A stretch of 64,000 nt of DNA from positions 64,001-128,000 of the IMG/VR virus record IMGVR_UViG_3300028886_000003. The stretch is one strand, 5' to 3'. The notes under the pieces were generated by a model, which searched no databases, was not told the DNA's origin, and saw nothing but the letters and a program-made list of their open reading frames with translations. The DNA is from a virus. Lineage: Duplodnaviria; Caudoviricetes. Every line of letters begins with the position of its first letter. Positions within the stretch are counted from its first letter, which is position 1. The position numbers and the translations under genes were made by a program. This document shows positions 1 to 64,000 of this stretch, piece by piece.

Positions 1-563
1 TTAGCTGGTTTTGCTACTGACCCCATAACTCCTGTTCCATCTATTCTTAATCCATTCTTTGCGAAAAAACGAAGATCGTAATTCATGCAATTTGGTCTTG
101 TATGAAAGAATTCTAAATCATGATGATGTACAAAACCATCTATATGAGCCTTTGCACATTCTTCAGGCATATCATGTAAAGCATATTGTTTTGCTATAGC
201 ATCATATGCATATTTAGTGATCATCTCTGGTGAGTAACCAATATTAGCATTATCATTACATCCATTCTCCATTAATTCCTCAAATTCATGTACTGTCATA
301 CCAAGTACTTGGTTTTTTTCTAAAGCTTCAAATTGTCTTTCTTGGAGTAAATGTGCAGATACTTCGGCTCTAATTTGAGCTGTACTAATTTCTTCCAATC
401 CATCTTTTTTTAATTTATATATTTTTTGTGTAATTCTATTCTGAATTTTTTTTGCTAATTCTTCATCTACACCTGTTTCATTAATTATTGTTTCAGCAAT
501 CATTCTTGGGCGAAACAATTCTTTTTCCATATTTGAATGTAAAACATAAAATTTCTCTGACAT
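1..563 (-). CDS. nrdD: Anaerobic (class III) ribonucleoside-triphosphate reductase, N-terminal part with ATP-cone; runs off window
   Basis: Own translation from ATG 563: MSEKFYV...ISTAQIRAEV (ATP cone)...DNANIGYSPE...AHIDGFVHHHDLEFFHTRPNC...GLRIDGTG..GSVAKPA, typical of archaeal NrdD. Confidence 0.9.
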   Translation of the reverse strand, partial: MSEKFYVLHSNMEKELFRPRMIAETIINETGVDEELAKKIQNRITQKIYKLKKDGLEEISTAQIRAEVSAHLLQERQFEALEKNQVLGMTVHEFEELMENGCNDNANIGYSPEMITKYAYDAIAKQYALHDMPEECAKAHIDGFVHHHDLEFFHTRPNCMNYDLRFFAKNGLRIDGTGVMGSVAKPA

Positions 564-616
564 TTTATCACTTTATTTTTTTTTACTTACTATTTATAGT
601 ATATTATCTATTATAT

Positions 617-1285
617 TTATACTTTCATATTTAAAATTTGTATATTTACATACATATCATTTATCCTATTAATATTTTTTTCGGAAATTTTTGAAAATTT
701 TTGCTCCTTTAACCATTGTTTAAAAGCATTAATAGAATTACAAGCCTTTATGCAATCACTCTCGGTTTCTATATCTTTTACATATAAAAAATTATCCATA
801 TTTCCATCTCCCCAAGTTAATAAGTTTAAATTGAGTTCTAATGTTAAGTTCATTAATATAGAAACATGTTCTACCCCAGTACCATTATCAAGGTATTCAT
901 CACATGCTTGTATATACTTTAGTTTAGCTATATTAAATGGTATATTTTCTAAGATAAATTCACATAAATTAATATAATGAGGGTCAGGTGTAATAATCTT
1001 ATCATCAGGATACAATATATCTAAAAATTTTAATGCTCCTGTGAAGTAAATGTGATGTAAGACAGTACCTAACTCAAAGAATTGAATATTTACATCATCA
1101 ATAGTAGTTTGAAAATGTTTTTTAGGTAAGGTTAAAAATGACAAATTATCTTTTACATCATTAATATAAACACCAAACAAAATATTATCGACAACATTTA
1201 AAGATAAGACTTTAATATCTTGTGAATCCTCAAGTGTATCTTTAATTGTTTGTATAACATCATTCCTCATTGTAATCTCCATCAT
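617..1285 (-). CDS. Hypothetical protein, possibly a degenerate nucleotidyltransferase-like fold
   Basis: 222-aa ORF; GVYIND...DVNIQFFELG weakly recalls phage predicted nucleotidyltransferases; no intact GS..D.D motif. Confidence 0.4.
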   Translation of the reverse strand: MMEITMRNDVIQTIKDTLEDSQDIKVLSLNVVDNILFGVYINDVKDNLSFLTLPKKHFQTTIDDVNIQFFELGTVLHHIYFTGALKFLDILYPDDKIITPDPHYINLCEFILENIPFNIAKLKYIQACDEYLDNGTGVEHVSILMNLTLELNLNLLTWGDGNMDNFLYVKDIETESDCIKACNSINAFKQWLKEQKFSKISEKNINRINDMYVNIQILNMKV

Positions 1286-1778
1286 ATTGAGTTGTTACAT
1301 CTGCAACAGCCATATCAATAAGTTGTGCGAATCTACTTCCTTTTTCAATTAAAAAAGGCTCTGATGAATGATTAAGAACTAAAAAACTTAAATGACCATT
1401 AAACCCTGGATCACCAAAAGCTGTACGAACATCAATGGCTGCTCTTAACAATGATGAACGTGGCAAATAAAATTGTCCAGCATCATCTTGAATTTTAATT
1501 TTTTCATTAGTAGTAAAAATATATGACTCATTAGGCTTAAGAGTATAAACCTCTTTAATTGATTTACCTAACAATACAGAATCAGATTCTAACTGCTCTT
1601 GCTTTGGTAAAACTTTTGCATCTTTAAACAAACCATATTTTTTACTTGATTCATATTTTAAAACTGATACACTACCAACTGTTAAGTCAATACCTGCTGG
1701 TTGATATTGTTCCTCAAGTAAATCAGGATATAATTTTCTTAATTTAAAATCTCCATTAATCATCTGCATCACCTTCAT
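1260..1778 (-). CDS. dCTP deaminase / trimeric dUTPase family protein
   Basis: QPAGIDLT, PRSSLLR, DPGFNGHL, RFAQL, YDGDY motifs. Confidence 0.85.
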   Translation of the reverse strand: MKVMQMINGDFKLRKLYPDLLEEQYQPAGIDLTVGSVSVLKYESSKKYGLFKDAKVLPKQEQLESDSVLLGKSIKEVYTLKPNESYIFTTNEKIKIQDDAGQFYLPRSSLLRAAIDVRTAFGDPGFNGHLSFLVLNHSSEPFLIEKGSRFAQLIDMAVADVTTQYDGDYNEE

Positions 1779-1968
1779 CTAATAAAATAATATCATCTAT
1801 ACTATCTATACCTTTTTCTTCACTTATTACATCATCTTCTTTGCCATCGTGAATTTTTTGAACAGCTTCATCAAAATCATTAGCTGTAACCACTACTGTT
1901 TGTACTAATTCACAATTATATACTACATCACATACATATTCTTTCATTTTACTCACACTCTCTATCAT
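1756..1968 (-). CDS. Hypothetical acidic protein
   Basis: ORF coupled to its neighbours in the operon. Confidence 0.5.
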   Translation of the reverse strand: MIESVSKMKEYVCDVVYNCELVQTVVVTANDFDEAVQKIHDGKEDDVISEEKGIDSIDDIILLDEGDADD

Positions 1969-2491
1969 TTTTTACCATATCAAGTATCTCTCTTGCATGT
2001 ACTCGATAAGGATATTGTATTGTATTATCTAAATGTTCAAAATCTTTCCATTCTTTTTTCCACTTATCAATACAATTTTGAATATTTTTAATAATTTTTT
2101 GATCTTCTTTATCTACAAAAGCAGCACTTTTATTAATAATCTTCATTAATTGCAACATCATTTCCGCAGACTTACTACTATCTGCAACCCATTTTTTATG
2201 CTCAATTTCTGCTATATCATCAATCATATGGTTAAATGTATATTCTGATAAAATTTTACAAAGTTCAGAATATGATAATACTTCACCTTTTATTATAATA
2301 TCATCATATGAATTAAAAATATCTAAAAATTCATAATGAACAATATAATGACTGCCATAACGATGTTGAAATTTTTTTACATCTTTTTGCATTACTATGC
2401 CAATAGTTTCATTTGTTATATGATTATACAGTATAGAATAATTTTCAATTAAATCATGAACAGAAATACCCAGCAAATCTTGCTTAATCAT
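1949..2491 (-). CDS. Hypothetical protein (weak RyR-domain-like C-terminus)
   Basis: AEIEHKKW...WKDFEHL...YR pattern. Confidence 0.45.
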   Translation of the reverse strand: MIKQDLLGISVHDLIENYSILYNHITNETIGIVMQKDVKKFQHRYGSHYIVHYEFLDIFNSYDDIIIKGEVLSYSELCKILSEYTFNHMIDDIAEIEHKKWVADSSKSAEMMLQLMKIINKSAAFVDKEDQKIIKNIQNCIDKWKKEWKDFEHLDNTIQYPYRVHAREILDMVKNDRECE

Positions 2492-3155
2492 TTTCTTTTA
2501 CCTCAAATTCTGCTATTAACATAAAGTTTCTATATACAACAGTAGCAAATTTTATTGTTACTTTTTTTACAGCCATTAATTCAATTCTTTTTCGTGAATA
2601 AGATGGGTGTAATTGCTTGTAATCATAAAATTTTTGATGATAATATTTTTTATATTCATCATCTTGTCGCATCATTTTTCTTGCACATCTAGTTAGTGCT
2701 ATTTTTAAATTTTCACAGTAATCAATAGGATCTTGTTTTTTATTTGCTAATACTTTACCTTTGATTTTATTATCCATTTTACAAAATTGATTATTTGTTT
2801 TTACAACAGGAGCTAATCCTGCATATGAAAGAAAATGTTTTAAATTTTTAAAACGTAATATATTATCTATCTCAGTTATTAGCTCAGCTGCATCATAAAT
2901 ATTAATAGCTTCAATATTAGCTAAAAAATCCATATACTCTCTTGAAAATCGAAGCATATTATATATTTCATTACGTAACTCATCTAAAGCACTATCCATA
3001 CTTCTAATACTTATTTTTTCTAATCTATCAATACGATTGTCTTGTACTTCTTCATCCATACCATTGATACGATGCATATTACTTTTTTGAGCATCAAATA
3101 ATGTTTTATTTGTATTAGATAAAATTGATAATACTTTTCTTTCATCAGCATCCAT
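2484..3155 (-). CDS. IS110-family C-terminal (Tnp/Nop-like) domain protein lacking the RuvC DEDD domain
   Basis: AAELITEIDNILRFKNLKHFLSYAGLAP...LKIALTRCA...YY...AVKKV; only 223 aa; no catalytic SG after AGLAP. Confidence 0.75.
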   Translation of the reverse strand: MDADERKVLSILSNTNKTLFDAQKSNMHRINGMDEEVQDNRIDRLEKISIRSMDSALDELRNEIYNMLRFSREYMDFLANIEAINIYDAAELITEIDNILRFKNLKHFLSYAGLAPVVKTNNQFCKMDNKIKGKVLANKKQDPIDYCENLKIALTRCARKMMRQDDEYKKYYHQKFYDYKQLHPSYSRKRIELMAVKKVTIKFATVVYRNFMLIAEFEVKEND

Positions 3156-3156
3156 T

Positions 3157-3786
3157 TTATCTCATCCTTTGAATTATTTTAATTTGTTTTTTTGATATTC
3201 CTTTAATATTTTTTAGTTCATCATCTGTTGCATTGAAAACTCCACCAGGAGTACCAAAAATATCTAAAAGTTTTTCTGCTGTTACAACACCTATGTGTGG
3301 TAGATTAATTAAAACTGCAACCATATCATCTGTATGTTTTTTTACAACAATAGGCTTAGGTAAAGGATCAAATTCTTTTGATATATGTTTGATAATATCC
3401 ATAACACAGTAAACAAATTTAATTTCATTATCACAAAAAAAAACAGGTACATGCCATCTAAAGGCACACTCAGCCATTATATCATAATTACGTCCTGGTG
3501 TTGGTAACCTCGTATATCTTGTATTTAATTTATCATCATCATATACAATTATAGCCCTTAAAGGACAATCTTGCATTTGATATGCTTCTTTTCGTAATTG
3601 ATTGTTATTACAAGAGGCTATCCAATCTTGTAAAGTTTTAACTTCAATAGCAATCTTTTTATCTCCATCAATAGCAACAATATCTCCAATATCTAAATTT
3701 TTTACCTCCGCATCAGAAAAAAATGTATAACCTTTGAACATATTAATGCGTTCTTTATCTTCTCTTGAGTCAATATAAATCTTCAT
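3157..3786 (-). CDS. ERCC4/XPF (Hef-like) structure-specific nuclease with C-terminal HhH motifs
   Basis: IYIDSRE, LDIGDI, IEVKT..DW..S, LPHIGVVTAEKLL, IKGIS. Confidence 0.85.
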   Translation of the reverse strand: MKIYIDSREDKERINMFKGYTFFSDAEVKNLDIGDIVAIDGDKKIAIEVKTLQDWIASCNNNQLRKEAYQMQDCPLRAIIVYDDDKLNTRYTRLPTPGRNYDIMAECAFRWHVPVFFCDNEIKFVYCVMDIIKHISKEFDPLPKPIVVKKHTDDMVAVLINLPHIGVVTAEKLLDIFGTPGGVFNATDDELKNIKGISKKQIKIIQRMR

Positions 3787-3790
3787 AATA

Positions 3791-4789
3791 TCATATATCC
3801 CATTTATCTATTATATATTTTACTACTGTTGTAGTAACAGCATTACCTAAACATTTGTACCTTTGTGTATTACTGATCGGTTCATCATCTACACCATATT
3901 CAGTCCAATTGTCAGGAAAAGCCTGTAAACGCTCGCACTCCACTGGAGTTATAGCACGATAAGTATAATCTACATATATATGGCTTTGGAAATCATTAGC
4001 TTCTTTTATTCTAACTTTAGCAGGGTAATCATGTTGACAAGTAAGAGTAGGAGAAAGTCCTTCTTCATCATATACATTTCCACCTTGTCCTTTTCCACTA
4101 AGAGAGTGATTACCTATCTTTTTTATTTTTGCATCTTTAATAAAAGTACGCCCACCACTATTGCCTCCTGATGCAGCTAAGGTTTGATTAACACCATCTG
4201 ATTCTATTAATCTATATCCTTGAGGGCCATTTTTTATATAATTAACTTTGATATCTTTTCTTGTACCATCAGTTAAGCTAATATCATTAGGGTATGAATT
4301 TAATGAACCTCTTATATAAATTCTTTCACGATTTTGAGGAACACCAAAGTCTTTACTATTTAGTACATCCCAACGAATATTATATCCTAAATTTATTAAA
4401 AACTGAGCAATAATAGAGAATGTCCTACCTTGATCATGTGATAATAAATTTCTTACATTTTCTAAAAGAAAATATTTAGGTTTTTTTGCTTTTAATATTC
4501 TTGCTATTTCAAAAAATAATGTTCCTCTTGTATCATCAAATCCTTTTCCTAATCCTGCCACAGAAAAAGCCTGACAAGGAAATCCACCTACTAATAGATC
4601 AAAATCCGGTAAATCTGATGTATTAATTTTAGTAACATCTCCTAAATCATTATGGTCAAAATGTCTTTGATATATATTTCTAGCGTATTTATCAATTTCT
4701 GCATAACCTATACAATCAAAATCTTTTGAACTATTATTTAATCCAATTTCAAAGCCACCAATACCTGAAAACAAACTTAAATACTTCAT
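3791..4789 (-). CDS. DNA (cytosine-5) methyltransferase
   Basis: LFSGIGG, GFPCQAFS, ENV, QNRERIY, ECERLQAFP, GNAV. Confidence 0.95.
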   Translation of the reverse strand: MKYLSLFSGIGGFEIGLNNSSKDFDCIGYAEIDKYARNIYQRHFDHNDLGDVTKINTSDLPDFDLLVGGFPCQAFSVAGLGKGFDDTRGTLFFEIARILKAKKPKYFLLENVRNLLSHDQGRTFSIIAQFLINLGYNIRWDVLNSKDFGVPQNRERIYIRGSLNSYPNDISLTDGTRKDIKVNYIKNGPQGYRLIESDGVNQTLAASGGNSGGRTFIKDAKIKKIGNHSLSGKGQGGNVYDEEGLSPTLTCQHDYPAKVRIKEANDFQSHIYVDYTYRAITPVECERLQAFPDNWTEYGVDDEPISNTQRYKCLGNAVTTTVVKYIIDKWDI

Positions 4790-4989
4790 TCTATTGCCTC
4801 ATTATCTAAATTAATTTTTTTAATTAACAGAGAAGCCATTCTATTAAAAATTTCTTTAATTTCATATTCCTCTTCCATAGTCAATTTTTCTTTTTTCTGT
4901 AAATCAAAATAAACATCACATTTTCCAACATCTACAAATTCAAAACCAAGTCCAATAACTTCACAACAATCTTTACACATTATAATCAC
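4786..4989 (-). CDS. Hypothetical protein
   Basis: Short ORF coupled to its neighbours. Confidence 0.45.
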   Translation of the reverse strand: MIIMCKDCCEVIGLGFEFVDVGKCDVYFDLQKKEKLTMEEEYEIKEIFNRMASLLIKKINLDNEAIE

Positions 4990-5934
4990 CTAATAGTAAA
5001 TATTATGTCCATCACATTCTTCATCAACACACCATCCATCTTCGTATAATGTTTTACAGCTCGCAAACATTTGTGTTTCATCATCAACTAAATGTTCTAA
5101 AGCTTTCTCATCATCAACACAATGATAGAATTTTTCATCACTTAAAAAACCACATAATAATGTTAAAATTTCATCTTTAGTATATCCCAATTCTCTTAAG
5201 CAAACAATAACATAAAACCTTCCATTATATCCTAAAGTAGGATCTGTCATCATTTTTCTAACACAAGGTGGAATATCATGAGAAATTTTAACATCTCTAA
5301 CAACATCTACGTTTTTACGATGATCAAAAGTTATCTCTTTATCAAATTCAGAAATATCTAATAATTTTTCACCACTTATATAATTATAATTAACACCAGG
5401 ATGAATAGCCAACTCATATATATCTTCATATTCCATATCCATTAACATTTCATAAGTAATTGAAATACAGTATCTATTACTTTTTAAATTAATAGTATTA
5501 ACTATCCTTGCTACTCTACTTATATCTCCAACAACAGCACTATCTGAAGAAGTATTAGTAATTTCATGTAAATTTTTTACATATCGTTTAATACTACCTT
5601 TAGGATCTTTTAGCCAATCTTCAGCTAATAAAATAAAAATATGAAAGCCACGCCCACTAAATCTAATGTAAAATTTAATATTATTATCATGTAAATATTT
5701 GGCAACTGTTCTTGTATTTTCAAAAAAGCCTTCATCTTGTACATCAAAATCTAAGAAAATTTTATCAACATATACTGTATCACGATCTCTTCTATCTTCG
5801 TAAGAATAAACAGATTGGTATAATTGTTTTACACCATTAAATATATCGACATAATAGTCTATTTGCTCTTGATTGAGCATTTTTAATCTTCTTGGGGGAA
5901 CAAATATTTCATTAATAATCATTTTTTTCACCAA
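4990..5934 (-). CDS. Archaeo-eukaryotic primase (PriS-like catalytic domain fused to PriL-like Cys-rich C-terminus)
   Basis: FLDFD, FSGRGFH, GDISRVARI..TIN; C-terminal PPC...C...C...C. Confidence 0.85.
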   Translation of the reverse strand: MVKKMIINEIFVPPRRLKMLNQEQIDYYVDIFNGVKQLYQSVYSYEDRRDRDTVYVDKIFLDFDVQDEGFFENTRTVAKYLHDNNIKFYIRFSGRGFHIFILLAEDWLKDPKGSIKRYVKNLHEITNTSSDSAVVGDISRVARIVNTINLKSNRYCISITYEMLMDMEYEDIYELAIHPGVNYNYISGEKLLDISEFDKEITFDHRKNVDVVRDVKISHDIPPCVRKMMTDPTLGYNGRFYVIVCLRELGYTKDEILTLLCGFLSDEKFYHCVDDEKALEHLVDDETQMFASCKTLYEDGWCVDEECDGHNIYY

Positions 5935-6352
5935 ATAATAATTCTATGTTATGTTTCATTTCTTTTTCTAATTGCATTTCAGCCAATCTAATTGCAAATT
6001 TACAACCAGGGTCCATCATTAATCCTTCTTCACCATTAATTTCATAATATGGAAATTCAGCACATACATCAAATCGACTTTCATATTCATCACAAGTTTT
6101 GCCATTGAAATATCGACATGGTTGATCTCTTTGCTTGCAACATGATCCACATTGGTCACAAAACTCAGAATGATCTTGTACAAGATTATAATCGAAATAA
6201 CTATCAGGTACTTCAAATAATACAGTACCAATAATATCTGCAATTACATCAGATGGTAATTCAGGGTATTCTCTATGGAATTTATCAAGGAAGATTTTAG
6301 CAAATTTTAATGAATTAATTGGCACTATTATCTTCCTCCGTCTTTTAGACAT
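5912..6352 (-). CDS. YkgJ-like CxxCxxCC Fe-S/Zn-cluster protein
   Basis: CDQCGSCC...C...C..YESR..C..FP. Confidence 0.75.
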   Translation of the reverse strand: MSKRRRKIIVPINSLKFAKIFLDKFHREYPELPSDVIADIIGTVLFEVPDSYFDYNLVQDHSEFCDQCGSCCKQRDQPCRYFNGKTCDEYESRFDVCAEFPYYEINGEEGLMMDPGCKFAIRLAEMQLEKEMKHNIELLFGEKNDY

Positions 6353-7059
6353 TGGTCTTCAAAACTACAATATTTACAAGCAAAGAATGGATCAACTTTT
6401 GGCGGAAAATAATCTGTATCAATTTGGTGTCTTACATAATTAATAAGTTCAAAGACAGCATCATAATCTTCTTCAGTTACATAACTACCCTTTTTTTGTT
6501 TTTCTGCAAAATTAAAACCACGATATTGTTTATCTTTTGTAAAGTATATACAAGCTGATGATACCTTATAACTAGGATATTTATAGTTTACCAATCTTCT
6601 ATATATACATAACTCTATACGATAATTAGATATTGGTCTTGATTTACCTGTTTTATAATCAATAATAAATAATTCATTAGTTTTTTTATCTCTAAGAATT
6701 AAATCAATTATTCCACGCAAATTTAATTCATCATCTTTTATGTCGCCTTCAGCACTAAAAATTTCATAATCATTGTCAGCAATATTATAAAAAAATTCTA
6801 ATAATGCTTGTGCATGTTCATCAGAATCAAAATCCTGATCATCATAAGGATAAAGTTTTAACATTTCTTTATCAACAATATCATGTGTTATTCTATCGTA
6901 CCTCATTAATTCTTTTGCGACATGTTCAGCATACTCATGCACATCTAATCCAACTTGTGCAAAAGAACTTATATCTTCTTCCATATGGTCTATATATTTG
7001 TACTTAAATTTACGTGGACATAATAAATATAAATTAAGTTTTGATTTAGATATTCTCAT
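6328..7059 (-). CDS. PD-(D/E)XK Cas4/RecB-like exonuclease
   Basis: SKSKL..Y..CPRK, G..VH, GIIDL, IIDYKTG, CKYCSF..QC. Confidence 0.88.
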   Translation of the reverse strand: MRISKSKLNLYLLCPRKFKYKYIDHMEEDISSFAQVGLDVHEYAEHVAKELMRYDRITHDIVDKEMLKLYPYDDQDFDSDEHAQALLEFFYNIADNDYEIFSAEGDIKDDELNLRGIIDLILRDKKTNELFIIDYKTGKSRPISNYRIELCIYRRLVNYKYPSYKVSSACIYFTKDKQYRGFNFAEKQKKGSYVTEEDYDAVFELINYVRHQIDTDYFPPKVDPFFACKYCSFEDQCLKDGGR

Positions 7060-7802
7060 AAAGACACCACCTCTGTACTATTTATAAAAAAATCATGATT
7101 AGATTTATATTTGATAAAATCACCTGATCTAGGTATAATACCATTCAATGTATGATTTAAAAATGTTAACATACATCCAAAATCTTTAGATTCTCCATCT
7201 TGCATACATAATGTCCCTCTAATCATATCCTTTCCACTCTTAGTACGAATTTGTGTACATTCACGAATTAAAGCAAAATTATAACCCTCATCTTTCTTTG
7301 TAGGTTGATATTCTCTTAAAGTATCAATAGCAGACCCATCCATATATGCAATTTCATTACTAAAAACATCTGAGTTTAAATCATTTAAAGCAACTAACAT
7401 ACTCATAAAGAATTTTTTATTCCAAACTTTACATTTAATAATAACTGGTTCACCAACATTCAAAAAAGATTGATAATGATTAGCTAAGTCGATACTTATA
7501 TGTATACTAACATTGTGTTTTTTATTTTGCAAATGCATAATTGTCTTATATCTTTGTTTATCAACATCTGCAACAATTCCTTTAATATAACATTCATCTG
7601 TATCATTATAATCAAATGTAGATAAATCAATACACATATCATCAAAAGGAGATGTAACTGTATCTATATAATCTTCATGTGGTGAAAAAGATAATACAGC
7701 AAACTCTTTATATAATACATCTTGCTTACTATATGTTTTATCTTCATTAAAAAAGAAATTAATTAATTCAGTCCGTTTTTCAATTGTTTTCTCCATTGTC
7801 AT
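7056..7802 (-). CDS. Probable C-terminal (OB-fold) portion of the split DnaE polymerase
   Basis: VLYKEFAVLSFSPH recalls the DnaE 'E..LG....HP' motif, followed by OB-like IKGIVADV; later IRTKSGKDM. Confidence 0.55.
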   Translation of the reverse strand: MTMEKTIEKRTELINFFFNEDKTYSKQDVLYKEFAVLSFSPHEDYIDTVTSPFDDMCIDLSTFDYNDTDECYIKGIVADVDKQRYKTIMHLQNKKHNVSIHISIDLANHYQSFLNVGEPVIIKCKVWNKKFFMSMLVALNDLNSDVFSNEIAYMDGSAIDTLREYQPTKKDEGYNFALIRECTQIRTKSGKDMIRGTLCMQDGESKDFGCMLTFLNHTLNGIIPRSGDFIKYKSNHDFFINSTEVVSL

Positions 7803-9237
7803 TTAATGACACCTCCTTGTCATAAAAGCTATTTAAAATATATTTAATTACATTTACTGTAAAAGCATTTCCCATACATTTATATCTTTGTGCATCAGAT
7901 ATTTCTTTACCATCAGCACCTATTTTTGTCCAATCATCAGGAAAAGCTTGTAAACGTTCAACTTCTACTGGAATTAACCTTCTAACTTTGAAATTATCAT
8001 CTATAGTGCCCCAATTACCTGAACATGTTAAAGCACCGATGCCTTTTGATTGTGTCCTACCCCTACCTGTAGCAGAACCAGGATGATCTAAACGTACACC
8101 ATCACCAGGATAAACTTCATCATATCCTTTTTTAGTAGCAGTTGCAATTTTTAATGACTTAGGAACTTTATATAATCCAGTTTTTGCTCCCCATCCACCA
8201 CCAAGTGCTGATTGAGTACAACTTACACCATTAGGATCTAAAATTCTTGTACCCTGTGATGATTCAGTATTAACTTTGTGCATTTCTATTTCTTGTATAA
8301 GAATATCACCACTTGCTGTAATTGTTGGAGAAATTCCTGTATCTTTATATGCTCTTTTACTTTGATCAAATACTCCTTCACGAATTTCGAATTCAGTTAA
8401 TGATTTATCAAATTCAGTTGTGTGAATATCTAATAATTCTTTTAATTTGTACCAAATTTCAGGTGTTGGAATTGCAAAACTATTATCTCTTCTGAAATAA
8501 TGTGCAGCCTGTGTAGATGGAACACCTAATTTTTCTGCAATTTGTTCGATGGTATAAGGAGATGATCTTTTCTTTTCATATATCTCCTGTTGCAAACCTT
8601 TAATATCAACTTGATGAACCCTTGCTTTAATTTTACGATTAATAATTTCACGTTGCATACGCACATCATGATCAACATCAGTTCCCATTATCAAATCTGC
8701 TGATGTAAGAGAAATATCAGGTAATTCACCATATTCTTTCAATACCCCTCTAATATATATTCTCTCACGATTCTGAGGGACACCAAAATCCTTACTGTTT
8801 AAAACATCCCAACGAACTTGGTAACCTAATTCTAATAAATTATTAATAATAACTCTAAAAGTATTACCTTTGTCGTGTGATATAAGATTTTTAACATTTT
8901 CTAATAGAAAATATCTTGGCTTTTTTTCTTTTAATATTCTAGCAATATCAAAAAATATAGTACCCCTTGTGTCATTAAAACCTTTTTGTTTACCTGCTAA
9001 AGAAAAGGCTTGACAAGGGAATCCTGCAATTAACATATCAAAATCTTCTAATTCTTTTGCATTAATTTGAGTTAAATCACCTAAATTTTTATGATCAGGA
9101 AAATGTAACTGATAAATATTATCAGCATATTTATCAATTTCTGAATAACCTATTAATTCATAATTAAATTCAGAATAATCTAATGCTAATTCTGCTCCAC
9201 CAACACCACTACAAAGTGATAATACTTTAAGCACCAT
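7780..9237 (-). CDS. DNA (cytosine-5) methyltransferase with multi-TRD variable region and inserted HTH
   Basis: LCSGVGG, GFPCQAFS, ENV, QNRERIY, ERLQAFP, GNA; TIEQIAEKLGVPSTQAAHYF HTH; repeated G.S.T modules. Confidence 0.93.
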   Translation of the reverse strand: MVLKVLSLCSGVGGAELALDYSEFNYELIGYSEIDKYADNIYQLHFPDHKNLGDLTQINAKELEDFDMLIAGFPCQAFSLAGKQKGFNDTRGTIFFDIARILKEKKPRYFLLENVKNLISHDKGNTFRVIINNLLELGYQVRWDVLNSKDFGVPQNRERIYIRGVLKEYGELPDISLTSADLIMGTDVDHDVRMQREIINRKIKARVHQVDIKGLQQEIYEKKRSSPYTIEQIAEKLGVPSTQAAHYFRRDNSFAIPTPEIWYKLKELLDIHTTEFDKSLTEFEIREGVFDQSKRAYKDTGISPTITASGDILIQEIEMHKVNTESSQGTRILDPNGVSCTQSALGGGWGAKTGLYKVPKSLKIATATKKGYDEVYPGDGVRLDHPGSATGRGRTQSKGIGALTCSGNWGTIDDNFKVRRLIPVEVERLQAFPDDWTKIGADGKEISDAQRYKCMGNAFTVNVIKYILNSFYDKEVSLNDNGENN

Positions 9238-9511
9238 TTTTATGCCTCATTAATTTTTCCACTTGTTCATCTGTTAAATAATATTTATCATCTACATCAT
9301 CTTCCATAATATCAGCAAGAATTGACACAGAATTAGATATTTTATTTTTCTTTCTTACAATAAAATAACCTTCTTTTGTACTATATCCTCTGACTGGACT
9401 AAAACCTAATGTTTTACGATTAACATATTCAATAGAAGTACATAAAAATTCATCTTCACAAACATATACTCCATCTTTTTTCTTTTTCCATTCTTTACCA
9501 TTATATTCCAT
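9227..9511 (-). CDS. Small protein ending in a motif normally internal to phage C5 methyltransferases
   Basis: LADIMEDDVDDKYYLTDEQVEKL. Confidence 0.55.
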   Translation of the reverse strand: MEYNGKEWKKKKDGVYVCEDEFLCTSIEYVNRKTLGFSPVRGYSTKEGYFIVRKKNKISNSVSILADIMEDDVDDKYYLTDEQVEKLMRHKNGA

Positions 9512-9519
9512 TTGACCAC

Positions 9520-11262
9520 CTATTCTTCATCTGTAACTGGTATATCATCGAATGCCCCAGCCCAAACTAAATTTTCTTTAATTCTTTTATTACATTTTCT
9601 TGGAGGAACTCTCGCACAAAAATCATCAAAACTAGTGAAATCACCATTAGCAGTTCTTTCTTCAATTATAGCTTCAGAAGATTTAACTGACATACTATCA
9701 ACCAAATCAAAACCCATATAAATATTATTATCATCTATATATGTATGTAATCTTGATTTATTAACGTTAGGATTACATAATTGTGCTTCAGAATCTTTAA
9801 TCATTTGTAATATTTCAACACGTTTTTCACTTTCATCTACATGTATTAACATTGCAACTGCAAATTCTAAAGGATAATATGTTTTCAACCAAGCTGATTG
9901 ATACCCCAAAGCTGCATATCCAACTGCGTGAGATCTGTTAAATGAATAATCTGATGATTTTTCCATGTTACTCCATAGTTCATTTGCTACTTTTTCATCA
10001 ACATTATTTTTCTTACAACCACTAAGAAAATCTTTTTTTGATTTGTCAAATTCTTGTTTTTTCTTCTTAGAAATTGCTCTACGCAAATGATCTGTTTCTA
10101 AATCAGACATCCCTGCTAATTCTCTTGCAACAGCCATAATATCTTCTTGAAAAATCATTAATCCTTGTGTTTTACCCAATATTGTTTTTAATCTTTCATC
10201 AAGGTAGACTGGTTTTTTTCTACCAAATTTATAATCAGCATATTGCTGGTCCATTCCATTGTTTCTAGCACCTGGTCTAATTAATGATATTGTTGCAACC
10301 ATTTCATTAAAATTAGATGGTTGAATTAAACTAACAGCTTGACGTCCAGCACCTTTTTCTAATTGAAATATTCCTAATGGATCTTTACAAATAGTTTCAA
10401 AAACTTTTGGATCATCAAAATCATATGGTAGTTTAACATTTGGATCATCAATAATTTTTAAGCAATCTCTTTGTATATCTAATACTTTAACTGATAATGT
10501 ATCATTTTTAAGAAAACCTTGGCTCTCACACTCAACACCTGTGTTTGCAATAATTGTATTGCCTTTTAATTTAATTACAGATGTATAATTCCATAATGGT
10601 TTATCGAATATAATAACAGCACCAGGATGTTTTCCATATGCTTTTAATAATCCAATCATATCTTCAAGATTATCTCTAACAAATGGATTTCTTTGCAAAA
10701 ATGCTTGAACAGCTTCATTATCTTTATAATCTTCATCATCCGCAAGTTGTAGTGTAATTTTATTAATTTCATCAAAATTACCACCACTCATTCTTGTAAG
10801 TGCTTTTAGTGCCATTTTAGGTGAATATGGTATACGTGTAGATACTTGTGCACAATATTCTTGCCCAAATTCATCAATAATAAGAGATATTACTTCATCT
10901 CTCATATCAGAACTTACATCTGTATCTATATCAGGTAATGATGTCATGGCTCTTGTTTCGTTTAAAAATCTAGCAAAAGATAAATCATGTTCTTTTGGTG
11001 GAATTTTTGTGATATTTAAACCATAACAAATTACAGAAGCTAAACATGATCCTCTTGCTGGACCTCTAAATATTCCTGCGTCATCTATAAGAGCACAAAT
11101 ATATGCTGTTTGCAAGAAGAAATCTTCTAATTTAGTTTTTTCAATAACTTTTAATTCTTCTTCTAATTGATTCTGATACCATTCATCATCATAAACACCT
11201 TTATGCTGCAAACCTTGTATTGCTAAATCTTTCATAAAAGCAAAATTATCTTGAACATTCAT
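9520..11262 (-). CDS. dnaE: Family C DNA polymerase (DnaE) catalytic core: palm, thumb, fingers, HhH
   Basis: GPARGS, SLPDIDTD, KHPGAVII, FLKND, GIFQLE, IFQED, YSFNRSHAVGY, WLKTYYPLEF, LVWAGAFD. Confidence 0.93.
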   Translation of the reverse strand: MNVQDNFAFMKDLAIQGLQHKGVYDDEWYQNQLEEELKVIEKTKLEDFFLQTAYICALIDDAGIFRGPARGSCLASVICYGLNITKIPPKEHDLSFARFLNETRAMTSLPDIDTDVSSDMRDEVISLIIDEFGQEYCAQVSTRIPYSPKMALKALTRMSGGNFDEINKITLQLADDEDYKDNEAVQAFLQRNPFVRDNLEDMIGLLKAYGKHPGAVIIFDKPLWNYTSVIKLKGNTIIANTGVECESQGFLKNDTLSVKVLDIQRDCLKIIDDPNVKLPYDFDDPKVFETICKDPLGIFQLEKGAGRQAVSLIQPSNFNEMVATISLIRPGARNNGMDQQYADYKFGRKKPVYLDERLKTILGKTQGLMIFQEDIMAVARELAGMSDLETDHLRRAISKKKKQEFDKSKKDFLSGCKKNNVDEKVANELWSNMEKSSDYSFNRSHAVGYAALGYQSAWLKTYYPLEFAVAMLIHVDESEKRVEILQMIKDSEAQLCNPNVNKSRLHTYIDDNNIYMGFDLVDSMSVKSSEAIIEERTANGDFTSFDDFCARVPPRKCNKRIKENLVWAGAFDDIPVTDEE

Positions 11263-11263
11263 A

Positions 11264-12214
11264 TTACCTTCTCCTTGGTTCTTTTAAGAATATTTTTTTC
11301 AATTGCTGATGTTTTGTAAAAGTTGGTAATACTCTTTTTTTACCTATATTATTGATTGATGTAACATTACATTTGTCTGCAATTATTGATGTATTTTTAA
11401 TCATTGTATCAACCAATGGTAAATCTTCAAAACCTGATTGTTCAGCAAATTGTTTAACTAATTTAGATGTACCTAAGCAATTACTTGGTAAACTTGGTGT
11501 TACATCATTTTTTTGCTTATGAAACATATCTGCTTGTAAATGACGTCTAGTATTCCTATCACTAATAAAATGTGCATCTGTAGTGGCAACACAATATTTC
11601 ATATCAATATCAGAATATAAATCTAATAGTTTACTATTAATTGTTTTTTGTGGAGGATATGCTGGGTGGAATTGAAATTCTGCCGCAACATTTTCTTTTC
11701 CAAAAACATCTAAAAGTTTATTTAAGAATGGTTCAGCTTCATGAGGAAAATGATTTTTATTGTCTGGATTAAAACATTGACCTATTGTACCTAATGAACA
11801 AGCTGTAGATATAAATAAACCTTCAGGATTATCAAATAATATTGGATATGGTAATAATGGCCTACGATAAAAATATTTTGCAGTTGATAAATATTCTAAC
11901 TTGGATAAATTTTTAGCTCCTTCATCATCCTTTGCTAAAACAACAAGATGGTATCTATTGTTATCTTGTGGTTTATCGGTTGATGGTGTGCAATAAAATT
12001 CGCATCCAAAAATTGGCTTAACATTAGTGTCCTGCCCTAATAAAAAAAACTGACTCCAACCTACTATATTACCATGATCTGTAATTGCTACCGCTTTTTG
12101 ATTATTTTTTTGAACTTCATAAAATAATTCAGGGATTTTTATTGTTGCATCTCCTTGGCTATAATCCGTATGAAGATGCAAATTAACAAAATTATCTTTT
12201 TCCATATTAATCAC
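11264..12214 (-). CDS. Stand-alone PHP domain of DnaE (putative proofreading exonuclease)
   Basis: HLHTDYS..D, AITDHG, GCEFY, HLVVLAK, TACSLG, TTDAHF. Confidence 0.9.
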   Translation of the reverse strand: MINMEKDNFVNLHLHTDYSQGDATIKIPELFYEVQKNNQKAVAITDHGNIVGWSQFFLLGQDTNVKPIFGCEFYCTPSTDKPQDNNRYHLVVLAKDDEGAKNLSKLEYLSTAKYFYRRPLLPYPILFDNPEGLFISTACSLGTIGQCFNPDNKNHFPHEAEPFLNKLLDVFGKENVAAEFQFHPAYPPQKTINSKLLDLYSDIDMKYCVATTDAHFISDRNTRRHLQADMFHKQKNDVTPSLPSNCLGTSKLVKQFAEQSGFEDLPLVDTMIKNTSIIADKCNVTSINNIGKKRVLPTFTKHQQLKKIFLKEPRRR

Positions 12215-12468
12215 TTTAAATCATATTGTGAAAAACCAATAAGAAAATTAGGTGGAATTGATAATATTCTTGAAGCCTCAGGGATCTCTATCATACATGG
12301 GGCTTCAGTAATATCGGTTTTATATAAAATACCATATCTACCTTCTTTTTCGTATTGGCAATTACGAGCTTGTACTTTACGAAGAATTAAAGTATCAGTG
12401 TTTTCTTCGTATGTAAGCATAATATTAGCTAGTCTATTTATCACCTTTCTCTTCCTCTTTTTTATCAT
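12211..12468 (-). CDS. DUF2283-like small protein
   Basis: YEENTDTL.L...IEIPEASR pattern. Confidence 0.45.
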   Translation of the reverse strand: MIKKRKRKVINRLANIMLTYEENTDTLILRKVQARNCQYEKEGRYGILYKTDITEAPCMIEIPEASRILSIPPNFLIGFSQYDLK

Positions 12469-13327
12469 TAGGGAATAATATTTGACTTAATTCAGATGGT
12501 GTAGATACTATATCTTGTGTTTTTAAATTTCTAGTTAAAAACACAAAACTCTTGCCTTCTGTTGTTAAATCAGATCTATTTTTCACAATTGTTGCAGTAT
12601 AATCATCAATATTATCTTTTTCAATTTTATCTAAAAGTATCCTTACTGAACACTCATCAATAAATCTTTGTTTAACATTTGCAAAATTATCAGGATCTTC
12701 ACATATTTCAGGAATAAAATCTTCATGAGATACAAAAATTACTGGAACTGGTAACAACATAAAAGGTGAAGAGGAATCTCTAAATGCTTTATTTCTAATT
12801 TTCCATAAATTAAAGCTTACACCATCTGCTACTCCAATATTTTCTTCTAATCTCATAAAAGCCTCACAGTATTCAAGTATGAAGCTAATACCATCAACAA
12901 TGACGCCTTTAATTTTCCTACCAGCATCTAATTCGTCTTGAATCACACTTGCAATAGTACCGATCATATAAATAGTTTCTTCTTCATCTCTAACTGTTGC
13001 ACTATCTTTTTCTCTTTCACGTGTAGGATTAGGGCTATATACAAAAATTTGATCACTATATTCACTAAAAATATCTGTTACAATTTCTAATCCTGAATGA
13101 TCAACATCAATATAGACAATTGATTCATCTTTTTTAAGATTTTCAGTTAATAATGCTAAAGATAATGAAGATTTTGCTGTATCATTTTTTCCTGAAATCA
13201 AAATTTTTTTATTAACTTTATCTTTCTCAATATTAAAAATCTCTTTTTTAATTTGATCTTTTAATGATGTTTTTGATTGCCTTGTTTTGCCTCCAGCATT
13301 TCCTTTAGGTTGGTTAAAACCTACCAT
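12434..13327 (-). CDS. P-loop ATPase (AAA_24/Sak4-like recombination protein)
   Basis: Variant Walker A GKNDTAKS, YIDVD, Walker B VIVDGIS, VIFVSH. Confidence 0.65.
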   Translation of the reverse strand: MVGFNQPKGNAGGKTRQSKTSLKDQIKKEIFNIEKDKVNKKILISGKNDTAKSSLSLALLTENLKKDESIVYIDVDHSGLEIVTDIFSEYSDQIFVYSPNPTREREKDSATVRDEEETIYMIGTIASVIQDELDAGRKIKGVIVDGISFILEYCEAFMRLEENIGVADGVSFNLWKIRNKAFRDSSSPFMLLPVPVIFVSHEDFIPEICEDPDNFANVKQRFIDECSVRILLDKIEKDNIDDYTATIVKNRSDLTTEGKSFVFLTRNLKTQDIVSTPSELSQILFPNDKKEEEKGDK

Positions 13328-13429
13328 GTTTTTGCCTCCAATTGTTTTATAAAAAGTAATAAATTAACTCTACATCTACTATCTTGAATTTTATCTAAAT
13401 CAAGATATAATTGATCTATTAAACTCATT

Positions 13430-13654
13430 TTAGTTTTGCTCTCCTTCTGAGCTGTTTCCTTGTAAAACAAATGTTCTTTCGACAAGATCGTCCACCACTT
13501 TTTCCATCTCTTCCTCAATAATTGCTTTTGACACAAAATGGTCAACACGTTTATAATCAGCCTCTAATTTCATAATCCGAAGCTTTATATCTTCTGTTCT
13601 TTGTGAAAAAAGAGAAAAAGGATTATTAAGTAAATCCTTTTTATACTTCTTCAT
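13430..13654 (-). CDS. Hypothetical protein
   Basis: ORF coupled to 13641..14750. Confidence 0.45.
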   Translation of the reverse strand: MKKYKKDLLNNPFSLFSQRTEDIKLRIMKLEADYKRVDHFVSKAIIEEEMEKVVDDLVERTFVLQGNSSEGEQN

Positions 13655-14750
13655 TATTATTATCTCCGAAAAATGCAGAAAGATCTACATCATCTTGGAC
13701 TTGTAAAAATCCACCTAAATGCCATCCAATCTTTTCTTCACCAGTAGTTTTGTCTTTATATTTATAAGATTGTAAACAAGCTATTCCAGTTGCACCTACA
13801 GAAATCGCAAGCCCTTTAATATGTGATGGGTGAAGATATGATGTAATAGTACTAACTTCATTTGTAGTATGATCAGTAAATTCAATTACCACACCAACGT
13901 TCTCATATATTGTTTTTGGTGTAGTTATATCTGATATTACACAAGGAATACAGCAGAAATCATATTGGTAATCTTTTGGATTTTTTATTGAAGAATGCTC
14001 AAAAGCAAAATCATATAAATCCATTTCTGTAGCTACTTGCTCTATTAATATTTTACCATTTTTATCAGTAAATGCTTTATTCCAATCATCTAAAATAATT
14101 GCTATTTCCTCTTCGGAATATGGTGCTTTATGAACTTCATCTATTGCACCGGCATTATACCACATCATTTTGTCCTTAGAATATTTGAAATTTTTTCTAG
14201 GACTTTTTCCAACCCTTGCAGATATTGCTCCATATTGGCAAACAGGAATAGTATCTTCAACTCTATCCTCACTAATAGCAAAATATTTTACTTTGATGGT
14301 TTCTTCACCATCTTTATTTTTTTCATAAAGATATCCTACTGCACCACCATTTGCTTTAGGGTCGAGGATTCTTTGACCTGTTTTAGCACCATAACGATAA
14401 ACTGGATTTCCTTCCTTGTCGACAAATTTCTTTTTATATGCTTCTTCTTGTCCAACTTTTGATAATTGATTCATTGAAGCATTGTATTGATCTCTGTCAA
14501 ATGCGAAATCACGAAAACGGAAAACTAACATACCATTTTCTGCATTTAACATATTTCTAGCTAACATTCTCATTGAACCACGAGCTCTTCTCAATGATCT
14601 TATGCGACGTGCATCATCGCTTTCAAAATCATCAGGATTAAGTTCTTGGTATATTTCTTCGGCTTTACGTTCTAACATTTCTGCTGAAAGATTATGATCT
14701 TCAGCAAATTTTTTATTTATCTCTATCTCATTATCAATTATAGAATTCAT
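13641..14750 (-). CDS. Hypothetical replication protein, possibly ssDNA-binding (OB-like, acidic tail)
   Basis: First gene of the replication operon, near the Sak4-like ATPase; beta-rich C-terminus; acidic tail DDVDLSAFF. Confidence 0.4.
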   Translation of the reverse strand: MNSIIDNEIEINKKFAEDHNLSAEMLERKAEEIYQELNPDDFESDDARRIRSLRRARGSMRMLARNMLNAENGMLVFRFRDFAFDRDQYNASMNQLSKVGQEEAYKKKFVDKEGNPVYRYGAKTGQRILDPKANGGAVGYLYEKNKDGEETIKVKYFAISEDRVEDTIPVCQYGAISARVGKSPRKNFKYSKDKMMWYNAGAIDEVHKAPYSEEEIAIILDDWNKAFTDKNGKILIEQVATEMDLYDFAFEHSSIKNPKDYQYDFCCIPCVISDITTPKTIYENVGVVIEFTDHTTNEVSTITSYLHPSHIKGLAISVGATGIACLQSYKYKDKTTGEEKIGWHLGGFLQVQDDVDLSAFFGDNNNEEV

Positions 14751-14792
14751 AAATATCTTCTCCTATAGTTTGTAATAATATATCTAATCAAT

Positions 14793-14810
14793 CTACTATA
14801 TAAATGTTAC
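14793..14810 (-). promoter_or_regulatory. Archaeal TATA promoter of the replication operon
   Basis: minus strand AACATTTATATAGTAG upstream of an AGGAG RBS and ATG 14750. Confidence 0.65.
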
Positions 14811-14842
14811 TATATATAGATTAGAAAAATAAAAAAATACAT

Positions 14843-15421
14843 ATGAACAGAAGAGAAAAAGATTTTGTTCAAAATTATCCTATTTTTGGATCAGGTACTG
14901 CAAAAAGATACAGATACACAAGAAAACAAAGAAAAGAATTAAAAGAGAAATATAAAAAAGAAGGAGTGTATTTATTGCCAAATAAAAAAATTGCTGAAAC
15001 AAGTATGCCTGCTAAAACAAGAAATAATGCAGATAGTTTTAGTGCATTACAATTCAGTATCGCATCTTTAGATCCATCTGACCAAGAACACATTCTTGAA
15101 ATGGTTAAACAAATGCCTGATGCTAATTTTTTACAAAATTATATTATAGCTGTGCAATGTAATAGATTAAATCTTGCACTAAAAAATGAAGATGATTTAG
15201 GTAAAATATTAGACTCAACAGAGGGTGTTATTGCAAACTTACAAGGTATGATTACAGCAAAACACACAATGGAAGAAGGGCAAGACCTTAATGTTAATAT
15301 TAATAATAGTATTACTGATTTAATGAAGGATGTGCAAAATAAAGAAAATAATGATAATGAAATTATTATTGATGTTGATAATGAAAAAAGCGTAAGTGAT
15401 TACTTACCAACTAAAAAATGA
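14843..15421 (+). CDS. Hypothetical protein (possible terminase small subunit-like)
   Basis: 192 aa; basic N-terminus, helical core, EEGQDLNVNIN. Confidence 0.4.
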   Translation: MNRREKDFVQNYPIFGSGTAKRYRYTRKQRKELKEKYKKEGVYLLPNKKIAETSMPAKTRNNADSFSALQFSIASLDPSDQEHILEMVKQMPDANFLQNYIIAVQCNRLNLALKNEDDLGKILDSTEGVIANLQGMITAKHTMEEGQDLNVNINNSITDLMKDVQNKENNDNEIIIDVDNEKSVSDYLPTKK

Positions 15422-15680
15422 GGCTTTTAAAATGAGTGAAAAATTAACTGAAGAAGAAGTAATGGAACAAATAGAAAATTTAAATGCAGAATATGAACGT
15501 TTTTCTGAAACAACTGCAAAAGATATTCTTGATTTAATTATCAAAGAAGAATATCCCATATCAGTTGCATTAGGTGGACTATGTGCAACAATAGATAGTA
15601 TTATACAAGTTTATGATATGGAAGAGTTCAGAGAAAAATGTATAGATCTTATTGCACAAGATTTTCAAGAAGTAGAATAG
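15396..15680 (+). CDS. Hypothetical acidic protein (probable start at MSEKL)
   Basis: ORF preceded by GAGG RBS. Confidence 0.55.
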   Translation: MITYQLKNEAFKMSEKLTEEEVMEQIENLNAEYERFSETTAKDILDLIIKEEYPISVALGGLCATIDSIIQVYDMEEFREKCIDLIAQDFQEVE

Positions 15681-15772
15681 AAAAGTATATATAATATAAA
15701 AACATATATAATTATTGTACCATTAGTGCTATCTCATAGAATTCTCTTTTGGTGCACAAATCACCTTCTTGT

Positions 15773-15800
15773 AATTAAAGGGGTAACTCCCCTTTTAATT
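15773..15800. terminator. Hairpin between convergent genes
   Basis: AATTAAAGGGG-TAACT-CCCCTTTTAATT. Confidence 0.55.
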
Positions 15801-16004
15801 AACTATTTTTAATACCTGTTGTATTGTTTTTACAGATGATTCAGATACTTGATAGTTATTAAAAATCTTTTTTTTTCGTACAAAATAAGTATTATCAGTT
15901 TTAACAATAACAAAAGCAATATTATCATTTTTAAAATAAATAATTTGCTCATCAAAATCAATAAAATCTTCTTTTTTCATTTCACGCTTATATATAATTC
16001 TCAT
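15795..16004 (-). CDS. Hypothetical protein
   Basis: 69-aa ORF. Confidence 0.5.
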   Translation of the reverse strand: MRIIYKREMKKEDFIDFDEQIIYFKNDNIAFVIVKTDNTYFVRKKKIFNNYQVSESSVKTIQQVLKIVN

Positions 16005-16164
16005 AATAATCAGTATAAAAAATAAGCCCCGAATTGAATCCCCAGAAAAAATTACACCAACACATTATTATTGCTTTACCGCAAACGAGGCTTATTATAG
16101 TGTAATCTTGAAGTTAATAAGACTATATGTCTTTGCGGTTGCAAAGGAAGAATATATCTTCCAA

Positions 16165-16236
16165 TCCCAATTCTAGGAATCGAACCTAGCTATAATCGGT
16201 CTACAGCCGACCGCGTAACCACTACGCTAAATTGGG
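16165..16236 (-). tRNA. tRNA-Tyr(GTA), archaeal type
   Basis: CCCAATT/AATTGGG acceptor (C1-G72, A73), loop CT-GTA-GA, short variable loop, GGTTCGATTCC. Confidence 0.93.
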
Positions 16237-16498
16237 AGTAAAACGGGCCGTGTTTTTTAAAAGCTTTGAGTCGGCCAGCGCTTTAATTATTTTATCATAT
16301 GAAGGGGTGCATGAATTAATTGCAACCCTATGAAACAATTGGTATAATAATATCACAATCGTCATTTCCTCTTGCTTGACATTGGTATTTTTTACAATAT
16401 CCAAAATTACTATCGTGCCTAATATAGTAAGGACATTTGTAGCATTTCATTTTTTTACCTTGATCAATCATAACAATCTCTCTTTTATTTATATATAA

Positions 16499-16570
16499 TA
16501 GCTCTGACAGGAGTCGAACCTGTGTCGGCGGGACCAAAACCCACTATGATTGCCACTACACCACAGAGCT
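16499..16570 (-). tRNA. tRNA-Gln(TTG)
   Basis: AGCTCTG/CAGAGCT acceptor, loop TT-TTG-GT, GGTTCGACTCC. Confidence 0.93.
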
Positions 16571-16572
16571 TA

Positions 16573-18102
16573 CTATAATTTAATACATGAATATCTTTCA
16601 TTATTAAGTGTTTCAATTAATACATCGTATGGATTATAATTATTACTCATAACCATTTTTAAAACATTTTGACTAAATCCTGACAATAATGTTACACCTA
16701 ATTCATTTTCAGTTAATGGAATTGTTTTTGTTCTTGATGCAACATTCCAAAATATAAGTTTAGGTAATTGATACAGTGCGTCTTCATATTTTGCTTGAAT
16801 TTCCTTAAATAATGGTTTTGATAATTTTTTTGTTTCATCTTTCCTAAAGAACGAATGACAACTTTGTGCTGAATCAAATTCCATATCAGAAATAATAAGC
16901 ACTTGTTTTACCATATCCTTTCGTTGGACATTATTTTTAATTGCCACACCTAATATCAAATCAAATACTGCTTCAATATTAGTATTAGCCACTTCATCAT
17001 GTTCTAATGCTGTGTTAATTTTCTCTCTTAAAGTTTTTGAGTTACTTAAATCAACAAATTGTGGTTCATTAGAAAATGTAATATATTGATCTTTATATAC
17101 TCCTTCATTATGTTCTGATGTATATATTGCTAAACTGTTAGCAACATCAAGAGCGGTAATATTTCCACTAACTGGTGTAGTCATACTACAAGATCCATCA
17201 GCAACTACTAAGGTATTAGATATATTAATATCTGATAAATTAGACCAAGCTACTTCTAATGTTTCATCATAGTTTTCCTCAGGTATAGAATAGAAACGAT
17301 TAGATGTATAACGTGATACAACATCAGCAGGTGTTGCAACTTTCATATTTATTTTAGCATTACCTTGCTGAACAGCATCTAAATACCTACCTCTTCTTAA
17401 AGGATCATGTGCCATAAAAGCATTCCTATACCTTAAATTAGCTAAAGATGGCACTTTATTATAATCAATACTTTCCCACTCGTTATTACACATTTTTACT
17501 TCAACTACATTTAAATATGCACGAAGTTCTGATAATAATAAACGATATTGGCGCGGAGACATGCCTAATGACTTAATAATATATTTAGCCATCATTTTAG
17601 TTTTTTTGCTACTTGCATTCTCACTTGGTAACCATTTCGCAAGTAATGAAATAGGTTTGTTATTCTTCATTAATTCTTTATCCATTTTTAATCTTCTATC
17701 GATCATATGGATAATTAAATTATCATGTTCCAAATCATAGCCTAAAAGTGATATTAAATCATCCCATCGACCATATTCAGGAATAAGATGTAAGAATTTA
17801 ACGAAATAGTTTGGATCAATTTGAGCAAGCCTTCTGTAGCATACTCTAAATAATCTTCTTTCACCAAGTCCCCCACGAACATCTCTAGCAAAAAATAACC
17901 ATTTTAATGCATATTCCTTATTTTCTAAAAAGGCTTCGTCAAATAAAGTTCTAATTAATTCATCATCTGCTTGACGTAAACTACTAACTTGATAATTTAA
18001 ATCAAGTAATGCTGAGCCTGTGCTTTTATATCCAATAGCACCATTTTCTGTTATTGAATGATTTTTAATTTCTCTTAACTCATTTCTAATTAAATTAAAC
18101 AT
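16573..18102 (-). CDS. DUF2828 / TROVE(Ro60)-like protein with C-terminal vWA domain
   Basis: TENGA, RDVRGGLGER, YGRWDD, AKWLPSE, W..IDY..VPS.A, VADGSCSM (MIDAS), ISDMEFD, FWNV, LSGFS. Confidence 0.9.
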   Translation of the reverse strand: MFNLIRNELREIKNHSITENGAIGYKSTGSALLDLNYQVSSLRQADDELIRTLFDEAFLENKEYALKWLFFARDVRGGLGERRLFRVCYRRLAQIDPNYFVKFLHLIPEYGRWDDLISLLGYDLEHDNLIIHMIDRRLKMDKELMKNNKPISLLAKWLPSENASSKKTKMMAKYIIKSLGMSPRQYRLLLSELRAYLNVVEVKMCNNEWESIDYNKVPSLANLRYRNAFMAHDPLRRGRYLDAVQQGNAKINMKVATPADVVSRYTSNRFYSIPEENYDETLEVAWSNLSDINISNTLVVADGSCSMTTPVSGNITALDVANSLAIYTSEHNEGVYKDQYITFSNEPQFVDLSNSKTLREKINTALEHDEVANTNIEAVFDLILGVAIKNNVQRKDMVKQVLIISDMEFDSAQSCHSFFRKDETKKLSKPLFKEIQAKYEDALYQLPKLIFWNVASRTKTIPLTENELGVTLLSGFSQNVLKMVMSNNYNPYDVLIETLNNERYSCIKL

Positions 18103-18133
18103 TATTTAACACCACCTAATATTATATTTATAC

Positions 18134-18334
18134 AAAGTACTTTATATGAGTTTTCAGTTCACATATTATATTGCTGTTAGTACTTTTTATTTTTGCAAGA
18201 TGCACATATACCAAGTCAAATCCAGGTCTTTATATTTTGCTGTATGCATCTTCTTTGAATTCATATAACCAAGATACTTTTTATGTAAAAACTCGCTGTG
18301 TTTTAACTTCTTAATTTTTTGCTGTAAGTATCTT
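18134..18334 (-). repeat. Three tandem hairpin units (8-bp stem + WACAGCAA + variable loop) in the leader of the DUF2828 gene
   Basis: AAGATACT-TACAGCAA..AGTATCTT; AAGATGCA-TACAGCAA..TGCATCTT; AAAGTACT-AACAGCAA..AGTACTTT. Confidence 0.85.
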
Positions 18335-18356
18335 TAATATATTATTTATATAATCA

Positions 18357-18373
18357 TAGTATATAAAGGTTTT
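18357..18373 (-). promoter_or_regulatory. TATA promoter driving the hairpin array and DUF2828 gene
   Basis: minus AAAACCTTTATATACTA about 25 nt upstream of the first hairpin. Confidence 0.65.
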
Positions 18374-18383
18374 GTATACAAAG

Positions 18384-18469
18384 CGACAGGTGAGTGATTC
18401 GAACACTCGTGCTCCTTATGAGCTCCGCATTAGCAGTGCGGTAGAATTGACCAACTATCTGAACCTGTC
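18384..18469 (-). tRNA. tRNA-Ser(GCT)
   Basis: GACAGGT/ACCTGTC, loop CT-GCT-AA, long variable arm, TTCGAAT. Confidence 0.9.
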
Positions 18470-18626
18470 AATATATATAGAATAAGAGTGCAAAAGTGAG
18501 ATTATATGTACTTATTTGTCATTTCGAATTTTATTTAATTTAATTTATAATAGTCTTTTGATATGCAAACTTATTCTAAATATTTTTTTAGTCAATCCTA
18601 AACCATAATTATGGAAGAGGATTAAT

Positions 18627-18697
18627 TGGACTCAAAGGGAATCGAACCCCTATATCAAGCTCCGAAGACTTGTATGCTTCCATTACATCATAAGTCC
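18627..18697 (-). tRNA. tRNA-Arg(TCG)
   Basis: GGACTTA/TGAGTCC, loop CT-TCG-GA, GGTTCGATTCC. Confidence 0.88.
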
Positions 18698-18702
18698 ATA
18701 AG

Positions 18703-18776
18703 TGGGTGTTGCCTGATTTGAACAGACATCTGCGGTTCTGGAGACCGCCATACTAACCAAGTTATACTAAACACCC
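18703..18776 (-). tRNA. tRNA-Trp(CCA)
   Basis: GGGTGTT/AACACCC, loop CT-CCA-GA, TTCAAAT. Confidence 0.9.
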
Positions 18777-18781
18777 ATTGA

Positions 18782-18890
18782 CGCCACAGGTGGGATTTGC
18801 ACCCACATCAAACTCTCTGCACTTTAAATATACGAGGCGCTCTCTTTTTGCAACTTTGCCTAGGACGCTGTATAATTGAGCTACTGCGGC
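18782..18890 (-). ncRNA. Atypical tRNA-like RNA (enlarged D-loop, irregular anticodon arm)
   Basis: GCCGCAG/CTGTGGC acceptor, TAGCTC..GAGC D-stem, GTGGG-TGCAAAT-CCCAC T-arm; lies within the tRNA cluster. Confidence 0.65.
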
Positions 18891-18897
18891 GATTGAA

Positions 18898-18979
18898 TGA
18901 TAGAGACCGGATTTGAACCGGTGAACCACTAAGGAACGAGTCCTAAACACGTCGTCTTTGACCGCTTGACTACTCTATC
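18898..18979 (-). tRNA. tRNA-Leu(TAG)
   Basis: GATAGAG/CTCTATC, loop TT-TAG-GA, variable arm, GGTTCAAATCC. Confidence 0.9.
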
Positions 18980-19006
18980 GAAAATTGTTATATTTTATTA
19001 ACAAAA

Positions 19007-19117
19007 AGCCTAAGGAGGGACTCGAACCCCCAACCTATTGATTTCTTGTATTAAGATTATCTACTAAATCATTAATATTACAAGTCAATCGCTCTACCCA
19101 TTTGGAGCTACTCAGGC
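19007..19117 (-). tRNA. tRNA-Thr(TGT) with 36-nt canonical 37/38 intron (19043-19078)
   Basis: BHB motif: CTTG/CAAG 4-bp helix flanked by 3-nt bulges TAA and AAA, then TATTAA/TTAATA. Confidence 0.92.
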
Positions 19118-19135
19118 TAGTAGATGAAGAAAAGC

Positions 19136-19534
19136 CTAAGCTCCTTCTTCATCATTTTCAGAAATAGTATTTGGTATTTCTGAGTCTTGTGCAATGTCAT
19201 CTTCTGATTCAATATCTTCAAACACTGCATCTGAATTATTTTTAATCCTTGTCCCTTTTGTGATGATAGCATCAACAACTTGAGGAGAAGAATATGCTGT
19301 TATACCAGCAATAAACCATGTTGGAACTGAAGATGCAGCTAACATTCCTGGATTAGACTCTATTAAAATTAAAGCCGCTACTACACCAATAATTATTGAT
19401 GAGAGAGATCCTAAGTTAAAAGAAACATCTTTTCCAATCTTATACCATGTTGGTAGCACAAATTTACCTTTCATCAGGTAAACTCTTACTATTACGCCGA
19501 TAATAATAGCAAGATATACGTAAATATCATACAT
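19136..19534 (-). CDS. Small multi-TM membrane protein (holin-like candidate)
   Basis: Three hydrophobic segments and a charged acidic tail. Confidence 0.55.
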   Translation of the reverse strand: MYDIYVYLAIIIGVIVRVYLMKGKFVLPTWYKIGKDVSFNLGSLSSIIIGVVAALILIESNPGMLAASSVPTWFIAGITAYSSPQVVDAIITKGTRIKNNSDAVFEDIESEDDIAQDSEIPNTISENDEEGA

Positions 19535-19587
19535 TTTTTTACCTCCAATAATATTTTATATCAAAGATATATATATATTTTGTGGTT

Positions 19588-19878
19588 TTATAAATTAGTA
19601 AAATCAATTGGAATTTGTAATGTATGTTTTCCACATTTTAAAAATAATATAATTTTTTCATCTTGAACAACTGAATGGCTATATTCAATCTCTGAATCAA
19701 CATTAAGATGTGTATGTAAAATTTGTTGGCTAAAATTAGGTAATACGATATTAGATAATTCCTCACCATCAAATTCCAACTCAATACCATTATCAAGCTT
19801 AATACATTGTGGCTGATTACATTCAGACAATCGAATATGTAATTCATCTTGATCTTGTATATACTTAACTACTGTCAT
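19588..19878 (-). CDS. DUF2283-like protein
   Basis: YIQDQDELHIRL...LDNGIELEFDGEELSNIVL. Confidence 0.55.
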   Translation of the reverse strand: MTVVKYIQDQDELHIRLSECNQPQCIKLDNGIELEFDGEELSNIVLPNFSQQILHTHLNVDSEIEYSHSVVQDEKIILFLKCGKHTLQIPIDFTNL

Positions 19879-20224
19879 TATGCACCTGAATAATATGTGT
19901 TACTACTGATTTATCATCATTTTGTGTTACAAATTGATAATGATGCCCAACTTCTATATTATTAAAAATATCTCTACCAAAACTGTCTGGAGGCAAATCA
20001 TATGACTCATTTTTATCATTTATAACAATATATCTCTGATGACCATTATTGTCAACATATTTGTCAGCTACTGTAAATTCAGTATAATTAATACTTTGGT
20101 CATGAAAAGTATTACTCATATACATAATACCTAATGTTCCAATACCAAATACTAATAACATTACAATTAAAATTATTAGTATATACTTACATTTTGATTG
20201 TTTTATTCTGTTAATTATTTTCAT
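19865..20224 (-). CDS. Single-TM membrane protein
   Basis: N-terminal hydrophobic helix. Confidence 0.6.
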   Translation of the reverse strand: MKIINRIKQSKCKYILIILIVMLLVFGIGTLGIMYMSNTFHDQSINYTEFTVADKYVDNNGHQRYIVINDKNESYDLPPDSFGRDIFNNIEVGHHYQFVTQNDDKSVVTHIIQVHNDSS

Positions 20225-20852
20225 TTTGCTGCTCCCTTGCTTTTTGACATGGAATACATTTTTCTCTAAAAGTATAATCTACATCAATTGCCATATCTTC
20301 TGTTGCTCTTTCAGATATGCCTTCAAATAATTCTTTTAAAATCATATCTACCTGTGCTTGTTCATCCTTCATATGTGTATCAAATTGTATTTCATACATT
20401 ATATCAACTTTTTCCACAGGATAATATTTATAAGTTACACGATTTATTGTATCATTATTTTTTGCTCTAAAGTCAAATATATATCTTGTTAAGTCTTCGT
20501 ATTTAGCTACGAGATTTTCATGATCTTTTCTGCCTTCAACTAAAATATCAAATAAATCTATTGTATGATATGTCCAATATGTTTGTGATCCATCCCAATA
20601 TTTGAATCTAAATTTTTCATCTCTTAAATCAATAGTTAATGATGCTACATTTTGTTGTTCTACCATATTTTCTGCACGCATATTAGTATGGTATAACATT
20701 GATAAATTAGTTACAAAATTTTTATTATTTAAGAAATTAAGTATTTCAGTGATTTTTTCTATTTTTTTCTCACATTCTATATATGTAAGTATTCTTAATT
20801 CAATATATGATGCTGGAGCTCCTAATTCATCAACAAAATACTTCTCAGTCAT
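20211..20852 (-). CDS. Hypothetical protein
   Basis: 213-aa ORF with C-terminal CxxC. Confidence 0.6.
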   Translation of the reverse strand: MTEKYFVDELGAPASYIELRILTYIECEKKIEKITEILNFLNNKNFVTNLSMLYHTNMRAENMVEQQNVASLTIDLRDEKFRFKYWDGSQTYWTYHTIDLFDILVEGRKDHENLVAKYEDLTRYIFDFRAKNNDTINRVTYKYYPVEKVDIMYEIQFDTHMKDEQAQVDMILKELFEGISERATEDMAIDVDYTFREKCIPCQKAREQQNENN

Positions 20853-20982
20853 TTTCTATCTCACTACCCATTACCATTTCTTTTCCATAGATTGAAGTAA
20901 TTGAATATTGTTGGAATGCTCTAACATATGGTGCTGCAAAATCTTTTTTTAATATTTTACAATTTTTATCTGTATACATTTT

Positions 20983-21240
20983 TTAATCCTCCGAATGTAT
21001 TGAAAATGTTTTAATATTACTATATAATATTTCACAAACTGTATCGTTTGTGTTAATTTGCATATAATCTCTTATTAACTTTATTTTTACTGAATCGGAG
21101 ATATAAATATATAAATCATTTAACAAGATAAAAGAAGCATCATAAGATAAAAAAATATATTCTGAATCACATTGGTAATTATTTTGATATATTTGATTCA
21201 AAGTATCATCTAATTGAAATTTATTTTCTATATGTTGCAT
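20983..21240 (-). CDS. Hypothetical protein
   Basis: GAGGT RBS. Confidence 0.5.
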   Translation of the reverse strand: MQHIENKFQLDDTLNQIYQNNYQCDSEYIFLSYDASFILLNDLYIYISDSVKIKLIRDYMQINTNDTVCEILYSNIKTFSIHSED

Positions 21241-21301
21241 TTTCTTTACCTCATTTTCATATTTGTAACAACAATATAAAAAGGTTAAGATTTTTCAACT
21301 A

Positions 21302-21607
21302 TTATTGATATAGTCCAACATTTGTTTCAGTACCTTTTTGTACTTCTAATAAATCAGCACCATTATATATTCCTATTGCAATAATTTCATCTTTTCTTAT
21401 TGTCATACTTTGTGAAACATTGCCTAAAAATACTAAAAATGATGCCCAATCATCATCTTCGTACATGTAACAGCACATATCATATCTTAAAGTTTTTGTT
21501 TCAATAGTTAAGAGAAGTTCTTCTATTTCTTCTACATGTTCTCCATCTACATAATCCTTGTCTACTAAATATTGATCCATAGCAAGTATTTGCTTTTTAA
21601 TATTCAT
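21302..21607 (-). CDS. Hypothetical protein
   Basis: ATGA overlap with the upstream gene. Confidence 0.55.
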   Translation of the reverse strand: MNIKKQILAMDQYLVDKDYVDGEHVEEIEELLLTIETKTLRYDMCCYMYEDDDWASFLVFLGNVSQSMTIRKDEIIAIGIYNGADLLEVQKGTETNVGLYQ

Positions 21608-21846
21608 TTAAACACATCTATTTGTTTGATATTGTTATAATTATACCAAACTTTACTGATAGGGCCTGATTGAATAATGAAGCCATTTTCTTCATATTCA
21701 ATCTCCGATGGTTTAATACCACCTTTGCCAATAATTATTTTTGTGCCATCATTAAGATATATATTTATAATTTTACTTTCAAGCACTTTTGACATTAGTT
21801 CTTTTTTAAAAGACATATTATATCTCCTTATATTCGTATAAAACAT
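21604..21846 (-). CDS. Hypothetical protein
   Basis: ORF in operon. Confidence 0.5.
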   Translation of the reverse strand: MFYTNIRRYNMSFKKELMSKVLESKIINIYLNDGTKIIIGKGGIKPSEIEYEENGFIIQSGPISKVWYNYNNIKQIDVFK

Positions 21847-22105
21847 AAAATTTATCAGTTAAGTTTTTAGTATAATCTTCTATGAAATTAACATTTTTTA
21901 TACCTTCTTCCAAAACAGATGGATGTCGATCTATATAGATTTCATTATCAAAAATATAATAATTATATTCTTTTTTTAATGATTGTAGAAACTTAAATTC
22001 TGAGTCAGTAAGATCAAATTTTTCTAATGCCTTAACTATGGTATGTCTTTCAGAAGATTCTGTGTATACTACATCATGAGATATAATTCTTGTCAATTGA
22101 TACAT
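21818..22105 (-). CDS. Hypothetical protein
   Basis: GGAGG RBS. Confidence 0.5.
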   Translation of the reverse strand: MYQLTRIISHDVVYTESSERHTIVKALEKFDLTDSEFKFLQSLKKEYNYYIFDNEIYIDRHPSVLEEGIKNVNFIEDYTKNLTDKFYVLYEYKEI

Positions 22106-22703
22106 TTAAGTCCTCCATATGTTCTTCTGCTAATTTTTTATATACATCTGATAAATGTAAATAATGTTGTACTCTTTCTTCAGTACTCATAACTTTAGAA
22201 TTTTTAGAAGAAAAAAATGCACGTTCATTTGTATTACATAGTAATTTTATAACTTCTACACATGATTTGAGATCGGTATCATTATCTACAACAAAATCCA
22301 CATCTGATTTTGAAGGTATACTAATGTTTCTATTCTTTCTTTTTTCATCTATATAAACATTTTTTCGTTTTATTAAAACAGATAATACTTCTGCCTTTGG
22401 TAATGCAGATAAAACACAGTTAATTCCTGAAACATCAGTAATGTATACGTTAATTTTATCTTCAACAAATTGTTTTTTTAAACTTAAATAATAATACCCA
22501 TCTATTTTAGTGAAGCCTGCAACATTGCTTAAATCCACTTTATTAAAATATTCTTTGTCGACAAAAATATGATCATTATCATTATCTCTTTTAGGACGAT
22601 TAGTTAATGATTTAATAATATTATATTTATCATTTTGTGCGAGTTTCATAGCTATACTACTTTTGCCAACACCTGGTGAACCACAAAGAAAGAGAATTTT
22701 CAT
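22074..22703 (-). CDS. Guanylate kinase-like nucleotide kinase
   Basis: GSPGVGKS, SLTNRPKR, DHIFVD, GYYY. Confidence 0.75.
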   Translation of the reverse strand: MKILFLCGSPGVGKSSIAMKLAQNDKYNIIKSLTNRPKRDNDNDHIFVDKEYFNKVDLSNVAGFTKIDGYYYLSLKKQFVEDKINVYITDVSGINCVLSALPKAEVLSVLIKRKNVYIDEKRKNRNISIPSKSDVDFVVDNDTDLKSCVEVIKLLCNTNERAFFSSKNSKVMSTEERVQHYLHLSDVYKKLAEEHMEDLNVSIDKNYIS

Positions 22704-23101
22704 TAAACCCCCTCCTCTTCGTCTTTGAATATTTTTACAAATAAATTTGCATATGAAAAATCTGATTGTACTCTAATTGCATCTAAGTCTTGATTATATG
22801 AATCTCTAAGATTATAAATGTGATTAAAAGCATTTGAATTTTTTTTACTAACAAAAGCAACTACTTCTTGATCATTCATATCACATAAATAATATCCATT
22901 ATTATCATCGAAAACTTGGAATCTTGCATCGCACCATTTAATCCATTCTTTAATAACGTCAGTAACATCTAATCTTGCTAACTTACTTGCATTACGAATA
23001 GCAAAAGCATCTATTATTTTTGAGTCCATTTTATCACCTTTTTTTAATTGGTATTTTCCATACCGCACTAAACCAATATCTATCGTCAATTTCTTTTGCA
23101 T
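22703..23101 (-). CDS. Hypothetical protein (probable start MDSKII)
   Basis: GGTGA RBS before the internal Met. Confidence 0.5.
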   Translation of the reverse strand: MQKKLTIDIGLVRYGKYQLKKGDKMDSKIIDAFAIRNASKLARLDVTDVIKEWIKWCDARFQVFDDNNGYYLCDMNDQEVVAFVSKKNSNAFNHIYNLRDSYNQDLDAIRVQSDFSYANLFVKIFKDEEEGV

Positions 23102-23633
23102 CTATGCCTAAGGTATCTGCTATAATGCTTGTAGACATTGATGTATTACCAATAGGTTTTATAACAATATTTGTATTTGTTAAATAACAATATGCATTTT
23201 TTATCTTTTGCATATGTGATAAAACCATATTAGAGGCATCAATATAGTCTTGAATAGTTTCTGCTTCACTTAAGAAATTAATTTTATCCCATAAAGATAT
23301 ATCCGGCATTTTCCATTCTACAAAATCATCTAATTCTCCTTTTTCCCTCATATTTTCCATCTCCGCTACAAATTCTGGGTCCAATAAAAGTTTACTTTCT
23401 AATGTATCTAACATGTCCCAGCAAAAATTAAATATAGTAGTAGTATCATTTGATACAGGTTTAGAACTGCATCTAAAAGAACTTAATCTATCTTCAAGTT
23501 TAAAAAGTTCATCTGATGTAATAGTTGCCATATTAGGGCTTGAATACATATGGCCATCTACATTAATCCAAAATTTTGCATTATCTTCGTCATCATAGTT
23601 ATCTAAATATTCTTTGATATGTTTAATCTTCAT
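23034..23633 (-). CDS. Hypothetical protein
   Basis: 199-aa ORF with GGTGA RBS. Confidence 0.55.
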   Translation of the reverse strand: MKIKHIKEYLDNYDDEDNAKFWINVDGHMYSSPNMATITSDELFKLEDRLSSFRCSSKPVSNDTTTIFNFCWDMLDTLESKLLLDPEFVAEMENMREKGELDDFVEWKMPDISLWDKINFLSEAETIQDYIDASNMVLSHMQKIKNAYCYLTNTNIVIKPIGNTSMSTSIIADTLGIDAKEIDDRYWFSAVWKIPIKKR

Positions 23634-23933
23634 TTAATCACCATTCATTACTAAGTCTATAGCTGCTTCCAGCATTAATTTTGTTGACATATATTCTTGC
23701 TCTGAAATTGAAGGCAAGTTTATAGATTTTTCTCTAATATATGAGTTGTAATAATCAAATCCACTTGAAATTGATTCGTATATATCATCGGCAGAAATAT
23801 ATCCTTCGGTTTCATTTGTAATGTAATCACAAATCTTTTTTACAAATGCTGCTGATATTGAATCTCCTTCTTGATATGATGATATTATATCATACATTAT
23901 ATCCCACATTACATCTTCAGAAATAAGGTTCAT
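23634..23933 (-). CDS. Hypothetical protein
   Basis: ORF in operon. Confidence 0.5.
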   Translation of the reverse strand: MNLISEDVMWDIMYDIISSYQEGDSISAAFVKKICDYITNETEGYISADDIYESISSGFDYYNSYIREKSINLPSISEQEYMSTKLMLEAAIDLVMNGD

Positions 23934-24221
23934 CTATACAACCCCCATATATTGTAGTGCTTCACGTCCAAGTTCTGTTATACTGTAAATTCTATTTCTA
24001 GCGACATTATTATGCTTTATAAAGCCATGATCTACTAATCCTTTGATTAATCTATGCATATAAAAATATCTTGCGTCAGATATTTCTTCATTATATATCA
24101 CTGATACTCTAGAAATTATTTCAGTTGCTGGTCCTTTTTCTTGAAGGACAGATAATAGAATAGCCTGCCTGATATCACTACCCATTATATAACTTAAATC
24201 ATCATCATTCAATTGTATCAC
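23934..24221 (-). CDS. Winged helix-turn-helix protein
   Basis: IRQAIL...IKGLVDHGFI...YSITELGREAL. Confidence 0.7.
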   Translation of the reverse strand: MIQLNDDDLSYIMGSDIRQAILLSVLQEKGPATEIISRVSVIYNEEISDARYFYMHRLIKGLVDHGFIKHNNVARNRIYSITELGREALQYMGVV

Positions 24222-24436
24222 ATCCTTTTCATATCTTTTAAAACATCATCCGGTATATATGTTAAACAAAATTCCTCCCATGAGAAAACAATATCCGGCA
24301 CAAAAAAATTCTCAGAAAATTTCGCACATTGTATTATATGTAGTAATGCAGTTCGAGCTGTTGAACAATCGACTACTTTTGATACTAATTCTTCTGTTAA
24401 TTCTACAAATTCATCTACATCTTGTTGTGTTGTCAT
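24218..24436 (-). CDS. Hypothetical protein
   Basis: ORF in operon. Confidence 0.5.
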   Translation of the reverse strand: MTTQQDVDEFVELTEELVSKVVDCSTARTALLHIIQCAKFSENFFVPDIVFSWEEFCLTYIPDDVLKDMKRM

Positions 24437-24752
24437 TTTTTATACCCCCATTCTGTTATACCATGCACCTGACTCAGTTCCTGGTGCAAATAGTAATATA
24501 ATTAATACAAATAACATAAAACCTACTATTGTTCCAACTACAAATAATTGATATTGATTTTCATATACCCATGATTTTAGGTTCATATTGTTCCCTCCGC
24601 AATATATGTTTTATTTTCATTAATGAGAAAATTAATAAAAGTTGCAAAGATTACTTTATTGTTTCTTCTTAATGAAAGATATACGAAACTTAGTTCTTCA
24701 TCGGTCATTTGCCTCCATCTATTAGCTAATTGATGTTGGTATTGATAACGAG

Positions 24753-25181
24753 TCATAAAAATGCACCTCCTATTGCACAATGTTTATTGACAAAATAAAA
24801 ATATAATGTTTTTGCTATATGTACTGGTACTTCAAATACTACATTTAAATAAACATAATATGTTTGATTTTTCCATTTACTATAATAATATTTAAAAACG
24901 TCCAATAAATCGTAATATTCTTTTGCATAATCAAAAGCATAGTAAAACAACATTTCTTCTACGTTATAGCATTCTTCTTTTATGGTTAGTCTTAGTTTAT
25001 TCATGTATATGTAAAGACCGACATTATATTTTTGTTTAGTTTTAAGCATTTCATTGTATTTTTTTACAAATCTTTTAATGTGCTTTTGTAATCGATTTAA
25101 TGATATGTAGAATCCTTGATCAGGAAATATCTTTGATATATCGTTCTCAGTTATTCTTTTTTCACAAATCATTTGTATCAC
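24753..25181 (-). CDS. Hypothetical protein
   Basis: GAGGTGA RBS; TATA box upstream (about 25206-25225). Confidence 0.5.
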   Translation of the reverse strand: MIQMICEKRITENDISKIFPDQGFYISLNRLQKHIKRFVKKYNEMLKTKQKYNVGLYIYMNKLRLTIKEECYNVEEMLFYYAFDYAKEYYDLLDVFKYYYSKWKNQTYYVYLNVVFEVPVHIAKTLYFYFVNKHCAIGGAFL

Positions 25182-25359
25182 CTCTCTAAATATACTTTTA
25201 TTTAACCCTATATATAAATGTTTTGGTTATATATGAATTAGGACCACCCATTGATATCCGCATGTTTTACATTTTACTTTAATTTTTTTTGTGTGCAATC
25301 CTGCATCATAATAATAATCAATTAAATATGTGTCATTTGATGTACATACTGGACATTTT

Positions 25360-25713
25360 TTAATAGCCACGATCACCCACCTGCCATAATTCTTCACTAT
25401 TGATGAAACTATATAGTGTATTATCTGAATGATATGGTGAATAACGAGGGCTAGTTTTCATATAAACAGGTAATATTCCAGACCCAAAACTTTCTGTCAC
25501 ATCAAGTAAAACTAACTTACCTAATAAATTTTCTGTCTTTTCTACACCATATTCTTTTTTGATACTGCGTGTTTTTGTATCGCTAAATAAAAGATGGTTA
25601 TACCAACCATCCATATCTAATATACAAATATCATAAAAATAAAGTCCATTTGTTTTATTTTTTGATATGTATGTTATTTTTCCTGCTGTCCATTTTTTTT
25701 CCATTACGATCAT
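25360..25713 (-). CDS. Hypothetical protein
   Basis: 117-aa ORF. Confidence 0.5.
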   Translation of the reverse strand: MIVMEKKWTAGKITYISKNKTNGLYFYDICILDMDGWYNHLLFSDTKTRSIKKEYGVEKTENLLGKLVLLDVTESFGSGILPVYMKTSPRYSPYHSDNTLYSFINSEELWQVGDRGY

Positions 25714-25792
25714 CTCATTATTATTGCTAAAAAGAGGATAAATAAAGCGAAAATTATCCCCATATATCCTAATAAGATTTGAAGTGAATACA

Positions 25793-26716
25793 TTATTTGG
25801 GTAACCATTTAAAATCTCCTGCTCTTTCTTTTACTTGATCTAGTGTTGGCATATTTGTTTGACAACCTTCTTTTTGTACAATAAAAGAGGCAACCGCTGA
25901 TCCAAATATTGCACATTCTTCTATTGGCGCTCCATTAATAAGAGCATATAAAAATCCTGCTTGGTAAGAATCTCCAGCACCTGTTGGATCAACAGCATCA
26001 ACTTCAAAAGGTCTAGTATTCCAATGACTTTCTTCATCTTTGGAAAATATAGTTGAACCTTTTTTTCCTAATGTTTTTACTACGTATTCTACACCAAGCT
26101 CAAATGGGTGTTGTTTTAATTTTTCATTCATAGTGTAAAATTCATTTTCATTACAAAATAATATATCTACACCTTGTAAAACATCTGATAATTGTTCAGA
26201 ACTATATGAATGTAATGCTTGCCCAGGATTAAAAGATACTATAATGTTATCATCCATACCTGTGTATTCTGTGCATTTTTTAGCATATGTTGGAGGTACT
26301 GTTGTAATATGTACCACTTCTGATTTATCAATGCATTCTTTTGGAACAGGTGCTTTATTAAAATATTCAGATGCTCCTTCTGATATGTAACTTTTTTGAA
26401 CTCCTTCTGAATCTGTAAATACAAAACATTCACTTGTTAAATCGGAAACAATTTTTAAATTTGCTAGACAATTATCATCATATTTCATATAATTGAAATA
26501 AACTGTATCTACAAAATCATAGCCAACAGGACTATATAATCCTGTTTCTGCTCCTAACCTTGATGCAACAAGAGCTACATTTGCCCCTGTTCCACCATGA
26601 TATCTATTATATTTTTGTATTTTTTGCGGAGAACCTTCATCTGCAAATTTTTCAACATTAATAATGTGATCAAAGTTTGTATGCCCAATTGAAAATATTT
26701 CATACATTATTATCAC
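25793..26716 (-). CDS. PfkB/ribokinase-family kinase (archaeal nucleoside kinase-like)
   Basis: GGTGANVA, FNPG, NENE, KTLG..G, DPTGAGDSYQAG. Confidence 0.9.
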   Translation of the reverse strand: MIIMYEIFSIGHTNFDHIINVEKFADEGSPQKIQKYNRYHGGTGANVALVASRLGAETGLYSPVGYDFVDTVYFNYMKYDDNCLANLKIVSDLTSECFVFTDSEGVQKSYISEGASEYFNKAPVPKECIDKSEVVHITTVPPTYAKKCTEYTGMDDNIIVSFNPGQALHSYSSEQLSDVLQGVDILFCNENEFYTMNEKLKQHPFELGVEYVVKTLGKKGSTIFSKDEESHWNTRPFEVDAVDPTGAGDSYQAGFLYALINGAPIEECAIFGSAVASFIVQKEGCQTNMPTLDQVKERAGDFKWLPK

Positions 26717-26930
26717 TTCGTTTAATTAATTTTTTTAATTGATGAACTAAATTATTGTATTTTCTATTTGCTTCCGCGGTAAGATAAATTTGATGATTTA
26801 GAAAATTAAGCCATTCTGTTGCTTTCTCTGGTTCATCTAATTTAAACATTATTGGATCTAATTCTTTATGTAAATCATGTATGTATATAGCATAATCTGT
26901 AGCTTCAAGATAGAAACGTTTTGATTTCAT
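26700..26930 (-). CDS. 'KRF' paralog-family small protein
   Basis: MKSKRF...WLNFLN. Confidence 0.5.
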   Translation of the reverse strand: MKSKRFYLEATDYAIYIHDLHKELDPIMFKLDEPEKATEWLNFLNHQIYLTAEANRKYNNLVHQLKKLIKRSDNNV

Positions 26931-26932
26931 TT

Positions 26933-27403
26933 TTAACCTCCTTCTTCGTTATTTTCTTCTTCATCATTAAGATTTATTTTAAAGTCTTGGACTGGAATTT
27001 CATGTCTATTACCATCATCATCGGTAACTGATAGTGATGCATCATAATGTCCAAATAAAACACTTGGTTCATCATCTTCTTCGTTATTAAATAAATCTTC
27101 GAATCCATTAGGGACAACAGTATCGGATGGTACAATGTCTTTTGATGAAGGTGTTCCTGCAGAAAGTATTTTTTTTAATAACTGAAGAAAAGTGTGATCA
27201 TGTTTTAGTTTAATTGCTAATACATCTTGTCCTCCTATTTCACCATATCCACACTCAATGTCATCAATAGGAATTTTATGTTCTCCGTCATCATAAAATA
27301 ATACTAAATTATCAACATTGTATTCTTCTGATGCTTCTGCTAGTCCTTCTTTTATTGTATCTAATACTTCAAAAAAATCTTTTAGTTTCATCATATATAT
27401 CAC
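26933..27403 (-). CDS. Hypothetical acidic protein with internal duplication
   Basis: DDGEHKIPIDD / DDGNRHEIPVQD. Confidence 0.55.
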   Translation of the reverse strand: MIYMMKLKDFFEVLDTIKEGLAEASEEYNVDNLVLFYDDGEHKIPIDDIECGYGEIGGQDVLAIKLKHDHTFLQLLKKILSAGTPSSKDIVPSDTVVPNGFEDLFNNEEDDEPSVLFGHYDASLSVTDDDGNRHEIPVQDFKINLNDEEENNEEGG

Positions 27404-27709
27404 CTATATGTAATGTGGACAAATTGAGTCTAAAACAGGGGTTTTATGGTTAAAATTACATATTAATTTACCATCTCTGGTCCATGTGGTACGTCCACAG
27501 TTACCACAGCAACGAGCATTGCAATTCATTTGTTCAACTTCATCTATAAATTCTGATAAATTAGAGAGTTGAGTTTCTCGTTCATCTATTCTTTTTATAT
27601 CTAAATATTCTCTTTCTACTTTGTCGAAAAAGTTTACATGTTGTTGAGCGTCCCATATGTGGAAAAATACTGCTTCAACATTATTCTTGTACAAAACTAC
27701 ATAAATCAT
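27404..27709 (-). CDS. Hypothetical protein with Cys cluster
   Basis: CCGNC...C...C; GAGGTGA RBS. Confidence 0.55.
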   Translation of the reverse strand: MIYVVLYKNNVEAVFFHIWDAQQHVNFFDKVEREYLDIKRIDERETQLSNLSEFIDEVEQMNCNARCCGNCGRTTWTRDGKLICNFNHKTPVLDSICPHYI

Positions 27710-27744
27710 TTTATCACCTCATTGTTTTGTAATTATAATTTTAA

Positions 27745-27769
27745 TTAAACTCATATATAAATGTTTCTA
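27745..27769 (-). promoter_or_regulatory. TATA promoter; identical 25-bp copy at 38718-38742
   Basis: minus TAGAAACATTTATATATGAGTTTAA. Confidence 0.75.
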
Positions 27770-28253
27770 TTATATTTCTTTTTTAGGTATAGCTACAATA
27801 GATAGAAATGGATCATCGTGTAAATATGGTGATTCATCTATTTCAAAATGAATCTCGTAATAGTAAGAAAGTATGAATATTGCTTCATCTTCTGATATTT
27901 GATCTCGATCCATTATTTTATTAATAAGTTGCCTGTAACATTCTTTATATGCATCGTAAACTATTTTATTATACCTATCTTGAAAATGTGAAAGGTATCT
28001 TGGATGTATTTCTGATTCAATACGTTCTGCTTGAAGTTTCATTTTTATCACACCCTTTGTGATTGTACACACTTAATTAACTGATGCTCTAATTCCTTAT
28101 TATTGTCATAAAGTTTATTAAGTTCATAAGTGATTATTTGAGCATCTGTTTTATATTTAAGCCCACCAATAATAAGTAAACCATTAGGATCACGTATTGA
28201 ATATTCACCAATAACATTAGTTACAACTTTATATTCTTTTATATCCATATTTT

Positions 28254-28598
28254 TTACTCCTTATATTCTTTTAAATAATCAACATATTGGAATATGCTAT
28301 CTTTATGGTAAACTTCTTCTCTTAATTTCTTTAAGCATTCTTCTTCAAGCAAATATTTGTCATCTTTTGTTTTTCTATATTTTGCTTGACAGTACCATAT
28401 TTTAAATTGTAATAATTCGGTTAAGTAATCAGAATCATATCCATTATTATTTAAAACTTCAACAATTTCTTCTGCATTATATGCCATGTCTAAATTCTGA
28501 TTATATACTGATGTATTGTCTTTAAATGCTCTATCGTCGCTACATCTTTCGCACTCTACTACTACAAAACGATCTCTTCTTGGCTTCCAATATTTCAT
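28254..28598 (-). CDS. Paralog-family protein
   Basis: RFVVVECERCSDDRAF shared with 29155..29535. Confidence 0.6.
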   Translation of the reverse strand: MKYWKPRRDRFVVVECERCSDDRAFKDNTSVYNQNLDMAYNAEEIVEVLNNNGYDSDYLTELLQFKIWYCQAKYRKTKDDKYLLEEECLKKLREEVYHKDSIFQYVDYLKEYKE

Positions 28599-28783
28599 TT
28601 TTTATACACCACCTTTTCTTATATAATCCATTTTCTCTTTAAACATTTTATCTTTAATTTCCAAATATGCAGTATTACCATATTTTAATCGTAATTCTGC
28701 TTCTTTTAGTGTATTTGCTTCTTTAAGTTCACTTGTTATTTCTCTTATAACATCAGCAGTATCTCTTGAAATCTCTATGCGCA

Positions 28784-29152
28784 TCATTCTAAATCCTCCT
28801 CATCTAAAATTTTAAAAAAATCCATAGTATCATCTAAATCACTAATCAATTGATCAAGTGTGGCTACTCCACTAAAATCATTATTTACAAAACAATCCTC
28901 TCTAAATGAACCAATTATTTTAAACAAAAGCTGTATATTTTTTTGATTATCTTTTTTTAATCGCTCATTCTCTTCCATCAAATACTTGTTATGTTCTTCA
29001 AATCTTTTAGTTTGATTCCACAAGCTATTACATAACTCAATAACCTCATCAAAATAATCAACATAATAGGTTTTTTTTGTAAGATTATCAGTAAAACTTT
29101 GATCTTCAATCGCTTCAAAACCATCATCAACAAATCGTTCATTTTCACTCAT
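28784..29152 (-). CDS. Paralog-family protein
   Basis: MSENERF...ENERLKK. Confidence 0.65.
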   Translation of the reverse strand: MSENERFVDDGFEAIEDQSFTDNLTKKTYYVDYFDEVIELCNSLWNQTKRFEEHNKYLMEENERLKKDNQKNIQLLFKIIGSFREDCFVNNDFSGVATLDQLISDLDDTMDFFKILDEEDLE

Positions 29153-29154
29153 TA

Positions 29155-29535
29155 TTACAACTCCTTTTTTAAATTTTTTAATGTATTAATACTGTGAATT
29201 ATATTGTGCATAGGACACATTCCATTTTTTTGACCGAAATCATACTTTCTTTGAAGTTTATCAATATTTTTATCAATAATGTTAAATACTCTATCTTTGA
29301 ATTCTTTGTTTTCTTTTTCAAGATTGAAATTCTCGATAACTATTTCATCAGTATTGTTTAAAATTTCAACAATATCATCAATACTATATGCAAAACCTAA
29401 TCTTTGGTTATACACACATTTATTGTTCTGAAAAGCCTTATCATCAGAACATTCTTTACATTCCATTACTATGAATCGTGGTTCACTAGAATTCCATCTA
29501 ATATTATACAATTCATTTATATTTTTTTCAGTCAT
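29155..29535 (-). CDS. Paralog-family protein
   Basis: MTEKN...RFIVMECKECSDD...ENKEFK. Confidence 0.65.
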   Translation of the reverse strand: MTEKNINELYNIRWNSSEPRFIVMECKECSDDKAFQNNKCVYNQRLGFAYSIDDIVEILNNTDEIVIENFNLEKENKEFKDRVFNIIDKNIDKLQRKYDFGQKNGMCPMHNIIHSINTLKNLKKEL

Positions 29536-29731
29536 TCTTTTATCTCCTTTATTTCTAATGTCACTTGAAATGTTTTTCCAGTTTTTTCGCCAGTAAATTC
29601 AAATGTTCTCTTACAAATCCTTAATCTGCTTTCTTTATCTAAATCCCTAATTGCTCCTCTGTGTATTTGATGAATTGCAGATTTTAAACATTGCAAGTCA
29701 TAATAATTTAAATCTATCAAATTTTTATCAG

Positions 29732-29977
29732 TCATTCATATCCCTCAAAACTTTTAGTTTTATCACCCAAGACTTCAATATGTCTTAATCTTTTATTAGG
29801 TTTAGGAATTTCGTTTTTAGTTTTCTTTTTTAACTGTTCACTTTCTTCATGTAATTTATTCATTTCATCACAATATTTCTGTTGCTGTTCTTTACTCGGC
29901 CATACTGTTACTGGTATGATACCAAGAGTATCTTCAACCATATCTCCATATATTTGAAATCGTTTATTTTTAGTCAT
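29732..29977 (-). CDS. Paralog-family protein
   Basis: MTKNKRF...EESEQLKK (start corrected to 29977). Confidence 0.6.
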   Translation of the reverse strand: MTKNKRFQIYGDMVEDTLGIIPVTVWPSKEQQQKYCDEMNKLHEESEQLKKKTKNEIPKPNKRLRHIEVLGDKTKSFEGYE

Positions 29978-30356
29978 TCTAAATCTCCTCAAACATATCA
30001 CATTCAAATACTTCGTCACAATCAATTCCCTTTTTTATAGAACACCAAGTATCCACTTCTCTATCAGATACCCAAGTACCTTTTTGATGTTTACAATCAA
30101 TACATAAACTATATTCTCGTTTTTTAGTCATTCTAATTCCTCAATATTTTCTTTTAATTCATCATAATTATAAATAAATATACTACCAAATTGACAATAA
30201 TACTCCATATCATCTCCAAACTCATCTTGGAGCTTTTCCCAGTCTTCTAAAGGTGTTGCATGAATACATGATTCTAATTTATATTCATCTTCAAAAAACC
30301 ATAATACATATTTTTCATTATTTATTTCAACAATTGAATCTATTAATTTCATTTTT

Positions 30357-30656
30357 CTAACACCTGCCTATACTTATACCTAAAGCAATACCCACACACA
30401 TCATTCCTAATATTTGCTGAATAACATATTCTTTAGTTAAAGGGAAGAATATCCCCCATAATATTAATCCTAAAGCTATTAAAACTATAATCAAACGAAT
30501 TGTAAGCTTCATTCTTTCAGCTTTTTTATTTCTTTTATTCTCGTCATTTAATTCATTTATAACATCTACCAATTCATCTTCACCTATAGGACTAAACTCA
30601 TATTCTCTATCGTTAATTCCAGTTTCATCAAGATAAAATCGTTTATTTTTACTCAT
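30357..30656 (-). CDS. Paralog-family protein with C-terminal TM helices
   Basis: MSKNKRF...INELNDENK followed by two hydrophobic segments. Confidence 0.6.
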   Translation of the reverse strand: MSKNKRFYLDETGINDREYEFSPIGEDELVDVINELNDENKRNKKAERMKLTIRLIIVLIALGLILWGIFFPLTKEYVIQQILGMMCVGIALGISIGRC

Positions 30657-30841
30657 TTTTATCACTCCATTTTCTTATCAAATGTCTTAAAAATGCTTCT
30701 TCATCACTAATCATTGGTTCTTGATTCATCATTTGTTCAAGTATTTCTTCTCTTGTAGGTTTTTCTCCATTATCTATATATAGTATACTCATATGTTTTG
30801 CCCAAGTAGGAAATTGTCTTTCATTCATTCTTTTAACTCCT

Positions 30842-31093
30842 TCATATTTCATTTATACTTATACCTAAATCTTTAAGAACATCAACATAAATACTAATCA
30901 ATTCATTAGCATCTACTAATTGCTCTTTTAATTGTTCATTCTCATTAACAATTTTATTAATCTCGTTACACAATTGCTGTGAATCATATTTTCTTTTACC
31001 ATATTTTTTGCCAGTAGCATTATCTACAATCCCATAATGATTACTTCCAATTGGTATATCATGTTTTACTTCAAATCGTTTATCTTCGGCCAT
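30842..31093 (-). CDS. Paralog-family protein
   Basis: MAEDKRF...NENEQLK. Confidence 0.65.
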   Translation of the reverse strand: MAEDKRFEVKHDIPIGSNHYGIVDNATGKKYGKRKYDSQQLCNEINKIVNENEQLKEQLVDANELISIYVDVLKDLGISINEI

Positions 31094-31217
31094 TTATAAC
31101 CACTTCTTTCTGAATTTGTTACAAGTTTTACCACTGTAGGACACCTGAATATTCCGTAGAGGACAATAAAAATTATAATAATATATACATTGACCACAAG
31201 TACGAGTTTGTTTATTT

Positions 31218-31622
31218 TCAGTCATTCTTTTCCCTCATTAACTTTTTAAATGGATCTGAAAGTTTATACCCTTGTTCTTGTGCAATATCTAACTCATGTA
31301 ACAATATACTATTAAAAGATGAATTATTACAAGCAATTGACTTCCAACGTTCTTTTTCTTTTTTTAATTCTATTAATGCTTGATTTTGTCTATCGAGTTG
31401 CTCATCTTTCTCATTATCAAGTGCTTCCCAGTTTTGTACTAATAATTTTAATGAATTATTTGTCATTTTTAACTCATCATTCTTATTCAACAAATCTGTC
31501 ACTTCTCTATAGGTCATACGCTCTCCATCGCAAAAAATCTCACACTCATTATCTTCTAAATCCTTAAAACCACAAGGATAATCTGCAATAAATGTATGAA
31601 CAGTAAATCGTTTTTTAATCAT
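31218..31622 (-). CDS. Paralog-family protein
   Basis: MIKKRF...VTDLLNKNDELK. Confidence 0.65.
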   Translation of the reverse strand: MIKKRFTVHTFIADYPCGFKDLEDNECEIFCDGERMTYREVTDLLNKNDELKMTNNSLKLLVQNWEALDNEKDEQLDRQNQALIELKKEKERWKSIACNNSSFNSILLHELDIAQEQGYKLSDPFKKLMREKND

Positions 31623-31628
31623 CCTAAA

Positions 31629-31946
31629 TCACCATGCTTTACAAAGTTTTTCAATAGTTTGTTTTAAATTCTCATTCTCTTTTTCCAATCTGTCCACCTT
31701 ACAACCATACTTGATACATAATTTATTTAATTTTTTATTTGCTCTTTTTAATTTATCGATTTCATTATTTTCTAACTCTTTAATTTCTTTTTTTAATTTT
31801 AATCCTTTTTCAAATTCGGCATCAAGTAATGAATGAATATAATCCCTATCATTTTCTAGTTCGGCATAAGATAATCTTAACTTAGATAATTCAATACTTA
31901 ATCGATTATATTCTGTTTTATAATCTATTGCTTTATCATTATTCAT
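31629..31946 (-). CDS. Coiled-coil protein
   Basis: Heptad repeats, ENENLKQ. Confidence 0.55.
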   Translation of the reverse strand: MNNDKAIDYKTEYNRLSIELSKLRLSYAELENDRDYIHSLLDAEFEKGLKLKKEIKELENNEIDKLKRANKKLNKLCIKYGCKVDRLEKENENLKQTIEKLCKAW

Positions 31947-32284
31947 TCTTCCAACTCCTTTTTCAATTCTTCTAATAATTCAATTTCGTCATATATGATA
32001 CTGGATGGCATTCCAGCCCTTACAGCACTACTATAAGCTTCTTCATGTTTCTTTATTTTTCTATTTATTAAATTAAATACTTTATCTAACTCTTCTTGTA
32101 AATATTTATTAGATTGTTTTAATTCTTCAATCTCTTCATTACATGCATCAATTACCCAATCTTTGTCATTTAGCATATTAACTACTTGTTCAACACTGCA
32201 AGATTGTTCGAACTCTGTATCCCAAACCACTTGATCGTATTCATCGAATCCTTTAACCTTAAATCGTTCGTTTTCAATCATCAT
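31943..32284 (-). CDS. Paralog-family protein
   Basis: MMIENERF...; C-terminus shared with 29155..29535. Confidence 0.6.
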   Translation of the reverse strand: MMIENERFKVKGFDEYDQVVWDTEFEQSCSVEQVVNMLNDKDWVIDACNEEIEELKQSNKYLQEELDKVFNLINRKIKKHEEAYSSAVRAGMPSSIIYDEIELLEELKKELEE

Positions 32285-32528
32285 AGATACCTCCTGAAGT
32301 ATAATCTCTTTTTGCTTTATAAAATTGATTATACATCTTATTCCATCTTCCTTTATCTTCATAGTACCATATTAACTCAATTACCATTTTTCTCCAATAT
32401 TCTGCTTCATTTAATAAATTAACAATTTCGCCATAAGTTATCCATTGTCCATTGTCCGCAATTTCTTCACACCCAATACCATCATCAATATCAGGTTCTC
32501 TTAATGTAAATCGTTTATTTTCAGTCAT
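32274..32528 (-). CDS. Paralog-family protein
   Basis: MTENKRF...IVNLLNE. Confidence 0.65.
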   Translation of the reverse strand: MTENKRFTLREPDIDDGIGCEEIADNGQWITYGEIVNLLNEAEYWRKMVIELIWYYEDKGRWNKMYNQFYKAKRDYTSGGIYDD

Positions 32529-32806
32529 TCTAAATCAACTCCTAATTCATCTGCAATATTGTGTATTGCTTCTGTTACATCACCATATGGTTGGTTTAAT
32601 AGCAATACTCTTTCTATATAATAATCCAATTGTTTTTTTAAGACTTTTTTTACTTGTGTCTGTTGTTTTATGTCTTCTTCATTTAACTCATTCAAGAGTT
32701 TTATTAGCAAATCAACATCACCATTGCTAATTATCCAACTCCTTACTAATTTTAAATCAACAATAGTATTCCCATCATATTTAACAAATCTTTTATTTTC
32801 AGTCAT
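32525..32806 (-). CDS. Paralog-family protein
   Basis: MTENKRF...LLNELNEE. Confidence 0.65.
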   Translation of the reverse strand: MTENKRFVKYDGNTIVDLKLVRSWIISNGDVDLLIKLLNELNEEDIKQQTQVKKVLKKQLDYYIERVLLLNQPYGDVTEAIHNIADELGVDLE

Positions 32807-33076
32807 TATAATCAACTCCAAAATTTACCCCATGTTCTTTCAAAAGTTTTATTGTCTTGAACTGAACTAACTGGATTTCGTTTATTCCTACCTGAACGAA
32901 TATTATGCAGCTTCATTCTAACAGGACAATACATACTTCTTGTACTCACTCTTTTTAAATCTTTAAAAGAATAATGAAACAATTGTGATTTCCAAATGCT
33001 TTTTATCGGATTTAAGGGATTACTATAATATCTTTGATGTTTTGAAAATTTTGGCATCCATGTATAAGTCATTCTT

Positions 33077-33469
33077 TCACCACGCAGTAAACCATTCTGC
33101 ATTTCGTATATCCATTCCATGAGATTCTTTATAATCTTTGCAAATACTTCCAATAATTTGTTTTAATTGTTCATTTTCTTCTTTTAGCTCTTCATTCTCA
33201 TTATATAAGTCATAAACTAAATCAGATATTCTTTCTAAATCTATTCCTTTACCTCTTTTCATACCTCTGTCAAATTCTTTGAATGTTAATTTTTCAGTAT
33301 CTAATGTATCTTTCATGTATCTATCTGTTTGACAAACGGCACAGTAACATTGATAAACATTATGTTCATGTTTTGCTAATACCCTCATAGGATATTTACA
33401 TACTGGACATGTCATTCTTATTAATTCGTTATTTTCATCCATATTGACCTCAACATATCTACCAGTCAT
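33077..33469 (-). CDS. Paralog-family protein with Zn-ribbon
   Basis: CPVC..CAVC; ENEELKEENEQLK. Confidence 0.65.
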   Translation of the reverse strand: MTGRYVEVNMDENNELIRMTCPVCKYPMRVLAKHEHNVYQCYCAVCQTDRYMKDTLDTEKLTFKEFDRGMKRGKGIDLERISDLVYDLYNENEELKEENEQLKQIIGSICKDYKESHGMDIRNAEWFTAW

Positions 33470-33780
33470 TCTTTACACTCCTTAACTTCAAAATCTCCAC
33501 AAAATGCCAAATCTATCTTCGAACATTCCTCATGTCCTTTTTTACACTCTGAAACATAATACTTACCATTTTTAACAAGGTATTCATGTTTACATATATC
33601 ACAAACACCATCACCATGCAACAATTGTGTTTTTAACTTCTGATTTTCTTTTTTTAACTGCTCATTCTCATTCAACAAATCAACAACTTCTTTATTTGTT
33701 AAAGGAACACCATTACAGAAAAAACTACCTATATAATGATTCTTTGAAGCAACAAGATATGTAAATCTTTTTTCAGTCAT
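33466..33780 (-). CDS. Paralog-family protein with Cys-rich tail
   Basis: MTEKRF...LLNENEQLKK...CDICKH..ECKKGH. Confidence 0.65.
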   Translation of the reverse strand: MTEKRFTYLVASKNHYIGSFFCNGVPLTNKEVVDLLNENEQLKKENQKLKTQLLHGDGVCDICKHEYLVKNGKYYVSECKKGHEECSKIDLAFCGDFEVKECKE

Positions 33781-34115
33781 TCTTTCACCCTTTCCAACAT
33801 TTCGTTTAAATCTTCTATTTCATAATCCTTACACTCTTTAATCTCACAACATTCATCAGCAGGGTGTCCTTTTAAACATTCAAAATTCCCCTCATGTCCG
33901 AAAAAATCGTTAGTTATCCAATATTTTCCATGTTTACAGTTTTCACAGATTTCATTAAAACACTTGAATTTTATTATTTCTTTTAACACTTCATTCTCTT
34001 TTTTTAACTGCTCATATTCATCAATTAATTCTTTAAATTCATTTTCATAAACATAGATTAAATCATCTTCATTTACTTTACTAACTGTACCATCATCATC
34101 AAATTGCAACATCAT
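33777..34115 (-). CDS. Paralog-family protein with Cys-rich tail
   Basis: EQLKKENE...CENCKH..ECLKGH. Confidence 0.65.
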   Translation of the reverse strand: MMLQFDDDGTVSKVNEDDLIYVYENEFKELIDEYEQLKKENEVLKEIIKFKCFNEICENCKHGKYWITNDFFGHEGNFECLKGHPADECCEIKECKDYEIEDLNEMLERVKE

Positions 34116-34411
34116 TAAATAAGCCCCCTAATGATTTTCATATATTCAGACATAATTTCATTGTCTATTGGTTCTTCTACTTCATTAAACAATTTATTCA
34201 ATCGGTTAAAATTCTCATTTAATGATTCGATTTTCATTCTTAATCTTTGATTATCTTTTCGTAATTGTTCATTTTCATCTACAAGTTTTTCTAATGTAAT
34301 TACATAATAATTTAAAAGATTAACCACTTCTTCAACTGTATCAAAATTATCAAGTGTAACTTTGTCAATTAAAGTACCTGCATCATCAACCATATACCTT
34401 TCAGCACTCAT
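34115..34411 (-). CDS. Paralog-family protein
   Basis: MSAERY...VVNLLN...DENEQLR. Confidence 0.65.
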   Translation of the reverse strand: MSAERYMVDDAGTLIDKVTLDNFDTVEEVVNLLNYYVITLEKLVDENEQLRKDNQRLRMKIESLNENFNRLNKLFNEVEEPIDNEIMSEYMKIIRGLI

Positions 34412-35348
34412 TCTTCTAACTCCTTGACATCTAAAAATTCAAATTCAACAGATTTAAACCAATCATCACAATCATCTTTTACTGCTCCAAGATAGTTGTC
34501 CATTGTTTGCATAACTGCATTTTCCTCATCAGTATCTTCAAATACTACTTTGAAACTACCAGTAATCATATATTCAGTCATTCTTCCACATCCAAGTCCA
34601 TTTCATTAACCATCATCATACCTACACTACAGTTCTCTCTCTGATCTGCATAATACTCCATTGCTTCTAATGAAAACCCTTGCTCATATATTTCTTCTGT
34701 TTCATTATCATACACTACAAACACAGGAACTAAACCATCTTCACACATTTTAAAATTCCTCCCTTTCATAATATTCAAAATCGCACATAGATTCTCCAGT
34801 ACAGTCTGTAAAAAACATATCTATATGCTCTAATGTTTTTTCACAAAAATCAAACATCTGATATTTACAATTATGACAACCATCATACGATTTATTTATT
34901 TCACTCATTATTTCACCCTAAACTCATCTATAGCATCACATAAATTATGATATTCATCTCTTAACCATTTTCTATCATATTCGACTTGTGCTTGTAAATG
35001 TTCTATTTCATCAAAAAATAATTTTGCATTTCTTAATTGACTTTCATGTGCAACTACATTTGTAAATGCTCGACAATATTTGATACAAGCATTATATAAA
35101 TCTAAATCATTCATTTTATTACCTCCTTTTGCCCCATTGATTCTAATTCATTAAGGCGATCTTTAATTTGTTTTACAATTTTATGCATATCATAATCTTC
35201 TTGAGAAGCTTCATTTAGCAAATTAATAATCTCATACAAGTTTAATTTTAATTCTTTTCCTTCAAGATTATCATAAATAACTGCTTTTAGCTCATGAAAA
35301 TGATATTCCCTTAGATCATATCGTTTCTTTTTATCCATTTTAAAACAC

Positions 35349-35786
35349 CTATTTTGGCAATCTTGTTTCAAATCCTTCTTCTGAAACTGTTGTGGATTCA
35401 TAACCTTTTTCAAAATGATCAATAAGATCTTCATCATCTATTCCATCAAACCATTTTTCAATTTTTTTGAACATTTTTTCAAAAAAGTTAATTAAATGTT
35501 CATCAGTATTTATATCTTTAAATGAAGACTTGTTAATTGCAGACATAAGTGTTTTTGATGTAGCATAAGGACATTCTAAGTTTAAACAGGAACTTCCATC
35601 AAAACATTCATTGTTTGAAATATGAGTACTTGTAATAACCATTGGATCAAGATTAGTCATACCTACTAAAGCTACTTTTCTTGTTTTTTTACAAACACCC
35701 CACCATATTTTTGCTTTTACTCTTCTGCCTCCAGGGGTCCTAATTTCATGACCTATCCACCAATATCCAATATTTTCTTTTTGCAT
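35349..35786 (-). CDS. Hypothetical protein
   Basis: 145-aa ORF with GAGGTG RBS. Confidence 0.55.
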   Translation of the reverse strand: MQKENIGYWWIGHEIRTPGGRRVKAKIWWGVCKKTRKVALVGMTNLDPMVITSTHISNNECFDGSSCLNLECPYATSKTLMSAINKSSFKDINTDEHLINFFEKMFKKIEKWFDGIDDEDLIDHFEKGYESTTVSEEGFETRLPK

Positions 35787-36378
35787 TTATTCCACCTCTT
35801 GGTATTTTTTACAATATTTTTCACCATAATATTCATTTGATTTTAAACTTAACACATAATCAATATCATCATCATTTAATCCACGATATTTTAGTAAATG
35901 CCCTACAAGTCTTTTTTTATCAGAATATAGTTCATTTAACTTTTTTGCAATTGTATCACCATCATTGATAGCTCCTACAAATTCTCCATCAAATTCAATG
36001 CAATTCTTGTCTACATTATACTTAAATCTACTCATTTTATTACCTCCTTTTATTTAAAAAAACTTTTGATCATTTCCCATGTATCATGAAAAAGTCCTTG
36101 TTTGTTTATTGCTGCATCAACTGGTAAGTAATATTTTTTATAATCACTATTTTTTAAACAATATTTGCAGCTTTGCATCATACTTCCTGATATTCCTCTA
36201 ACTTTATATCCTGCTAAAGTCCCTCTTATATGAGTTCTTTTATGTCTTTCTCCATTATAAACGCATTCTACATTATAATCGTAATAATCACATTCTTCTT
36301 CTTCAATAATGGATTCTCGTTTGAAACAATAAACATAGTCTTTGTTTTTATCAAGATATACGTATGCATATGTCATTT

Positions 36379-36633
36379 TTAGAACCTCTTTATTTCCATT
36401 GCTCCAGTTGGGCAAAGATGGTTACAAGGAAATGATACTTTTTTTCCATTAATTTCTGCCTCACAATTGCGGCATATTGGATAATCATTTTCATACTCTG
36501 GGCATCCATCATATTCGTCCAATATCATAAAACCTAATGTTCTATATATTTCTTGGTTCATTTCTGTGCATAACTCAATGCATTTATAGCATTTTGTACA
36601 TTTAGATGGGTTTACATAATGATATGTGTCCAT
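36379..36633 (-). CDS. 4Fe-4S ferredoxin-like protein
   Basis: CTKCYKCIELC...CRNC...C..LCPTGA. Confidence 0.7.
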   Translation of the reverse strand: MDTYHYVNPSKCTKCYKCIELCTEMNQEIYRTLGFMILDEYDGCPEYENDYPICRNCEAEINGKKVSFPCNHLCPTGAMEIKRF

Positions 36634-37120
36634 TTAAATCACCTTTATCACTAAAATCCCCATAATTAACATAATACATAATACAAGTATTCCTATGCTA
36701 ATTAAAGGAATTAAATTAAATATTTCTTTATCAATTTGTTTCTTATATCCATCATATTCTACATACTCTTCGTAACTAACATGATGTGGTATGTAACCAT
36801 ATTTTTCATTAAAATATAATTGTGCATCCATATCACCATCTAGACGAACACTCATATTTAATCACCTTTTTCATTTAATTCGTTTAATAAAGCAGTTAAA
36901 GGTTCTAATTCATAAATACCATATGATATTCCCTCTAAATCCTCAATTCTTGCTTCTTCTAAGCAATCTCCCATATGAAAAACAAATCTTTTTGTCATTT
37001 TATCACCTCTAAATCATTCCTATGAGTTTTAAAATAATAATAACTATTCCTACATTTATCATTATAACAAGTTCAACCATAACAATATCAATTATCCAAT
37101 TAAATACTTTATCGCTCATT

Positions 37121-37480
37121 TTATCTCCATCTATTTCTTCTACTGAAATTACTTACTATTTCAGAGAATATACCTTCTTCTAAGTCTTCATCTACTTCTT
37201 TCATTAATTGAGGACTTAATTGACCAAATGCTTCTGCCAAGAAGTTATATTGAGCATCTACCATTGAATATTCATCATGTAATTTTTCATATTCATGCCA
37301 CCATTTATTCGCTAATGCCCTAGTTCGCTCTAATTCTTTTTTTAATTCTACATTTTTTACTTCAAGATCTTTATTGACTTTTTCAAGTGCAATATTAGTA
37401 TCTTTTTGTTGTTTTATTTCTCTATTTAATTCATTATTTTCAGTTACTATCTCTTTTACATATTCCAAACATTCTTTCAT
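37121..37480 (-). CDS. Coiled-coil hypothetical protein
   Basis: GGAGGT RBS, heptad pattern. Confidence 0.55.
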   Translation of the reverse strand: MKECLEYVKEIVTENNELNREIKQQKDTNIALEKVNKDLEVKNVELKKELERTRALANKWWHEYEKLHDEYSMVDAQYNFLAEAFGQLSPQLMKEVDEDLEEGIFSEIVSNFSRRNRWR

Positions 37481-37492
37481 TTTTTATACCTC

Positions 37493-37756
37493 CTACCATA
37501 ATGGACTAAGTAAAATATTTAAATCATCACCATCAAGACTGTTCAATGGCTCTAAGTAAATACCTTTGTCAGCTAATATTGATTCGAAGTTATCAGATGC
37601 TTCGGCTAATAAATCAATTATACGTATTTCGCCCCAAAATGCAGCTTCTTGTCCAAGAGCATGGGTCCAACATGCATGATGTTTTTCCGCTAATTCTGAT
37701 AATGTACAATATTCATCATCTTCTCCTTCTTTTGTTACTTTGTATATTAATGGCAT
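37493..37756 (-). CDS. Hypothetical protein
   Basis: GGAGGT RBS. Confidence 0.55.
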   Translation of the reverse strand: MPLIYKVTKEGEDDEYCTLSELAEKHHACWTHALGQEAAFWGEIRIIDLLAEASDNFESILADKGIYLEPLNSLDGDDLNILLSPLW

Positions 37757-37761
37757 ATTTT

Positions 37762-38232
37762 TTACCTCCAGTGATATTTCATGTCGTCAAGTATTTCTTT
37801 TATAAAGTCGAAACTTAATTGTGCTTCTTCCGGCCACCAAGGATCTACATCTCTTTGTGATTCATAATTATTAGCAACTCTGTAGCATTCGTAACATTGA
37901 TTTTGGTCAATATCGTATAATACTGGGGTTGCCCAGTTACTTGTTATTGCGTAACCGAATTTGGATTCTTCTAATGGTTCTGTTGGTTGTCCATCTTTTA
38001 ATCCTATTGCACTGGTTTCACTCCAGTCGCCTTTGAGGCCGAAAGCTGCATTTTGAATGTCATGTGCGTGTATTAGCATTATTGCTCTTGCCCAATCAAA
38101 TGTTAAAAAGGGTTTATTTTTTTTATATGCTCTTTTTGCTTTGTCTATTTTTTTTAATAAATCCTTTGCTTCTTCATCTGTTAAATCTTCAACAGTTATC
38201 TTTTTTATTGTATCTATATCCACGTATATCAC
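37762..38232 (-). CDS. Hypothetical phage protein
   Basis: FDW.RA...A..GL..DW..T...SNWATPVL motif seen in phage hypotheticals. Confidence 0.55.
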   Translation of the reverse strand: MIYVDIDTIKKITVEDLTDEEAKDLLKKIDKAKRAYKKNKPFLTFDWARAIMLIHAHDIQNAAFGLKGDWSETSAIGLKDGQPTEPLEESKFGYAITSNWATPVLYDIDQNQCYECYRVANNYESQRDVDPWWPEEAQLSFDFIKEILDDMKYHWR

Positions 38233-38717
38233 CTTATTTGATTTTTTAAGTATTCTACAAATTCTCTTAATAGTAATCTTTCGCCATATGAATGATCTTT
38301 TTTGGCGGCGTAATTATAGAATTGTAATTCGATTATTTCTAACATTTTGTCTTTGTCTGTTAGTGTTTCTTTTACATATTTGTTTTCTTTAGTTAGCATT
38401 TTTACCTCTTTGTCTAAGGTATTTGCGATGTCTATGAATTGATCTAAAGAAAGTTCGTATCTCATTTTTGAGTCATATATTTTGTCTTTTTTGAACATTT
38501 TTGGCCTACAAGTAAATCTTTTCATTTTAAATCCTCTATTGTCATGTTAAACATTACTTTTGCATTACCGCGTAAGTTTTTACGTATATAGTCAAGATCT
38601 GATTGAGGTAAATGCCTTAGTAATTTTTTATGTTTTTCAAATGATCCATCTTGTAAGTCTAAAACTATGTCTTTTAATGCTGCCATATTTTATCACGCTC
38701 CTTTAATATAGTATTGT

Positions 38718-38742
38718 TTAAACTCATATATAAATGTTTCTA
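38718..38742 (-). promoter_or_regulatory. TATA promoter heading the small-gene array; identical to 27745-27769
   Basis: minus TAGAAACATTTATATATGAGTTTAA. Confidence 0.75.
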
Positions 38743-38765
38743 AAAAAAAATATGTTAAGAGAAAG

Positions 38766-40577
38766 CTATTCTTTCTCTTTTTTAATTAACCCCATAATAA
38801 AGTATTTGTTGTTACCATTTGCTGTAGGCATATATTCTCTATGCACTTGGTAATATCCTTCTGCATTATTGCTGTGGTTGTATGAACCATCTTTTAAATC
38901 AAAGGCATCCATAATAAGTCTTTTGACTTTGTTACGATCTTTAATTTTTGCTTCAGGTTGTTTATGGTAAATTGCTTCTCTTACATCTTGTGCGGTAACT
39001 AATTTTTCGTATTCGCCATCGTCAAGTAAGGTATTCCAGTCATAGTAATCATATCTGAATGTATCTTCAATAATATATCTTTCAGGATTGTTATATTTGT
39101 TAATGAAGTGAGTGAATTCATCATTAGTTTTTTCTGCAGATAATCTTGTACCTTTAGGGCCGTGTCTAATTTTCATGTAGGCATCAATACTGTTGGTGAG
39201 TAACCAGTTCATTGATTCTTCACTACATACAATATTTGGAAGTATTTGAGGATCACGTTTTGAAGGGTCACTTATACCGAAATTGAATTCAATAAAGCAT
39301 TTCATTCTTTCCATTAGTGCACTGTCTATGTGTTCACCAATACCTGCTAGATCATTAGTAGTTACTAATGTTTTTGGTAATTCCCAGTCTTCATAATGTT
39401 TGGATTGTTCATATATTCTTGCTATATTCATTCCGCCTTGACCGGTGTAGTTTTTGATTTCAGGAACATTTTTGATTCCATTGTATTCGTCTACGATGTT
39501 GATGTTTGCATCGATTAATGGTTGTATGTATTTGGAATCAAAGTCTGAGTTGAATATGTCTACATTACATTTATTTTTGTCAAGTAATTCGCCAAGTAAT
39601 GATGCACATACTCCTTTTCCACTTCTTGATGCACCAATAAAGAAGATTATTAATTGGTATGGGTTACCATCGTCTAAATAGTATCCAAAGATTTCAAGTA
39701 ATTGTTTTATTTTATTCTCTGGGTCATCTCTGAATATTTCATATAAGAATTTGCGTAATGGCTCAGGTGGTTCAGTACCAATTAAAGACTTCTCATATGT
39801 ATATGGTGTCTTTTTGTTGATAATTATTTCTTTGTCTGAGCTGGTATGAAACTTGTTAGTTGAGAAATCAAAGTATCCATTTTTTGTTACTATTTTATTG
39901 TATGATGGATTTACTGTTCGGTTAAAGTAGGTTAGAACTATGTCTAATGTTTGAGCACTTACTTTATTAACTTCGCATACATCATATACAAATTGTAACA
40001 TCTCATCTTTGTCTATTGTTCTACATATGTTGGTGGCTAAAGGCATAACATATCTATTGTAAGTTTTCTTTAAACCGGCCTTTAAGAAAAGATCAACCAT
40101 TGCTTGGATTAGGTCATTGTTAGTTCTGGAAACTTTTTCTGTGTCAATTAAGTATTTAATATGGTCTGGTATAGAATACTCATTACTTTTTTGAAGATTA
40201 CTGATGTATTTCTTAAAATTGGAGAATATTTTCTTCTCGTTATGACCTGAATCATTTAATTGTTGAAATGTGTCACGTGCATCTTTATTTTTGAGTTTTA
40301 GATTTTTATTTAACTCAACATATTCACCTTTAATCTTAAGCTCGTTATATTTGGGATCGTACACCATATTAAGAAAATCAAAATGATACCCATCTTCATA
40401 TTCAACTACGTGCATATCCATAAAGTTAGGTAATAGTTGCTTTTCAACAACTTCCTTACTGTACTTCCAATTAACGTTCTCTTCTACTTCATAGAGTCCT
40501 TGCTCTTTTTCTCTCATTGCTTTGTACTTTTCAAATTTATCCATAAAATCATTGGAATCTTCATTTTCAAAATCCAT
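38766..40577 (-). CDS. Superfamily 3 (D5/P4-type) replicative helicase
   Basis: KNGYFD (D5_N), Walker A GASRSGKG, Walker B NIVDE, motif C TTN, arginine finger ER. Confidence 0.85.
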   Translation of the reverse strand: MDFENEDSNDFMDKFEKYKAMREKEQGLYEVEENVNWKYSKEVVEKQLLPNFMDMHVVEYEDGYHFDFLNMVYDPKYNELKIKGEYVELNKNLKLKNKDARDTFQQLNDSGHNEKKIFSNFKKYISNLQKSNEYSIPDHIKYLIDTEKVSRTNNDLIQAMVDLFLKAGLKKTYNRYVMPLATNICRTIDKDEMLQFVYDVCEVNKVSAQTLDIVLTYFNRTVNPSYNKIVTKNGYFDFSTNKFHTSSDKEIIINKKTPYTYEKSLIGTEPPEPLRKFLYEIFRDDPENKIKQLLEIFGYYLDDGNPYQLIIFFIGASRSGKGVCASLLGELLDKNKCNVDIFNSDFDSKYIQPLIDANINIVDEYNGIKNVPEIKNYTGQGGMNIARIYEQSKHYEDWELPKTLVTTNDLAGIGEHIDSALMERMKCFIEFNFGISDPSKRDPQILPNIVCSEESMNWLLTNSIDAYMKIRHGPKGTRLSAEKTNDEFTHFINKYNNPERYIIEDTFRYDYYDWNTLLDDGEYEKLVTAQDVREAIYHKQPEAKIKDRNKVKRLIMDAFDLKDGSYNHSNNAEGYYQVHREYMPTANGNNKYFIMGLIKKEKE

Positions 40578-40585
40578 GTTATCAC

Positions 40586-40774
40586 CTAAATGTTATTTGT
40601 TTTATTTTCAAGATTTATTCCTTCTTGATTAATGTTTTGTTTGTAGAAATTCATTAATGCTAGTCTAAAAATTGCTGCTTTTGACAAAGAAGTCATATCT
40701 TGCAATTCTTCTAGCATTTGCTCTGTTTTCTTGTCCATCCATATTGATAGACGAATATCTTTTTTCGATGTCAT
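40586..40774 (-). CDS. Ribbon-helix-helix (CopG-like) DNA-binding protein
   Basis: IRLSIWMD...LEEL...SKAAIFRLAL. Confidence 0.8.
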   Translation of the reverse strand: MTSKKDIRLSIWMDKKTEQMLEELQDMTSLSKAAIFRLALMNFYKQNINQEGINLENKTNNI

Positions 40775-41314
40775 AGTAGTCTTTTATGTACCGAAGTAGT
40801 ATATAAACCTATCTGTCCTCAACGTACAAAAAAGTACATTATTATTGAGTTGCACATTATTGCATTGAATACCGCGAACAATCAAACATATATATATAGT
40901 TTTTTCTGAATAATGTATACATTGTAATGGGGGGGTATGGCAACCCCAGTTTCCTATATATATATCTATTTTTTTTTTATTCTATTGTTTATATCTTTTA
41001 TTATAGATGGCCTTTTTTATATAGAGTAAAAAAAAAAAAAGGGTTAGGGGGGGGGAAACAAGGGTTGTATAACACCCCCTTCTTAAAGTTAGAAATATGT
41101 TACATTTGTGAAAGTGTGTTTTTGGGCTTTGATTGACGGGAAGGTTGGAAAAAAATATCATTTTAATTGATTTTACGATTGATAATTTTAATACTTTTTC
41201 ATTTAAACCTTACTTTAATTAATGAGCTTTTTGATTATTCAAGGTATTGTTTATGAAAATGTATGTTTTTTGTATGTTGATATATATTGAATTGTTTTTG
41301 GGTGTAAAATATGT

Positions 41315-42304
41315 TTGGTTTTGGGGTGGTTGATAGTAAAGTTTATATATGATGTTTTTAATAGTTATATGTATCAATTTGTGGAGATGATATGTTTGAG
41401 TTTAAAGTGGAAGAGTACTGAGATTGGTGATCATAGTTTGATGAGTATTAGTTTTAATGATGCTGAGGTTGATATTGCTATCACTAATAATGAGGCTAAG
41501 AAGTTGCAGGCGATTTTGAATGATATTAAGCATGATTATCGTTCTAATGTTGGTGTGGGTAAAGATTTGGAGTCTGAGGTTAGTGATAATGTTATTGGGC
41601 CTAAGGTTAAGGAAACGCTTAGGTTGTGGCGTGATCAGTTAAATTCTTTTTTAGATGATAATGAGCCTGTTTATTATTCTACTGATGGTGATTCTAGTTG
41701 TTTTTATGTTGATTATCAGAATAATGATGAGGATGTTCTTGATCTTTTGGCGGCTTATAATTTGTTGGGTTGTACTCTTAATGAAACTGAATCTCGGTTA
41801 GGGAACATGAATATTGAGTATATTTTGAAGAGGAATGATATTAGTTGGAGTAGTTTGCCTGTTGAGCGTTTTGATAAGCGTTTTGGTATTGAGAGTGAGA
41901 TCATTGGTAGGGTAAGTGTGGATGCTAAGTATGTTGCTGGTGTTAGTAGTGGTCGTGTTATTAATGATGTTGCTAATGATGTGGATTTACCTGTGTATAT
42001 AGTTTGGGCGTGTTGTGTTGCAAGAGGTATTAGTTTTGATATACATAATTGTATGACTGATAGTATTGAACATATTTATGTGAGGGTTGGGCCTAGTAAG
42101 ATTTTTGATAGTAATGATGATTTTAGTATTCATTATAAGGATGCTTATAACAAGCTTGATAGTCTTGGTGGTATTAAGTTCTTGAAAGAGTGTAAGAGTA
42201 ATGGTATGTTTCAGCGTGAAATAGCTAATAAGTATGGTATTAGTATTAGTCATTTGCGTAGGTATATTGTTAATATTCATAAAGAGGATTGGGGTGAGTG
42301 GTAA
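41315..42304 (+). CDS. Hypothetical protein with C-terminal HTH (true start probably near 41390)
   Basis: GMFQREIANKYGISISHLRRYI; TATA AAAGTTTATATA at about 41338. Confidence 0.6.
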   Translation: MVLGWLIVKFIYDVFNSYMYQFVEMICLSLKWKSTEIGDHSLMSISFNDAEVDIAITNNEAKKLQAILNDIKHDYRSNVGVGKDLESEVSDNVIGPKVKETLRLWRDQLNSFLDDNEPVYYSTDGDSSCFYVDYQNNDEDVLDLLAAYNLLGCTLNETESRLGNMNIEYILKRNDISWSSLPVERFDKRFGIESEIIGRVSVDAKYVAGVSSGRVINDVANDVDLPVYIVWACCVARGISFDIHNCMTDSIEHIYVRVGPSKIFDSNDDFSIHYKDAYNKLDSLGGIKFLKECKSNGMFQREIANKYGISISHLRRYIVNIHKEDWGEW

Positions 42305-42639
42305 TGGTTTTGCTTAAGGAGTTGTTTAATGAGGCGTATACTAAGTATGGGTATAATAGTAATTGTAAGAAGAAGTCGCGTGTTATGGTGAAGTCATCTG
42401 AGTCTGGGTTCTTTAATATTAGTGTTGTTGAACGATATGATGCTAAGAAGGGTTATGTTTTTAGATATTCCTGGGTGGATGAAAATAATGAGCGACATCG
42501 TTCGGAATCTATTGATCTTTATAGATTACGTAAGAAAGTGTTGACTAATGGTTGGGATTGGGGTATTTATAATATACCTTTGGCTCATCAGTTATTGATG
42601 CGTTTTAATGTTCCTTATAATGTGTCTTGTTTAAAATAA
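42298..42639 (+). CDS. AP2-like DNA-binding domain protein
   Basis: SGFFNIS...GYVFRYSW...SIDL..LRKKV...GW.W. Confidence 0.5.
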   Translation: MVMVLLKELFNEAYTKYGYNSNCKKKSRVMVKSSESGFFNISVVERYDAKKGYVFRYSWVDENNERHRSESIDLYRLRKKVLTNGWDWGIYNIPLAHQLLMRFNVPYNVSCLK

Positions 42640-42960
42640 TTTTTCTTCTTTTTTTTATTGTTTTATTAGTGCTGGTTGCTTGGATATATTAAAGAAAGTT
42701 TTTTTGTTGTTTTTTGAGTTTTGATTGTGTTTTTTCGATATTAATTATGATTGTTTTTTTACTTGTTCTATGTATTGTACTGCTTCATATGATATGTATA
42801 GTATATTATATTTTTTTGTTTAATGTTCTGTGATTGGAGGCTATTTATTTGCTTGTTTTAGCTTGTGTGGCAGGATTTTTTTGTAATATTTTTTTGGCAT
42901 CCCTTTATTTTTATGTCAAATATAATTTGTTTTCTCCTGGGGGAGGGGCGTTTTTTTTAG

Positions 42961-43508
42961 AAAGGTTTATATAGTAGTTTTGACAGATATTTAATTGCAA
43001 GTGTGTATGGTTGGCAAAAAAGATTTTATACGAATGATTAAATTTATGGAGGAGATTTTTTTTCTTCTACGTGCTTTGGTTATTTATTTTTTTCTTTTTT
43101 TATTTTTTTTTTGGAAACATAAGTAACATAAATTTTTTTTATGTTTTTTATGGTAAAGTTTATATAGTAGTTTTGACAAATATATATTTGCTAATAAACT
43201 TAGTGGTTGTTTGATAATTAATTTTATCAATTAACTATTTTTTTCTTTTTTTTTAGTAAAGTTTATATACTAGTTTTGATATATAATTAATTGTAATTTA
43301 TTAGGTAGATTTTATACGAACGAAAAAAAATGGAGGAGATTATTGTCTGATTAGTTTTCATTTTAAGAGTTCATTGGGAAGAATATTGTTTTTATTTGCA
43401 TTTTTACATTCTCAGTATAGGTCTTATCTTGTTTGTTCCTAATGAACTCTATAACACCTTTTTTTAATAGAAAACTTTATATACTATTTTTAACAGATAT
43501 ATTAATTG
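42961..43508 (+). promoter_or_regulatory. Four tandem TATA-box promoters (42961, 43155, 43258, 43471) in non-coding DNA
   Basis: Consensus AAAGTTTATATA(G/C)TAGTTTTGACAGATAT.TAATTG. Confidence 0.75.
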
Positions 43509-43630
43509 GAGAAGATCAAAATATCTGTATTTTCTTCGAAATTCATTTTAAGGAATTCATTAGGAATATATTATTAATTTCGTTTCCTTTCAGTGTATTT
43601 TCTAATTTTACTTGTGCCTAATGAATTCCT
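43366..43630 (+). ncRNA. Two homologous long-stem hairpin units (43366-43450, 43551-43630)
   Basis: AGAGTTCATTGGGAA/TTCCTAATGAACTCT and AGGAATTCATTAGG/CCTAATGAATTCCT, both preceded by TTCATTTTAAG and containing a central TCAGTRT. Confidence 0.55.
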
Positions 43631-44271
43631 CCTCCTATTTATTTTTATAATGGAAAAAAACTTAACTATATATATAACGTCCAACAGACTATTTTTTGTG
43701 CATACTTAACTACTGTATGCATACATGGTATTATGCCCCTTTTGATATTCTACTATTCGAAATAGCATATTACATAAAAAAATGTCACCTCCTATAAAAC
43801 GTTTTAGCTGGGTAATTAATTTTTTACCTGGCTAAAATCAACTCCTTGCGGGGTCGATGTGAAATCACTACTTGTTCACTGTTTTTACTTTAATATTGAA
43901 CATTTGTTTAATCAGTCTTATTTTTGCTAAACACCATTTTTTGGTATATACAAGCATCTAGATGTGCCACGAAAGACATTTTGAGTTTGAGAACAAGATC
44001 AAATAAAACACACATATTCACCAAATACTCAATAACTATAACCCACCAATTAACCAAATAAAACGAAAGTACCCAAATAATTGAAGCTATTTTTTAGATC
44101 AAGATGAAAATCACACTAAAAAACACTGAAAAATGTGTTGAACAGTGCCCGTATATTAAAAATATCAGGTCAATTCGATAAAAAATATTTAGGCGCACCT
44201 AAAAAAACAGATGGAAACAAAAACCAGACCCTTGCGCGTATAAAAATATTAGAAAATAAAAAAACAAAAAT

Positions 44272-44421
44272 ATGAAAATCAACAACAAAACCATACTAAT
44301 ACTTGGACTAATAATGATCGCAATACTAAGTATGATATTTTACCATAAAGATGTAGCACTTGCAATAAGTAGTGGTCTAGTAGGTTACTTAAGTAAAGAT
44401 AACCAACATAGTAAAACATAA
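44272..44421 (+). CDS. 49-aa membrane microprotein (absent from ORF track)
   Basis: MKINNKTILILGLIMIAILSMIFYHKDVALAISSGLVGYLSKDNQHSKT*. Confidence 0.6.
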   Translation: MKINNKTILILGLIMIAILSMIFYHKDVALAISSGLVGYLSKDNQHSKT

Positions 44422-44427
44422 TAACGT

Positions 44428-44512
44428 ATAATGATCCATACTCCTGCGACAAGTGTAAACCAACATAATATATTATTTAATACCAATTAAGAATAATGAT
44501 CCATACTCCTGC
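44428..44512. repeat. Perfect 20-bp direct repeat, two copies
   Basis: ATAATGATCCATACTCCTGC at 44428-44447 and 44493-44512. Confidence 0.85.
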
Positions 44513-44579
44513 AGCAGGTATCTACAATGTTATATATTTATTTCACAAAAAAAATAATATTATTATGAGTATCTTTGTT

Positions 44580-44900
44580 TTATGCTTCAAAGAACTCTTT
44601 ATTTACTCTGACATTAGACCATACAATAGCTTTTCTCATATATTCTTCATCTTTGTTATATCCTTCAGCCATATATTCTTCAACAGAATCAAAGCCTAAC
44701 ATATATGCAAATTCATCAGTCATACAACGAATATCATACATAAAAGTATATTCAATAAATACCTCAGCAAAATATGGTTTACTAAAATCATTCATAAATT
44801 TATGATCTTTACCAGCAATAATTTTAAAATCAGGTTTACGTAAACTTATAAATTTTTGTTTAGAACAAATTGGATCAATATTTTTCTTTTTCATTAACAT
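44580..44900 (-). CDS. ASCH/PUA-like domain protein
   Basis: K..SLRK...MTDEFAYMLGFDSVEEY. Confidence 0.5.
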   Translation of the reverse strand: MLMKKKNIDPICSKQKFISLRKPDFKIIAGKDHKFMNDFSKPYFAEVFIEYTFMYDIRCMTDEFAYMLGFDSVEEYMAEGYNKDEEYMRKAIVWSNVRVNKEFFEA

Positions 44901-44929
44901 AATTATACCTCCTTTAAAAATATAATAGG

Positions 44930-45625
44930 TTATAACATTGCGTCATAACCTATGTGAGCACAACAATCTCGGTACAAGTTTTTGTATTTCTTTATTGTGC
45001 TTCTTTTTCCTTGTTTATCTTCTTTTCCTCCATGTAATGTCCAGTATTCAGTGAAGCCACTAGGATAATTAGGATTGTGCCTTAATTTGGGTTGGTGAAT
45101 ACATACACCTCCCCATATAGTTTGATCCTGTAGTTCCTTCATTCTTTTTAATTGTTCTTTTTTGTTTATTCCATGCCAATGGTTGATCTCAAGAACAATT
45201 GTTGGACCACCAAAATATCCATGACCTTTTCTTTCAACAATACCTTTTTTATATTCGTAGTTTCTTGCGTATTTTTCTTTGAGGTTGCTTCCATGTTTTT
45301 TGATTTGGTTTTCGACAGTTCGATCCCATGCTCTTTTGAATTTTTCAATATCTCTGTCATGATCTGCATATTTAGTTACATATCTAATGCAGTTGTTTTT
45401 ACCATTTTGAGGTAATACTCCATGTTTGTTTGGTTTTACTCCGCATCTTGCGGCAATTTTCATGATCTTTTCATCAGGATAACCACCGTGTGCAATACCT
45501 TTTGATCCATTTATCGCATCAAATTCTTTTTCATTTAAGCTTGGATAAGCTCTTTTACTTGATTGTTCTGCTAAACCACTTATAGCTGCTGCAGCTAAAC
45601 CTACTCCGATTAAACTTAAAACCAT
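44930..45625 (-). CDS. Hypothetical protein with hydrophobic N-terminus
   Basis: 231 aa; GGAGGT RBS. Confidence 0.6.
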   Translation of the reverse strand: MVLSLIGVGLAAAAISGLAEQSSKRAYPSLNEKEFDAINGSKGIAHGGYPDEKIMKIAARCGVKPNKHGVLPQNGKNNCIRYVTKYADHDRDIEKFKRAWDRTVENQIKKHGSNLKEKYARNYEYKKGIVERKGHGYFGGPTIVLEINHWHGINKKEQLKRMKELQDQTIWGGVCIHQPKLRHNPNYPSGFTEYWTLHGGKEDKQGKRSTIKKYKNLYRDCCAHIGYDAML

Positions 45626-45631
45626 ATATAT

Positions 45632-45832
45632 CTACCTCCTAACAACAGAAATGTCATAATTACGCTCTTTTAAAATAATTGAGCCAACACTCCATTCCTG
45701 ATAATAAATAAATTTACTTTCACCATTTTTAATTGATCTATCAATGCTTCTAAGTAACTTTATTAATTCTTCATCACTCATATTCTCTAATCTTTTTTGA
45801 GTTTCTTGTACACTTTCAACTATTTGCATCAT
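45632..45832 (-). CDS. Hypothetical protein
   Basis: GGAGG RBS and own TATA promoter (about 45864-45881). Confidence 0.55.
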   Translation of the reverse strand: MMQIVESVQETQKRLENMSDEELIKLLRSIDRSIKNGESKFIYYQEWSVGSIILKERNYDISVVRR

Positions 45833-45885
45833 GTTAATCGCCTCCTAATTATAATTTTATTTCAACTACTATATAAAAGTTGTGG

Positions 45886-46896
45886 TTAGTGACCGGGTTG
45901 ATCAATAGTTTCACCACTTCCTTCACTACAATAATCACAAGCTTCACAGTTACAACTACAAAACAAGCGCTCTTCATCTTCCTCGTCACCATCTTCAATG
46001 ATTTTGAAATAATTACTTCCAGGAATCATTTCATGAAGGCGTTCATTGGAAGCATTGATCTGAAGATATTGTGGACAACCATCCCAATCTAGATCATATC
46101 TAGTTGCATAAATGTAAAACCTACCACTTGGATCAATGCCATCAGCTAATAATAATTGACTTGCAATATCTACAGATTCAAATACTTTATTTAGCATAGC
46201 TTGATCAGGTATTCCACCAGTATCACAGAATCTAATACCACGATTACCAGCTTTAATAAAATCAACCATATCAGATGCAATTACTTTGGCTGGAAGATCA
46301 CGCATTTGAGCTTGTTGCCTCCAAACACGAATACAAATGTTATGACCATGTGGCCCTTGCTCCATCTTCCTAGCATAGCAAATGTTTTTACATTGACAAC
46401 CAAGTGCAATACATTCCCATCCAGTTTCTAGAGCAACATAACTCCATTTCTTACCAAGTTTTGTATTATTAGTTGGCAATTCAAGATGCTCCCAAGTAGT
46501 GGACCCATAAGTTTCTTCAAACTCTTCCATCCACATAGGAATCTTCTTCGCCATAGTTGCAACATTTTTGTCTGAAATCTCGCTTGGCTTACCAGTTTCA
46601 ATTTTATGTGTCAACTTATTAATGTTACGTTTTTGCGGCCTTGTTAAAATATTATTCTTACAGCTAGTCATTACACGGATCAAATCAGCTGCAGGTTGAA
46701 GCCCATCAATTGCATCATTAATAAACATTCTACGACCATCTTTAAGATTACGACCATAAACATTTACTTTTCTGAAGTAAGGTTTATCAGCTTTATAAAT
46801 CTTTTGATTAATCCTTTTTTCATCAGGATCTTCTACATTTCTCATTCTACGGCCAAATTCTTGTCTTTTTTGTAATGTTTTATTCATATATATCAA
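45886..46896 (-). CDS. Gp88-like Cys-cluster phage protein
   Basis: NTKLG, C..LG.C...CYARK, IRFCDTG, C.CNCEACDYC. Confidence 0.6.
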   Translation of the reverse strand: MIYMNKTLQKRQEFGRRMRNVEDPDEKRINQKIYKADKPYFRKVNVYGRNLKDGRRMFINDAIDGLQPAADLIRVMTSCKNNILTRPQKRNINKLTHKIETGKPSEISDKNVATMAKKIPMWMEEFEETYGSTTWEHLELPTNNTKLGKKWSYVALETGWECIALGCQCKNICYARKMEQGPHGHNICIRVWRQQAQMRDLPAKVIASDMVDFIKAGNRGIRFCDTGGIPDQAMLNKVFESVDIASQLLLADGIDPSGRFYIYATRYDLDWDGCPQYLQINASNERLHEMIPGSNYFKIIEDGDEEDEERLFCSCNCEACDYCSEGSGETIDQPGH

Positions 46897-46922
46897 CTCC
46901 TATTTTAAATATAAAAAAGTGA

Positions 46923-48269
46923 TTAATGATAATGTTGTTTAATCACTTTCTCCAAACCTTTTTTGCCTGCCCAGTTTAATAACCAAGCTTTTTCTTCAGG
47001 TGTTGGATCTCTATTGTCATAACCTTTTGCTTGTTGAATACCATCATATTTTATTTCAACAGTTAATACGCTGTCATCAGGATGATCAACCTGTCTCATA
47101 AAGAGAATAATAGTTTCACCATCAAGAATTTTATCGGTATATCTTTCATACAAACAATGACTTAATTGAGTAGCCTCATTAGCAATGTCTTCAATATTTT
47201 CGGGCAATCTAATGAAGTAAGCATCTTTCTTGTATTCTAAATACTTTTTACTTTCTTTAAATTTGTTATATTCATCCATTTTTTCCTCACGATACATTAA
47301 ACGTTTTAAATCCTCCATTTGGTTGTAATTGAAATGATGTTTATGATAGTATGACATCCAATTACTTGGATATTTATTCATTTTACTTCTTTTCATATTT
47401 TTCATTTCATATTCTCTCTTGAGATAATCATCATAATTTCTCATTAGATCTTCAACAGTTACAGCTTCAAATTGAAGTTTTAAAAGATAGTTGCAGAATG
47501 CTTTTAAATCTAAGTGCCATTCACTTGCTACTTCTAAAACACTTGTACGACCATCTCTGCCATACTCTGAATGTTTAAGATAGTTATAAGTTTGTTTATT
47601 TCCTCTATAATCAAATTTAGTAATTGAGAACGCATCATTGTATCTTTGATCTTTAACTAATTCATCTAATTTTTTGCCCAATTGATATTGTTGTGGATTC
47701 CAATAATTTTGGGTTCGAAACAATGTATCACTAGTTATACCATTATTTTTCTTAGAAACATTTCTTAGATATTTTATTTGTTCTTTGTCAAAATCCTTAG
47801 GATCATACCCAATATAGGACATTCCCCATCTTCTTACTTTATCAATATCACTACCATTTTGTATTCTTTCAAGACATTCATTCACCCTTTTGAAATCAAT
47901 ATCATGTGATAACCATTTTTCTAACGTGTCAACTTGATAAGTTGCAAAATTAGCAATATATCGAACTGGAGATTTGTATTTTAGTTTAAGACCAGCTGCA
48001 TAAACAAACATCTTTGCAAATTTGTCATTATCAGTAACTAAGCTACAACGAGTGAACCAGCTTGTAATTTTTGCAGGATCAACAATTTCAATTTTGTCTT
48101 CTCTTGTTTTGTAATGGGTTATCCTCTCAAATTCATAACTTGATAAATCATATCTGAACTCTTTACGAGGATCTTCAGGTTTTTTAAGGGTAATATATTT
48201 ACCTTCTTTGTTCATATAAATTTTATCTGCGAAAATTCCATTGTCTACTAATATTTTCATGTTAATCAT
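46923..48269 (-). CDS. PcfJ-like domain protein
   Basis: YDDYL...IRLP...EA..LSHC..Y..I..G...ILFMR...LTVEI...QAKG..NR. Confidence 0.75.
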   Translation of the reverse strand: MINMKILVDNGIFADKIYMNKEGKYITLKKPEDPRKEFRYDLSSYEFERITHYKTREDKIEIVDPAKITSWFTRCSLVTDNDKFAKMFVYAAGLKLKYKSPVRYIANFATYQVDTLEKWLSHDIDFKRVNECLERIQNGSDIDKVRRWGMSYIGYDPKDFDKEQIKYLRNVSKKNNGITSDTLFRTQNYWNPQQYQLGKKLDELVKDQRYNDAFSITKFDYRGNKQTYNYLKHSEYGRDGRTSVLEVASEWHLDLKAFCNYLLKLQFEAVTVEDLMRNYDDYLKREYEMKNMKRSKMNKYPSNWMSYYHKHHFNYNQMEDLKRLMYREEKMDEYNKFKESKKYLEYKKDAYFIRLPENIEDIANEATQLSHCLYERYTDKILDGETIILFMRQVDHPDDSVLTVEIKYDGIQQAKGYDNRDPTPEEKAWLLNWAGKKGLEKVIKQHYH

Positions 48270-48290
48270 CTCCTATTTTAATATATTTTT

Positions 48291-49130
48291 TTATAAATTA
48301 ATTTCATTGTCGTAAATTTCTCTTATAATCTTAGCAATAAGATAACTTGAGAAAAGTGCAGTTTCTTCCCATATTGCATGGTGCAATGGTTTTCTTTTAC
48401 TTTTACTAAATAATATCCCTCCTGCAATTGTAAAATCATCTTTATAAATATTGTAGAATTCATTAACTTCATGCTCTAATAATGAACATACATCATCACC
48501 AAATTCTCCAAATTCATTTTTAATATATTTTTCTAATGTTGGTTTATCAAATTCTTTTATAAAAGAATCTTCAACATCTGGATGAGTTGATACCCATTCA
48601 ATTGCTTCATTTTTAAGATAATTCCAGCTCATAATATACAGTGTTGGAATATCTTGTGTATTTAACCAACATATAATTGGATTATATGATATATCAGAAC
48701 AATAATCCTCTATTTTGATGCATATATCATAATAACTATATTCTGCCATTACATCTGATATCTCCTCCATATTAATAATTTTATAATCAAATTGGCCAAC
48801 AATTCCATTCTCAATTTCCTTGTACCAATCTAAAAATCTAATTACATCTTTTCTTTTTCTTATATTTTGCATAATATGTGAACTAAGAGGTTCAGGATCA
48901 TATTTTTCTGTCATTTGATCAATATAATAAGCAAATGCATCTAATGGAGTTCCACCTTCTTTTTCATAATCATATTTCTTAATTCCATATTCTTTTAAAT
49001 TTTCTTCAATTACTTGAACTATTTTTTCTTCTATTTCATTGCATTCATCTATTTCATATTCTTTATGGTTGTAATTACATTCTTCAAACAATTTTAAATA
49101 CATTTTGGTTGTCATTTTCATATTAATCAT
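48291..49130 (-). CDS. Hypothetical acidic protein
   Basis: 279 aa; same AGGAGATGATTAA leader as the 46923 gene. Confidence 0.6.
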   Translation of the reverse strand: MINMKMTTKMYLKLFEECNYNHKEYEIDECNEIEEKIVQVIEENLKEYGIKKYDYEKEGGTPLDAFAYYIDQMTEKYDPEPLSSHIMQNIRKRKDVIRFLDWYKEIENGIVGQFDYKIINMEEISDVMAEYSYYDICIKIEDYCSDISYNPIICWLNTQDIPTLYIMSWNYLKNEAIEWVSTHPDVEDSFIKEFDKPTLEKYIKNEFGEFGDDVCSLLEHEVNEFYNIYKDDFTIAGGILFSKSKRKPLHHAIWEETALFSSYLIAKIIREIYDNEINL

Positions 49131-49154
49131 CTCCTATTTATATAGAGAGCTATT

Positions 49155-49418
49155 TTATAGCCCTCTATTAATTTCTTTAAAAGTAATTTCATATTCATCA
49201 CAAGTATATTCATGTGAAAAAGTAATACCAAGAGGTAATACTTTATCAATTTCAGCAAGAATATATTCAATATGTTCTTCATCTGTATCTATCTGACAAA
49301 CAACATTGAAATTGTGATCATTAATAAATCTCCAATCAATTGCATTTTTCTCAACTATATTTTCAATTGCTCTTATTGTTTCTAATAACATATTATCTCC
49401 TCCTTTAAAATACAACAA
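49155..49418 (-). CDS. Hypothetical protein
   Basis: GGAGG RBS before MLLET. Confidence 0.5.
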   Translation of the reverse strand: MLYFKGGDNMLLETIRAIENIVEKNAIDWRFINDHNFNVVCQIDTDEEHIEYILAEIDKVLPLGITFSHEYTCDEYEITFKEINRGL

Positions 49419-49704
49419 TTTTCTTTATATCTTTTAATTCATATTCTATCTGTGGATATTCTCTTCTTATCAGAATTAACTTATCAAATTCTTCTATCAA
49501 TCTCTCACATAAATGCCCTATGTGATTATCATCGACAAATTCAATATATACACCCATATTAGGTTGCATAATTTCAAAACTGTCTTCACCACAGTCAGGT
49601 GTATATTTAACTTTCCTAATTGGAAATTTACTTTTCATTTGTACATTGTACTCTGGATCTTTGTTCAAAGTTGCTCTATTTTCATTAATTAAATCTAAAA
49701 TCAT
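49405..49704 (-). CDS. Hypothetical protein
   Basis: GAGGTGA RBS. Confidence 0.55.
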   Translation of the reverse strand: MILDLINENRATLNKDPEYNVQMKSKFPIRKVKYTPDCGEDSFEIMQPNMGVYIEFVDDNHIGHLCERLIEEFDKLILIRREYPQIEYELKDIKKIVVF

Positions 49705-49714
49705 TTAAATCACC

Positions 49715-49957
49715 TCATAATCCCATATTCATTTTAGCGGCAAATCTACCATTTCCATCAGTAATAATTTCAATATCACCAGGGCACATGCCACCCATAG
49801 CTTTAACCATTTTTAATGATTCAGCTAATTTATTCAAAAATTCTTCTTGTGTGGTGTTATCATCATAACAGAAAGCACCACCCATAACAACATCAATAGA
49901 TGCTGTTTTAATTACTACAATTTCTCTTCTTTCGATTTTAGTTATTAATTCATTCAT
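49715..49957 (-). CDS. Hypothetical protein
   Basis: GAGGTGA RBS. Confidence 0.55.
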   Translation of the reverse strand: MNELITKIERREIVVIKTASIDVVMGGAFCYDDNTTQEEFLNKLAESLKMVKAMGGMCPGDIEIITDGNGRFAAKMNMGL

Positions 49958-49992
49958 TTAAATCACCTCAAATATATATTTTTAAGAGGGGG

Positions 49993-50802
49993 TTAATAAA
50001 CCCTCTCATAATTATGACGACCTGTGATTAATTCAAGTTCATCAGGTCCAATACGCTCAACAAATACAAAATTACCTTCTAATACTTCAATTATTCTATA
50101 TGAAGTATATGGATTTAAGAAATAATCATAATCTCTCACCTCTTGGTTAGTCCAAATACTATTTGTAATTCCTAATCTTTTTAATTGATTAAGTTTTTTG
50201 TCTGATTGCATAAGAATACCATAACTGTATCCATTTTCATCAGATACAAGATGAACAGTTCCTTTGTCACCTGGTTCACGATGGGATTCTTTTACTCTTT
50301 CTCCATCTACAATTTTACCTCTCCATTTTCTTTCAAGATGGCATATTTCACCAACATGTGGTTTTACACCATCTTTATGTGCTAATTGATGTCTTAATCC
50401 ACCAATAATTAGATCAGCATTTTTTGCTTTATCTGATATAATGGATTTATTAGCACTTATAGTTAAATCTCTAATTTGTTCGTTTTTCATTTTTTCTATA
50501 CAGAATGAGTATTCATTCATATCAATCACCTCAGCATATATATATTTGTTATACTTTTTATGAAGAACAACTTTACATTGTTCAACATTTGATATTCTAC
50601 TAAGTAGTTCAGTATTATTGACTACTTTTTTGCCACCAGCTCTACTAACATAACCAATATGGTTATTATTTGAAAGAACCATAATTGCATTAGTGTCATA
50701 GCTGTTTGTAGGTTCTCTAACTAGTGAGAGAACACTATTTTCATCAACATTGTCAAATGCTTCTTTGTGGTGATTTCCACCACTTACTCTTATTCTTAAC
50801 AT
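49993..50802 (-). CDS. HIRAN-domain protein (probably tandem)
   Basis: LSLVREPTNSYDTNAIMV....HIGYV. Confidence 0.75.
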   Translation of the reverse strand: MLRIRVSGGNHHKEAFDNVDENSVLSLVREPTNSYDTNAIMVLSNNNHIGYVSRAGGKKVVNNTELLSRISNVEQCKVVLHKKYNKYIYAEVIDMNEYSFCIEKMKNEQIRDLTISANKSIISDKAKNADLIIGGLRHQLAHKDGVKPHVGEICHLERKWRGKIVDGERVKESHREPGDKGTVHLVSDENGYSYGILMQSDKKLNQLKRLGITNSIWTNQEVRDYDYFLNPYTSYRIIEVLEGNFVFVERIGPDELELITGRHNYERVY

Positions 50803-50835
50803 AATATCACCTCATAAAAATAATAAAAGAGAGAA

Positions 50836-51492
50836 TTACTCTCTTTTTAAAACAAATCTGTGAGTTGCCTCATCTACAATTTTCCTCCATTCTTTTCCAC
50901 TAATTTCGAACTTATAATCCCAAATAGTGGTATTATAACCATTTTCATCTTCTCTTTTATTGACAACTGCAGTAAGCAACTCTACATTACTTAAACATTC
51001 AATAACCTCATCGAAGTTATCATGGAAAAGAATATCATTGACAAAATCTTCATGAACATCAGGAGATAAAAACAAATCAATATTATCTAAAAGATATTGT
51101 CTAATATCTTGACTTGTCTTTTCTTCAAACCATATTTCAAGACCTTGATCGAAATTCCAATTTCTTGAAATATCTGATGTAAAATGTTGTCTAATGCTTT
51201 CTTCATCAATTTCTTTTAATTCTTTATATGTTGTATTGTTCATATTACCATCTCCTAAGAAAAATTTGTTCATTTCTGGCCACAAAGTATATAAATCATA
51301 CCAAGGGTCCATTGCTGCTTGCTTTTCATCATATAATTCATATTTCTTAGCAAGCTCTTCTAATTCTACATATTTTTCGTTGTAAACATCAATTACTTCT
51401 TGTGGTCCACAACTTAAATCTTCTTCATCACAAATTTGTATAAAACCTATTGTTTTGAAAAATTTAATTGCATCTTCTTTCATTTTAATCAC
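50836..51492 (-). CDS. Hypothetical acidic protein
   Basis: 218 aa; GAGGTGA RBS. Confidence 0.55.
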   Translation of the reverse strand: MIKMKEDAIKFFKTIGFIQICDEEDLSCGPQEVIDVYNEKYVELEELAKKYELYDEKQAAMDPWYDLYTLWPEMNKFFLGDGNMNNTTYKELKEIDEESIRQHFTSDISRNWNFDQGLEIWFEEKTSQDIRQYLLDNIDLFLSPDVHEDFVNDILFHDNFDEVIECLSNVELLTAVVNKREDENGYNTTIWDYKFEISGKEWRKIVDEATHRFVLKRE

Positions 51493-51651
51493 CTCAAATA
51501 TTGATGCAGAGGTTATTCTACCTCTACATCTTTACAGTCAACACACATTTCACCATATGAACCACAATTGTGGCTATCATGGTTTCTACATTCTTTTCCA
51601 TCGAAATGGATACACTTTTTGTATTCGTCTTCATATATCATTTAAAACACC

Positions 51652-51852
51652 TCATAATTCAATTATAATCATCTTTCTACCTACAATTTCTTTTTCTTCT
51701 GATGTAAGTTCATCAAATATCTCAGCCAAGTAATATTCAGTTACTTTTCTGATATATTTTATAGATTGTTCATCTACAATTACATCATTCAAAAATTCTT
51801 CATGATATCTTGTTGGTATTATTTCTAAATATTCTTCTATTTCTTTGCCCAT
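51652..51852 (-). CDS. Hypothetical protein
   Basis: GAGGTGA RBS. Confidence 0.55.
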   Translation of the reverse strand: MGKEIEEYLEIIPTRYHEEFLNDVIVDEQSIKYIRKVTEYYLAEIFDELTSEEKEIVGRKMIIIEL

Positions 51853-51877
51853 ATAATCACCTCAATTTGTTTAAAAA

Positions 51878-51910
51878 TAAGCAGTTGTTAAGGGAGGGTA
51901 CTCAGCTCCC
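51878..51910 (-). ncRNA. Small H-type pseudoknot motif, copy 1
   Basis: GGGAG-C-TGAGTA-CC-CTCCC-TTAACAAC-TGCTTA. Confidence 0.65.
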
Positions 51911-51924
51911 AAGATTTAACAGTT

Positions 51925-52125
51925 TTATTCCCAAAACATATTATCAAGAATGTCAGATTTGGGAAGTGCATCAATAGAACTTGCATACTGGCCAAATTTC
52001 ATACATTTTACCGCAGGAATAAATCTCCTACTTTCTGAAAGTCCATGTTGTTTTATTACAACAATGCTTTCATCTTCGATTAACATTTCACATTCCATAC
52101 AATTGTTACAACAGTTTCTTTTCAT
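51925..52125 (-). CDS. Cys-rich hypothetical protein
   Basis: GAGGTGA RBS. Confidence 0.5.
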   Translation of the reverse strand: MKRNCCNNCMECEMLIEDESIVVIKQHGLSESRRFIPAVKCMKFGQYASSIDALPKSDILDNMFWE

Positions 52126-52135
52126 TTAAATCACC

Positions 52136-52378
52136 TCATTCTTCTAAAATAATTTTTCTATTACTAAATACAATACTTTTAATATTATTAAAAGTAGTAT
52201 CTCTACATCTAACAACATCTTCAATACCATATTTTTGATAAGATACAGCATTGATGATGTGATGCATTGCTACTTGATCACATTCTTCATATAGCCAAAG
52301 CATTTGAGCTTTTTTAGCTAAAGAAAGAAGAGATAAAGGAGGCAATTCCTTTAAATCTTCAAAATTTATTTCAATCAT
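52136..52378 (-). CDS. Hypothetical protein
   Basis: GAGGTGA RBS. Confidence 0.55.
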   Translation of the reverse strand: MIEINFEDLKELPPLSLLSLAKKAQMLWLYEECDQVAMHHIINAVSYQKYGIEDVVRCRDTTFNNIKSIVFSNRKIILEE

Positions 52379-52387
52379 ATTATCACC

Positions 52388-52696
52388 TCAGTATTTGTAA
52401 TCCCAAGTGTAGGAATCTATGTAGACATCCAATTCCTCTTGAATATCCCATATTTTTTGTTGAACTAGCTCATTAATCTTACGATCAATTTCTTCTAGTT
52501 CTTTAATGCCACATTCTCTTAATTGTCTTTGAAGAGTATTAACCCTCATATCAGGGTCAAGTTCTACACTATCCATAAAATCTTGCAATGACTCTCCCTC
52601 AAAGGCTAAACCTCCAACTAAAGGGTCATCATCATCTTCTAACAATATTTCTTTTCTTTGTGCTATTGTTGGGTAAATATCTTCTATTTTTACCAT
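52388..52696 (-). CDS. Hypothetical acidic protein
   Basis: GAGGTGA RBS. Confidence 0.55.
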   Translation of the reverse strand: MVKIEDIYPTIAQRKEILLEDDDDPLVGGLAFEGESLQDFMDSVELDPDMRVNTLQRQLRECGIKELEEIDRKINELVQQKIWDIQEELDVYIDSYTWDYKY

Positions 52697-52724
52697 TTAA
52701 ATCACCTCTATTAAGAAGAAGAGT

Positions 52725-53084
52725 TTATAAATACTCTTCTTCAATTATATTCCAAATTTTATATGCTCTATCAGGTATAGGCCCAGTTACATGTCCTAAT
52801 CTATCACATATGGTTTCCATACATAAATGATAGAAATCTTCATCATTGGCATTTTCAAAATCCTGATAAACTTCCTCAGCAATTATGCCATTTTCATTGA
52901 ATTCACTTGTATTAATAATTACTGCGATCTCTTCTTCGTTGGTATTAAATACAGTATCAAAACCAATTTCTTCAGCTTTGCAACGGTGAGTTTCTTTTAC
53001 AAAAACTTCACCATTTTCATTGTTTTCATACACATTTACTGCTCCAAGAACAGTACCTTTTTCATTTACTATTTTTAAAATCAT
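52725..53084 (-). CDS. Hypothetical acidic protein (start corrected to 53084)
   Basis: GAGGTAG RBS before MILKIVNE. Confidence 0.55.
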   Translation of the reverse strand: MILKIVNEKGTVLGAVNVYENNENGEVFVKETHRCKAEEIGFDTVFNTNEEEIAVIINTSEFNENGIIAEEVYQDFENANDEDFYHLCMETICDRLGHVTGPIPDRAYKIWNIIEEEYL

Positions 53085-53105
53085 ATTATCTACCTCATTA
53101 AATAT

Positions 53106-53133
53106 TGAATAGTTTAAGGACATATTCAGGTCC
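53106..53133 (-). ncRNA. Small H-type pseudoknot motif, copy 2
   Basis: GGAC-C-TGAATA-T-GTCC-TTAAAC-TATTCA. Confidence 0.7.
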
Positions 53134-53353
53134 AAAGGAGTTTATCTCCAAAATATATCATCTCTCCAATCATCGTCATTATATTTATTAAGACAATGAT
53201 TTCTCCTATATTTTCTTTGTTCTTCACTTATGGGATCACACCATAAGGATTCCAATAATGATGTAATGCTTTTAATCATTATCATCATCCTCACATTGTT
53301 TACAATATTCGCAATCACAGAGGCAACTTTCTGCCTCTGCTATAATCCAAGTT

Positions 53354-53746
53354 TTATTCATTTTCATCACCTCTTAATTCTTCTATTTCTATACCTTCAT
53401 TTTTAAAAATTTCGATATAAACTTCTTTTTTTTCTTTACTATGTGGTTCACAATTATTTAATATAATTGGCATTACTGGATCAATAACATCTTTCCACAT
53501 TTTTCTACAATGAAAACGTAGCATTCTTTCTTGTATTTTTTGAATATCATCAACATATCTTATAATATCGTAAATTTCTCTTAGTACTAATATTTCTGCT
53601 ACTGTTTCTGCTTCACATTCCCAGAACCAATTATATAATATTTCAATTATATCAAAACCATCTATGGAATCCATATCTAAATCATACATACTAAAATGGT
53701 CTTTTATACTTCTTATAACTGGGTGGTAACCATATTTAAATCTCAT
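53354..53746 (-). CDS. Hypothetical protein
   Basis: GGAGG RBS. Confidence 0.55.
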   Translation of the reverse strand: MRFKYGYHPVIRSIKDHFSMYDLDMDSIDGFDIIEILYNWFWECEAETVAEILVLREIYDIIRYVDDIQKIQERMLRFHCRKMWKDVIDPVMPIILNNCEPHSKEKKEVYIEIFKNEGIEIEELRGDENE

Positions 53747-54097
53747 ATTCTATTCCTCCAATATTTAGAAGTGGAATTATATTTCCACTCCATCTACATC
53801 TTTATTATATTTACATATAACAAAGTTTTGAAAATCAACAGCACAAGTACATTTGTGGCATAAATTATGCCTAATTTCTTCGTTTGCATTATGGCAAACA
53901 TTATAATAATTTTTTTTCATAATATCATCTCATAATAGTTGGGATTATAAAATAACCCCAACTTTTTCAAGATCTTTAACACCTTTTTTATTAAAATCTT
54001 TTTGTTCGACAGTCTGAGTACCTTTTTTGTTAGCAGCATTTAAATGTGCTAACATGTTTCTACTAAATTTTTTCATTTGAAACACCTCTATTTAATT

Positions 54098-54125
54098 TAA
54101 GCAGTTTAATGACATACTTAGGTCA
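54098..54125 (-). ncRNA. Small H-type pseudoknot motif, copy 3
   Basis: TGAC-C-TAAGTA-T-GTCA-TTAAAC-TGCTTA. Confidence 0.7.
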
Positions 54126-54134
54126 TAAAATCAA

Positions 54135-54305
54135 CTATTCACATACTCTGATTTGGGTATAAATCCCATCAGAGTAGTTCTCAACCCCATTATATATTGG
54201 GGTCCACCCATCCCTCACAAGGGCATCCAAATCGCCCTGTGAGTAATCATGAACTCCACTACCAATGATTTTATCATTGATAATGGCAATTTGCCTACAA
54301 TTCAT
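54135..54305 (-). CDS. 56-aa microprotein whose coding sequence folds almost entirely into hairpins
   Basis: GGAGG RBS; MNCRQIAIINDKIIGSGVHDYSQGDLDALVRDGWTPIYNGVENYSDGIYTQIRVCE*. Confidence 0.5.
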   Translation of the reverse strand: MNCRQIAIINDKIIGSGVHDYSQGDLDALVRDGWTPIYNGVENYSDGIYTQIRVCE

Positions 54306-54464
54306 ACTTTTGCCTCCTTGTTAATTCTGTATTCTTCTTTATTGAATACAGAAAAGTTTCTGCAAGCTTCTTCTAATACATCAACAGATGTATTATGTTT
54401 AACACATCTTCCACAGTAAAAATGACTGCATTTACCATGGATATAGTCATTTCTTCTCATATAA

Positions 54465-54683
54465 TCACCATCCATCAAGAGTATTTTTGTTTTCTTTTTT
54501 TGTTAATATTGCTCTTAATTTGTAAAAAGACTGTGGTAGGAAGAACCTACCATATACATAGATTGATACATTAGAATCAGAGTATTCATACTCTTCTTCT
54601 ATTGCATCTAGCCTAGAGCAGAGTTTTTTTGCCTCTACCCTAGCTTGTGCATTTTTTTTGAGTATCTTATTTTCTCTATTCAT
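54465..54683 (-). CDS. Hypothetical protein
   Basis: AGGTGA RBS. Confidence 0.5.
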   Translation of the reverse strand: MNRENKILKKNAQARVEAKKLCSRLDAIEEEYEYSDSNVSIYVYGRFFLPQSFYKLRAILTKKENKNTLDGW

Positions 54684-54803
54684 TATATCACCTTTTTATT
54701 CTTCGTGATATAGAGTCAATGGCTCTATATCATCGTCAATTTCGACAAAGAGCATAAAATGCCCTTTGCCGTTACAAATGAGAATATCTTCTTTGTTTAA
54801 CAT

Positions 54804-56123
54804 TTATATCACCTCCTTATTCATTTTGCATTCTCTTTCTTCTTCCTCTTTGAGGAATTTCTTAGAGGCTTTTAATGAAGCCTCTGTGAAGAACTCCTCC
54901 ATATCTACTTCTTCTATGATGTGCTCATAGTAGAAGTAGGCATTGATACTAATCCATGCTCTCATATGGTCAAACTCTGCACCTGAAATTTGACCATTTA
55001 AGTATCTTTTGGCAATAGTATCATCTATTGCTCTTAGTGTGAGCAATATATTACCAACTGGGTGTATTTCGAGGTACTTGGTGGTATATGCCATTACCTC
55101 TACTGGATATTCTTTTTTTGCCCGATTGAATGCTCCAAGAAGTCCATCTTGTTGCATTTCCACCACCATAATTGGTGTTTTTCTATCCATTACACTTTGT
55201 GTAATGGTTTCTTTTGTAATTTTTTCTAATTTTTCTTCCATACTTTCACTTTTTTCTTCAACAATTTCTTTTTGTGGCAATCTAACTGTTGCCACTTTTC
55301 TAAATCCACCATATGCATCACACATATGGTCTAAGAAGTGAATTTTTACAGATAAGTCTGCATTTACTTCAATATCTGTTATTTCACCTCCACTTTTTAT
55401 AATGCTCTTACATTTTTGTTCTACTAAGTCTTTAAGTTCTTTGTTCATTATTTCATCTCCATTTTCTTCTTTTAAATCTTCTTCTTCTAAGTCTTTGAGG
55501 AAGATATATTTATCTTCCTCAATGTAGCTCACTACAAATACATTCTCTAATGTATTGAAATCGGCTCTACCAAACCGATTTAATACAATTGGAGCACCAA
55601 TTGACTCCAATTCTTTTATTTTTTTGTCAGATTGAGGGAGTACACCTAATGCCCCTTCTTCATTAAAAAGAGTAGTTGTACCATTAATAACTTTAAATCT
55701 TACAATATCACCAACATTAGCATTAGTGGAATGATATTTAGTGCCTACAACTGTGTATGTACTCTCTACTGCCTCTGTTGGAAGAACAGAGGTTTTTTCT
55801 TCAAGTTCTACTGTGAGGATTACAAAATTCCTCACAATATCTTTAACAATTGCTTTAACAATGGTAAAACCATCATTAATTAATTGTTTAAGCTCTGAGG
55901 ACAAAATAGTATCCTCAGAACATATTTTTCGTGGAATGTAGTGTGGATTTTCTGCCACACTACCTAATTTGACACCATTGGTATCTAACACTGAAAATGC
56001 ATTCTGAGAGTATGTATTTTCAGAATCGAATTCAACTACTACTTCCATATTAATATCAAAGGCACTAATGCCTTGATAGTATTTTACACCAGTTGTAATA
56101 ACTTCTTTTATCATTTGCATCAC
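54804..56123 (-). CDS. Tandem HIRAN-like domain protein
   Basis: TGVKYY...EFDSENTYSQNAFSV....KLGSV; second unit VVGTKYH...GVLPQSDKK. Confidence 0.6.
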   Translation of the reverse strand: MMQMIKEVITTGVKYYQGISAFDINMEVVVEFDSENTYSQNAFSVLDTNGVKLGSVAENPHYIPRKICSEDTILSSELKQLINDGFTIVKAIVKDIVRNFVILTVELEEKTSVLPTEAVESTYTVVGTKYHSTNANVGDIVRFKVINGTTTLFNEEGALGVLPQSDKKIKELESIGAPIVLNRFGRADFNTLENVFVVSYIEEDKYIFLKDLEEEDLKEENGDEIMNKELKDLVEQKCKSIIKSGGEITDIEVNADLSVKIHFLDHMCDAYGGFRKVATVRLPQKEIVEEKSESMEEKLEKITKETITQSVMDRKTPIMVVEMQQDGLLGAFNRAKKEYPVEVMAYTTKYLEIHPVGNILLTLRAIDDTIAKRYLNGQISGAEFDHMRAWISINAYFYYEHIIEEVDMEEFFTEASLKASKKFLKEEEERECKMNKEVI

Positions 56124-56130
56124 TTAAAAT

Positions 56131-56308
56131 TGTTTGTTTGAGCGATATTGGACGGACTACTTGTAGTTGCTGAGGCTACAAGGTTTCCGTTCTGTATTGA
56201 CACTGTGGACAGATTATTGGGTGCTTCAAGTCCAATAAAGACTCCACAGTGCCCAGAACTGAGAGAAAAGCACTCACAGTACAATTCGCCTCAGCAGCGA
56301 AGCAGGCT
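56131..56308 (+). ncRNA. About 180-nt multi-stem, double-pseudoknot structured element
   Basis: Six or more nested helices plus loop-tail pairings TGCTGAGG/CCTCAGCA and GTGCTT/AAGCAC; GC-rich relative to the genome. Confidence 0.65.
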
Positions 56309-56397
56309 TATTTTTTAAAATTGGTTGAAAAAATCGAGTGTCCTACTGTACTGTCCTACAATCTTGTTTAACAATATTAGAACCCAAACAATCAACC

Positions 56398-56733
56398 ATG
56401 ACAGGACAAGACATAATAGAAGGAATCATAACAAAAGCAGATTTCGGCTATGGAATGAAATACAAAGACGAAGAAAACTTATATCTAAAACTAGACATAC
56501 AACAATTCGATGGATACGAATGCGTACAATTATTGAGCGAAGAAAAAATAGGTAAACTACTATTGCAATTCAGAGGAGATTATCATGGAGAATGCTCAAT
56601 ATCAACATTAGTACACAGAAGAGTATACCTACTTAATGCAGAACAAACAAATGGTGTCCCTGACGCAATAGCAAAACTACCACCATCCGAATACGTTCAA
56701 TACGACTGGATATATAACGATAACTGGAATTAA
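56398..56733 (+). CDS. Hypothetical protein (probable start MTGQD), paralogous to 25360..25713
   Basis: G.IT...LY...I...DG pattern shared with MEKKWTAGKITYISK..GLYFYDICILDMDG. Confidence 0.5.
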   Translation: MTGQDIIEGIITKADFGYGMKYKDEENLYLKLDIQQFDGYECVQLLSEEKIGKLLLQFRGDYHGECSISTLVHRRVYLLNAEQTNGVPDAIAKLPPSEYVQYDWIYNDNWN

Positions 56734-56987
56734 TATTTTTTTTCATATAATAGCGTCTCACATATTTATATACCAGAACAAACAAAAATAAACACACAAA
56801 AATAAGGAGCATAAAAAATGGATGATAAAAGATATATGCAATTATTTTACATTATATTTACATTATTCACAATAGGCATTTGCCTACTTATCTTAAACAA
56901 CGAAATTGGCGGATACCTATCAATAACAATGTTTTTTGCTTTTATACTAGTTGCAACTCATAAAGCTATGTTCGGAGAGTTTTAAAA

Positions 56988-57236
56988 ATGAAAAGATACA
57001 CAACAATACCAAATACAAACATCATACTTGACAATTTAACAGGCGAAAAAATATCATTCAAAAAAAACACAATAATCAAAATACTCAATCAACTAAACGA
57101 TAAAAATGATGAATTAGCCACAGAACTGTATGATAACAAAATGGAAGAAACAGAAATACGCAGAATATTAAAAAAATACAATATCCATAATAGCAAAAAA
57201 CTAGATCAATGCTTATTGAATCAAAGAACATGGTAA
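56988..57236 (+). CDS. 'KRY/KRF' paralog-family protein
   Basis: MKRY...ILNQLNDKNDEL. Confidence 0.55.
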   Translation: MKRYTTIPNTNIILDNLTGEKISFKKNTIIKILNQLNDKNDELATELYDNKMEETEIRRILKKYNIHNSKKLDQCLLNQRTW

Positions 57237-57270
57237 AGTATATATATGATGACAAACATAAGAAAATACA

Positions 57271-57633
57271 ATGAAATGTAATATTTGTAAAAATTATGAC
57301 GGAGAAAATTGTATACATTGTTCCTTTGAATACGATGAAAATGCATCATTCGCCAAAGATGACTGGGACATTCTCAATCTAAAAGAAGAAGATGGATGGG
57401 AACATATACAAATACTTGACAGACTGCATTACAAAAATATTGAATGCATAATGGCAGACATATGGTATGACAACAATTTAGCATACTTAATAGGATGTAA
57501 AGCACATCCTGAAAAAATAGCTAGAGCATTAAATATTCATTCCGATGTAATATATAACGATATAGAACATGGATTATTCATAATTAACTTATTTCAAGAA
57601 AAATACATTAGAGGATTACTAAATGATAATTAA
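57271..57633 (+). CDS. Hypothetical protein with N-terminal Cys cluster
   Basis: CNIC...CIHC. Confidence 0.55.
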   Translation: MKCNICKNYDGENCIHCSFEYDENASFAKDDWDILNLKEEDGWEHIQILDRLHYKNIECIMADIWYDNNLAYLIGCKAHPEKIARALNIHSDVIYNDIEHGLFIINLFQEKYIRGLLNDN

Positions 57634-57828
57634 CATAATATGCCTAATAATAGGCTTCGCAACCGGAGCAGTATGCGCATACTACTACGATTACTATCGA
57701 AACATAAAAGAATTTAACAAAAGACAAGAAATGTATAAAAAAAGAATATAAAATGCGATGACATGCAATTCTTCTCAGAGAACAAAATAATAATTAAACA
57801 TGTAAAAAATCAGAATCAATTAAATAGG

Positions 57829-59037
57829 TTATGCATTAGAATTGCATCGAGCATTAATTTCATTCTTACACAACTCTCCTAACTCAAACCAATCCTCCAA
57901 CTCCTCATTACTATACAACACACGTCCTTCAGGTTCAATATCAACTTTCTCACCCAACAAATTAACACTAATAATCTTATTTTTATCAAAATCAATCTTA
58001 GGACTTTTTAAACATCTTGCTTTATCAGGACGTTGAATACGATAACCAGACCCTGCAAAACCACCTTTAAAACAATTAACCACCAACAAACCATTAACCC
58101 CAAACCTTCTCCAATCAGCACGCAAAATACCTTCACTTAATCCACGCACAAGAACATCACCACCAAAAAAGCCAACTGCCTCAACAATTTCCCCCCAATT
58201 CCAACAAACACGCCAAGCAGCCTTACTATGCTTGCTATGATACAATAAACCTAACCTATTAAATAAAGGATCATTACCACAATTATAAGTACCACTCCTA
58301 ACACAATCAATAGCATTGCCATCTTCATCAATTAAAAAAATACCTTCATCATTATCCTCCCAAGTCCAATACCTATTAAACTTAGTAACAACTACAGGAA
58401 AAAAAACACCTGATACAAAATCAGAAACAGGCGGCATATAAATAATAGGCAAATCAGGAATCAACTTAATATTCGTTACTTGCTTTTGATGATACAAAGT
58501 ATAAATCTGACACAAAATACCAAAAATAGCATCATCACCCTGCATTCTATAAGTTAACAAAGCACTATTAAAATCAAAATCCAAATCAGGAACCTTCATT
58601 AACGCCTCAAGATACTCTTCAAAATCAACATTACTCTCCCACAATTCCTTCAAAGGTTCTTTAGCCCAAATAGGAAACTCCAAATTTTCAACACACTTTC
58701 TAATTTTTGTCTGATACTTATCAATATCCATCTCAACATACTTAATCTTATGCGAAATATCTTTATAACAAAAAATCAACAAACCAAGAAAAAAAGAAAC
58801 ATGTTTCGAAAAATCATGATTAATACCAGCCTTAATCGATTGAAAAAGTAATCTTGCAGCAGATGCATCAATAGTAACATTAATAATGTGTCCAGCCATA
58901 TTACTATTACCTCGCCTTTTCTTCATTTTATAAACATTACCATAACCTCCGCCAAGATCATATGTCCTAAAATCACGCTTTAAAAAAGGTTTCTCAACAA
59001 TATCAGCAAAATGATAAGGATTTATATATCTTGGCAT
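57829..59037 (-). CDS. Hypothetical protein
   Basis: 402-aa ORF; no motif recognised. Confidence 0.65.
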   Translation of the reverse strand: MPRYINPYHFADIVEKPFLKRDFRTYDLGGGYGNVYKMKKRRGNSNMAGHIINVTIDASAARLLFQSIKAGINHDFSKHVSFFLGLLIFCYKDISHKIKYVEMDIDKYQTKIRKCVENLEFPIWAKEPLKELWESNVDFEEYLEALMKVPDLDFDFNSALLTYRMQGDDAIFGILCQIYTLYHQKQVTNIKLIPDLPIIYMPPVSDFVSGVFFPVVVTKFNRYWTWEDNDEGIFLIDEDGNAIDCVRSGTYNCGNDPLFNRLGLLYHSKHSKAAWRVCWNWGEIVEAVGFFGGDVLVRGLSEGILRADWRRFGVNGLLVVNCFKGGFAGSGYRIQRPDKARCLKSPKIDFDKNKIISVNLLGEKVDIEPEGRVLYSNEELEDWFELGELCKNEINARCNSNA

Positions 59038-59384
59038 TATTCAATCACTCCTTGATTCTTTAATTGCTTAATATAACTATCAACAGTACGAGGATTCAAA
59101 TTTAATTTATTAGCAATATCTTTTTTACTTAACCCTTGCTTAAGCAAATTAAAAGTCTGCCTAACACGAACATCACGATTCTGAGTAGGCACATCATCAA
59201 TACGAGATTTATTCCCCTCAGAAATATACCTCTGTATCTTACTTCTTGTTAAACCAGTAGTTTCAGAAATAACACGCAAACTATACCCTTTTTCCCATAA
59301 TTCATCAATATTATCCCAAAGAGTACCCTTCATCTTTTTATAATCTCTTCTTGCATTTTTAACTCTAGTTTCAAAATCTTCCAT
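59037..59384 (-). CDS. Tandem HTH (LuxR/sigma-r4-like) DNA-binding protein
   Basis: GYSLRVISETTGLTRSKIQRY; GLSKKDIANKLNLNPRTVDSY. Confidence 0.8.
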   Translation of the reverse strand: MEDFETRVKNARRDYKKMKGTLWDNIDELWEKGYSLRVISETTGLTRSKIQRYISEGNKSRIDDVPTQNRDVRVRQTFNLLKQGLSKKDIANKLNLNPRTVDSYIKQLKNQGVIE

Positions 59385-59514
59385 AATACAAACCTCATTT
59401 TTTAATTATTTTTCTAAAAAATATAAAGTAGGACATATGGAAAAAAACACAAGTATAAATAACTTTAAATACTAGAAAATATATATTTAATAAGTTTAGA
59501 TAAAGTGGACAAAA

Positions 59515-61377
59515 ATGGTAGAAAACAACGATACCTCACAACAAAACACAAACAATAATAATGATAATAATCAAGCAGATTCTAACCAACAAACCCCTAC
59601 ATCAAGTAGTGGTTGTATATACGATAAATATGGAAGAACACCTGATAAAAAGTATATATGTGGAATAGGTTTACCATCAGCAGGAGCAGACCAAGGTAGT
59701 GGATTTCAAAAATGTGTATTTGAAAACAAATGCCCACATTGTGGACACGATACATTAAAATGGGGATGGAACTTCGGTGGAAGTTTTGAAGGAGCATCAG
59801 AAGGTGGAACAGCAGAAGGACACTTCTTTTGTGTACAAGCCGATGGAGGATGTGATGCAGATTACAGCGCACAAGGCCATGAACACATAGATGGATCAAG
59901 CTATAATATGACAATGGTAAGCGGCCCTACAAAATCAACAAAAGAAGAAGCAGAACAATTAGTAGCTGGTCAATTACCTTGTGATGGAATCGGTGGAGGA
60001 ACAGCAGCAGGAAATAATGGTGGAGGCAGTGCTGTAAAAATACCCGACCTAACATTTTTTGGACTTATCAGACAAATATTAGGTGCAGTAGATGGAGTAT
60101 TCATAGTAGCCAACAATATGGCATTCTTACTATCTTTTAAACAATTTTTCACATACAGAGATCAATACGAAGATCTAATACCTGAACTCAAACCAGCAGA
60201 TATAGTAACAGATAGTATTGTACGTAACTGGACAACACAAGGATTATACAATTCTGTCGAAGTAACTTATGCAGATGGAATTGTCAAAATGCAACACGAT
60301 GCATTAGTTGAGGTATATGGAGAAAACATTTTTTACTATGAATTTCCAGAAGATGATGAAGAAACCGCGAAGGCAAAAGCAGATGCACTTTTATCAGCAC
60401 ATGTGCGAGATTATTCACTCGATCTTCAATTTAATTGCATCTATAATCCAAACATTACAGTCGGTTCATGGATAAAAATACCAAAAACATTATCAAAAGT
60501 AACAGGAGCAACCTCAAAAACAACAGGAGAAATGGCAGATGCCAAAAAAGATAAACCACGAAAAAGAAAAGGAGTAGATATTACAAATATTAATGAAGTT
60601 GTACAAGAAATCGATGATACATCAAAAACATTTCAAAAAATCACCACAGATGATGGAGAAGAATATGAAGTAGAAATAGAGAAAAAAGAATATGAAATTT
60701 ACTTTGTACAAGGATATAAACTCAAATGGACACCAAAAAAATCACCAATAATGAGTTTACATTTAAAATATGGACCTGACACACCTGAAGACCCAATTAA
60801 CGCAACAATAGGAACAGGGGGAGTACAATCAAGTGCAGGCGGTGGAGGAGGATATGGAAATGATTGCTTTTGGATTGGAGAAATTATGCCAAACAATAAT
60901 GCAGAAATTAATTCATCACATACTTTAACAGAGAGTGATTTACAAAAACCTGAATTCCAACCACAACCACAACATTACGCTCCAAGATGTAAAAAAGGAT
61001 CTAATTTAGATAAAGATATGCAAGGAAAAACACCACAAGAAGTACATAATGCAGTAAGAGGGAAATTTGGATATTGTTGGTATGCTGAATCAAGTGAATT
61101 ATGGCCATGTGTATCAGATATGTATGATCAAGCATGTGGAACAAATTGTGGAGATGGAGCAAGAATACTCAAATGTGCATTAGATGCAATTAATATAAAA
61201 GCATGGGGTATACACATTCATGGACATTATTTTAACGCTGCAGAAATAGATGGTAAAGTTGTAGCACTAGACGCAACAGGGTATTACAGTTATAGTAATA
61301 CAGCAGGATGGCCTGCTGGTCCAAAACCTGCAAAATGTTGTGAGCCAGGACAAGCAGATAAAGTAAGAATATTTTAG
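59515..61377 (+). CDS. Putative tail/baseplate hub protein with C-terminal transglutaminase-like (pseudomurein endopeptidase-type) domain
   Basis: N-terminal CPHC Cys domain; YNSVEVTY...VYGE...AKAKA..LL hub-like region; NCGD...GHY...LDATG Cys-His-Asp triad. Confidence 0.6.
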   Translation: MVENNDTSQQNTNNNNDNNQADSNQQTPTSSSGCIYDKYGRTPDKKYICGIGLPSAGADQGSGFQKCVFENKCPHCGHDTLKWGWNFGGSFEGASEGGTAEGHFFCVQADGGCDADYSAQGHEHIDGSSYNMTMVSGPTKSTKEEAEQLVAGQLPCDGIGGGTAAGNNGGGSAVKIPDLTFFGLIRQILGAVDGVFIVANNMAFLLSFKQFFTYRDQYEDLIPELKPADIVTDSIVRNWTTQGLYNSVEVTYADGIVKMQHDALVEVYGENIFYYEFPEDDEETAKAKADALLSAHVRDYSLDLQFNCIYNPNITVGSWIKIPKTLSKVTGATSKTTGEMADAKKDKPRKRKGVDITNINEVVQEIDDTSKTFQKITTDDGEEYEVEIEKKEYEIYFVQGYKLKWTPKKSPIMSLHLKYGPDTPEDPINATIGTGGVQSSAGGGGGYGNDCFWIGEIMPNNNAEINSSHTLTESDLQKPEFQPQPQHYAPRCKKGSNLDKDMQGKTPQEVHNAVRGKFGYCWYAESSELWPCVSDMYDQACGTNCGDGARILKCALDAINIKAWGIHIHGHYFNAAEIDGKVVALDATGYYSYSNTAGWPAGPKPAKCCEPGQADKVRIF

Positions 61378-61385
61378 GTGAAAAA

Positions 61386-62936
61386 ATGGAAGCAATGACA
61401 ATGGAAGAATTTATTTTTAAATGTAAAGACGATATTGTATTTTTTGCAGAAAATATGATTAGATCTGAAGATGGAGGGTTTTACACCTTAGAAGACCACC
61501 AAAAAGCAATGGTAACATCTAAAGAACCACAAGTAGTATATTTCTGTGGTAGACGTCTTGGTAAATCTTTTATGTTAGCAATTGAATGTATTCATAGAGC
61601 ATTATTCTTCCCATATCAGAGAGTTTTTGTTTTATCTCCTACAGAAACACAGGCAAAAGAATTGGCAGAAACAATATCCGGAATGATTGATAGATCAGCA
61701 GTAATCGAAAGAGATTTAATTACAAATAACGTAATGGAAAAGAAATTTAAAAATGGTTCACGTATAGTAATCAGAACTGGTGGAGGAAAAGGAAACGTAT
61801 CATCAGTAATCGGTTCAGGTGCTAACTTACTAATTATTGACGAGATTCAAGATGTTGATGATGGAATTATTAACAAAATTATCCCAGTTATGCGTGGACA
61901 AAAAGGAGATTCAAAATTTATCGTAGCAGGAACTCCAAGGGCAAAAGTAGGTTTTCTCTTTGAAGCTTTGCAAAATGCACCAAAAATATGGAATAATGGA
62001 ACATGGGAAGAATACCCTAATAATACTGGTAATTTTATTGTTTATAAAAAACAAACCGCATATTTAAATGATGAAGAAGAGGTTATAGCTTCCGGTACAC
62101 CACGTATTACAATAGATGAATTAAAGCAAGATTATAAAAATATTGGAGCAATTGACTTTAAACAAGAATATTGTCTTAAATTTATGTCAAGTGTTACAGA
62201 TGTATATCCTCTTGAATTACAGCAAAAAATTCTCTACGATGATGGTTTGAAAGATAGATTCAAATCAAATAAGTTATGTGTATATGGAGTTGATATGGGG
62301 CAAACAAGAAATAACACTGTAATCTATGTAGGAGAAGTCGGAGATGAGCATGACTCAATTGAAAGATCATTAGACATAAAATACAAATGGGAATTTCCTT
62401 TAGGCACAGACTATGGATATATTGAAGATTTTATAGTTGAAGAATTACCAAAACGCTTCCCTAATATACGAAGAGGAGTATTTGATGCAAGTGGTGTTGG
62501 TAAATCAGTTTATGAAAGAGTAGCAAAAAGAGTAAAAAAGACAACAAGACCCTACGAGGTAGAAGAATTTATATTTTCCGAAAGAACTAAAACAGATTTA
62601 GTTGAATTTGGTGTAAGTGCAATGACACAAGGTAAAGTAAAAGTAAAATGGTCAAAAAGATTACAAGAAGAAATGACAGGATATAAGAGAGAAAGATCCC
62701 AACACGATAATAAAAAATTTAAATACGAAAAAGGGTCGGGATCAGATGATTATATCGACGCAATGAATTTATGTATTTATAATATGGCATTAGGCTTAAA
62801 TTTTAAGCCCCCAATAATTGTTAGAAAAGTACCAAAAGCAATAAATAGAAAATTTGGTGATAAAAAATGGAGCAGACAAAACAAACGTCCACAAAAAGGC
62901 AAGAAAGTAATGAACATCCCAAGAAGAAGGTTATAA
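61386..62936 (+). CDS. terL: Terminase large subunit
   Basis: HQ, GRRLGKS Walker A, IIDE Walker B, GTP, FKQEY, GVDMG, DASGVG, DDYIDA. Confidence 0.93.
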   Translation: MEAMTMEEFIFKCKDDIVFFAENMIRSEDGGFYTLEDHQKAMVTSKEPQVVYFCGRRLGKSFMLAIECIHRALFFPYQRVFVLSPTETQAKELAETISGMIDRSAVIERDLITNNVMEKKFKNGSRIVIRTGGGKGNVSSVIGSGANLLIIDEIQDVDDGIINKIIPVMRGQKGDSKFIVAGTPRAKVGFLFEALQNAPKIWNNGTWEEYPNNTGNFIVYKKQTAYLNDEEEVIASGTPRITIDELKQDYKNIGAIDFKQEYCLKFMSSVTDVYPLELQQKILYDDGLKDRFKSNKLCVYGVDMGQTRNNTVIYVGEVGDEHDSIERSLDIKYKWEFPLGTDYGYIEDFIVEELPKRFPNIRRGVFDASGVGKSVYERVAKRVKKTTRPYEVEEFIFSERTKTDLVEFGVSAMTQGKVKVKWSKRLQEEMTGYKRERSQHDNKKFKYEKGSGSDDYIDAMNLCIYNMALGLNFKPPIIVRKVPKAINRKFGDKKWSRQNKRPQKGKKVMNIPRRRL

Positions 62937-64000
62937 AAAAGAAAGATTTAGTAATAAGTTCTAAAGGCAAAAATAGACCAATAGCTACTTTTGCTGGTGA
63001 TGTAAAAAAATACGAAGAACAAACATATTCTCAAAAATTTACTGCATATACAGACATATATGGATCACAAGATTTAGATTATGACTTAATTGACGGTCTT
63101 TATCATTCAACTATTCTTAATCGTGTATTAAGAAAAATTGCATCAGATGCTGTACCTGAAATGTTTAAACTACAAGTTGTAGATTCAGAAGGTAAAAGAA
63201 TTGAAGAAATTGAAGAAGCATGTGCAATATATACAGCAAGATTAAAAAGAAAGCATATAAAACAATTATATTTGCAAGCACTAAAATATGGAACATCATT
63301 CCTTTACATAGGTAAAAAAGAAGAAGATATGCTATCTAATTTATTTTTATTACATCCTAAAAACATGGAACCTATAATGGATGAAGGTGAAGGAGAAATT
63401 GAAGGATGGAAATACAGAGGAAAAGATGGAGATATAGAGATACCTGCTGAAGAAATCATACATTTTCCATATGATGCTGATATCGGAGAAGTATTTGGAA
63501 TGTCTTTTCTAGGAAGATTAGTGCAAACATTACATTTAATGCTCAATACAGAACTTAATTTAGCAGAAATTGTTGACAAATTTGCACTTCCAATTTTACA
63601 ATGGTTAATTGAAGTAGGAGATGATGAAGAATTACAAGAAGAAGAATTACAAGGAATTGTTGATTCATTAGAAAATCAATTAGAATATTCTAACGATGTT
63701 GTTACAACAAATAGAATAACTACCGATACTATTGGTTTTGCACAAAGTCAATATGATATGGTCCCTGTATTACAATCAATAAAAGAATCATTTGGTCTTT
63801 TAACCTTCCCTATGTCATTAATTGGTGGAAAAGCTGATAACTTATCTGCAATTAAAACACAAGCAGCGCAATATATAAATGACCTAAAAGATTTACAAAT
63901 GGACCTAAGTGATATTTTAATAGAACAATTATATGAGCCTTTTATTGAGCAAGAACTTAATAAGATACCAGGGCAAGATTATGCTAATATTTATTTAATT
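62867..64000 (+). CDS. Portal protein; runs off window
   Basis: GGTGA RBS; open frame MEQTKQ...ALKYGTSF...LHPKNM...IPAEEIIHF...FGMSFL, directly after terL. Confidence 0.85.
   Translation, partial: MEQTKQTSTKRQESNEHPKKKVIKKKDLVISSKGKNRPIATFAGDVKKYEEQTYSQKFTAYTDIYGSQDLDYDLIDGLYHSTILNRVLRKIASDAVPEMFKLQVVDSEGKRIEEIEEACAIYTARLKRKHIKQLYLQALKYGTSFLYIGKKEEDMLSNLFLLHPKNMEPIMDEGEGEIEGWKYRGKDGDIEIPAEEIIHFPYDADIGEVFGMSFLGRLVQTLHLMLNTELNLAEIVDKFALPILQWLIEVGDDEELQEEELQGIVDSLENQLEYSNDVVTTNRITTDTIGFAQSQYDMVPVLQSIKESFGLLTFPMSLIGGKADNLSAIKTQAAQYINDLKDLQMDLSDILIEQLYEPFIEQELNKIPGQDYANIYLI

Follow-up and report, generated by a model that had tools for sequence, protein, structure and literature searches.

According to a published survey, the only viruses with family C DNA polymerases are bacteriophages (PMC4889955), and archaeal viruses have been described as encoding polymerases of family B (PMC11348598). 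A literature search found no paper linking DnaE to archaeal viruses. Nevertheless, the GenBank record of Methanobacterium virus PhiF1 (MK994522.1), whose host is Methanothermobacter thermautotrophicus, already annotates a family C polymerase in two genes, with PHP (ORF58) separate from the core (ORF57). In PhiF1, genes for PHP, DnaE, a PD-(D/E)XK nuclease, an ERCC4 nuclease, a transposase_20-like protein, and NrdD follow each other in this order (ORF58–ORF51).

Bacterial DnaE1 enzymes with an active PHP proofreader, such as those of Thermus aquaticus (2hpi) and M. tuberculosis (7pu7), are single chains of ~1200 aa that have a beta-clamp motif and a tau-binding end and belong to the bacterial replisome. 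The DnaE-like polymerases of Streptomyces, Mycobacterium, Pseudomonas, Moorella, and Clostridium phages, all with bacterial hosts, are single ORFs of 965–1162 aa in the seven with annotation that were examined. In cyanobacteria, DnaE is encoded by two genes (DnaE-n and DnaE-c), and their products are joined by a split intein through protein trans-splicing.

The locus described here belongs to a 145-kb tailed virus of gut methanogens with a GC content of 28% and lies in a window of 64,000 nucleotides, the whole stretch of DNA that was analysed (IMGVR_UViG_3300028886_000003:64001-128000). The virus shares the replication gene order of PhiF1, as do the related loci L010 and L130. Unlike this virus, PhiF1 has PHP fused to a uracil-DNA glycosylase and the core joined to the C-terminal module in one 1176-aa ORF with a large palm insert; it has no third gene and no methylase cassette, and its genome measures 74 kb. 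Thus, an archaeal virus with a family C polymerase was already on record, and the initial annotation overrated the novelty of the locus in this respect. The new features are the three-subunit form and the insertion of a cassette.

Organization of the DnaE locus

The following genes of the locus and its surroundings are considered (positions in the window):

3157–3786, minus strand: short XPF-type nuclease with ERCC4 and HhH domains (Pfam ERCC4, E = 5e-9; HHH_5, E = 5.7e-8)
6328–7059, minus strand: PD-(D/E)XK (Cas4-like) nuclease, directly downstream of DnaE (Pfam PDDEXK_1, E = 2.2e-24)
7056–7802, minus strand: DnaE C-terminal subunit (CTD), 248 aa; N-terminal helices completing the HhH domain, then two OB-like barrels
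7780–9237, minus strand: C5 cytosine DNA methyltransferase, 485 aa, second cassette gene (Pfam DNA_methylase, E = 2.8e-80)
9227–9511, minus strand: 94-aa ORF, first cassette gene between core and CTD; no Pfam match
9520–11262, minus strand: polymerase core subunit, 580 aa; palm, thumb, fingers, and HhH, ending 8 residues past the GAFD motif
11264–12214, minus strand: PHP subunit, 316 aa from GTG, candidate 3'-5' proofreading exonuclease (Pfam PHP, E = 1.7e-31)
12434–13327, minus strand: RecA-fold ATPase (Sak4/AAA_24/KaiC-like), upstream of PHP (PHROG Sak4-like, E = 2.5e-7)
13641–14750, minus strand: multi-OB protein, 369 aa, upstream in the gene string (AF2 pLDDT 83.8)

The domains of DnaE are therefore not on one polypeptide; they are distributed over three ORFs with their own starts, as had been proposed, and this arrangement is conserved across relatives. 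The genes of the string lie on one strand, their stops and starts overlap or nearly touch, and each has a Shine-Dalgarno sequence; therefore, they are probably carried on one transcript and translated in a coupled manner. The PHP/core junction reads ...AAGGAGAAGG TAA T ATG, in agreement with the coupling suggested earlier, and each downstream gene has an ATG with a Shine-Dalgarno sequence. The core and CTD genes are 1.7 kb apart with two genes between them, a feature missing from the initial annotation.

The neighbourhood of DnaE also recurs in relatives. The position of the PD-(D/E)XK nuclease is conserved in L010, L127–L130, and PhiF1 (ORF56); the XPF-type nuclease has a counterpart in PhiF1 (ORF54, annotated as an ERCC4-type nuclease); and the position of the RecA-fold ATPase, which also matched a Pfam KaiC-like ATPase family below the curated cut-off (E = 8.9e-4), is kept. 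The best Foldseek matches of the 369-aa multi-OB protein were Teb1, P. abyssi RPA, and Thermus SSB (E from 2e-4 to 1e-3), and its predicted structure makes it a candidate RPA/SSB-like single-strand-binding protein. The same ORF was considered as a divergent sliding clamp and rejected, since its model is that of a multi-OB protein.

PHP and core subunits

The initial annotation had recognised a stand-alone PHP gene with metal-ligand motifs, and both elements were found: besides the Pfam match, all nine ligands (H13, H15, D22, H47, E72, H89, C139, D213, and H215) were identical in each of 24 stand-alone PHP relatives, PhiF1 ORF58 among them. The domain is of the DnaE type, without the exonuclease insertion of PolC, and is encoded by a gene of its own. 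Its residues 5–285 aligned to residues 2–270 of E. coli alpha in the comparison with solved structures. The more likely start is the ATG at 12205 (313 aa) rather than the GTG at 12214. A PIP box on the PHP tail was rejected, as it is absent in 73 relatives and the conserved tail (P.F.KH..FKKIFLK) resembles the native PHP–palm linker.

The 580-aa protein matched DNA_pol3_alpha (E = 1.6e-46), DNA_pol3_finger (E = 3.8e-40), and HHH_6 (E = 2.6e-21) in Pfam, and its residues 29–574 aligned to E. coli alpha 321–891 in the same structural comparison. The motifs PDIDTD and FNRSHA are present in the translation. The Pol-beta-like palm carries the three catalytic aspartates and is followed by the fingers and HhH; D111, D113, D115, and D254 were invariant in 16 relatives. 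The earlier description of a DnaE catalytic core that stops before the OB domain thus holds. Both proteins share the domain order and the nine PHP metal ligands with the bacterial DnaE1 enzymes: the matches to 2hpi and 7pu7 had E-values of 2.3e-76 and 7.8e-75 for the core, with ~30% identity to DnaE1, and of 3e-21 and 1.1e-15 for PHP.

C-terminal subunit

The protein encoded at 7056–7802, previously listed as a probable C-terminal piece, had no Pfam or PHROG match. However, the profile of its family detected fused DnaE proteins (E from 1e-18 to 7e-8), matching the ~230 residues between HHH_6 and their C-terminal end, and a BLASTP comparison with one such fused protein (P0150) gave E = 2e-14. 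Against single sequences, hhalign matches of the profile were weak, in the correct region (Moorella phage, E = 0.16; PhiF1, E = 0.23). The AF2 model (pLDDT 84.6) matched OB folds including M. tuberculosis DnaE1 988–1099 (Z = 10.6), tied with other OB folds. These comparisons confirmed, by homology, the protein as the DnaE C-terminal OB module.

Prediction of the core–CTD complex gave a score of 0.71 against 0.00 for the best of three controls; in the calibration of the method, 58 of 80 solved complexes but two of 110 mismatched pairs attained the mark used, and the pass may reflect likeness to solved one-chain DnaE structures. Contact agreement between runs was at least 86%, and partner pLDDT was at least 83. 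In the model, residues 478–577 of the core (HhH domain) meet residues 1–42 of the CTD, and the family invariants K9, R10, L13, F16, and F17, together with the VLSFSP stretch (36–41), contact the core HhH domain. A PIP box (KRxxLxxFF) at the CTD N-terminus was not favoured: its R and L correspond in the alignment to the R..L helix found after GAFD in every DnaE, and its residues touch the core in the model. The heterotrimer suggested in the initial annotation is thus backed by the model for the core–CTD contact, and the PHP–core contact is presumed.

It might be argued that the protein is an independent single-strand-binding protein that descended from the DnaE C-terminus and does not bind the polymerase, in which case the enzyme would be a heterodimer. 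Its folds do match tandem OB proteins of the SSB/RPA type and the DnaE OB domain equally well, and in this virus its gene stands physically apart from that of the core. Nevertheless, the residues invariant in the family are the modelled HhH contacts, another multi-OB candidate for single-strand binding is already present at 13641–14750, and the CTD genes of L128 and L130 begin at the stop codon of the core. We therefore regard this explanation as improbable and favour a polymerase subunit.

Nature of the split

None of the three ORFs had a match among the intein families of Pfam. The residues at both breaks add up to the linker length of one-chain homologues, with no spare or lost sequence, so that intein halves would have no space. 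Insofar as this can be judged from sequence, the pieces are not spliced, in agreement with the initial annotation. The locus resembles the cyanobacterial DnaE in being encoded by several genes but differs from it in the absence of intein halves, in breaks at domain borders, and in the number of pieces, which is three.

The touching or overlapping stops and starts at the PHP/core junction, and the inteins found inside the core of some relatives (P0055 and P0160), could be taken to mean that the split is only apparent and that the ORFs are joined by programmed frameshifting, stop read-through, or protein or RNA splicing. However, the junctions vary among relatives (a 1-nt gap and overlaps of 1, 4, and 26 nt), that is, they have different frame offsets, which does not agree with a conserved recoding site. 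The Shine-Dalgarno sequence and ATG of every downstream gene, the 1.7 kb and two genes that separate core from CTD here, and the lack of both intein matches and space for intein halves also make such joining very unlikely.

The possibility that the split gene is a decaying pseudogene, with the virus relying on host PolB/PolD or an unrecognised polymerase, was weighed as well. The core lacks a tail of ~18 residues found in most relatives, and a foreign cassette lies within the locus. In contrast, the three ORFs are intact and conserved across more than 100 clusters at 63–82% identity, the catalytic Asp and PHP ligand columns are invariant, and the complete genome of the 145-kb virus contains no match to PolA or PolB; decay is accordingly hardly credible. 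The complete genome has a single DnaE locus, and the split DnaE is, judging by gene content, the only recognisable DNA polymerase of the virus.

Phylogeny and origin of the three-gene form

Core-only proteins of 580–607 aa made up approximately 118 of the 120 best protein clusters, many on contigs of 140–158 kb, and stand-alone PHP proteins formed 73 clusters with at least 36% identity. Several forms of the gene were found among relatives. One protein (P0159, 1271 aa) is a single chain; L010, L012, and PhiF1 have two genes, PHP and core+CTD; L127, inside the same clade, has a fused core+CTD; L128 and L130 have three contiguous genes in the order PHP, core, and CTD; and L129, L001, and the 145-kb virus carry the cassette of the 94-aa ORF and the C5 methylase between core and CTD. 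The three-gene split is thus confirmed at the sequence level as real and conserved, and not an error.

In a quick LG+G4 tree of 44 hand-picked rows, thinly sampled and unrooted (midpoint used for drawing only), the three-part clade was recovered as a single branch (SH-aLRT 100) lying within the two-part forms. The archaeal-virus DnaE group in its entirety fell inside a clade with 98% support that otherwise consisted of phage sequences only, away from chromosomal DnaEs. The phage DnaE-like polymerases were nearest in this tree, with 25–33% core identity. An acquisition from a bacteriophage, as put forward in the initial annotation, agrees with the placement among phage DnaEs; the direction of transfer is not given by an unrooted tree.

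ORFs of 93–95 aa occur at the equivalent place in L001 and L129, with none in L128, L130, or L127. In PHROG, the 94-aa ORF weakly matched a methyltransferase family at its C-terminus (E = 4.8e-4); its interpretation as a methylase fragment was rejected, as neither methylase of the window is significantly similar to it. The C5 methylase gene showed 68–71% nucleotide identity to Methanobacteriaceae genes. The cassette was dismissed as the cause of the core/CTD split because L128 and L130 show the same split with nothing between the genes.

We propose that a lineage of Methanobacteriales viruses acquired a phage-type DnaE and that PHP was already encoded separately in the lineage common to PhiF1 and the 145-kb virus. 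Core and CTD would later have been parted by a stop/start pair, and the 94-aa ORF and C5 methylase may then have landed in the new gap in one subclade that includes the 145-kb virus.

Host of the virus

An archaeal host, as claimed earlier, is supported by five independent signals across the genome and by the PhiF1-like gene order. The tRNA-Tyr has a short variable arm, C1:G72, and A73, which places it in the archaeal/eukaryotic class; according to established identity rules, bacterial TyrRS would not charge a tRNA-Tyr with this arm and C1:G72. One tRNA carries a 38-nt insert in the anticodon loop (a short intron), and such introns require the archaeal splicing endonuclease. The virus also encodes an archaeal histone, along with a protein with pseudomurein-binding repeats (36.7 bits vs. 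a cut-off of 24.9). No match was found to the Pfam pseudomurein endoisopeptidase family Peptidase_C71, and Pfam tRNA_anti-codon had no match in the genome. A sister DnaE sits on a contig of a Methanobrevibacter MAG, genes of the virus have 67–80% nucleotide identity to Methanobacteriaceae genomes, and related DnaEs of 801–819 aa are present in three of 314 Methanobacteriaceae assemblies. The assignment by CRISPR spacers suggested in the initial annotation gave no match for window positions 1–20000 against 201 Methanobacteriaceae genomes; the short high-identity matches of this region were outside repeat arrays and were rejected as spacers.

The low GC content and the Shine-Dalgarno sites on the genes would also suit a low-GC bacterium (e.g., one of the Bacilli), in which DnaE would be unremarkable and the archaeal-looking genes acquired by transfer. 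Moreover, proteins of relatives are labelled "MAG: Bacilli bacterium" at NCBI, in one case with a contig whose label clashes with an archaeal host; this is a binning label. Against a bacterial host stand the tRNA-Tyr, the tRNA intron, the pseudomurein-binding and histone proteins, the gene order in common with PhiF1, which was cultured on Methanothermobacter, and the DnaE relatives in Methanobacteriaceae assemblies. We consider it highly improbable and retain the archaeal host.

Proposed replicase and its significance

Taken together, it is likely that the virus replicates its 145-kb genome with a family C polymerase of the DnaE lineage made of three separately translated polypeptides that assemble non-covalently. 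The PHP protein would supply metal-dependent 3'-5' proofreading, and the core would bring the three catalytic aspartates, the fingers, and the HhH duplex-binding domain. The CTD would insert its N-terminal helices into the HhH domain, restoring a fold that is continuous in one-chain DnaE, and would contribute the OB module for the single-stranded template.

A search of the genome for sliding clamps gave no match to PCNA_N or DNA_pol3_beta_3. The core extends to the position equivalent to alpha ~897, short of the E. coli clamp-binding motif (920–924). Cores of relatives end in a C-terminal QxxL tail that overlaps the ribosome-binding site of the next gene; a reading of this tail as a clamp motif is confounded by the Shine-Dalgarno sequence embedded in it, and the 145-kb virus lacks the tail. 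We tentatively raise the possibility, which we judge rather unlikely, that in a large and widespread clade of ~145-kb Methanobrevibacter viruses the three-subunit bacterial-type replicase was rewired to run without a beta clamp, either via host PCNA (through a new tail or helix) or by becoming self-processive through the free OB subunit. If true, this would be a natural case of a replicase that crossed the divide between bacterial and archaeal replication and adapted to the machinery of the other side.

Members of the clade abound in metagenomes, and a cultured methanogen virus has the replication module in common with them, so a bacterial-type replicase appears to be the standard polymerase of a whole group of archaeal viruses. 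The clade and its relatives document the stepwise splitting of a gene and the subsequent settling of a methylase cassette in the gap. In the three-gene form, nature has cut DnaE along its domain borders; the separate PHP, core, and OB subunits may allow their contributions to activity to be assigned, and this form offers a system for asking how a DnaE-type enzyme works in a cell with PCNA instead of a beta clamp.

Organization of the split DnaE genes

The window covers bases 64001-128000 of the 145,330-bp record of the virus, which was rated complete; its GC content is 28%, and it carries direct terminal repeats. A long string of genes, including the DnaE pieces, lies on the minus strand of the window:

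2484-3155, minus: 223-aa protein whose sole match is the Transposase_20 (IS110 C-terminal) domain
4990-5934, minus: 314-aa protein, weak PHROG 'primase' match (E 2.3e-7)
6328-7059, minus: PD-(D/E)XK nuclease (family match)
7056-7802, minus: 248-aa protein (CTD) without Pfam or PHROG match
7780-9237, minus: C5 cytosine methylase (family match)
9227-9511, minus: 94-aa protein without a family in family searches
9520-11262, minus: polymerase core (Pfam DNA_pol3_alpha, E 1.6e-46; DNA_pol3_finger, E 3.8e-40; HHH_6, E 2.6e-21)
11264-12214, minus: PHP domain protein (Pfam E 1.7e-31)
13641-14750, minus: 369-aa protein without Pfam match; model (pLDDT 83.8) with several OB domains like RPA, Teb1, and Thermus SSB

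Alignment against solved structures placed residues 5-285 of the PHP protein on residues 2-270 of E. coli Pol III alpha and core residues 29-574 on residues 321-891; therefore, the first break lies at the boundary of PHP and palm. The core stops shortly after the HhH domain, before the clamp-binding motif, OB domain, and tau-binding end of the E. coli enzyme, so that the initial annotation of a catalytic core stopping short of the OB domain was borne out. The PHP/core junction was also found as described there: AAGGAGAAGG is followed by TAA, a single T, and ATG. Among aligned relatives, the catalytic aspartates D111, D113, and D254 of the core are invariant, as are all nine metal ligands recognized in the PHP gene (H13, H15, D22, H47, E72, H89, C139, D213, and H215). 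The best 120 core-related protein clusters showed 63-82% identity to the window's core; nearly all were 580-607 aa long, and many came from contigs of 140-158 kb. Stand-alone PHP protein clusters with at least 36% identity to that of the window numbered 73. The complete genome contains a single DnaE locus, the 7056-12214 region, and gave no PolB or PolA match. The split DnaE is thus neither a sequence error nor a decayed gene.

Several other features of the locus were observed. A counterpart of the 2484-3155 protein occurs at the same place in the Methanobacterium virus PhiF1 (ORF53) and in the related stretches L010 and L130; because of this conserved position, it was regarded as a fixed part of the replication module and not an IS element. 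The 369-aa protein is conserved upstream of the polymerase genes and, judging from its model, is a likely viral single-strand-binding protein. A sliding-clamp role was considered for it and rejected on its RPA/SSB-like multi-OB model; the genome yielded no sliding clamp. Of 110 related cores (among P0002-P0120), about 99 end, after a charged linker, in a QxxL tail (e.g., KQTTLGFFK, QTTLDEVL, QSRLI) that resembles a PIP or clamp-binding peptide. Its codons double as the Shine-Dalgarno/ribosome-binding site of the next gene at the junctions of the related loci L128, L129, L130, and L001. The window's own core ends in TDEE, without such a tail.

The third gene encodes the DnaE C-terminus

A profile built from the 248-aa CTD and twelve relatives was the query in a search of 1.8 billion representative proteins. 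The profile matched stand-alone proteins of ~240 aa and the last ~230 residues of longer proteins (E 1e-18 to 7e-8), in which, according to Pfam, the match directly followed HHH_6. These fused proteins comprised DnaE-like chains of ~800 aa (core and C-terminus), an intein-containing form of 1200 aa, and one chain of 1271 aa with the order UDG-PHP-core-C-terminus. BLASTP aligned residues 586-797 of the fused protein P0150 with CTD residues 24-239 (E 2e-14). The AlphaFold model of the CTD (pLDDT 84.6) comprises N-terminal helices followed by two beta-barrels, and fold searches returned tandem OB proteins; the match to the OB region of M. tuberculosis DnaE1 (Z 10.6, rmsd 2.6, 98 residues) was tied with other OB folds. 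Together, these data uphold the earlier reading of 7056-7802 as the probable C-terminal piece. Alignment with the fused forms located the core/CTD break between the GAFD motif ending the HhH and the conserved R..L helix after it.

Separate chains and their predicted assembly

The pieces had been described as lacking intein signatures at the break points, and Pfam indeed revealed no intein family in the PHP, core, or CTD ORFs. Summed across each break, the flanking residues come to approximately the linker length seen in one-chain homologues, which leaves no room for intein halves. A conserved frameshift site at the PHP/core junction would be an alternative to separate translation; however, the stop/start geometry varies among relatives (a 1-nt gap, or overlaps of 1, 4, and 26 nt), which speaks against it. 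Coupled translation of the ordinary kind, with each gene using its own Shine-Dalgarno, fits this variation.

Inserts were observed in the cores of relatives: an intein with a LAGLIDADG domain in P0055 (1000 aa) and P0160 (1200 aa), and a ~360-aa insert in ORF57 of PhiF1 (L126:6289-9819). The polymerase core is thus a recurrent target of mobile elements, and the window copy has no such insert.

Complex prediction for the core and CTD scored 0.71; of three controls, the best scored 0.00. At least 86% of contacts were shared between runs, and the partner pLDDT was 83 or higher. In calibration, this mark was attained by 58 of 80 complexes of solved structure and by 2 of 110 pairs that were mismatched. 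In the predicted interface, residues 478-577 of the core (the HhH domain) contact CTD residues 1-42, where the interface positions are those invariant in the CTD family. Structures of one-chain DnaE have already been solved, so the result may reflect likeness to them; the model supports binding of the CTD by the core without showing it. Of the heterotrimer initially proposed, this contact is the modelled part, whereas binding of PHP to the core is inferred by analogy with one-chain enzymes.

Host of the virus

Five kinds of evidence, from different parts of the genome, indicate a putative archaeal host with a pseudomurein wall, in agreement with the archaeal signals noted initially. The first is the tRNA-Tyr gene (16165-16236, minus), with 72 nt, a short variable arm, C1:G72, and A73; short-arm C1:G72 tRNA-Tyr is of the archaeal/eukaryotic type, while the bacterial molecule carries a long arm with G1:C72. 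The second is a tRNA gene (19007-19117, minus), found by Rfam and missed by ARAGORN, whose anticodon loop contains a 38-nt insert; in the predicted fold, this insert pairs with the anticodon region. The insert falls well below the size of group I introns in bacterial tRNAs and is probably an archaeal-type intron. The third is a 66-aa archaeal-type histone (L006:6630-6830, minus; genome 57629-57829; Pfam CBFD_NFYB_HMF, E 2.2e-14), and the fourth a 322-aa protein adjoining the tail-fibre genes (L005:2076-3044, plus; genome 35075-36043) with pseudomurein-binding repeats (PMBR; 36.7 bits, cut-off 24.9). A search of the genome for the Peptidase_C71 endoisopeptidase was negative. Finally, the replication genes are ordered as in PhiF1, a virus grown in culture on Methanothermobacter. 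A Methanobrevibacter MAG includes a contig with a sister DnaE (40% identity), and 3 of 314 Methanobacteriaceae assemblies contain DnaEs of 801-819 aa.

The sole point in favor of a bacterial host is the label 'MAG: Bacilli bacterium' on the contig of one relative, which is a binning label. Host assignment by CRISPR spacers, as proposed earlier, yielded no array match in one search of 20 kb of the genome against 201 genomes.

A histone-fold gene is also present on the sister virus contig G002:C2. The DUF2828/DUF7788 gene (16591-18103) shares 67% nucleotide identity over 1.5 kb with a Methanobacteriaceae chromosomal gene (G156:C1:1254784-1256275), which suggests gene exchange with the host lineage.

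Origin of the three-gene layout

The relatives form a graded series. P0159 is a one-chain DnaE; in PhiF1, L010, and L012, PHP (with or without UDG) is one gene and core plus C-terminus another. In L127, a member of the window's own clade with a 69% identical core, core and C-terminus are fused (841 aa). In L128 and L130, the three genes are adjacent, the C-terminal gene beginning at the core's stop, and in L129, L001, and the window, a 93-95-aa ORF and a C5 methylase lie between these two genes. The series argues against insertion of this cassette ahead of the split: the split probably came first, and the cassette entered the new gap afterwards. At the nucleotide level, the window's methylase is 68-71% identical to genes of Methanobacteriaceae genomes. 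Another insertion in the gene string was seen in L128, where a GIY-YIG endonuclease gene (7061-7531) lies between the C-terminal DnaE and PD-(D/E)XK nuclease genes.

On a quick, small, unrooted tree of 44 rows, all members of the three-part clade shared one branch (SH-aLRT 100), which was placed among two-part forms. The group as a whole fell in a clade (support 98) whose other members were phage DnaEs, with chromosomal bacterial DnaEs elsewhere. This placement fits the suggested acquisition from a bacteriophage, although such a tree is no proof of it.

Precedent and implications

In published surveys, family C polymerases among viruses are exclusive to bacteriophages (PMC4889955), and archaeal viruses encode family B polymerases (PMC11348598). 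No paper describing DnaE in an archaeal virus was found in a literature search whose scope did not include the main methanogen-virus compendium, which could mention one. The public record of PhiF1 (MK994522.1), however, annotates ORF58 and ORF57 as DnaE-superfamily proteins, so that neither family C in an archaeal virus nor a separation of PHP from core is without precedent. The PHP gene is apart from the core in both viruses, whereas core and C-terminus occupy one gene in PhiF1 and two in the window. Apparently new are the separate C-terminal subunit, the cassette between subunits, and the clade's size.

In L129 and L130, the counterparts of the 4990-5934 protein were weakly matched, in precomputed annotation, to the large subunit of the archaeo-eukaryotic primase (PF04104). 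If the primase match is true, part of an archaeal-type primase would adjoin a bacterial-type polymerase in this virus.

What the first reader, a model, noticed from the sequence alone, without database searches (positions are those of the whole stretch)
42961..43640. Non-coding cluster of four tandem promoters apparently driving a family of small RNAs
Seen: four near-identical 36-38-bp TATA cassettes with no credible ORF downstream, each followed by 60-160 nt and T-runs. Units 1 and 3 share AGATTTTATACGAA and ATGGAGGAGATT. Units 3 and 4 share TTCATTTTAAG plus a 14-15-bp stem (TTCATTRGG/CCTAATGAA) enclosing variable-TCAGTRT-variable segments. Inference: viral sRNAs with a conserved scaffold and two variable segments, reminiscent of dual-guide RNAs and a possible partner of the Nop-like protein. 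Alternatives are SD-bearing ribosome decoys or a TBP/TFB sponge.
Basis: partly seen in the sequence, partly recalled or inferred. Interest (0 to 1): 0.72.

Follow-up and report, generated by a model that had tools for sequence, protein, structure and literature searches.

The report
Four-promoter small-RNA cluster in methanogen virus
A 145-kb virus of rumen methane-producing archaea carries four copies of one strong promoter in a row, each apparently making a short protein-less RNA of unknown job, and between two of them sits a near-exact copy of a hairpin that some host genomes keep in front of one ATPase gene.

Summary
Four 42-nt BRE/TATA cassettes (81-86% alike) lie on the + strand at 42951, 43144, 43247 and 43461. 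Each is followed by 48-166 nt without an SD-led ORF and then a T-run. The only ATG ORF (unit 1) holds four T-runs of 7 or more, which real genes here avoid.

Units 3 and 4 are paralogues. A 15/14-bp clamp, kept through compensated changes, closes a U-rich loop of 55/52 nt (z -3.9/-4.1).

My best reading is a cluster of independently promoted, oligo-T-terminated small non-coding RNA genes. This rests on sequence only; transcripts are not shown.

The dual-guide (TIGR-Tas) idea fails the published motif test. The "variable" segments are 57-64% identical, so they are diverged copies, not spacers.

No Rfam family matches. No other copy turned up in the virus or in 151 Methanobacteriaceae genomes.

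Two distant relatives have tandem promoter-hairpin-T-run units at the same place, but with different sequences.

New here: 43114-43152 matches a hairpin found in 20 of 314 host-family genomes. In the five genomes I inspected it lies at a single locus, and in the three whose genes I looked at it adjoins a PF01637/STAND-like ATPase gene.

Function remains open: anti-RBS RNAs, decoys, or a transcription-activated origin. The scan noted similar clamp RNAs in other genomes; I did not check those notes.

The parts
42951..42992 (+). Promoter cassette 1: T-run, BRE, TATA at 42966-42973. Predicted start is the G at about 42997.
   Evidence: start inferred from the TATA-to-ATTG distance, not mapped
42997..43063 (+). 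Unit 1. About 60-66 nt, unstructured, and carries AGATTTTATACGAA and the SD-like ATGGAGGAGATT. It ends in a T8 run.
   Evidence: (z +0.71)
43056..43112 (+). Stack of T-runs (T8, T7, T7, T10), read as a multiple terminator. It also forms the body of the only ATG ORF (43007 or 43046 to 43126), which I reject as a gene.
   Evidence: 4 runs of T>=7 in 81 nt, against 15 in 103,356 nt of 74 long ORFs
43113..43153 (.). Palindrome/hairpin shared with host-family genomes. Its right arm runs into promoter cassette 2.
   Evidence: I11; + strand -10.9 kcal/mol, z -4.6; - strand -7.8
43144..43185 (+). Promoter cassette 2 (TATA 43159-43166; predicted start about 43190)
43190..43254 (+). Unit 2: 13-nt single-stranded 5' end, hairpin at 43202-43239, then T7 and T9
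   Evidence: (-12.5 kcal/mol, z -4.25, 0 of 200 shuffles)
43247..43288 (+). Promoter cassette 3 (TATA 43262-43269; predicted start about 43293)
43293..43465 (+). Unit 3. The 5' part is paralogous to unit 1. Then comes TTCATTTTAAG, then the clamp (arms 43366-43380 and 43436-43450) around a 55-nt U-rich loop with central TCAGT, then a tail and T7.
   Evidence: D6, D8, D10, I5; z -3.90
43461..43502 (+). Promoter cassette 4 (TATA 43476-43483; predicted start about 43508)
43508..43647 (+). Unit 4. It has a 5' hairpin (43506-43539), TTCATTTTAAG, and the clamp (arms 43551-43564 and 43617-43630) around a 52-nt loop. A single-stranded tail with CCTCCTCC follows, then T5.
   Evidence: I8; z -4.11 and -3.29
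41342..42639 (+). Context: a fifth promoter of the same kind and its two genes (41387-42304, 305 aa with a resolvase-type HTH at the C-end; 42304-42639, 111 aa). These head the same rightward island.
43801..43838 (+). Context: a 15-bp hairpin preceded by TCACCTCCTAT, in the same non-coding tract
   Evidence: (z -4.62)
44224..44513 (+). Context: three copies of the word CCAKACYCYTGS (44224, 44436, 44501). The word recurs in the same place in related viruses.

Best explanation
The stretch is a cluster of four separate small non-coding RNA genes of a tailed virus of Methanobacteriaceae (rumen or gut methanogens).

Each gene has its own host-type BRE/TATA promoter and ends at oligo-T. The predicted products are about 60 nt (unit 1), 55 nt (unit 2), 170 nt (unit 3) and 135 nt (unit 4).

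The units arose by duplication and recombination of a terminator-promoter cassette. Unit 3 joins a unit-1-like 5' half to a unit-4-like 3' half.

In units 3 and 4 the constrained part is a 14-15-bp clamp helix. It holds open a U-rich loop and presents a short single-stranded 3' tail.

My inferred mechanism is trans action by base pairing or protein capture. The C-rich tails (CCTCCTCC in unit 4; CACCT in unit 3) would pair with ribosome-binding sites. The GGAGGAG word of units 1 and 3 would be their counterpart.

What is shown: the promoters' sequence features, the absence of coding capacity, the folds, and the compensated stem changes. What is inferred: that the RNAs are made, where they end, and everything about what they do.
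For: Promoters: 4 exact core matches against 0.26 expected. The same word stands upstream of genes and resembles a promoter in a host-family genome.

Non-coding: no SD-led ORF. T-runs of 7 or more are 7-fold rarer than A-runs on the sense strand of 74 long ORFs (15 against 105 in 103 kb), yet the unit-1 ORF has 4 in 81 nt. A related strain has 13 letters left out at 43397-43411 in loop A, and two single-letter indels in unit 1.

Structure: units 2, 3 and 4 have z -4.25, -3.90 and -4.11, with 0 of 200 shuffles as stable.

Stem constraint: between units 3 and 4 the clamp differs by one G-U to A-U change, two double changes (G-C to A-U, A-U to G-C) and one extra pair added on both arms (read). 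The loops meanwhile have drifted to 57-64% identity with 9 gap columns.

Same architecture in relatives: L124 and L127 have tandem promoter, hairpin, T-run units at the syntenic spot. That spot lies between a homologue of the 305-aa gene and the convergent 105-aa gene, which is 87% identical.

Pairing: the GGAGGAG words of units 1 and 3 pair with the unit-4 tail at -14.2 and -14.7 kcal/mol. The tail is unpaired in the predicted fold.
Against: No transcript is shown. The RNA-library contigs of this very strain that read laying listed do not include units 1-4. Contigs cannot show starts or ends, and 131 pieces were not listed.

Unit 1 does not fold better than shuffles.

No family members were found outside this genome, so covariation rests on two sequences.

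No long complementary target exists in the virus: the best are 13-15 nt, with E of 0.006 or worse.

The SD/anti-SD words are short. CCTCC is common on this strand (57 in the genome) because it is the reverse of ribosome-binding sites of leftward genes.

The tract lies near a D5-type primase gene (38766-40577) and is full of repeats and hairpins, as an origin would be.
Confidence: 0.5

Rival explanations
1. Transcription-activated replication origin. The tandem promoters fire short transcripts into T-rich, easily melted DNA to open or prime the origin. The palindrome and the CCAKAC repeats are binding sites for initiator proteins.
For: It is a 1.9-kb gene-poor tract (42640-44580) with a palindrome, many hairpins and a thrice-repeated conserved word. 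It lies 2-5 kb from a D5-type primase. A resolvase-type HTH protein is encoded just upstream. The CCAKAC word is kept in the same place in four related viruses. Tandem promoters followed by an A+T-rich stretch are how I recall the phage T7 primary origin; I did not read a paper on it.
Against: GC skew simply follows gene direction, so it gives no origin signal. The cassettes match gene promoters in word and spacing. Compensated changes in the clamps argue for a folded single strand rather than duplex binding sites. Another reader placed a candidate origin at 40780-41085 instead (note e1-5688611, not checked).
Confidence: 0.17
2. Units 3 and 4 are guide RNAs (stem-loop tigRNA-like or bridge-RNA-like) for the virus's nuclease-less Nop/IS110-type protein. 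Their two loop halves would read two DNA strands.
For: Stem-loop tigRNAs are hairpins with a palindromic stem around two spacers and can be expressed from flexible genomic positions. In units 3 and 4, CTT/CTA, 8-10 nt, then TG abuts the 3' arm (read).
Against: There is no box C after the 5' arm. The interiors are 55 and 52 nt, against at most 43 in the published definition. The genome-wide count by that definition is at chance, with no unit here. The inner segments are 57-64% identical, not hypervariable. There are only two units, 40 kb from the gene. Rfam finds nothing at E up to 5.
Confidence: 0.05
3. The units encode very small proteins. An example is the 26-39-aa hydrophobic peptide of unit 1, as a type I toxin whose message is masked by the C-rich tail of unit 4.
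For: The unit-1 ORF has a charged start, a run of about 20 hydrophobic residues and a KHK end. The unit-4 tail pairs exactly over its ATG GAG GAG. The two single-letter indels in a related strain both lie upstream of ATG 43046.
Against: There are four T-runs of 7 or more inside 81 nt, where genes of this virus have 0.145 per kb. No SD word precedes any start. The hydrophobicity is what T-rich DNA gives in any frame. The unit-3 copy of the start is followed by a stop after 6 codons. Units 2 and 4 have no ATG ORF of 10 or more codons.
Confidence: 0.08
4. The cassettes matter as DNA, not for their products. They would be a sponge for host TBP/TFB, or repeated promoter-terminator cassettes that serve as recombination points for module shuffling (like PeSL cassettes of T4-type phages). 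The short transcripts would be by-products.
For: The cassette is a fused terminator T-run plus promoter, repeated four times. Unit 3 looks like a recombinant of unit-1 and unit-4 halves. Relatives have other sequences between equivalent promoters. This region is the most divergent piece between strains: about 86% identity at 43238-43580, against 93-96% in flanking pieces of run X4. One relative (L127) even carries its own TFB gene beside its cluster.
Against: The clamp stems are kept by compensated changes, and the hairpins are far more stable than shuffles. That is not expected of by-products.
Confidence: 0.1

Closest known systems
Separately promoted small regulatory RNAs of phages and archaeal viruses, and anti-RBS sRNAs of methanogens (Methanosarcina mazei sRNA41/sRNA154). 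The latter are recalled, and named in scan note e1-4675957; no paper read.
   Same: Each has its own promoter, a hairpin, a U-run end and a short single-stranded C-rich word able to pair with ribosome-binding sites.
   Different: No sequence or Rfam relation. Here there are four genes in a row with cloned promoters in a virus. The clamp-and-large-loop shape is not that of the named sRNAs. No target was identified.
Stem-loop tigRNAs of TIGR-Tas systems (Faure et al. 2025, PMC12045711: passages and section 9 read; bioRxiv 10.64898/2026.09.09.750476: passages read)
   Same: A palindromic stem encloses two segments around a central element. The family is viral or prokaryotic, and a Nop/IS110-type protein is present in the genome.
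   Different: Box C/D words are absent at the 5' side, the interior is too long, the segments are not hypervariable, and there is no array next to the gene.
Tandem early promoters and the promoter-containing primary origin of phage T7; PeSL promoter/stem-loop cassettes of T4-type phages (Arbiol et al. 2010, known to me only through scan note e1-5688616; not read)
   Same: Repeated copies of one strong promoter in one direction in a non-coding tract. A cassette pairs a promoter with a stem-loop or terminator and marks module borders.
   Different: These are archaeal BRE/TATA promoters, and each one is closed by its own T-run. They therefore give separate short products rather than one long early message.
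Y RNAs / YrlA bound by Ro60-type proteins (recalled)
   Same: A long terminal helix, a large pyrimidine-rich loop and a U tail. The virus has a TROVE-like gene at 16573-18102, according to notes e1-5688604 and e1-5688614.
   Different: That gene has its own adjacent hairpin array, with a different conserved word according to those notes. The clamp here is not formed by the RNA's 5' end. This was not tested.
Phage copies of host regulatory RNAs used as decoys, e.g. RNA anti-CRISPRs and pseudo-ToxI (recalled; pseudo-ToxI is also named in scan note e1-5779672)
   Same: A virus carries a near-exact copy (37-38 of 39 letters) of a host hairpin element.
   Different: The host element is not a CRISPR repeat or a known antitoxin. 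It is a 22-24-bp A/U hairpin, present at one locus in one to three copies in the five genomes inspected, next to a PF01637 ATPase gene in those whose genes were examined. Its role is unknown.

Membership tests
Archaeal BRE/TATA promoter | Purine-rich BRE directly upstream of an 8-nt TATA box (TTTATATA type in methanogens; consensus recalled) | tested here: met
   All four cassettes read RNAAANN-TTTATATA. The same word precedes genes and resembles a promoter in a host-family genome.
Archaeal BRE/TATA promoter | Transcription starts at a purine about 22-27 nt after the TATA box | not testable with these tools
   A conserved ATTG/TTTG word lies 23-24 nt after each TATA box. No start-site data: the laid runs are contigs only.
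Stem-loop tigRNA (TIGR-Tas) | [quoted passage not shown] | tested here: not met
   Definition taken. No such pair in 42600-44600. Genome-wide 18 against 15.3 +/- 2.5 in 10 shuffles. Only the 3' side of each unit fits.
Stem-loop tigRNA (TIGR-Tas) | Palindromic stem of at least 5 bp flanking the unit | tested here: met
   15-bp and 14-bp clamps
Stem-loop tigRNA (TIGR-Tas) | Loop of at most 15 nt between the two intervals (interior at most about 43 nt) | tested here: not met
   Interiors of 55 and 52 nt
Stem-loop tigRNA (TIGR-Tas) | Spacers differ freely between units while the boxes stay fixed | tested here: not met
   Loop A 16 of 25 and loop B 12 of 21 letters identical, against 38% expected
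Stem-loop tigRNA (TIGR-Tas) | Bound and used by a Tas (Nop-domain) protein | not testable with these tools
   A Transposase_20/Nop-type gene exists at 2484-3155, 40 kb away. No binding data.
Archaeal box C/D sRNA | C box (RUGAUGA) near the 5' end and D box (CUGA) near the 3' end (consensus recalled) | tested here: not met
   Only one C-like word with a mismatch (unit 1, 43034) and one CTGA (unit 3, 43347). No unit has both. No Rfam hit.
Type I toxin-antitoxin | A translated small hydrophobic toxin ORF | tested here: inconclusive
   The ORF exists, but it has 4 T-runs of 7 or more in 81 nt against 0.145 per kb in genes, and no SD.
Type I toxin-antitoxin | An sRNA complementary to the toxin message | tested here: inconclusive
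   A 7-bp core, -14 kcal/mol, between the unit-4 tail and ATGGAGGAG. It is short and could be chance.
Replication origin with iterons | Regularly spaced repeats that are not promoters, next to an initiator gene | tested here: not met
   For the cassettes: spacing is irregular (193, 103, 214 nt) and they carry promoter words. The separate CCAKAC repeats remain open.

The most novel reading that the evidence does not exclude
The cluster is a viral RNA toolkit aimed at host gene expression.

Units 3 and 4 (and the TCACCTCCTAT element at 43785) would display single-stranded words like the 3' end of 16S rRNA next to a stable helix, and so mask ribosome-binding sites. Units 1 and 3 would carry the matching GGAGGAG word as a built-in counterweight.

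The 39-nt copy of the host hairpin would act as a decoy. It would draw off whatever host factor controls a STAND-like ATPase gene that sits beside a candidate defence gene. In one relative strain the unit-3 tail is one letter closer to the 16S end (43454 A>T).
Probability: 0.1. Interest if true: 0.8.

Novelty: new member of a known kind. Interest (0 to 1): 0.5.

Why it matters
Almost nothing is known about non-coding RNAs of viruses that infect methanogens, the archaea responsible for ruminant methane.

A row of four cloned strong promoters devoted to protein-less products suggests the virus invests heavily in RNA-level control. The clamp-and-loop RNAs belong to no catalogued family.

The near-exact copy of a host hairpin has two uses. 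It gives a concrete, testable handle on virus-host interplay. It also narrows the likely host, since only 20 of 314 family genomes carry it.

If the RNAs turn out to mask ribosome-binding sites or to decoy a defence regulator, this would be a new viral take-over strategy in archaea. If not, it is still a clean example of promoter-terminator cassette duplication.

Tried and rejected
RNA evidence. One search for runs and one laying were allowed. Runs X3 and X19 are metatranscriptome libraries kept as contigs. Contigs identical to the window were listed over 40500-40684, 41408-41714, 42369-42529, 43637-43921, 43902-44087 and pieces of 44541-45833. None was listed over 42961-43636. At 43280, 43347, 43454, 43487 and 43541 the X3 depth was 0. 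The depth of 24-57 at 43397-43411 comes with a loose end of foreign sequence. This is no evidence of absence: small RNAs are usually lost from such libraries, 131 pieces were not shown, and DNA carry-over is possible.

Relatives.
- The search for related loci with single proteins found nothing.
- blastn against phages found nothing.
- The scaffold pattern had 0 matches in viral contigs.
- The promoter word gave 119 or more single chance matches in unrelated A+T-rich contigs and was useless.
- An alignment of the 231-aa neighbour found nothing in viral contigs. It found 6 metagenome loci and 3 genome loci.
- Only L124 and L127 keep the syntenic non-coding tract. L129 and L130 do not.

Other negative or inconclusive checks.
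- The covariance model of the clamp core found only the two known copies, plus one weak hit inside a gene (E 0.08). It found nothing at E of 0.01 or better in 9 loci or in 151 family genomes.
- Another reader claimed that loop B is antisense to the MTENKRF gene starts. Only a 7-letter core (TTCAGT plus one) is shared with the 6 exact junctions, and no extended match exists. I reject this as unsupported.
I replaced it with blastn-short.
- The host ATPase as an Orc1/Cdc6 initiator: it scores 40 bits against a cut-off of 181, and the genome has two true Orc1/Cdc6 genes elsewhere. Rejected.
- A word shared between unit 1 (TATGGTTGG) and the exact 17-mer common to L124 and L127, and its possible pairing with the CCAKAC repeats, is too short to judge.
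- The L124 look-alike of the palindrome arm does not fold and may be chance.

Literature. Two searches listed nothing on such clusters in methanogen viruses.
Full report
WHERE THE WINDOW LIES. The window is bases 64001-128000 of a 145,330-bp virus record with 116-bp direct terminal repeats and 28% G+C. Its genes are phage-like: a D5-type primase at 38766-40577, PcfJ-like and HIRAN proteins, and tRNA genes. Its promoters are archaeal BRE/TATA words. A neighbouring protein has relatives on contigs binned with Methanosphaera and Methanobrevibacter genomes. The DNA is held by bovine, goat and sheep gut runs. Earlier notes of this scan also call it a methanogen virus.

THE OBSERVATION. It is confirmed.
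- The repeat finder returns one family of four 42-nt copies at 42951, 43144, 43247 and 43461, 81-86% identical to the reference, spaced 193, 103 and 214 nt.
- The core AARSTTTATATASTA occurs 4 times exactly, all here and all on +. Two one-mismatch hits lie elsewhere (18357 and 40797, both -). Expected by chance: 0.26 +/- 0.48, and 0 of 100 shuffles reach 6.
- Each cassette is the T-run of the preceding unit, a purine-rich BRE, TTTATATA, and a conserved 20-odd letters ending in ATTG or TTTG 23-24 nt after the TATA box.
- Similar words stand upstream of genes at 41342 (+), 45877 (-), 40807 (-) and 18367 (-). A promoter in a host-family genome aligns with cassette 3 through the start region.

They are therefore promoters of the host type, not iterons. 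I place the starts at about 42997, 43190, 43293 and 43508. This is inference; nothing here maps a start.

NON-CODING CHARACTER. No unit has an ORF of 8 or more codons preceded by an SD-like word. The only ATG ORF is in unit 1 (43007 or 43046 to 43126; 39 or 26 aa, very hydrophobic). I tested it against the virus's own genes. In 74 ORFs of 150 aa or more (103,356 nt), the sense strand has 15 T-runs of 7 or more against 105 such A-runs. Oligo-T, the archaeal terminator signal, is thus avoided in genes at 0.145 per kb. The 81-nt unit-1 ORF has four such runs: T8, T7, T7 and T10. I read this as a terminator stack, not a gene.

In a related strain (run X5), 13 letters are left out at 43397-43411 in loop A of unit 3. 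Unit 1 has one letter left out at 43016 and one put in behind 43044. These are not multiples of three.

THE FOUR UNITS.
- Unit 1 (about 60-66 nt up to the first T8) is unstructured, z +0.71.
- Unit 2 is a 13-nt single-stranded end plus a hairpin and T7/T9: -12.5 kcal/mol, z -4.25, 0 of 200 shuffles.
- Units 3 and 4 share TTCATTTTAAG and a clamp of 15 and 14 base pairs around loops of 55 and 52 nt. z is -3.90 and -4.11, with 0 of 200 shuffles.
- Unit 3 begins with a copy of the unit-1 words AGATTTTATACGAA and ATGGAGGAGATT, but their spacing differs by 2 nt. The conservation is therefore at the nucleotide level, not in a reading frame.
- Unit 4 begins with its own 5' hairpin.

THE CLAMP IS THE CONSTRAINED PART. 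Reading the arms, the two clamps differ in four ways: one G-U to A-U change, two changes on both sides (G-C to A-U next to the core, A-U to G-C further out), and one extra pair present on both arms of unit 4. The loops have drifted. Loop A is 16 of 25 aligned letters identical with 8 gap columns. Loop B is 12 of 21 with 1 gap column. Composition alone predicts 38%. With only two sequences this is suggestive, not proof.

Between strains, the piece covering units 3-4 is the most divergent listed. In run X4, 43238-43580 has 27 substitutions and 20 gap letters in 343 nt. The flanking pieces are 93-96% identical.

KNOWN FAMILIES. Rfam at gathering score finds only tRNAs in the window. At E up to 5 on 40780-44600 it finds one meaningless miRNA hit outside the units. 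No unit has both a C-like and a D box.

I took the definition of stem-loop tigRNAs from the TIGRFinder methods: box C, an 8-10 nt spacer, box D, twice, at most 15 nt apart, flanked by a stem of at least 5 bp. I scanned the whole genome with it.
- 18 units, against 15.3 +/- 2.5 in 10 shuffles.
- 2, against 1.4 +/- 1.0, with stems of at least 8 bp.
- None in 42600-44600.

Units 3 and 4 lack a box C after the 5' arm, and their interiors are too long. The Nop/IS110-type protein (Transposase_20, E 8.7e-9) is at 2484-3155, 40 kb away. The dual-guide idea is therefore not supported. A very divergent system cannot be excluded without binding data.

OTHER COPIES AND TARGETS. A covariance model of the clamp core finds the two copies (E 3.8e-13 and 3.2e-11) and one weak hit inside a gene (E 0.08) in the virus. 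It finds nothing at E of 0.01 or better in 9 related loci, and nothing in 151 genomes of the host family. blastn-short of the four units against the virus gives, outside the cluster, at best 13-15 exact letters in A+T-rich sequence, with E of 0.006 or worse. Another reader suggested that loop B is antisense to the MTENKRF gene starts. That rests on a 7-letter core.

RELATIVES. Two loci keep the syntenic tract.

In L124, a 302-aa homologue of the window's 305-aa protein (23% identity, E 1e-11) heads a rightward island. That island ends in about 1.1 kb of non-coding DNA facing a 105-aa gene that is 87% identical to 44580-44900. The tract holds two tandem BRE/TATA promoters:
- The first is followed by a hairpin, the word TCACCTCCTAT, and a terminator hairpin (z -5.18).
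- The second is followed by a 12-bp 5' hairpin, a 17-letter word, a hairpin and T7.

L127 has one such unit with the same exact 17-letter word. The architecture is thus conserved while the sequences are not. This fits fast-evolving RNA genes, but also a regulatory or origin region.

A HOST-SHARED HAIRPIN INSIDE THE FINDING. A DNA search of 201 family genomes with 42990-43650 mostly hit T-runs and promoter look-alikes. However, letters 43114-43152 matched at 95-97% over 38-39 nt in many genomes, often twice close together. This is the palindrome between the unit-1 T-runs and promoter 2 (I11).

- Its 28-letter core, with up to 2 mismatches, occurs in 20 of 314 family genomes. There are 37 matches, and 0 for the reversed control.
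- In five genomes examined it occurs 1-3 times, always at one locus.
- In three genomes whose sequence I read, it lies just upstream of, or on both sides of, a 386-405-aa gene. That gene matches PF01637 ATPase_2 (E 4.5e-16, above cut-off), AAA_16 and nSTAND1.
- The gene has weak PADLOC hits (PDC-S27, E 2.4e-9). In one genome it sits beside a strong PDC-S01 candidate-defence gene (E 2.5e-56).
- It is not the replication initiator: 40 bits against a cut-off of 181, and two true Orc1/Cdc6 genes lie elsewhere.
- The host version has three GAAACATAA repeats per arm. It folds into a perfect 22-24-bp hairpin in the gene's sense orientation (-21.5 and -25.5 kcal/mol, z about -10), against -13 on the other strand.
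- The viral copy has two repeats per arm and also folds better on the + strand: -10.9 against -7.8.
- The virus has no homologue of the ATPase.

What the element does is unknown. It may be an operator, a leader attenuator or a small hairpin RNA in the host. In the virus it may be a captured terminator, a binding site upstream of promoter 2, or a decoy.

MECHANISM. I commit to small non-coding RNA genes (0.5). Within that reading, the most concrete idea is pairing with ribosome-binding sites.
- The unit-4 tail, unpaired in the fold, holds CCTCCTCC.
- The unit-3 tail holds CACCT. In runs X4 and X5 it differs at 43454 (A>T) in a way that extends its likeness to the 16S rRNA 3' end; I compare with that end from memory.
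- TCACCTCCTAT recurs at 43785 and in L124 next to hairpins.
- Units 1 and 3 carry GGAGGAG, which pairs with the unit-4 tail at -14.2 and -14.7 kcal/mol.

These words are short. CCTCC is common on this strand (57 in the genome), so this stays a hypothesis. The rivals are given separately: origin 0.17, cassette-as-DNA 0.10, micro-proteins 0.08, guide RNA 0.05.

VERDICT. This is a real, well-defined and unexplained non-coding cluster. The promoter and non-coding claims stand. The guide-RNA interpretation does not pass its test. A new host-shared hairpin adds a testable lead. Interest 0.5: a new member of the known kind 'virus-encoded small RNA genes'.

Noticed in passing
window 43113-43153; host loci L143 1501-1539 and 1823-1861, L148, L150: A 39-nt A/U palindrome of the virus is 95-97% identical to a hairpin present in 20 of 314 Methanobacteriaceae genomes. 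In the five inspected it occurs 1-3 times at one locus. In the three I read it adjoins a PF01637/nSTAND1-type ATPase gene, which in one genome sits beside a PDC-S01 candidate-defence gene.
   Followed up: partly
window 44224, 44436, 44501 (+); L124 8245, 8176, 8100; L127 8854, 8778; L125 5716: A conserved word CCAKACYCYTGS, with an A/T-rich left flank, is repeated 2-3 times at 65-214-nt spacing in the same non-coding tract of four related viruses. It is always on the strand of the small units, just beyond the 3' end of the convergent 105/106-aa gene. It could be iterons, 3'-UTR elements or RNA motifs.
   Followed up: partly
L127 7760-8668 (+): The 144-kb relative encodes a full transcription factor B (TFIIB repeats E 2e-49 plus Zn ribbon) right beside its own small-unit cluster. 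tblastn found no such gene in the window's virus.
   Followed up: partly
window 44580-44900 (-): A 106-aa protein with no Pfam, PHROG or NCBIfam match is 87% identical to its L124 counterpart. The adjacent 231-aa protein is only 41% identical there. This small gene is unusually conserved.
   Followed up: no
window 44272-44421 (+): A 49-aa predicted membrane peptide on the + strand, in A-rich sequence. It has a 69%-identical DNA match (E 9e-9) in a Methanobrevibacter MAG, so it is probably a real small gene at the end of the rightward island.
   Followed up: no
window 43801-43838 (+) and 43690-43730: Further stable hairpins in the same tract. One is a 15-bp helix with z -4.6, preceded by TCACCTCCTAT. 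RNA-library contigs identical to the window cover 43637-43921 and 43902-44087.
   Followed up: partly
window 41387-42304 and 42304-42639 (+): The two genes ahead of the cluster overlap as TAATG. The first belongs to a tiny family (5 full-length relatives among 1.8 billion representatives) and ends in a resolvase-type HTH that also occurs as multiple repeats in GIY-YIG endonuclease-like proteins.
   Followed up: partly
window 57271-57633 (+): Homologues of this Zn-ribbon protein lie directly upstream of the small-unit tract in L124 and L127 (42-46% identity), but 14 kb away in this virus. The rightward island has been rearranged.
   Followed up: no
window 19007-19117 (-): Rfam calls a sixth tRNA of 111 nt that ARAGORN missed. 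It presumably contains an intron.
   Followed up: no

Follow-up and report, generated by a model that had tools for sequence, protein, structure and literature searches.

The window analysed here, a stretch of 64,000 nucleotides, corresponds to bases 64001-128000 of a virus record that measures 145,330 bp and carries direct terminal repeats. We focus on a structured element of ~180 nt at ~120.1-120.3 kb of that record, which lies between a rightward gene for a 111-aa protein and a leftward gene for a 436-aa HIRAN-domain protein (54804-56114 on the minus strand; Pfam HIRAN, N-terminal, E 1.7e-9). The genome, with a composition of ~32% G+C, encodes a large terminase subunit, a DnaE-type polymerase, a D5-like primase, a PcfJ-like protein, cytosine methylases, a Ro60-like DUF2828 protein and six tRNAs, and belongs to a 145-kb head-tailed virus of rumen Methanobrevibacter. 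We assign this host because Methanobrevibacter sp. is the named source of one homologue of the neighbouring gene, because one copy of the element occurs in a rumen Methanobrevibacter MAG, and because the remaining copies come from assemblies that apparently stem from ruminant gut studies. The virus genome contains a single copy of the element. Within the tRNA cluster beside the Ro60-like DUF2828 gene (16573-18102), an Rfam tRNA match of 111 nt and 48 bits (19007-19117, minus strand) has no ARAGORN call and may contain an intron.

Judged from gene order, the HIRAN-domain gene is the first gene of a ~56-kb leftward block of early and replication genes. Its start is most likely the ATG at 56114 and not the listed GTG at 56123, a choice that fits the 436-aa database protein, and the AUG (56114-56112, minus strand) is preceded by the Shine-Dalgarno sequence AAGUGAU at 56125-56119; homologues show AGGUGAU, a spacing of 4 nt and AUG. 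In total, 26 homologues of the protein were found, including the one named Methanobrevibacter sp. The HIRAN proteins that are linked to the leader have highly variable C-terminal halves, with ~50% query coverage in most matches, and in relatives the same operon contains another HIRAN-domain gene a few kb further in (for example at L008 11068-11865). On the other side of the element, no Shine-Dalgarno sequence precedes the 111-aa gene, which starts at 56398 (+), and a TATA-like TTTAACAATATTA is found ~25 nt upstream of it (region 56367-56400); this gene may be expressed as a leaderless mRNA from its own promoter, independently of the element.

Two copies of the motif GTAGGACA (GTARGACA) are found at 56339-46 and 56352-59 on the minus strand, oriented toward the leader and the HIRAN-domain gene. 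This motif occurs six times in the window against 0.74 expected, and its proximal copy is placed 27-29 nt before a conserved AAGCC in all homologues. Moreover, GTAGGACA followed by an A-run also stands ahead of the operon of the 620-aa/TerL genes (59428-59435, plus strand) and of the corresponding operons of relatives, and GTARGACA, then 2-5 nt, then an A/T run is further present in L002, L004, L006, L008, L037, L040, L043, L044 and L049, always directed at the gene. GTARGACA is likely to be a virus-specific promoter or regulator site. An A/T-rich box, GAUUUUUUC, follows at 56327-56335 (minus strand); the A/T run recurs in all homologues, and its spacing suggests that it is a putative TATA box. 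From the motif spacing and the need to include the covarying 5' tail described below, we infer a transcription start at ~56305-56311, and the predicted 5' end, at the conserved AAAUAAGCC, together with the first segment of that tail occupies 56298-56313 (minus strand). Immediately ahead of the tail stands a conserved AAATAAG that is similar to the TATA-like box of the late promoter. It could be the TATA box itself, and the start would then lie inside the closing helix of the element, in conflict with the covariation and with the RNA model.

With 44% G+C, the element is richer in G and C than its flanks (~30-35%), as an earlier note on this DNA had pointed out, and a sequence check located every complementary segment which that note had listed. 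Its folding is stronger than that of dinucleotide shuffles on either strand (z -4.06 on plus, -5.43 on minus). A scan of the element against Rfam 15 gave no match at the gathering score or at E<=10; for the interval 55900-56600 the best matches have E values of 1.8-10, far under the gathering score, and the only matches at gathering level in the whole window are tRNAs, all of them away from the element. Twister, twister-sister and HDV-like models, which represent self-cleaving ribozymes with a double pseudoknot, are absent among the matches at E<=10, as are all other Rfam ribozyme models, and nothing else points to cleavage, which speaks against the suggestion that the element is a ribozyme. 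We also rejected its identity as a Y RNA or YrlA: Rfam gave no match, the element is 38 kb from the Ro60-like DUF2828 gene, and its partner throughout the relatives is the HIRAN-like gene, not a Ro60/TROVE gene. A small protein-coding ORF was likewise discarded, with stops in every frame on both strands in most homologues and no frame open throughout. Literature searches found no description of the element, nor of any structured cis-acting RNA in viruses of methanogens.

Rumen and gut metagenomes yielded 10 further full-length homologues, one of them in a Methanobrevibacter MAG. Eight are close copies (L006, L008, L016, L019, L028, L036, L037 and L042), which were obtained from contigs encoding homologues of the adjacent gene and from pattern scans. 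A covariance model derived from nine close sequences was then used to search for divergent copies and recovered two that are full-length, L009 (50.7 bits) and L044 (34 bits), together with reduced forms in L002, L040/41, L017/18, L047 and L048. In every case a HIRAN-like gene follows immediately 3' of the copy and in the same orientation, whatever flanks the other side. The divergent gene boundary that had been noted for the window thus recurs in some genomes, but in L006 and L002 the upstream gene is co-directional, and a divergent boundary is therefore not a defining feature. In L009 the divergent copy (50.7 bits) wholly covers a called gene of 69 aa (3454-3663; called also in L010 and L011), and this gene call is probably spurious. 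The full element was present in only one of the ~250 Methanobacteriaceae genomes searched, from which we conclude that it is a viral and not a cellular RNA.

Other searches were largely negative. BLAST of the element and of the surrounding 7.5 kb against a phage collection found no match, a PHROGs search of the neighbouring proteins returned nothing, and the same was true of a search for related loci in viral and genome collections with the HIRAN-domain protein, alone or as an alignment. In IMG/VR, scans for double-loop, loop-2-block and three-block patterns yielded zero or chance matches only, and two-block patterns in metagenome and genome contigs gave mostly chance matches, the real ones being L016 and L028; two pattern matches in Bacteroidota are also due to chance, and neither fits the covariance model. 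The full element is absent from the examined stretches of the TerL relatives L002-L005 (61-72% identity), with a reduced form in L002. The covariance model found no match in L043 and L049, which both have HIRAN-like genes. In L043 a different GC-rich leader occupies 2800-3000, with a GUCCUAAUUCC segment that pairs with a downstream complement.

Comparison of these homologues revealed strong covariation. In our main alignment (MAFFT, nine close sequences, read on the strand of the gene), 90.4% of the cells are paired and 22 of 45 pairs have changed on both sides, compared with 11.1 +/- 1.9 in shuffles, none of which reached the observed value (0/500); controls in which partners were slid by 1-3 columns gave at most 13 such pairs. 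Covariation extends to 34 of 45 pairs in a 13-sequence alignment that was fitted to the model and is thereby biased toward the modelled structure. The resulting fold, read on the minus strand, is a four-way junction of a closing helix, P0, and three hairpins, H3, H2 and H1, with a 5' tail (56289-56311) that pairs with the loops of H2 and H1. P0 joins 56282-56289 to 56142-56150 with A56146 bulged, its register in the window being read from the sequence, and shows compensatory changes in seven of eight pairs. H3 (56258-56280) has a covarying stem and a 7-nt loop, UGCUUUU, which in relatives is UGCUUAU or UGCUAAU, and is the most conserved module of the element. H2 is a two-part hairpin (56199-56252) with an outer stem (56243-52/56199-209), an inner stem (56232-38/56214-20) and a loop at 56221-31; compensatory changes are seen in 6 of 10 outer-stem pairs in the nine-sequence MAFFT alignment and in 10 of 10 in the 13-sequence alignment. 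H1 (56150-56192) is also built in two parts, with an inner stem (56176-82/56160-66), a loop (56167-75) and an outer stem (56186-88/56154-56); all its alignment cells are paired, with compensatory changes in addition, and its 3x3 internal loop, AAC (56185-83) opposite UAG (56159-57), is invariant in 11/11 full-length sequences. The homologues hence bear out the closing helix and the two stems each of hairpins 1 and 2 as the earlier note had drawn them, and leave two of its pairings unsupported. One of these is the helix TGTATTG/CAGTACA, of which just 3-5 of 7 pairs are kept in relatives and which is displaced by the covarying third hairpin, H3; the other concerns the pseudoknots.

The double pseudoknot that had been proposed is real in its topology, in which one tail bridges two loops, but one of the two partners had been chosen wrongly. 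The first pseudoknot (PK1), between the hairpin-1 loop and the tail, holds: the pairing of TGCTGAGG with CCTCAGCA is supported by the homologues and comprises 8 bp in the window, where the second segment of the tail, UGCUGAGG (56289-56296, minus strand), pairs with the H1 loop. Close homologues retain 4-7 contiguous bp, and the divergent lineages offer GCGUG/CACGC (L044) and GGGUG/UACCC (L009). The covariation of PK1 is weak, as a non-cognate tail and loop can pair equally well, and we have moderate confidence that this pairing is kept across lineages. For the second pseudoknot, the note had paired the loop GTGCTT with AAGCAC, which is mismatched in L008 and impossible in L009 and L044; a kissing pairing of the H2 and H3 loops was rejected on this evidence. 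In L009 and L044 the H2 loop has an entirely different sequence that is complementary to the tail instead. In the main lineage this pseudoknot (PK2) consists of 7 bp between the first tail segment UGCUUCG (56304-56298, minus strand) and UGAAGCA in the H2 loop, in L044 of 9 bp between CGCGUCCCG in the tail and UGGGACGCG in the loop, and in L009 of 9 bp between CCCCGCGGG and UUUGCGGGG, respectively. The three sequences are unrelated, and their cognate pairings of 7, 9 and 9 bp exceed any non-cognate combination (5-7 bp); the loop-shuffle frequencies are ~0.01-0.03, 0.03 and 0.07 for the three lineages. On this comparison, PK2 covaries in all three. We dismissed a third pseudoknot, of AUAAGC in the tail with the H3 loop, which shows no covariation: the tail is unchanged where the loop becomes UGCUAAU. 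The same tail nucleotides can, in L044 and L009, pair locally into a hairpin instead, which would exclude PK1 and PK2.

The homologues also bear on the strand. The earlier note had read the element on the plus strand on account of its G-U pairs, and the comparison contradicts this. When the Watson-Crick stems of the window are read on plus, four of the five stems contain ~9 A.C and no G.U in relatives, the exception being the outer stem of hairpin 1, with G.U in three sequences; read on minus, the consensus pairs include 18 G.U cells against 4 A.C cells. In line with this, the RNAalifold consensus reaches -32.8 kcal/mol with 45 pairs on minus and -20.8 kcal/mol with 28 pairs on plus, and the minimum free energy, a measure independent of the alignment, is lower on the gene strand in 11 of 13 homologues. 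The gap is large in L009 (-59.2 vs -33.8 kcal/mol), L048, L044 and L037, and L009 folds on its own to the same four-way junction, with z scores of -2.6 on the gene strand and +0.52 on the opposite strand. The near-equal energies of the two strands in the window itself (-61.0 vs -59.9 kcal/mol) count against a strand call. The promoter-like motif agrees with the minus strand; it points toward the gene and has the same relative orientation at the late operon. We consider it highly probable that the element reads on the minus strand of the window, as a leader.

Finally, the leaders of HIRAN-like genes are modular. The reduced forms, located at L002 1064-1184 (minus strand), L040 2800-2921, L017 ~5900-5990, L047 1501-1644 (minus strand) and L048 1501-1658 (minus strand), retain only a 5' hairpin, the closing helix and the UGCUWAU loop. 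They begin with a GC-rich hairpin immediately after AAGCC, and the H3 loop motif persists in all five. The L040 and L017 leaders lack H1, H2 and the pseudoknots, and in L040 the leader adjoins a protein that is 74% identical. H1 and H2 are thus dispensable in these genomes, and the complete fold is therefore not essential for the gene.

Taken together, the earlier view of a real structured element of no known family was right. That the element is a real structured RNA we hold to be very probable, and it constitutes a new RNA family of a known kind, a structured cis-acting viral mRNA leader. It has a fixed site, with a promoter-like motif before it and the Shine-Dalgarno sequence of a single gene family after it, which marks it as a 5' leader and argues against a scaffold ncRNA, which had also been suggested. 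Our preferred reading, to which we give a probability of roughly 0.6, is that it is the structured 5' leader of the mRNA of the early/replication block, with a role in cis that locks the 5' end or docks a factor. Transcription on the minus strand would proceed from the promoter marked by GTAGGACA and the A/T box, starting at ~56305-56311, and the RNA would form the junction of P0, H3, H2 and H1, onto whose H2 and H1 apical loops the 5' tail would fold back. An A-rich linker that appears unstructured when read from the sequence would come next, followed by the Shine-Dalgarno sequence and the AUG of the HIRAN-domain gene (56112-56141, minus strand). The leader would then act in cis after transcription. 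Methanogens possess 5'-to-3' nucleases of the RNase J/aCPSF type, and a GC-rich clamp, provided by the pseudoknot in full forms and by the 5' hairpin in every reduced form, could bury the 5' end of the long viral transcript and shield it from 5'-end-dependent decay. The conserved H3 loop, in turn, may be where a viral or host factor binds to set the expression of the early operon. Both the stabilising role and the binding of a factor are proposed here as possible functions of the leader. The clamp resembles the xrRNAs of flaviviruses and plant viruses in its multi-helix junction and in a 5' end held by pseudoknots, a topology that would hide it from 5'-to-3' nucleases. However, xrRNAs are ~70 nt long, have a three-way junction, occur in the 3' UTRs of RNA viruses and encircle their 5' end, whereas our element belongs to the mRNA leader of a DNA virus, has a four-way junction and pairs its 5' tail with two of the apical loops. 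With this junction and no Rfam match, the likeness to xrRNAs is one of working principle only.

Among the alternatives, two concern the same minus-strand leader. It could recruit RNA polymerase or a viral protein, mainly through H3, and serve as an antitermination or autoregulatory operator RNA, with the HIRAN-domain protein as one candidate binder in the manner of T4 gene 32, and with HK022 put and lambda nut/boxB as models for antitermination. In line with such a function, the element comes right after an early promoter and opens a ~56-kb block of co-directional genes, the genome having ~32% G+C, and every variant keeps a small hairpin with a conserved loop. The layout of the T4 gene 32 leader also agrees, with a structured 5' domain followed by an unstructured A-rich stretch that leads to the ribosome-binding site. 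Like that leader, our element is a pseudoknotted 5' domain on a viral early/replication mRNA with an A-rich unstructured stretch running into the ribosome-binding site, and the downstream gene encodes a DNA-end or single-stranded-DNA binding type of protein; what is shared is the layout only, since there is no similarity in sequence or model, the element is much larger, with a four-way junction and two pseudoknots, and the host is archaeal. HK022 put and lambda nut/boxB are likewise cis-acting hairpins just after the early promoters of long phage operons, comparable to the retained H3 loop, but they are bacterial, ~15-70 nt long and without pseudoknots. We know of no precedent for RNA-based antitermination by archaeal polymerases, and of no archaeal virus for which antitermination has been shown. 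We regard an operator or antitermination function as rather unlikely, and it overlaps the preferred reading rather than excluding it. The element belongs to none of T4 gene 32 leader, HK022 put, lambda nut or xrRNA, as there is no model match and both junction type and size differ. A ligand-sensing riboswitch, in which junction and pseudoknots form a metabolite pocket that gates the early operon, is in our view improbable. The location in a 5' UTR and the complex four-way junction with pseudoknots recall the aptamers of SAM-I and cobalamin riboswitches, which share the site, the four-way junction, tertiary loop contacts and a length of 100-200 nt, and invariant unpaired nucleotides in H3 and in the internal loop of H1, as well as the two alternative conformers of L044 and L009 (tail hairpin or pseudoknots), are compatible with a switch. 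Unlike those aptamers, the element has no match among the Rfam riboswitch models, is tied to a single gene family, has modules that can be lost and has no apparent ligand candidate. For example, H1 and H2 are missing as whole modules from a close relative (L040, with its 74%-identical protein), and the pseudoknot sequences are free to vary. In addition, the linker and the Shine-Dalgarno sequence lie outside the modelled span and have no partner in the consensus fold, and the element is followed by no conserved U-tract. We found neither the strictly conserved aptamer core nor the one metabolic gene theme that is expected of a riboswitch.

The remaining alternatives place the element on the other strand or in the DNA itself. 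A free-standing ncRNA on plus, possibly a ribozyme, would extend from the TTAAAATTG box at 56124 to a T-run at 56309-56317. It would account for a TATA-like box ~22 nt before hairpin 1 and for the T-run or TTATTT that follows the element in most homologues, and in the window plus folds about as well as minus. On plus, however, A.C mismatches outnumber G.U pairs, the consensus fold is much poorer and L009 folds no more stably than its shuffled versions (z +0.52); in L006 and L002 such an RNA would continue into the upstream gene at its 3' end, TTAAAATTG, considered as a recurring promoter box, shows no enrichment (3 matches vs 1.9 expected), and ribozyme models find no match. We consider this reading very unlikely. 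Hardly credible is a DNA-level element, be it a replication origin, a cruciform or a single-stranded DNA fold, which the position at the head of the replication module could suggest. Compensatory changes would preserve DNA hairpins too, and the plus strand of the main lineage contains GCGAAGC, which we take to be a very stable DNA mini-hairpin found near some phage origins. This mini-hairpin is absent in L009 and L044, though, and was rejected. The asymmetry between the strands, in G.U against A.C and in an energy gap of up to 25 kcal/mol (L009), fits an RNA from one strand, the covariation of loop-to-tail pseudoknots is hard to explain in duplex DNA, and the site is not at a genome end: at ~120.1-120.3 kb of 145,330 bp, the element is not terminal, contrary to the folded single-stranded DNA that the earlier note had envisaged.

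We believe that the structured leader of the early/replication mRNA has implications beyond this locus. A large fold supported by covariation is found at a control point of the early and replication genes in a group of rumen Methanobrevibacter viruses, and, to our knowledge, very few structured cis-acting RNAs are known in archaea. The family provides a new RNA model for the annotation of the rumen virome, where the element is now mis-called as a 69-aa gene, and the shared promoter-like GTARGACA is a candidate transcription signal of these viruses. More tentatively, the leader may be an RNA switch, in which the tail toggles between hairpin and double pseudoknot upon binding of a ligand or protein, or a cis-acting RNA that counters termination or 5' decay across the 56-kb operon, and would then be the first example of a functional class new to archaeal viruses. 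Its mechanism has a real chance of being without precedent in archaea, and the element offers a handle on how archaeal viruses control or protect their long early transcripts.
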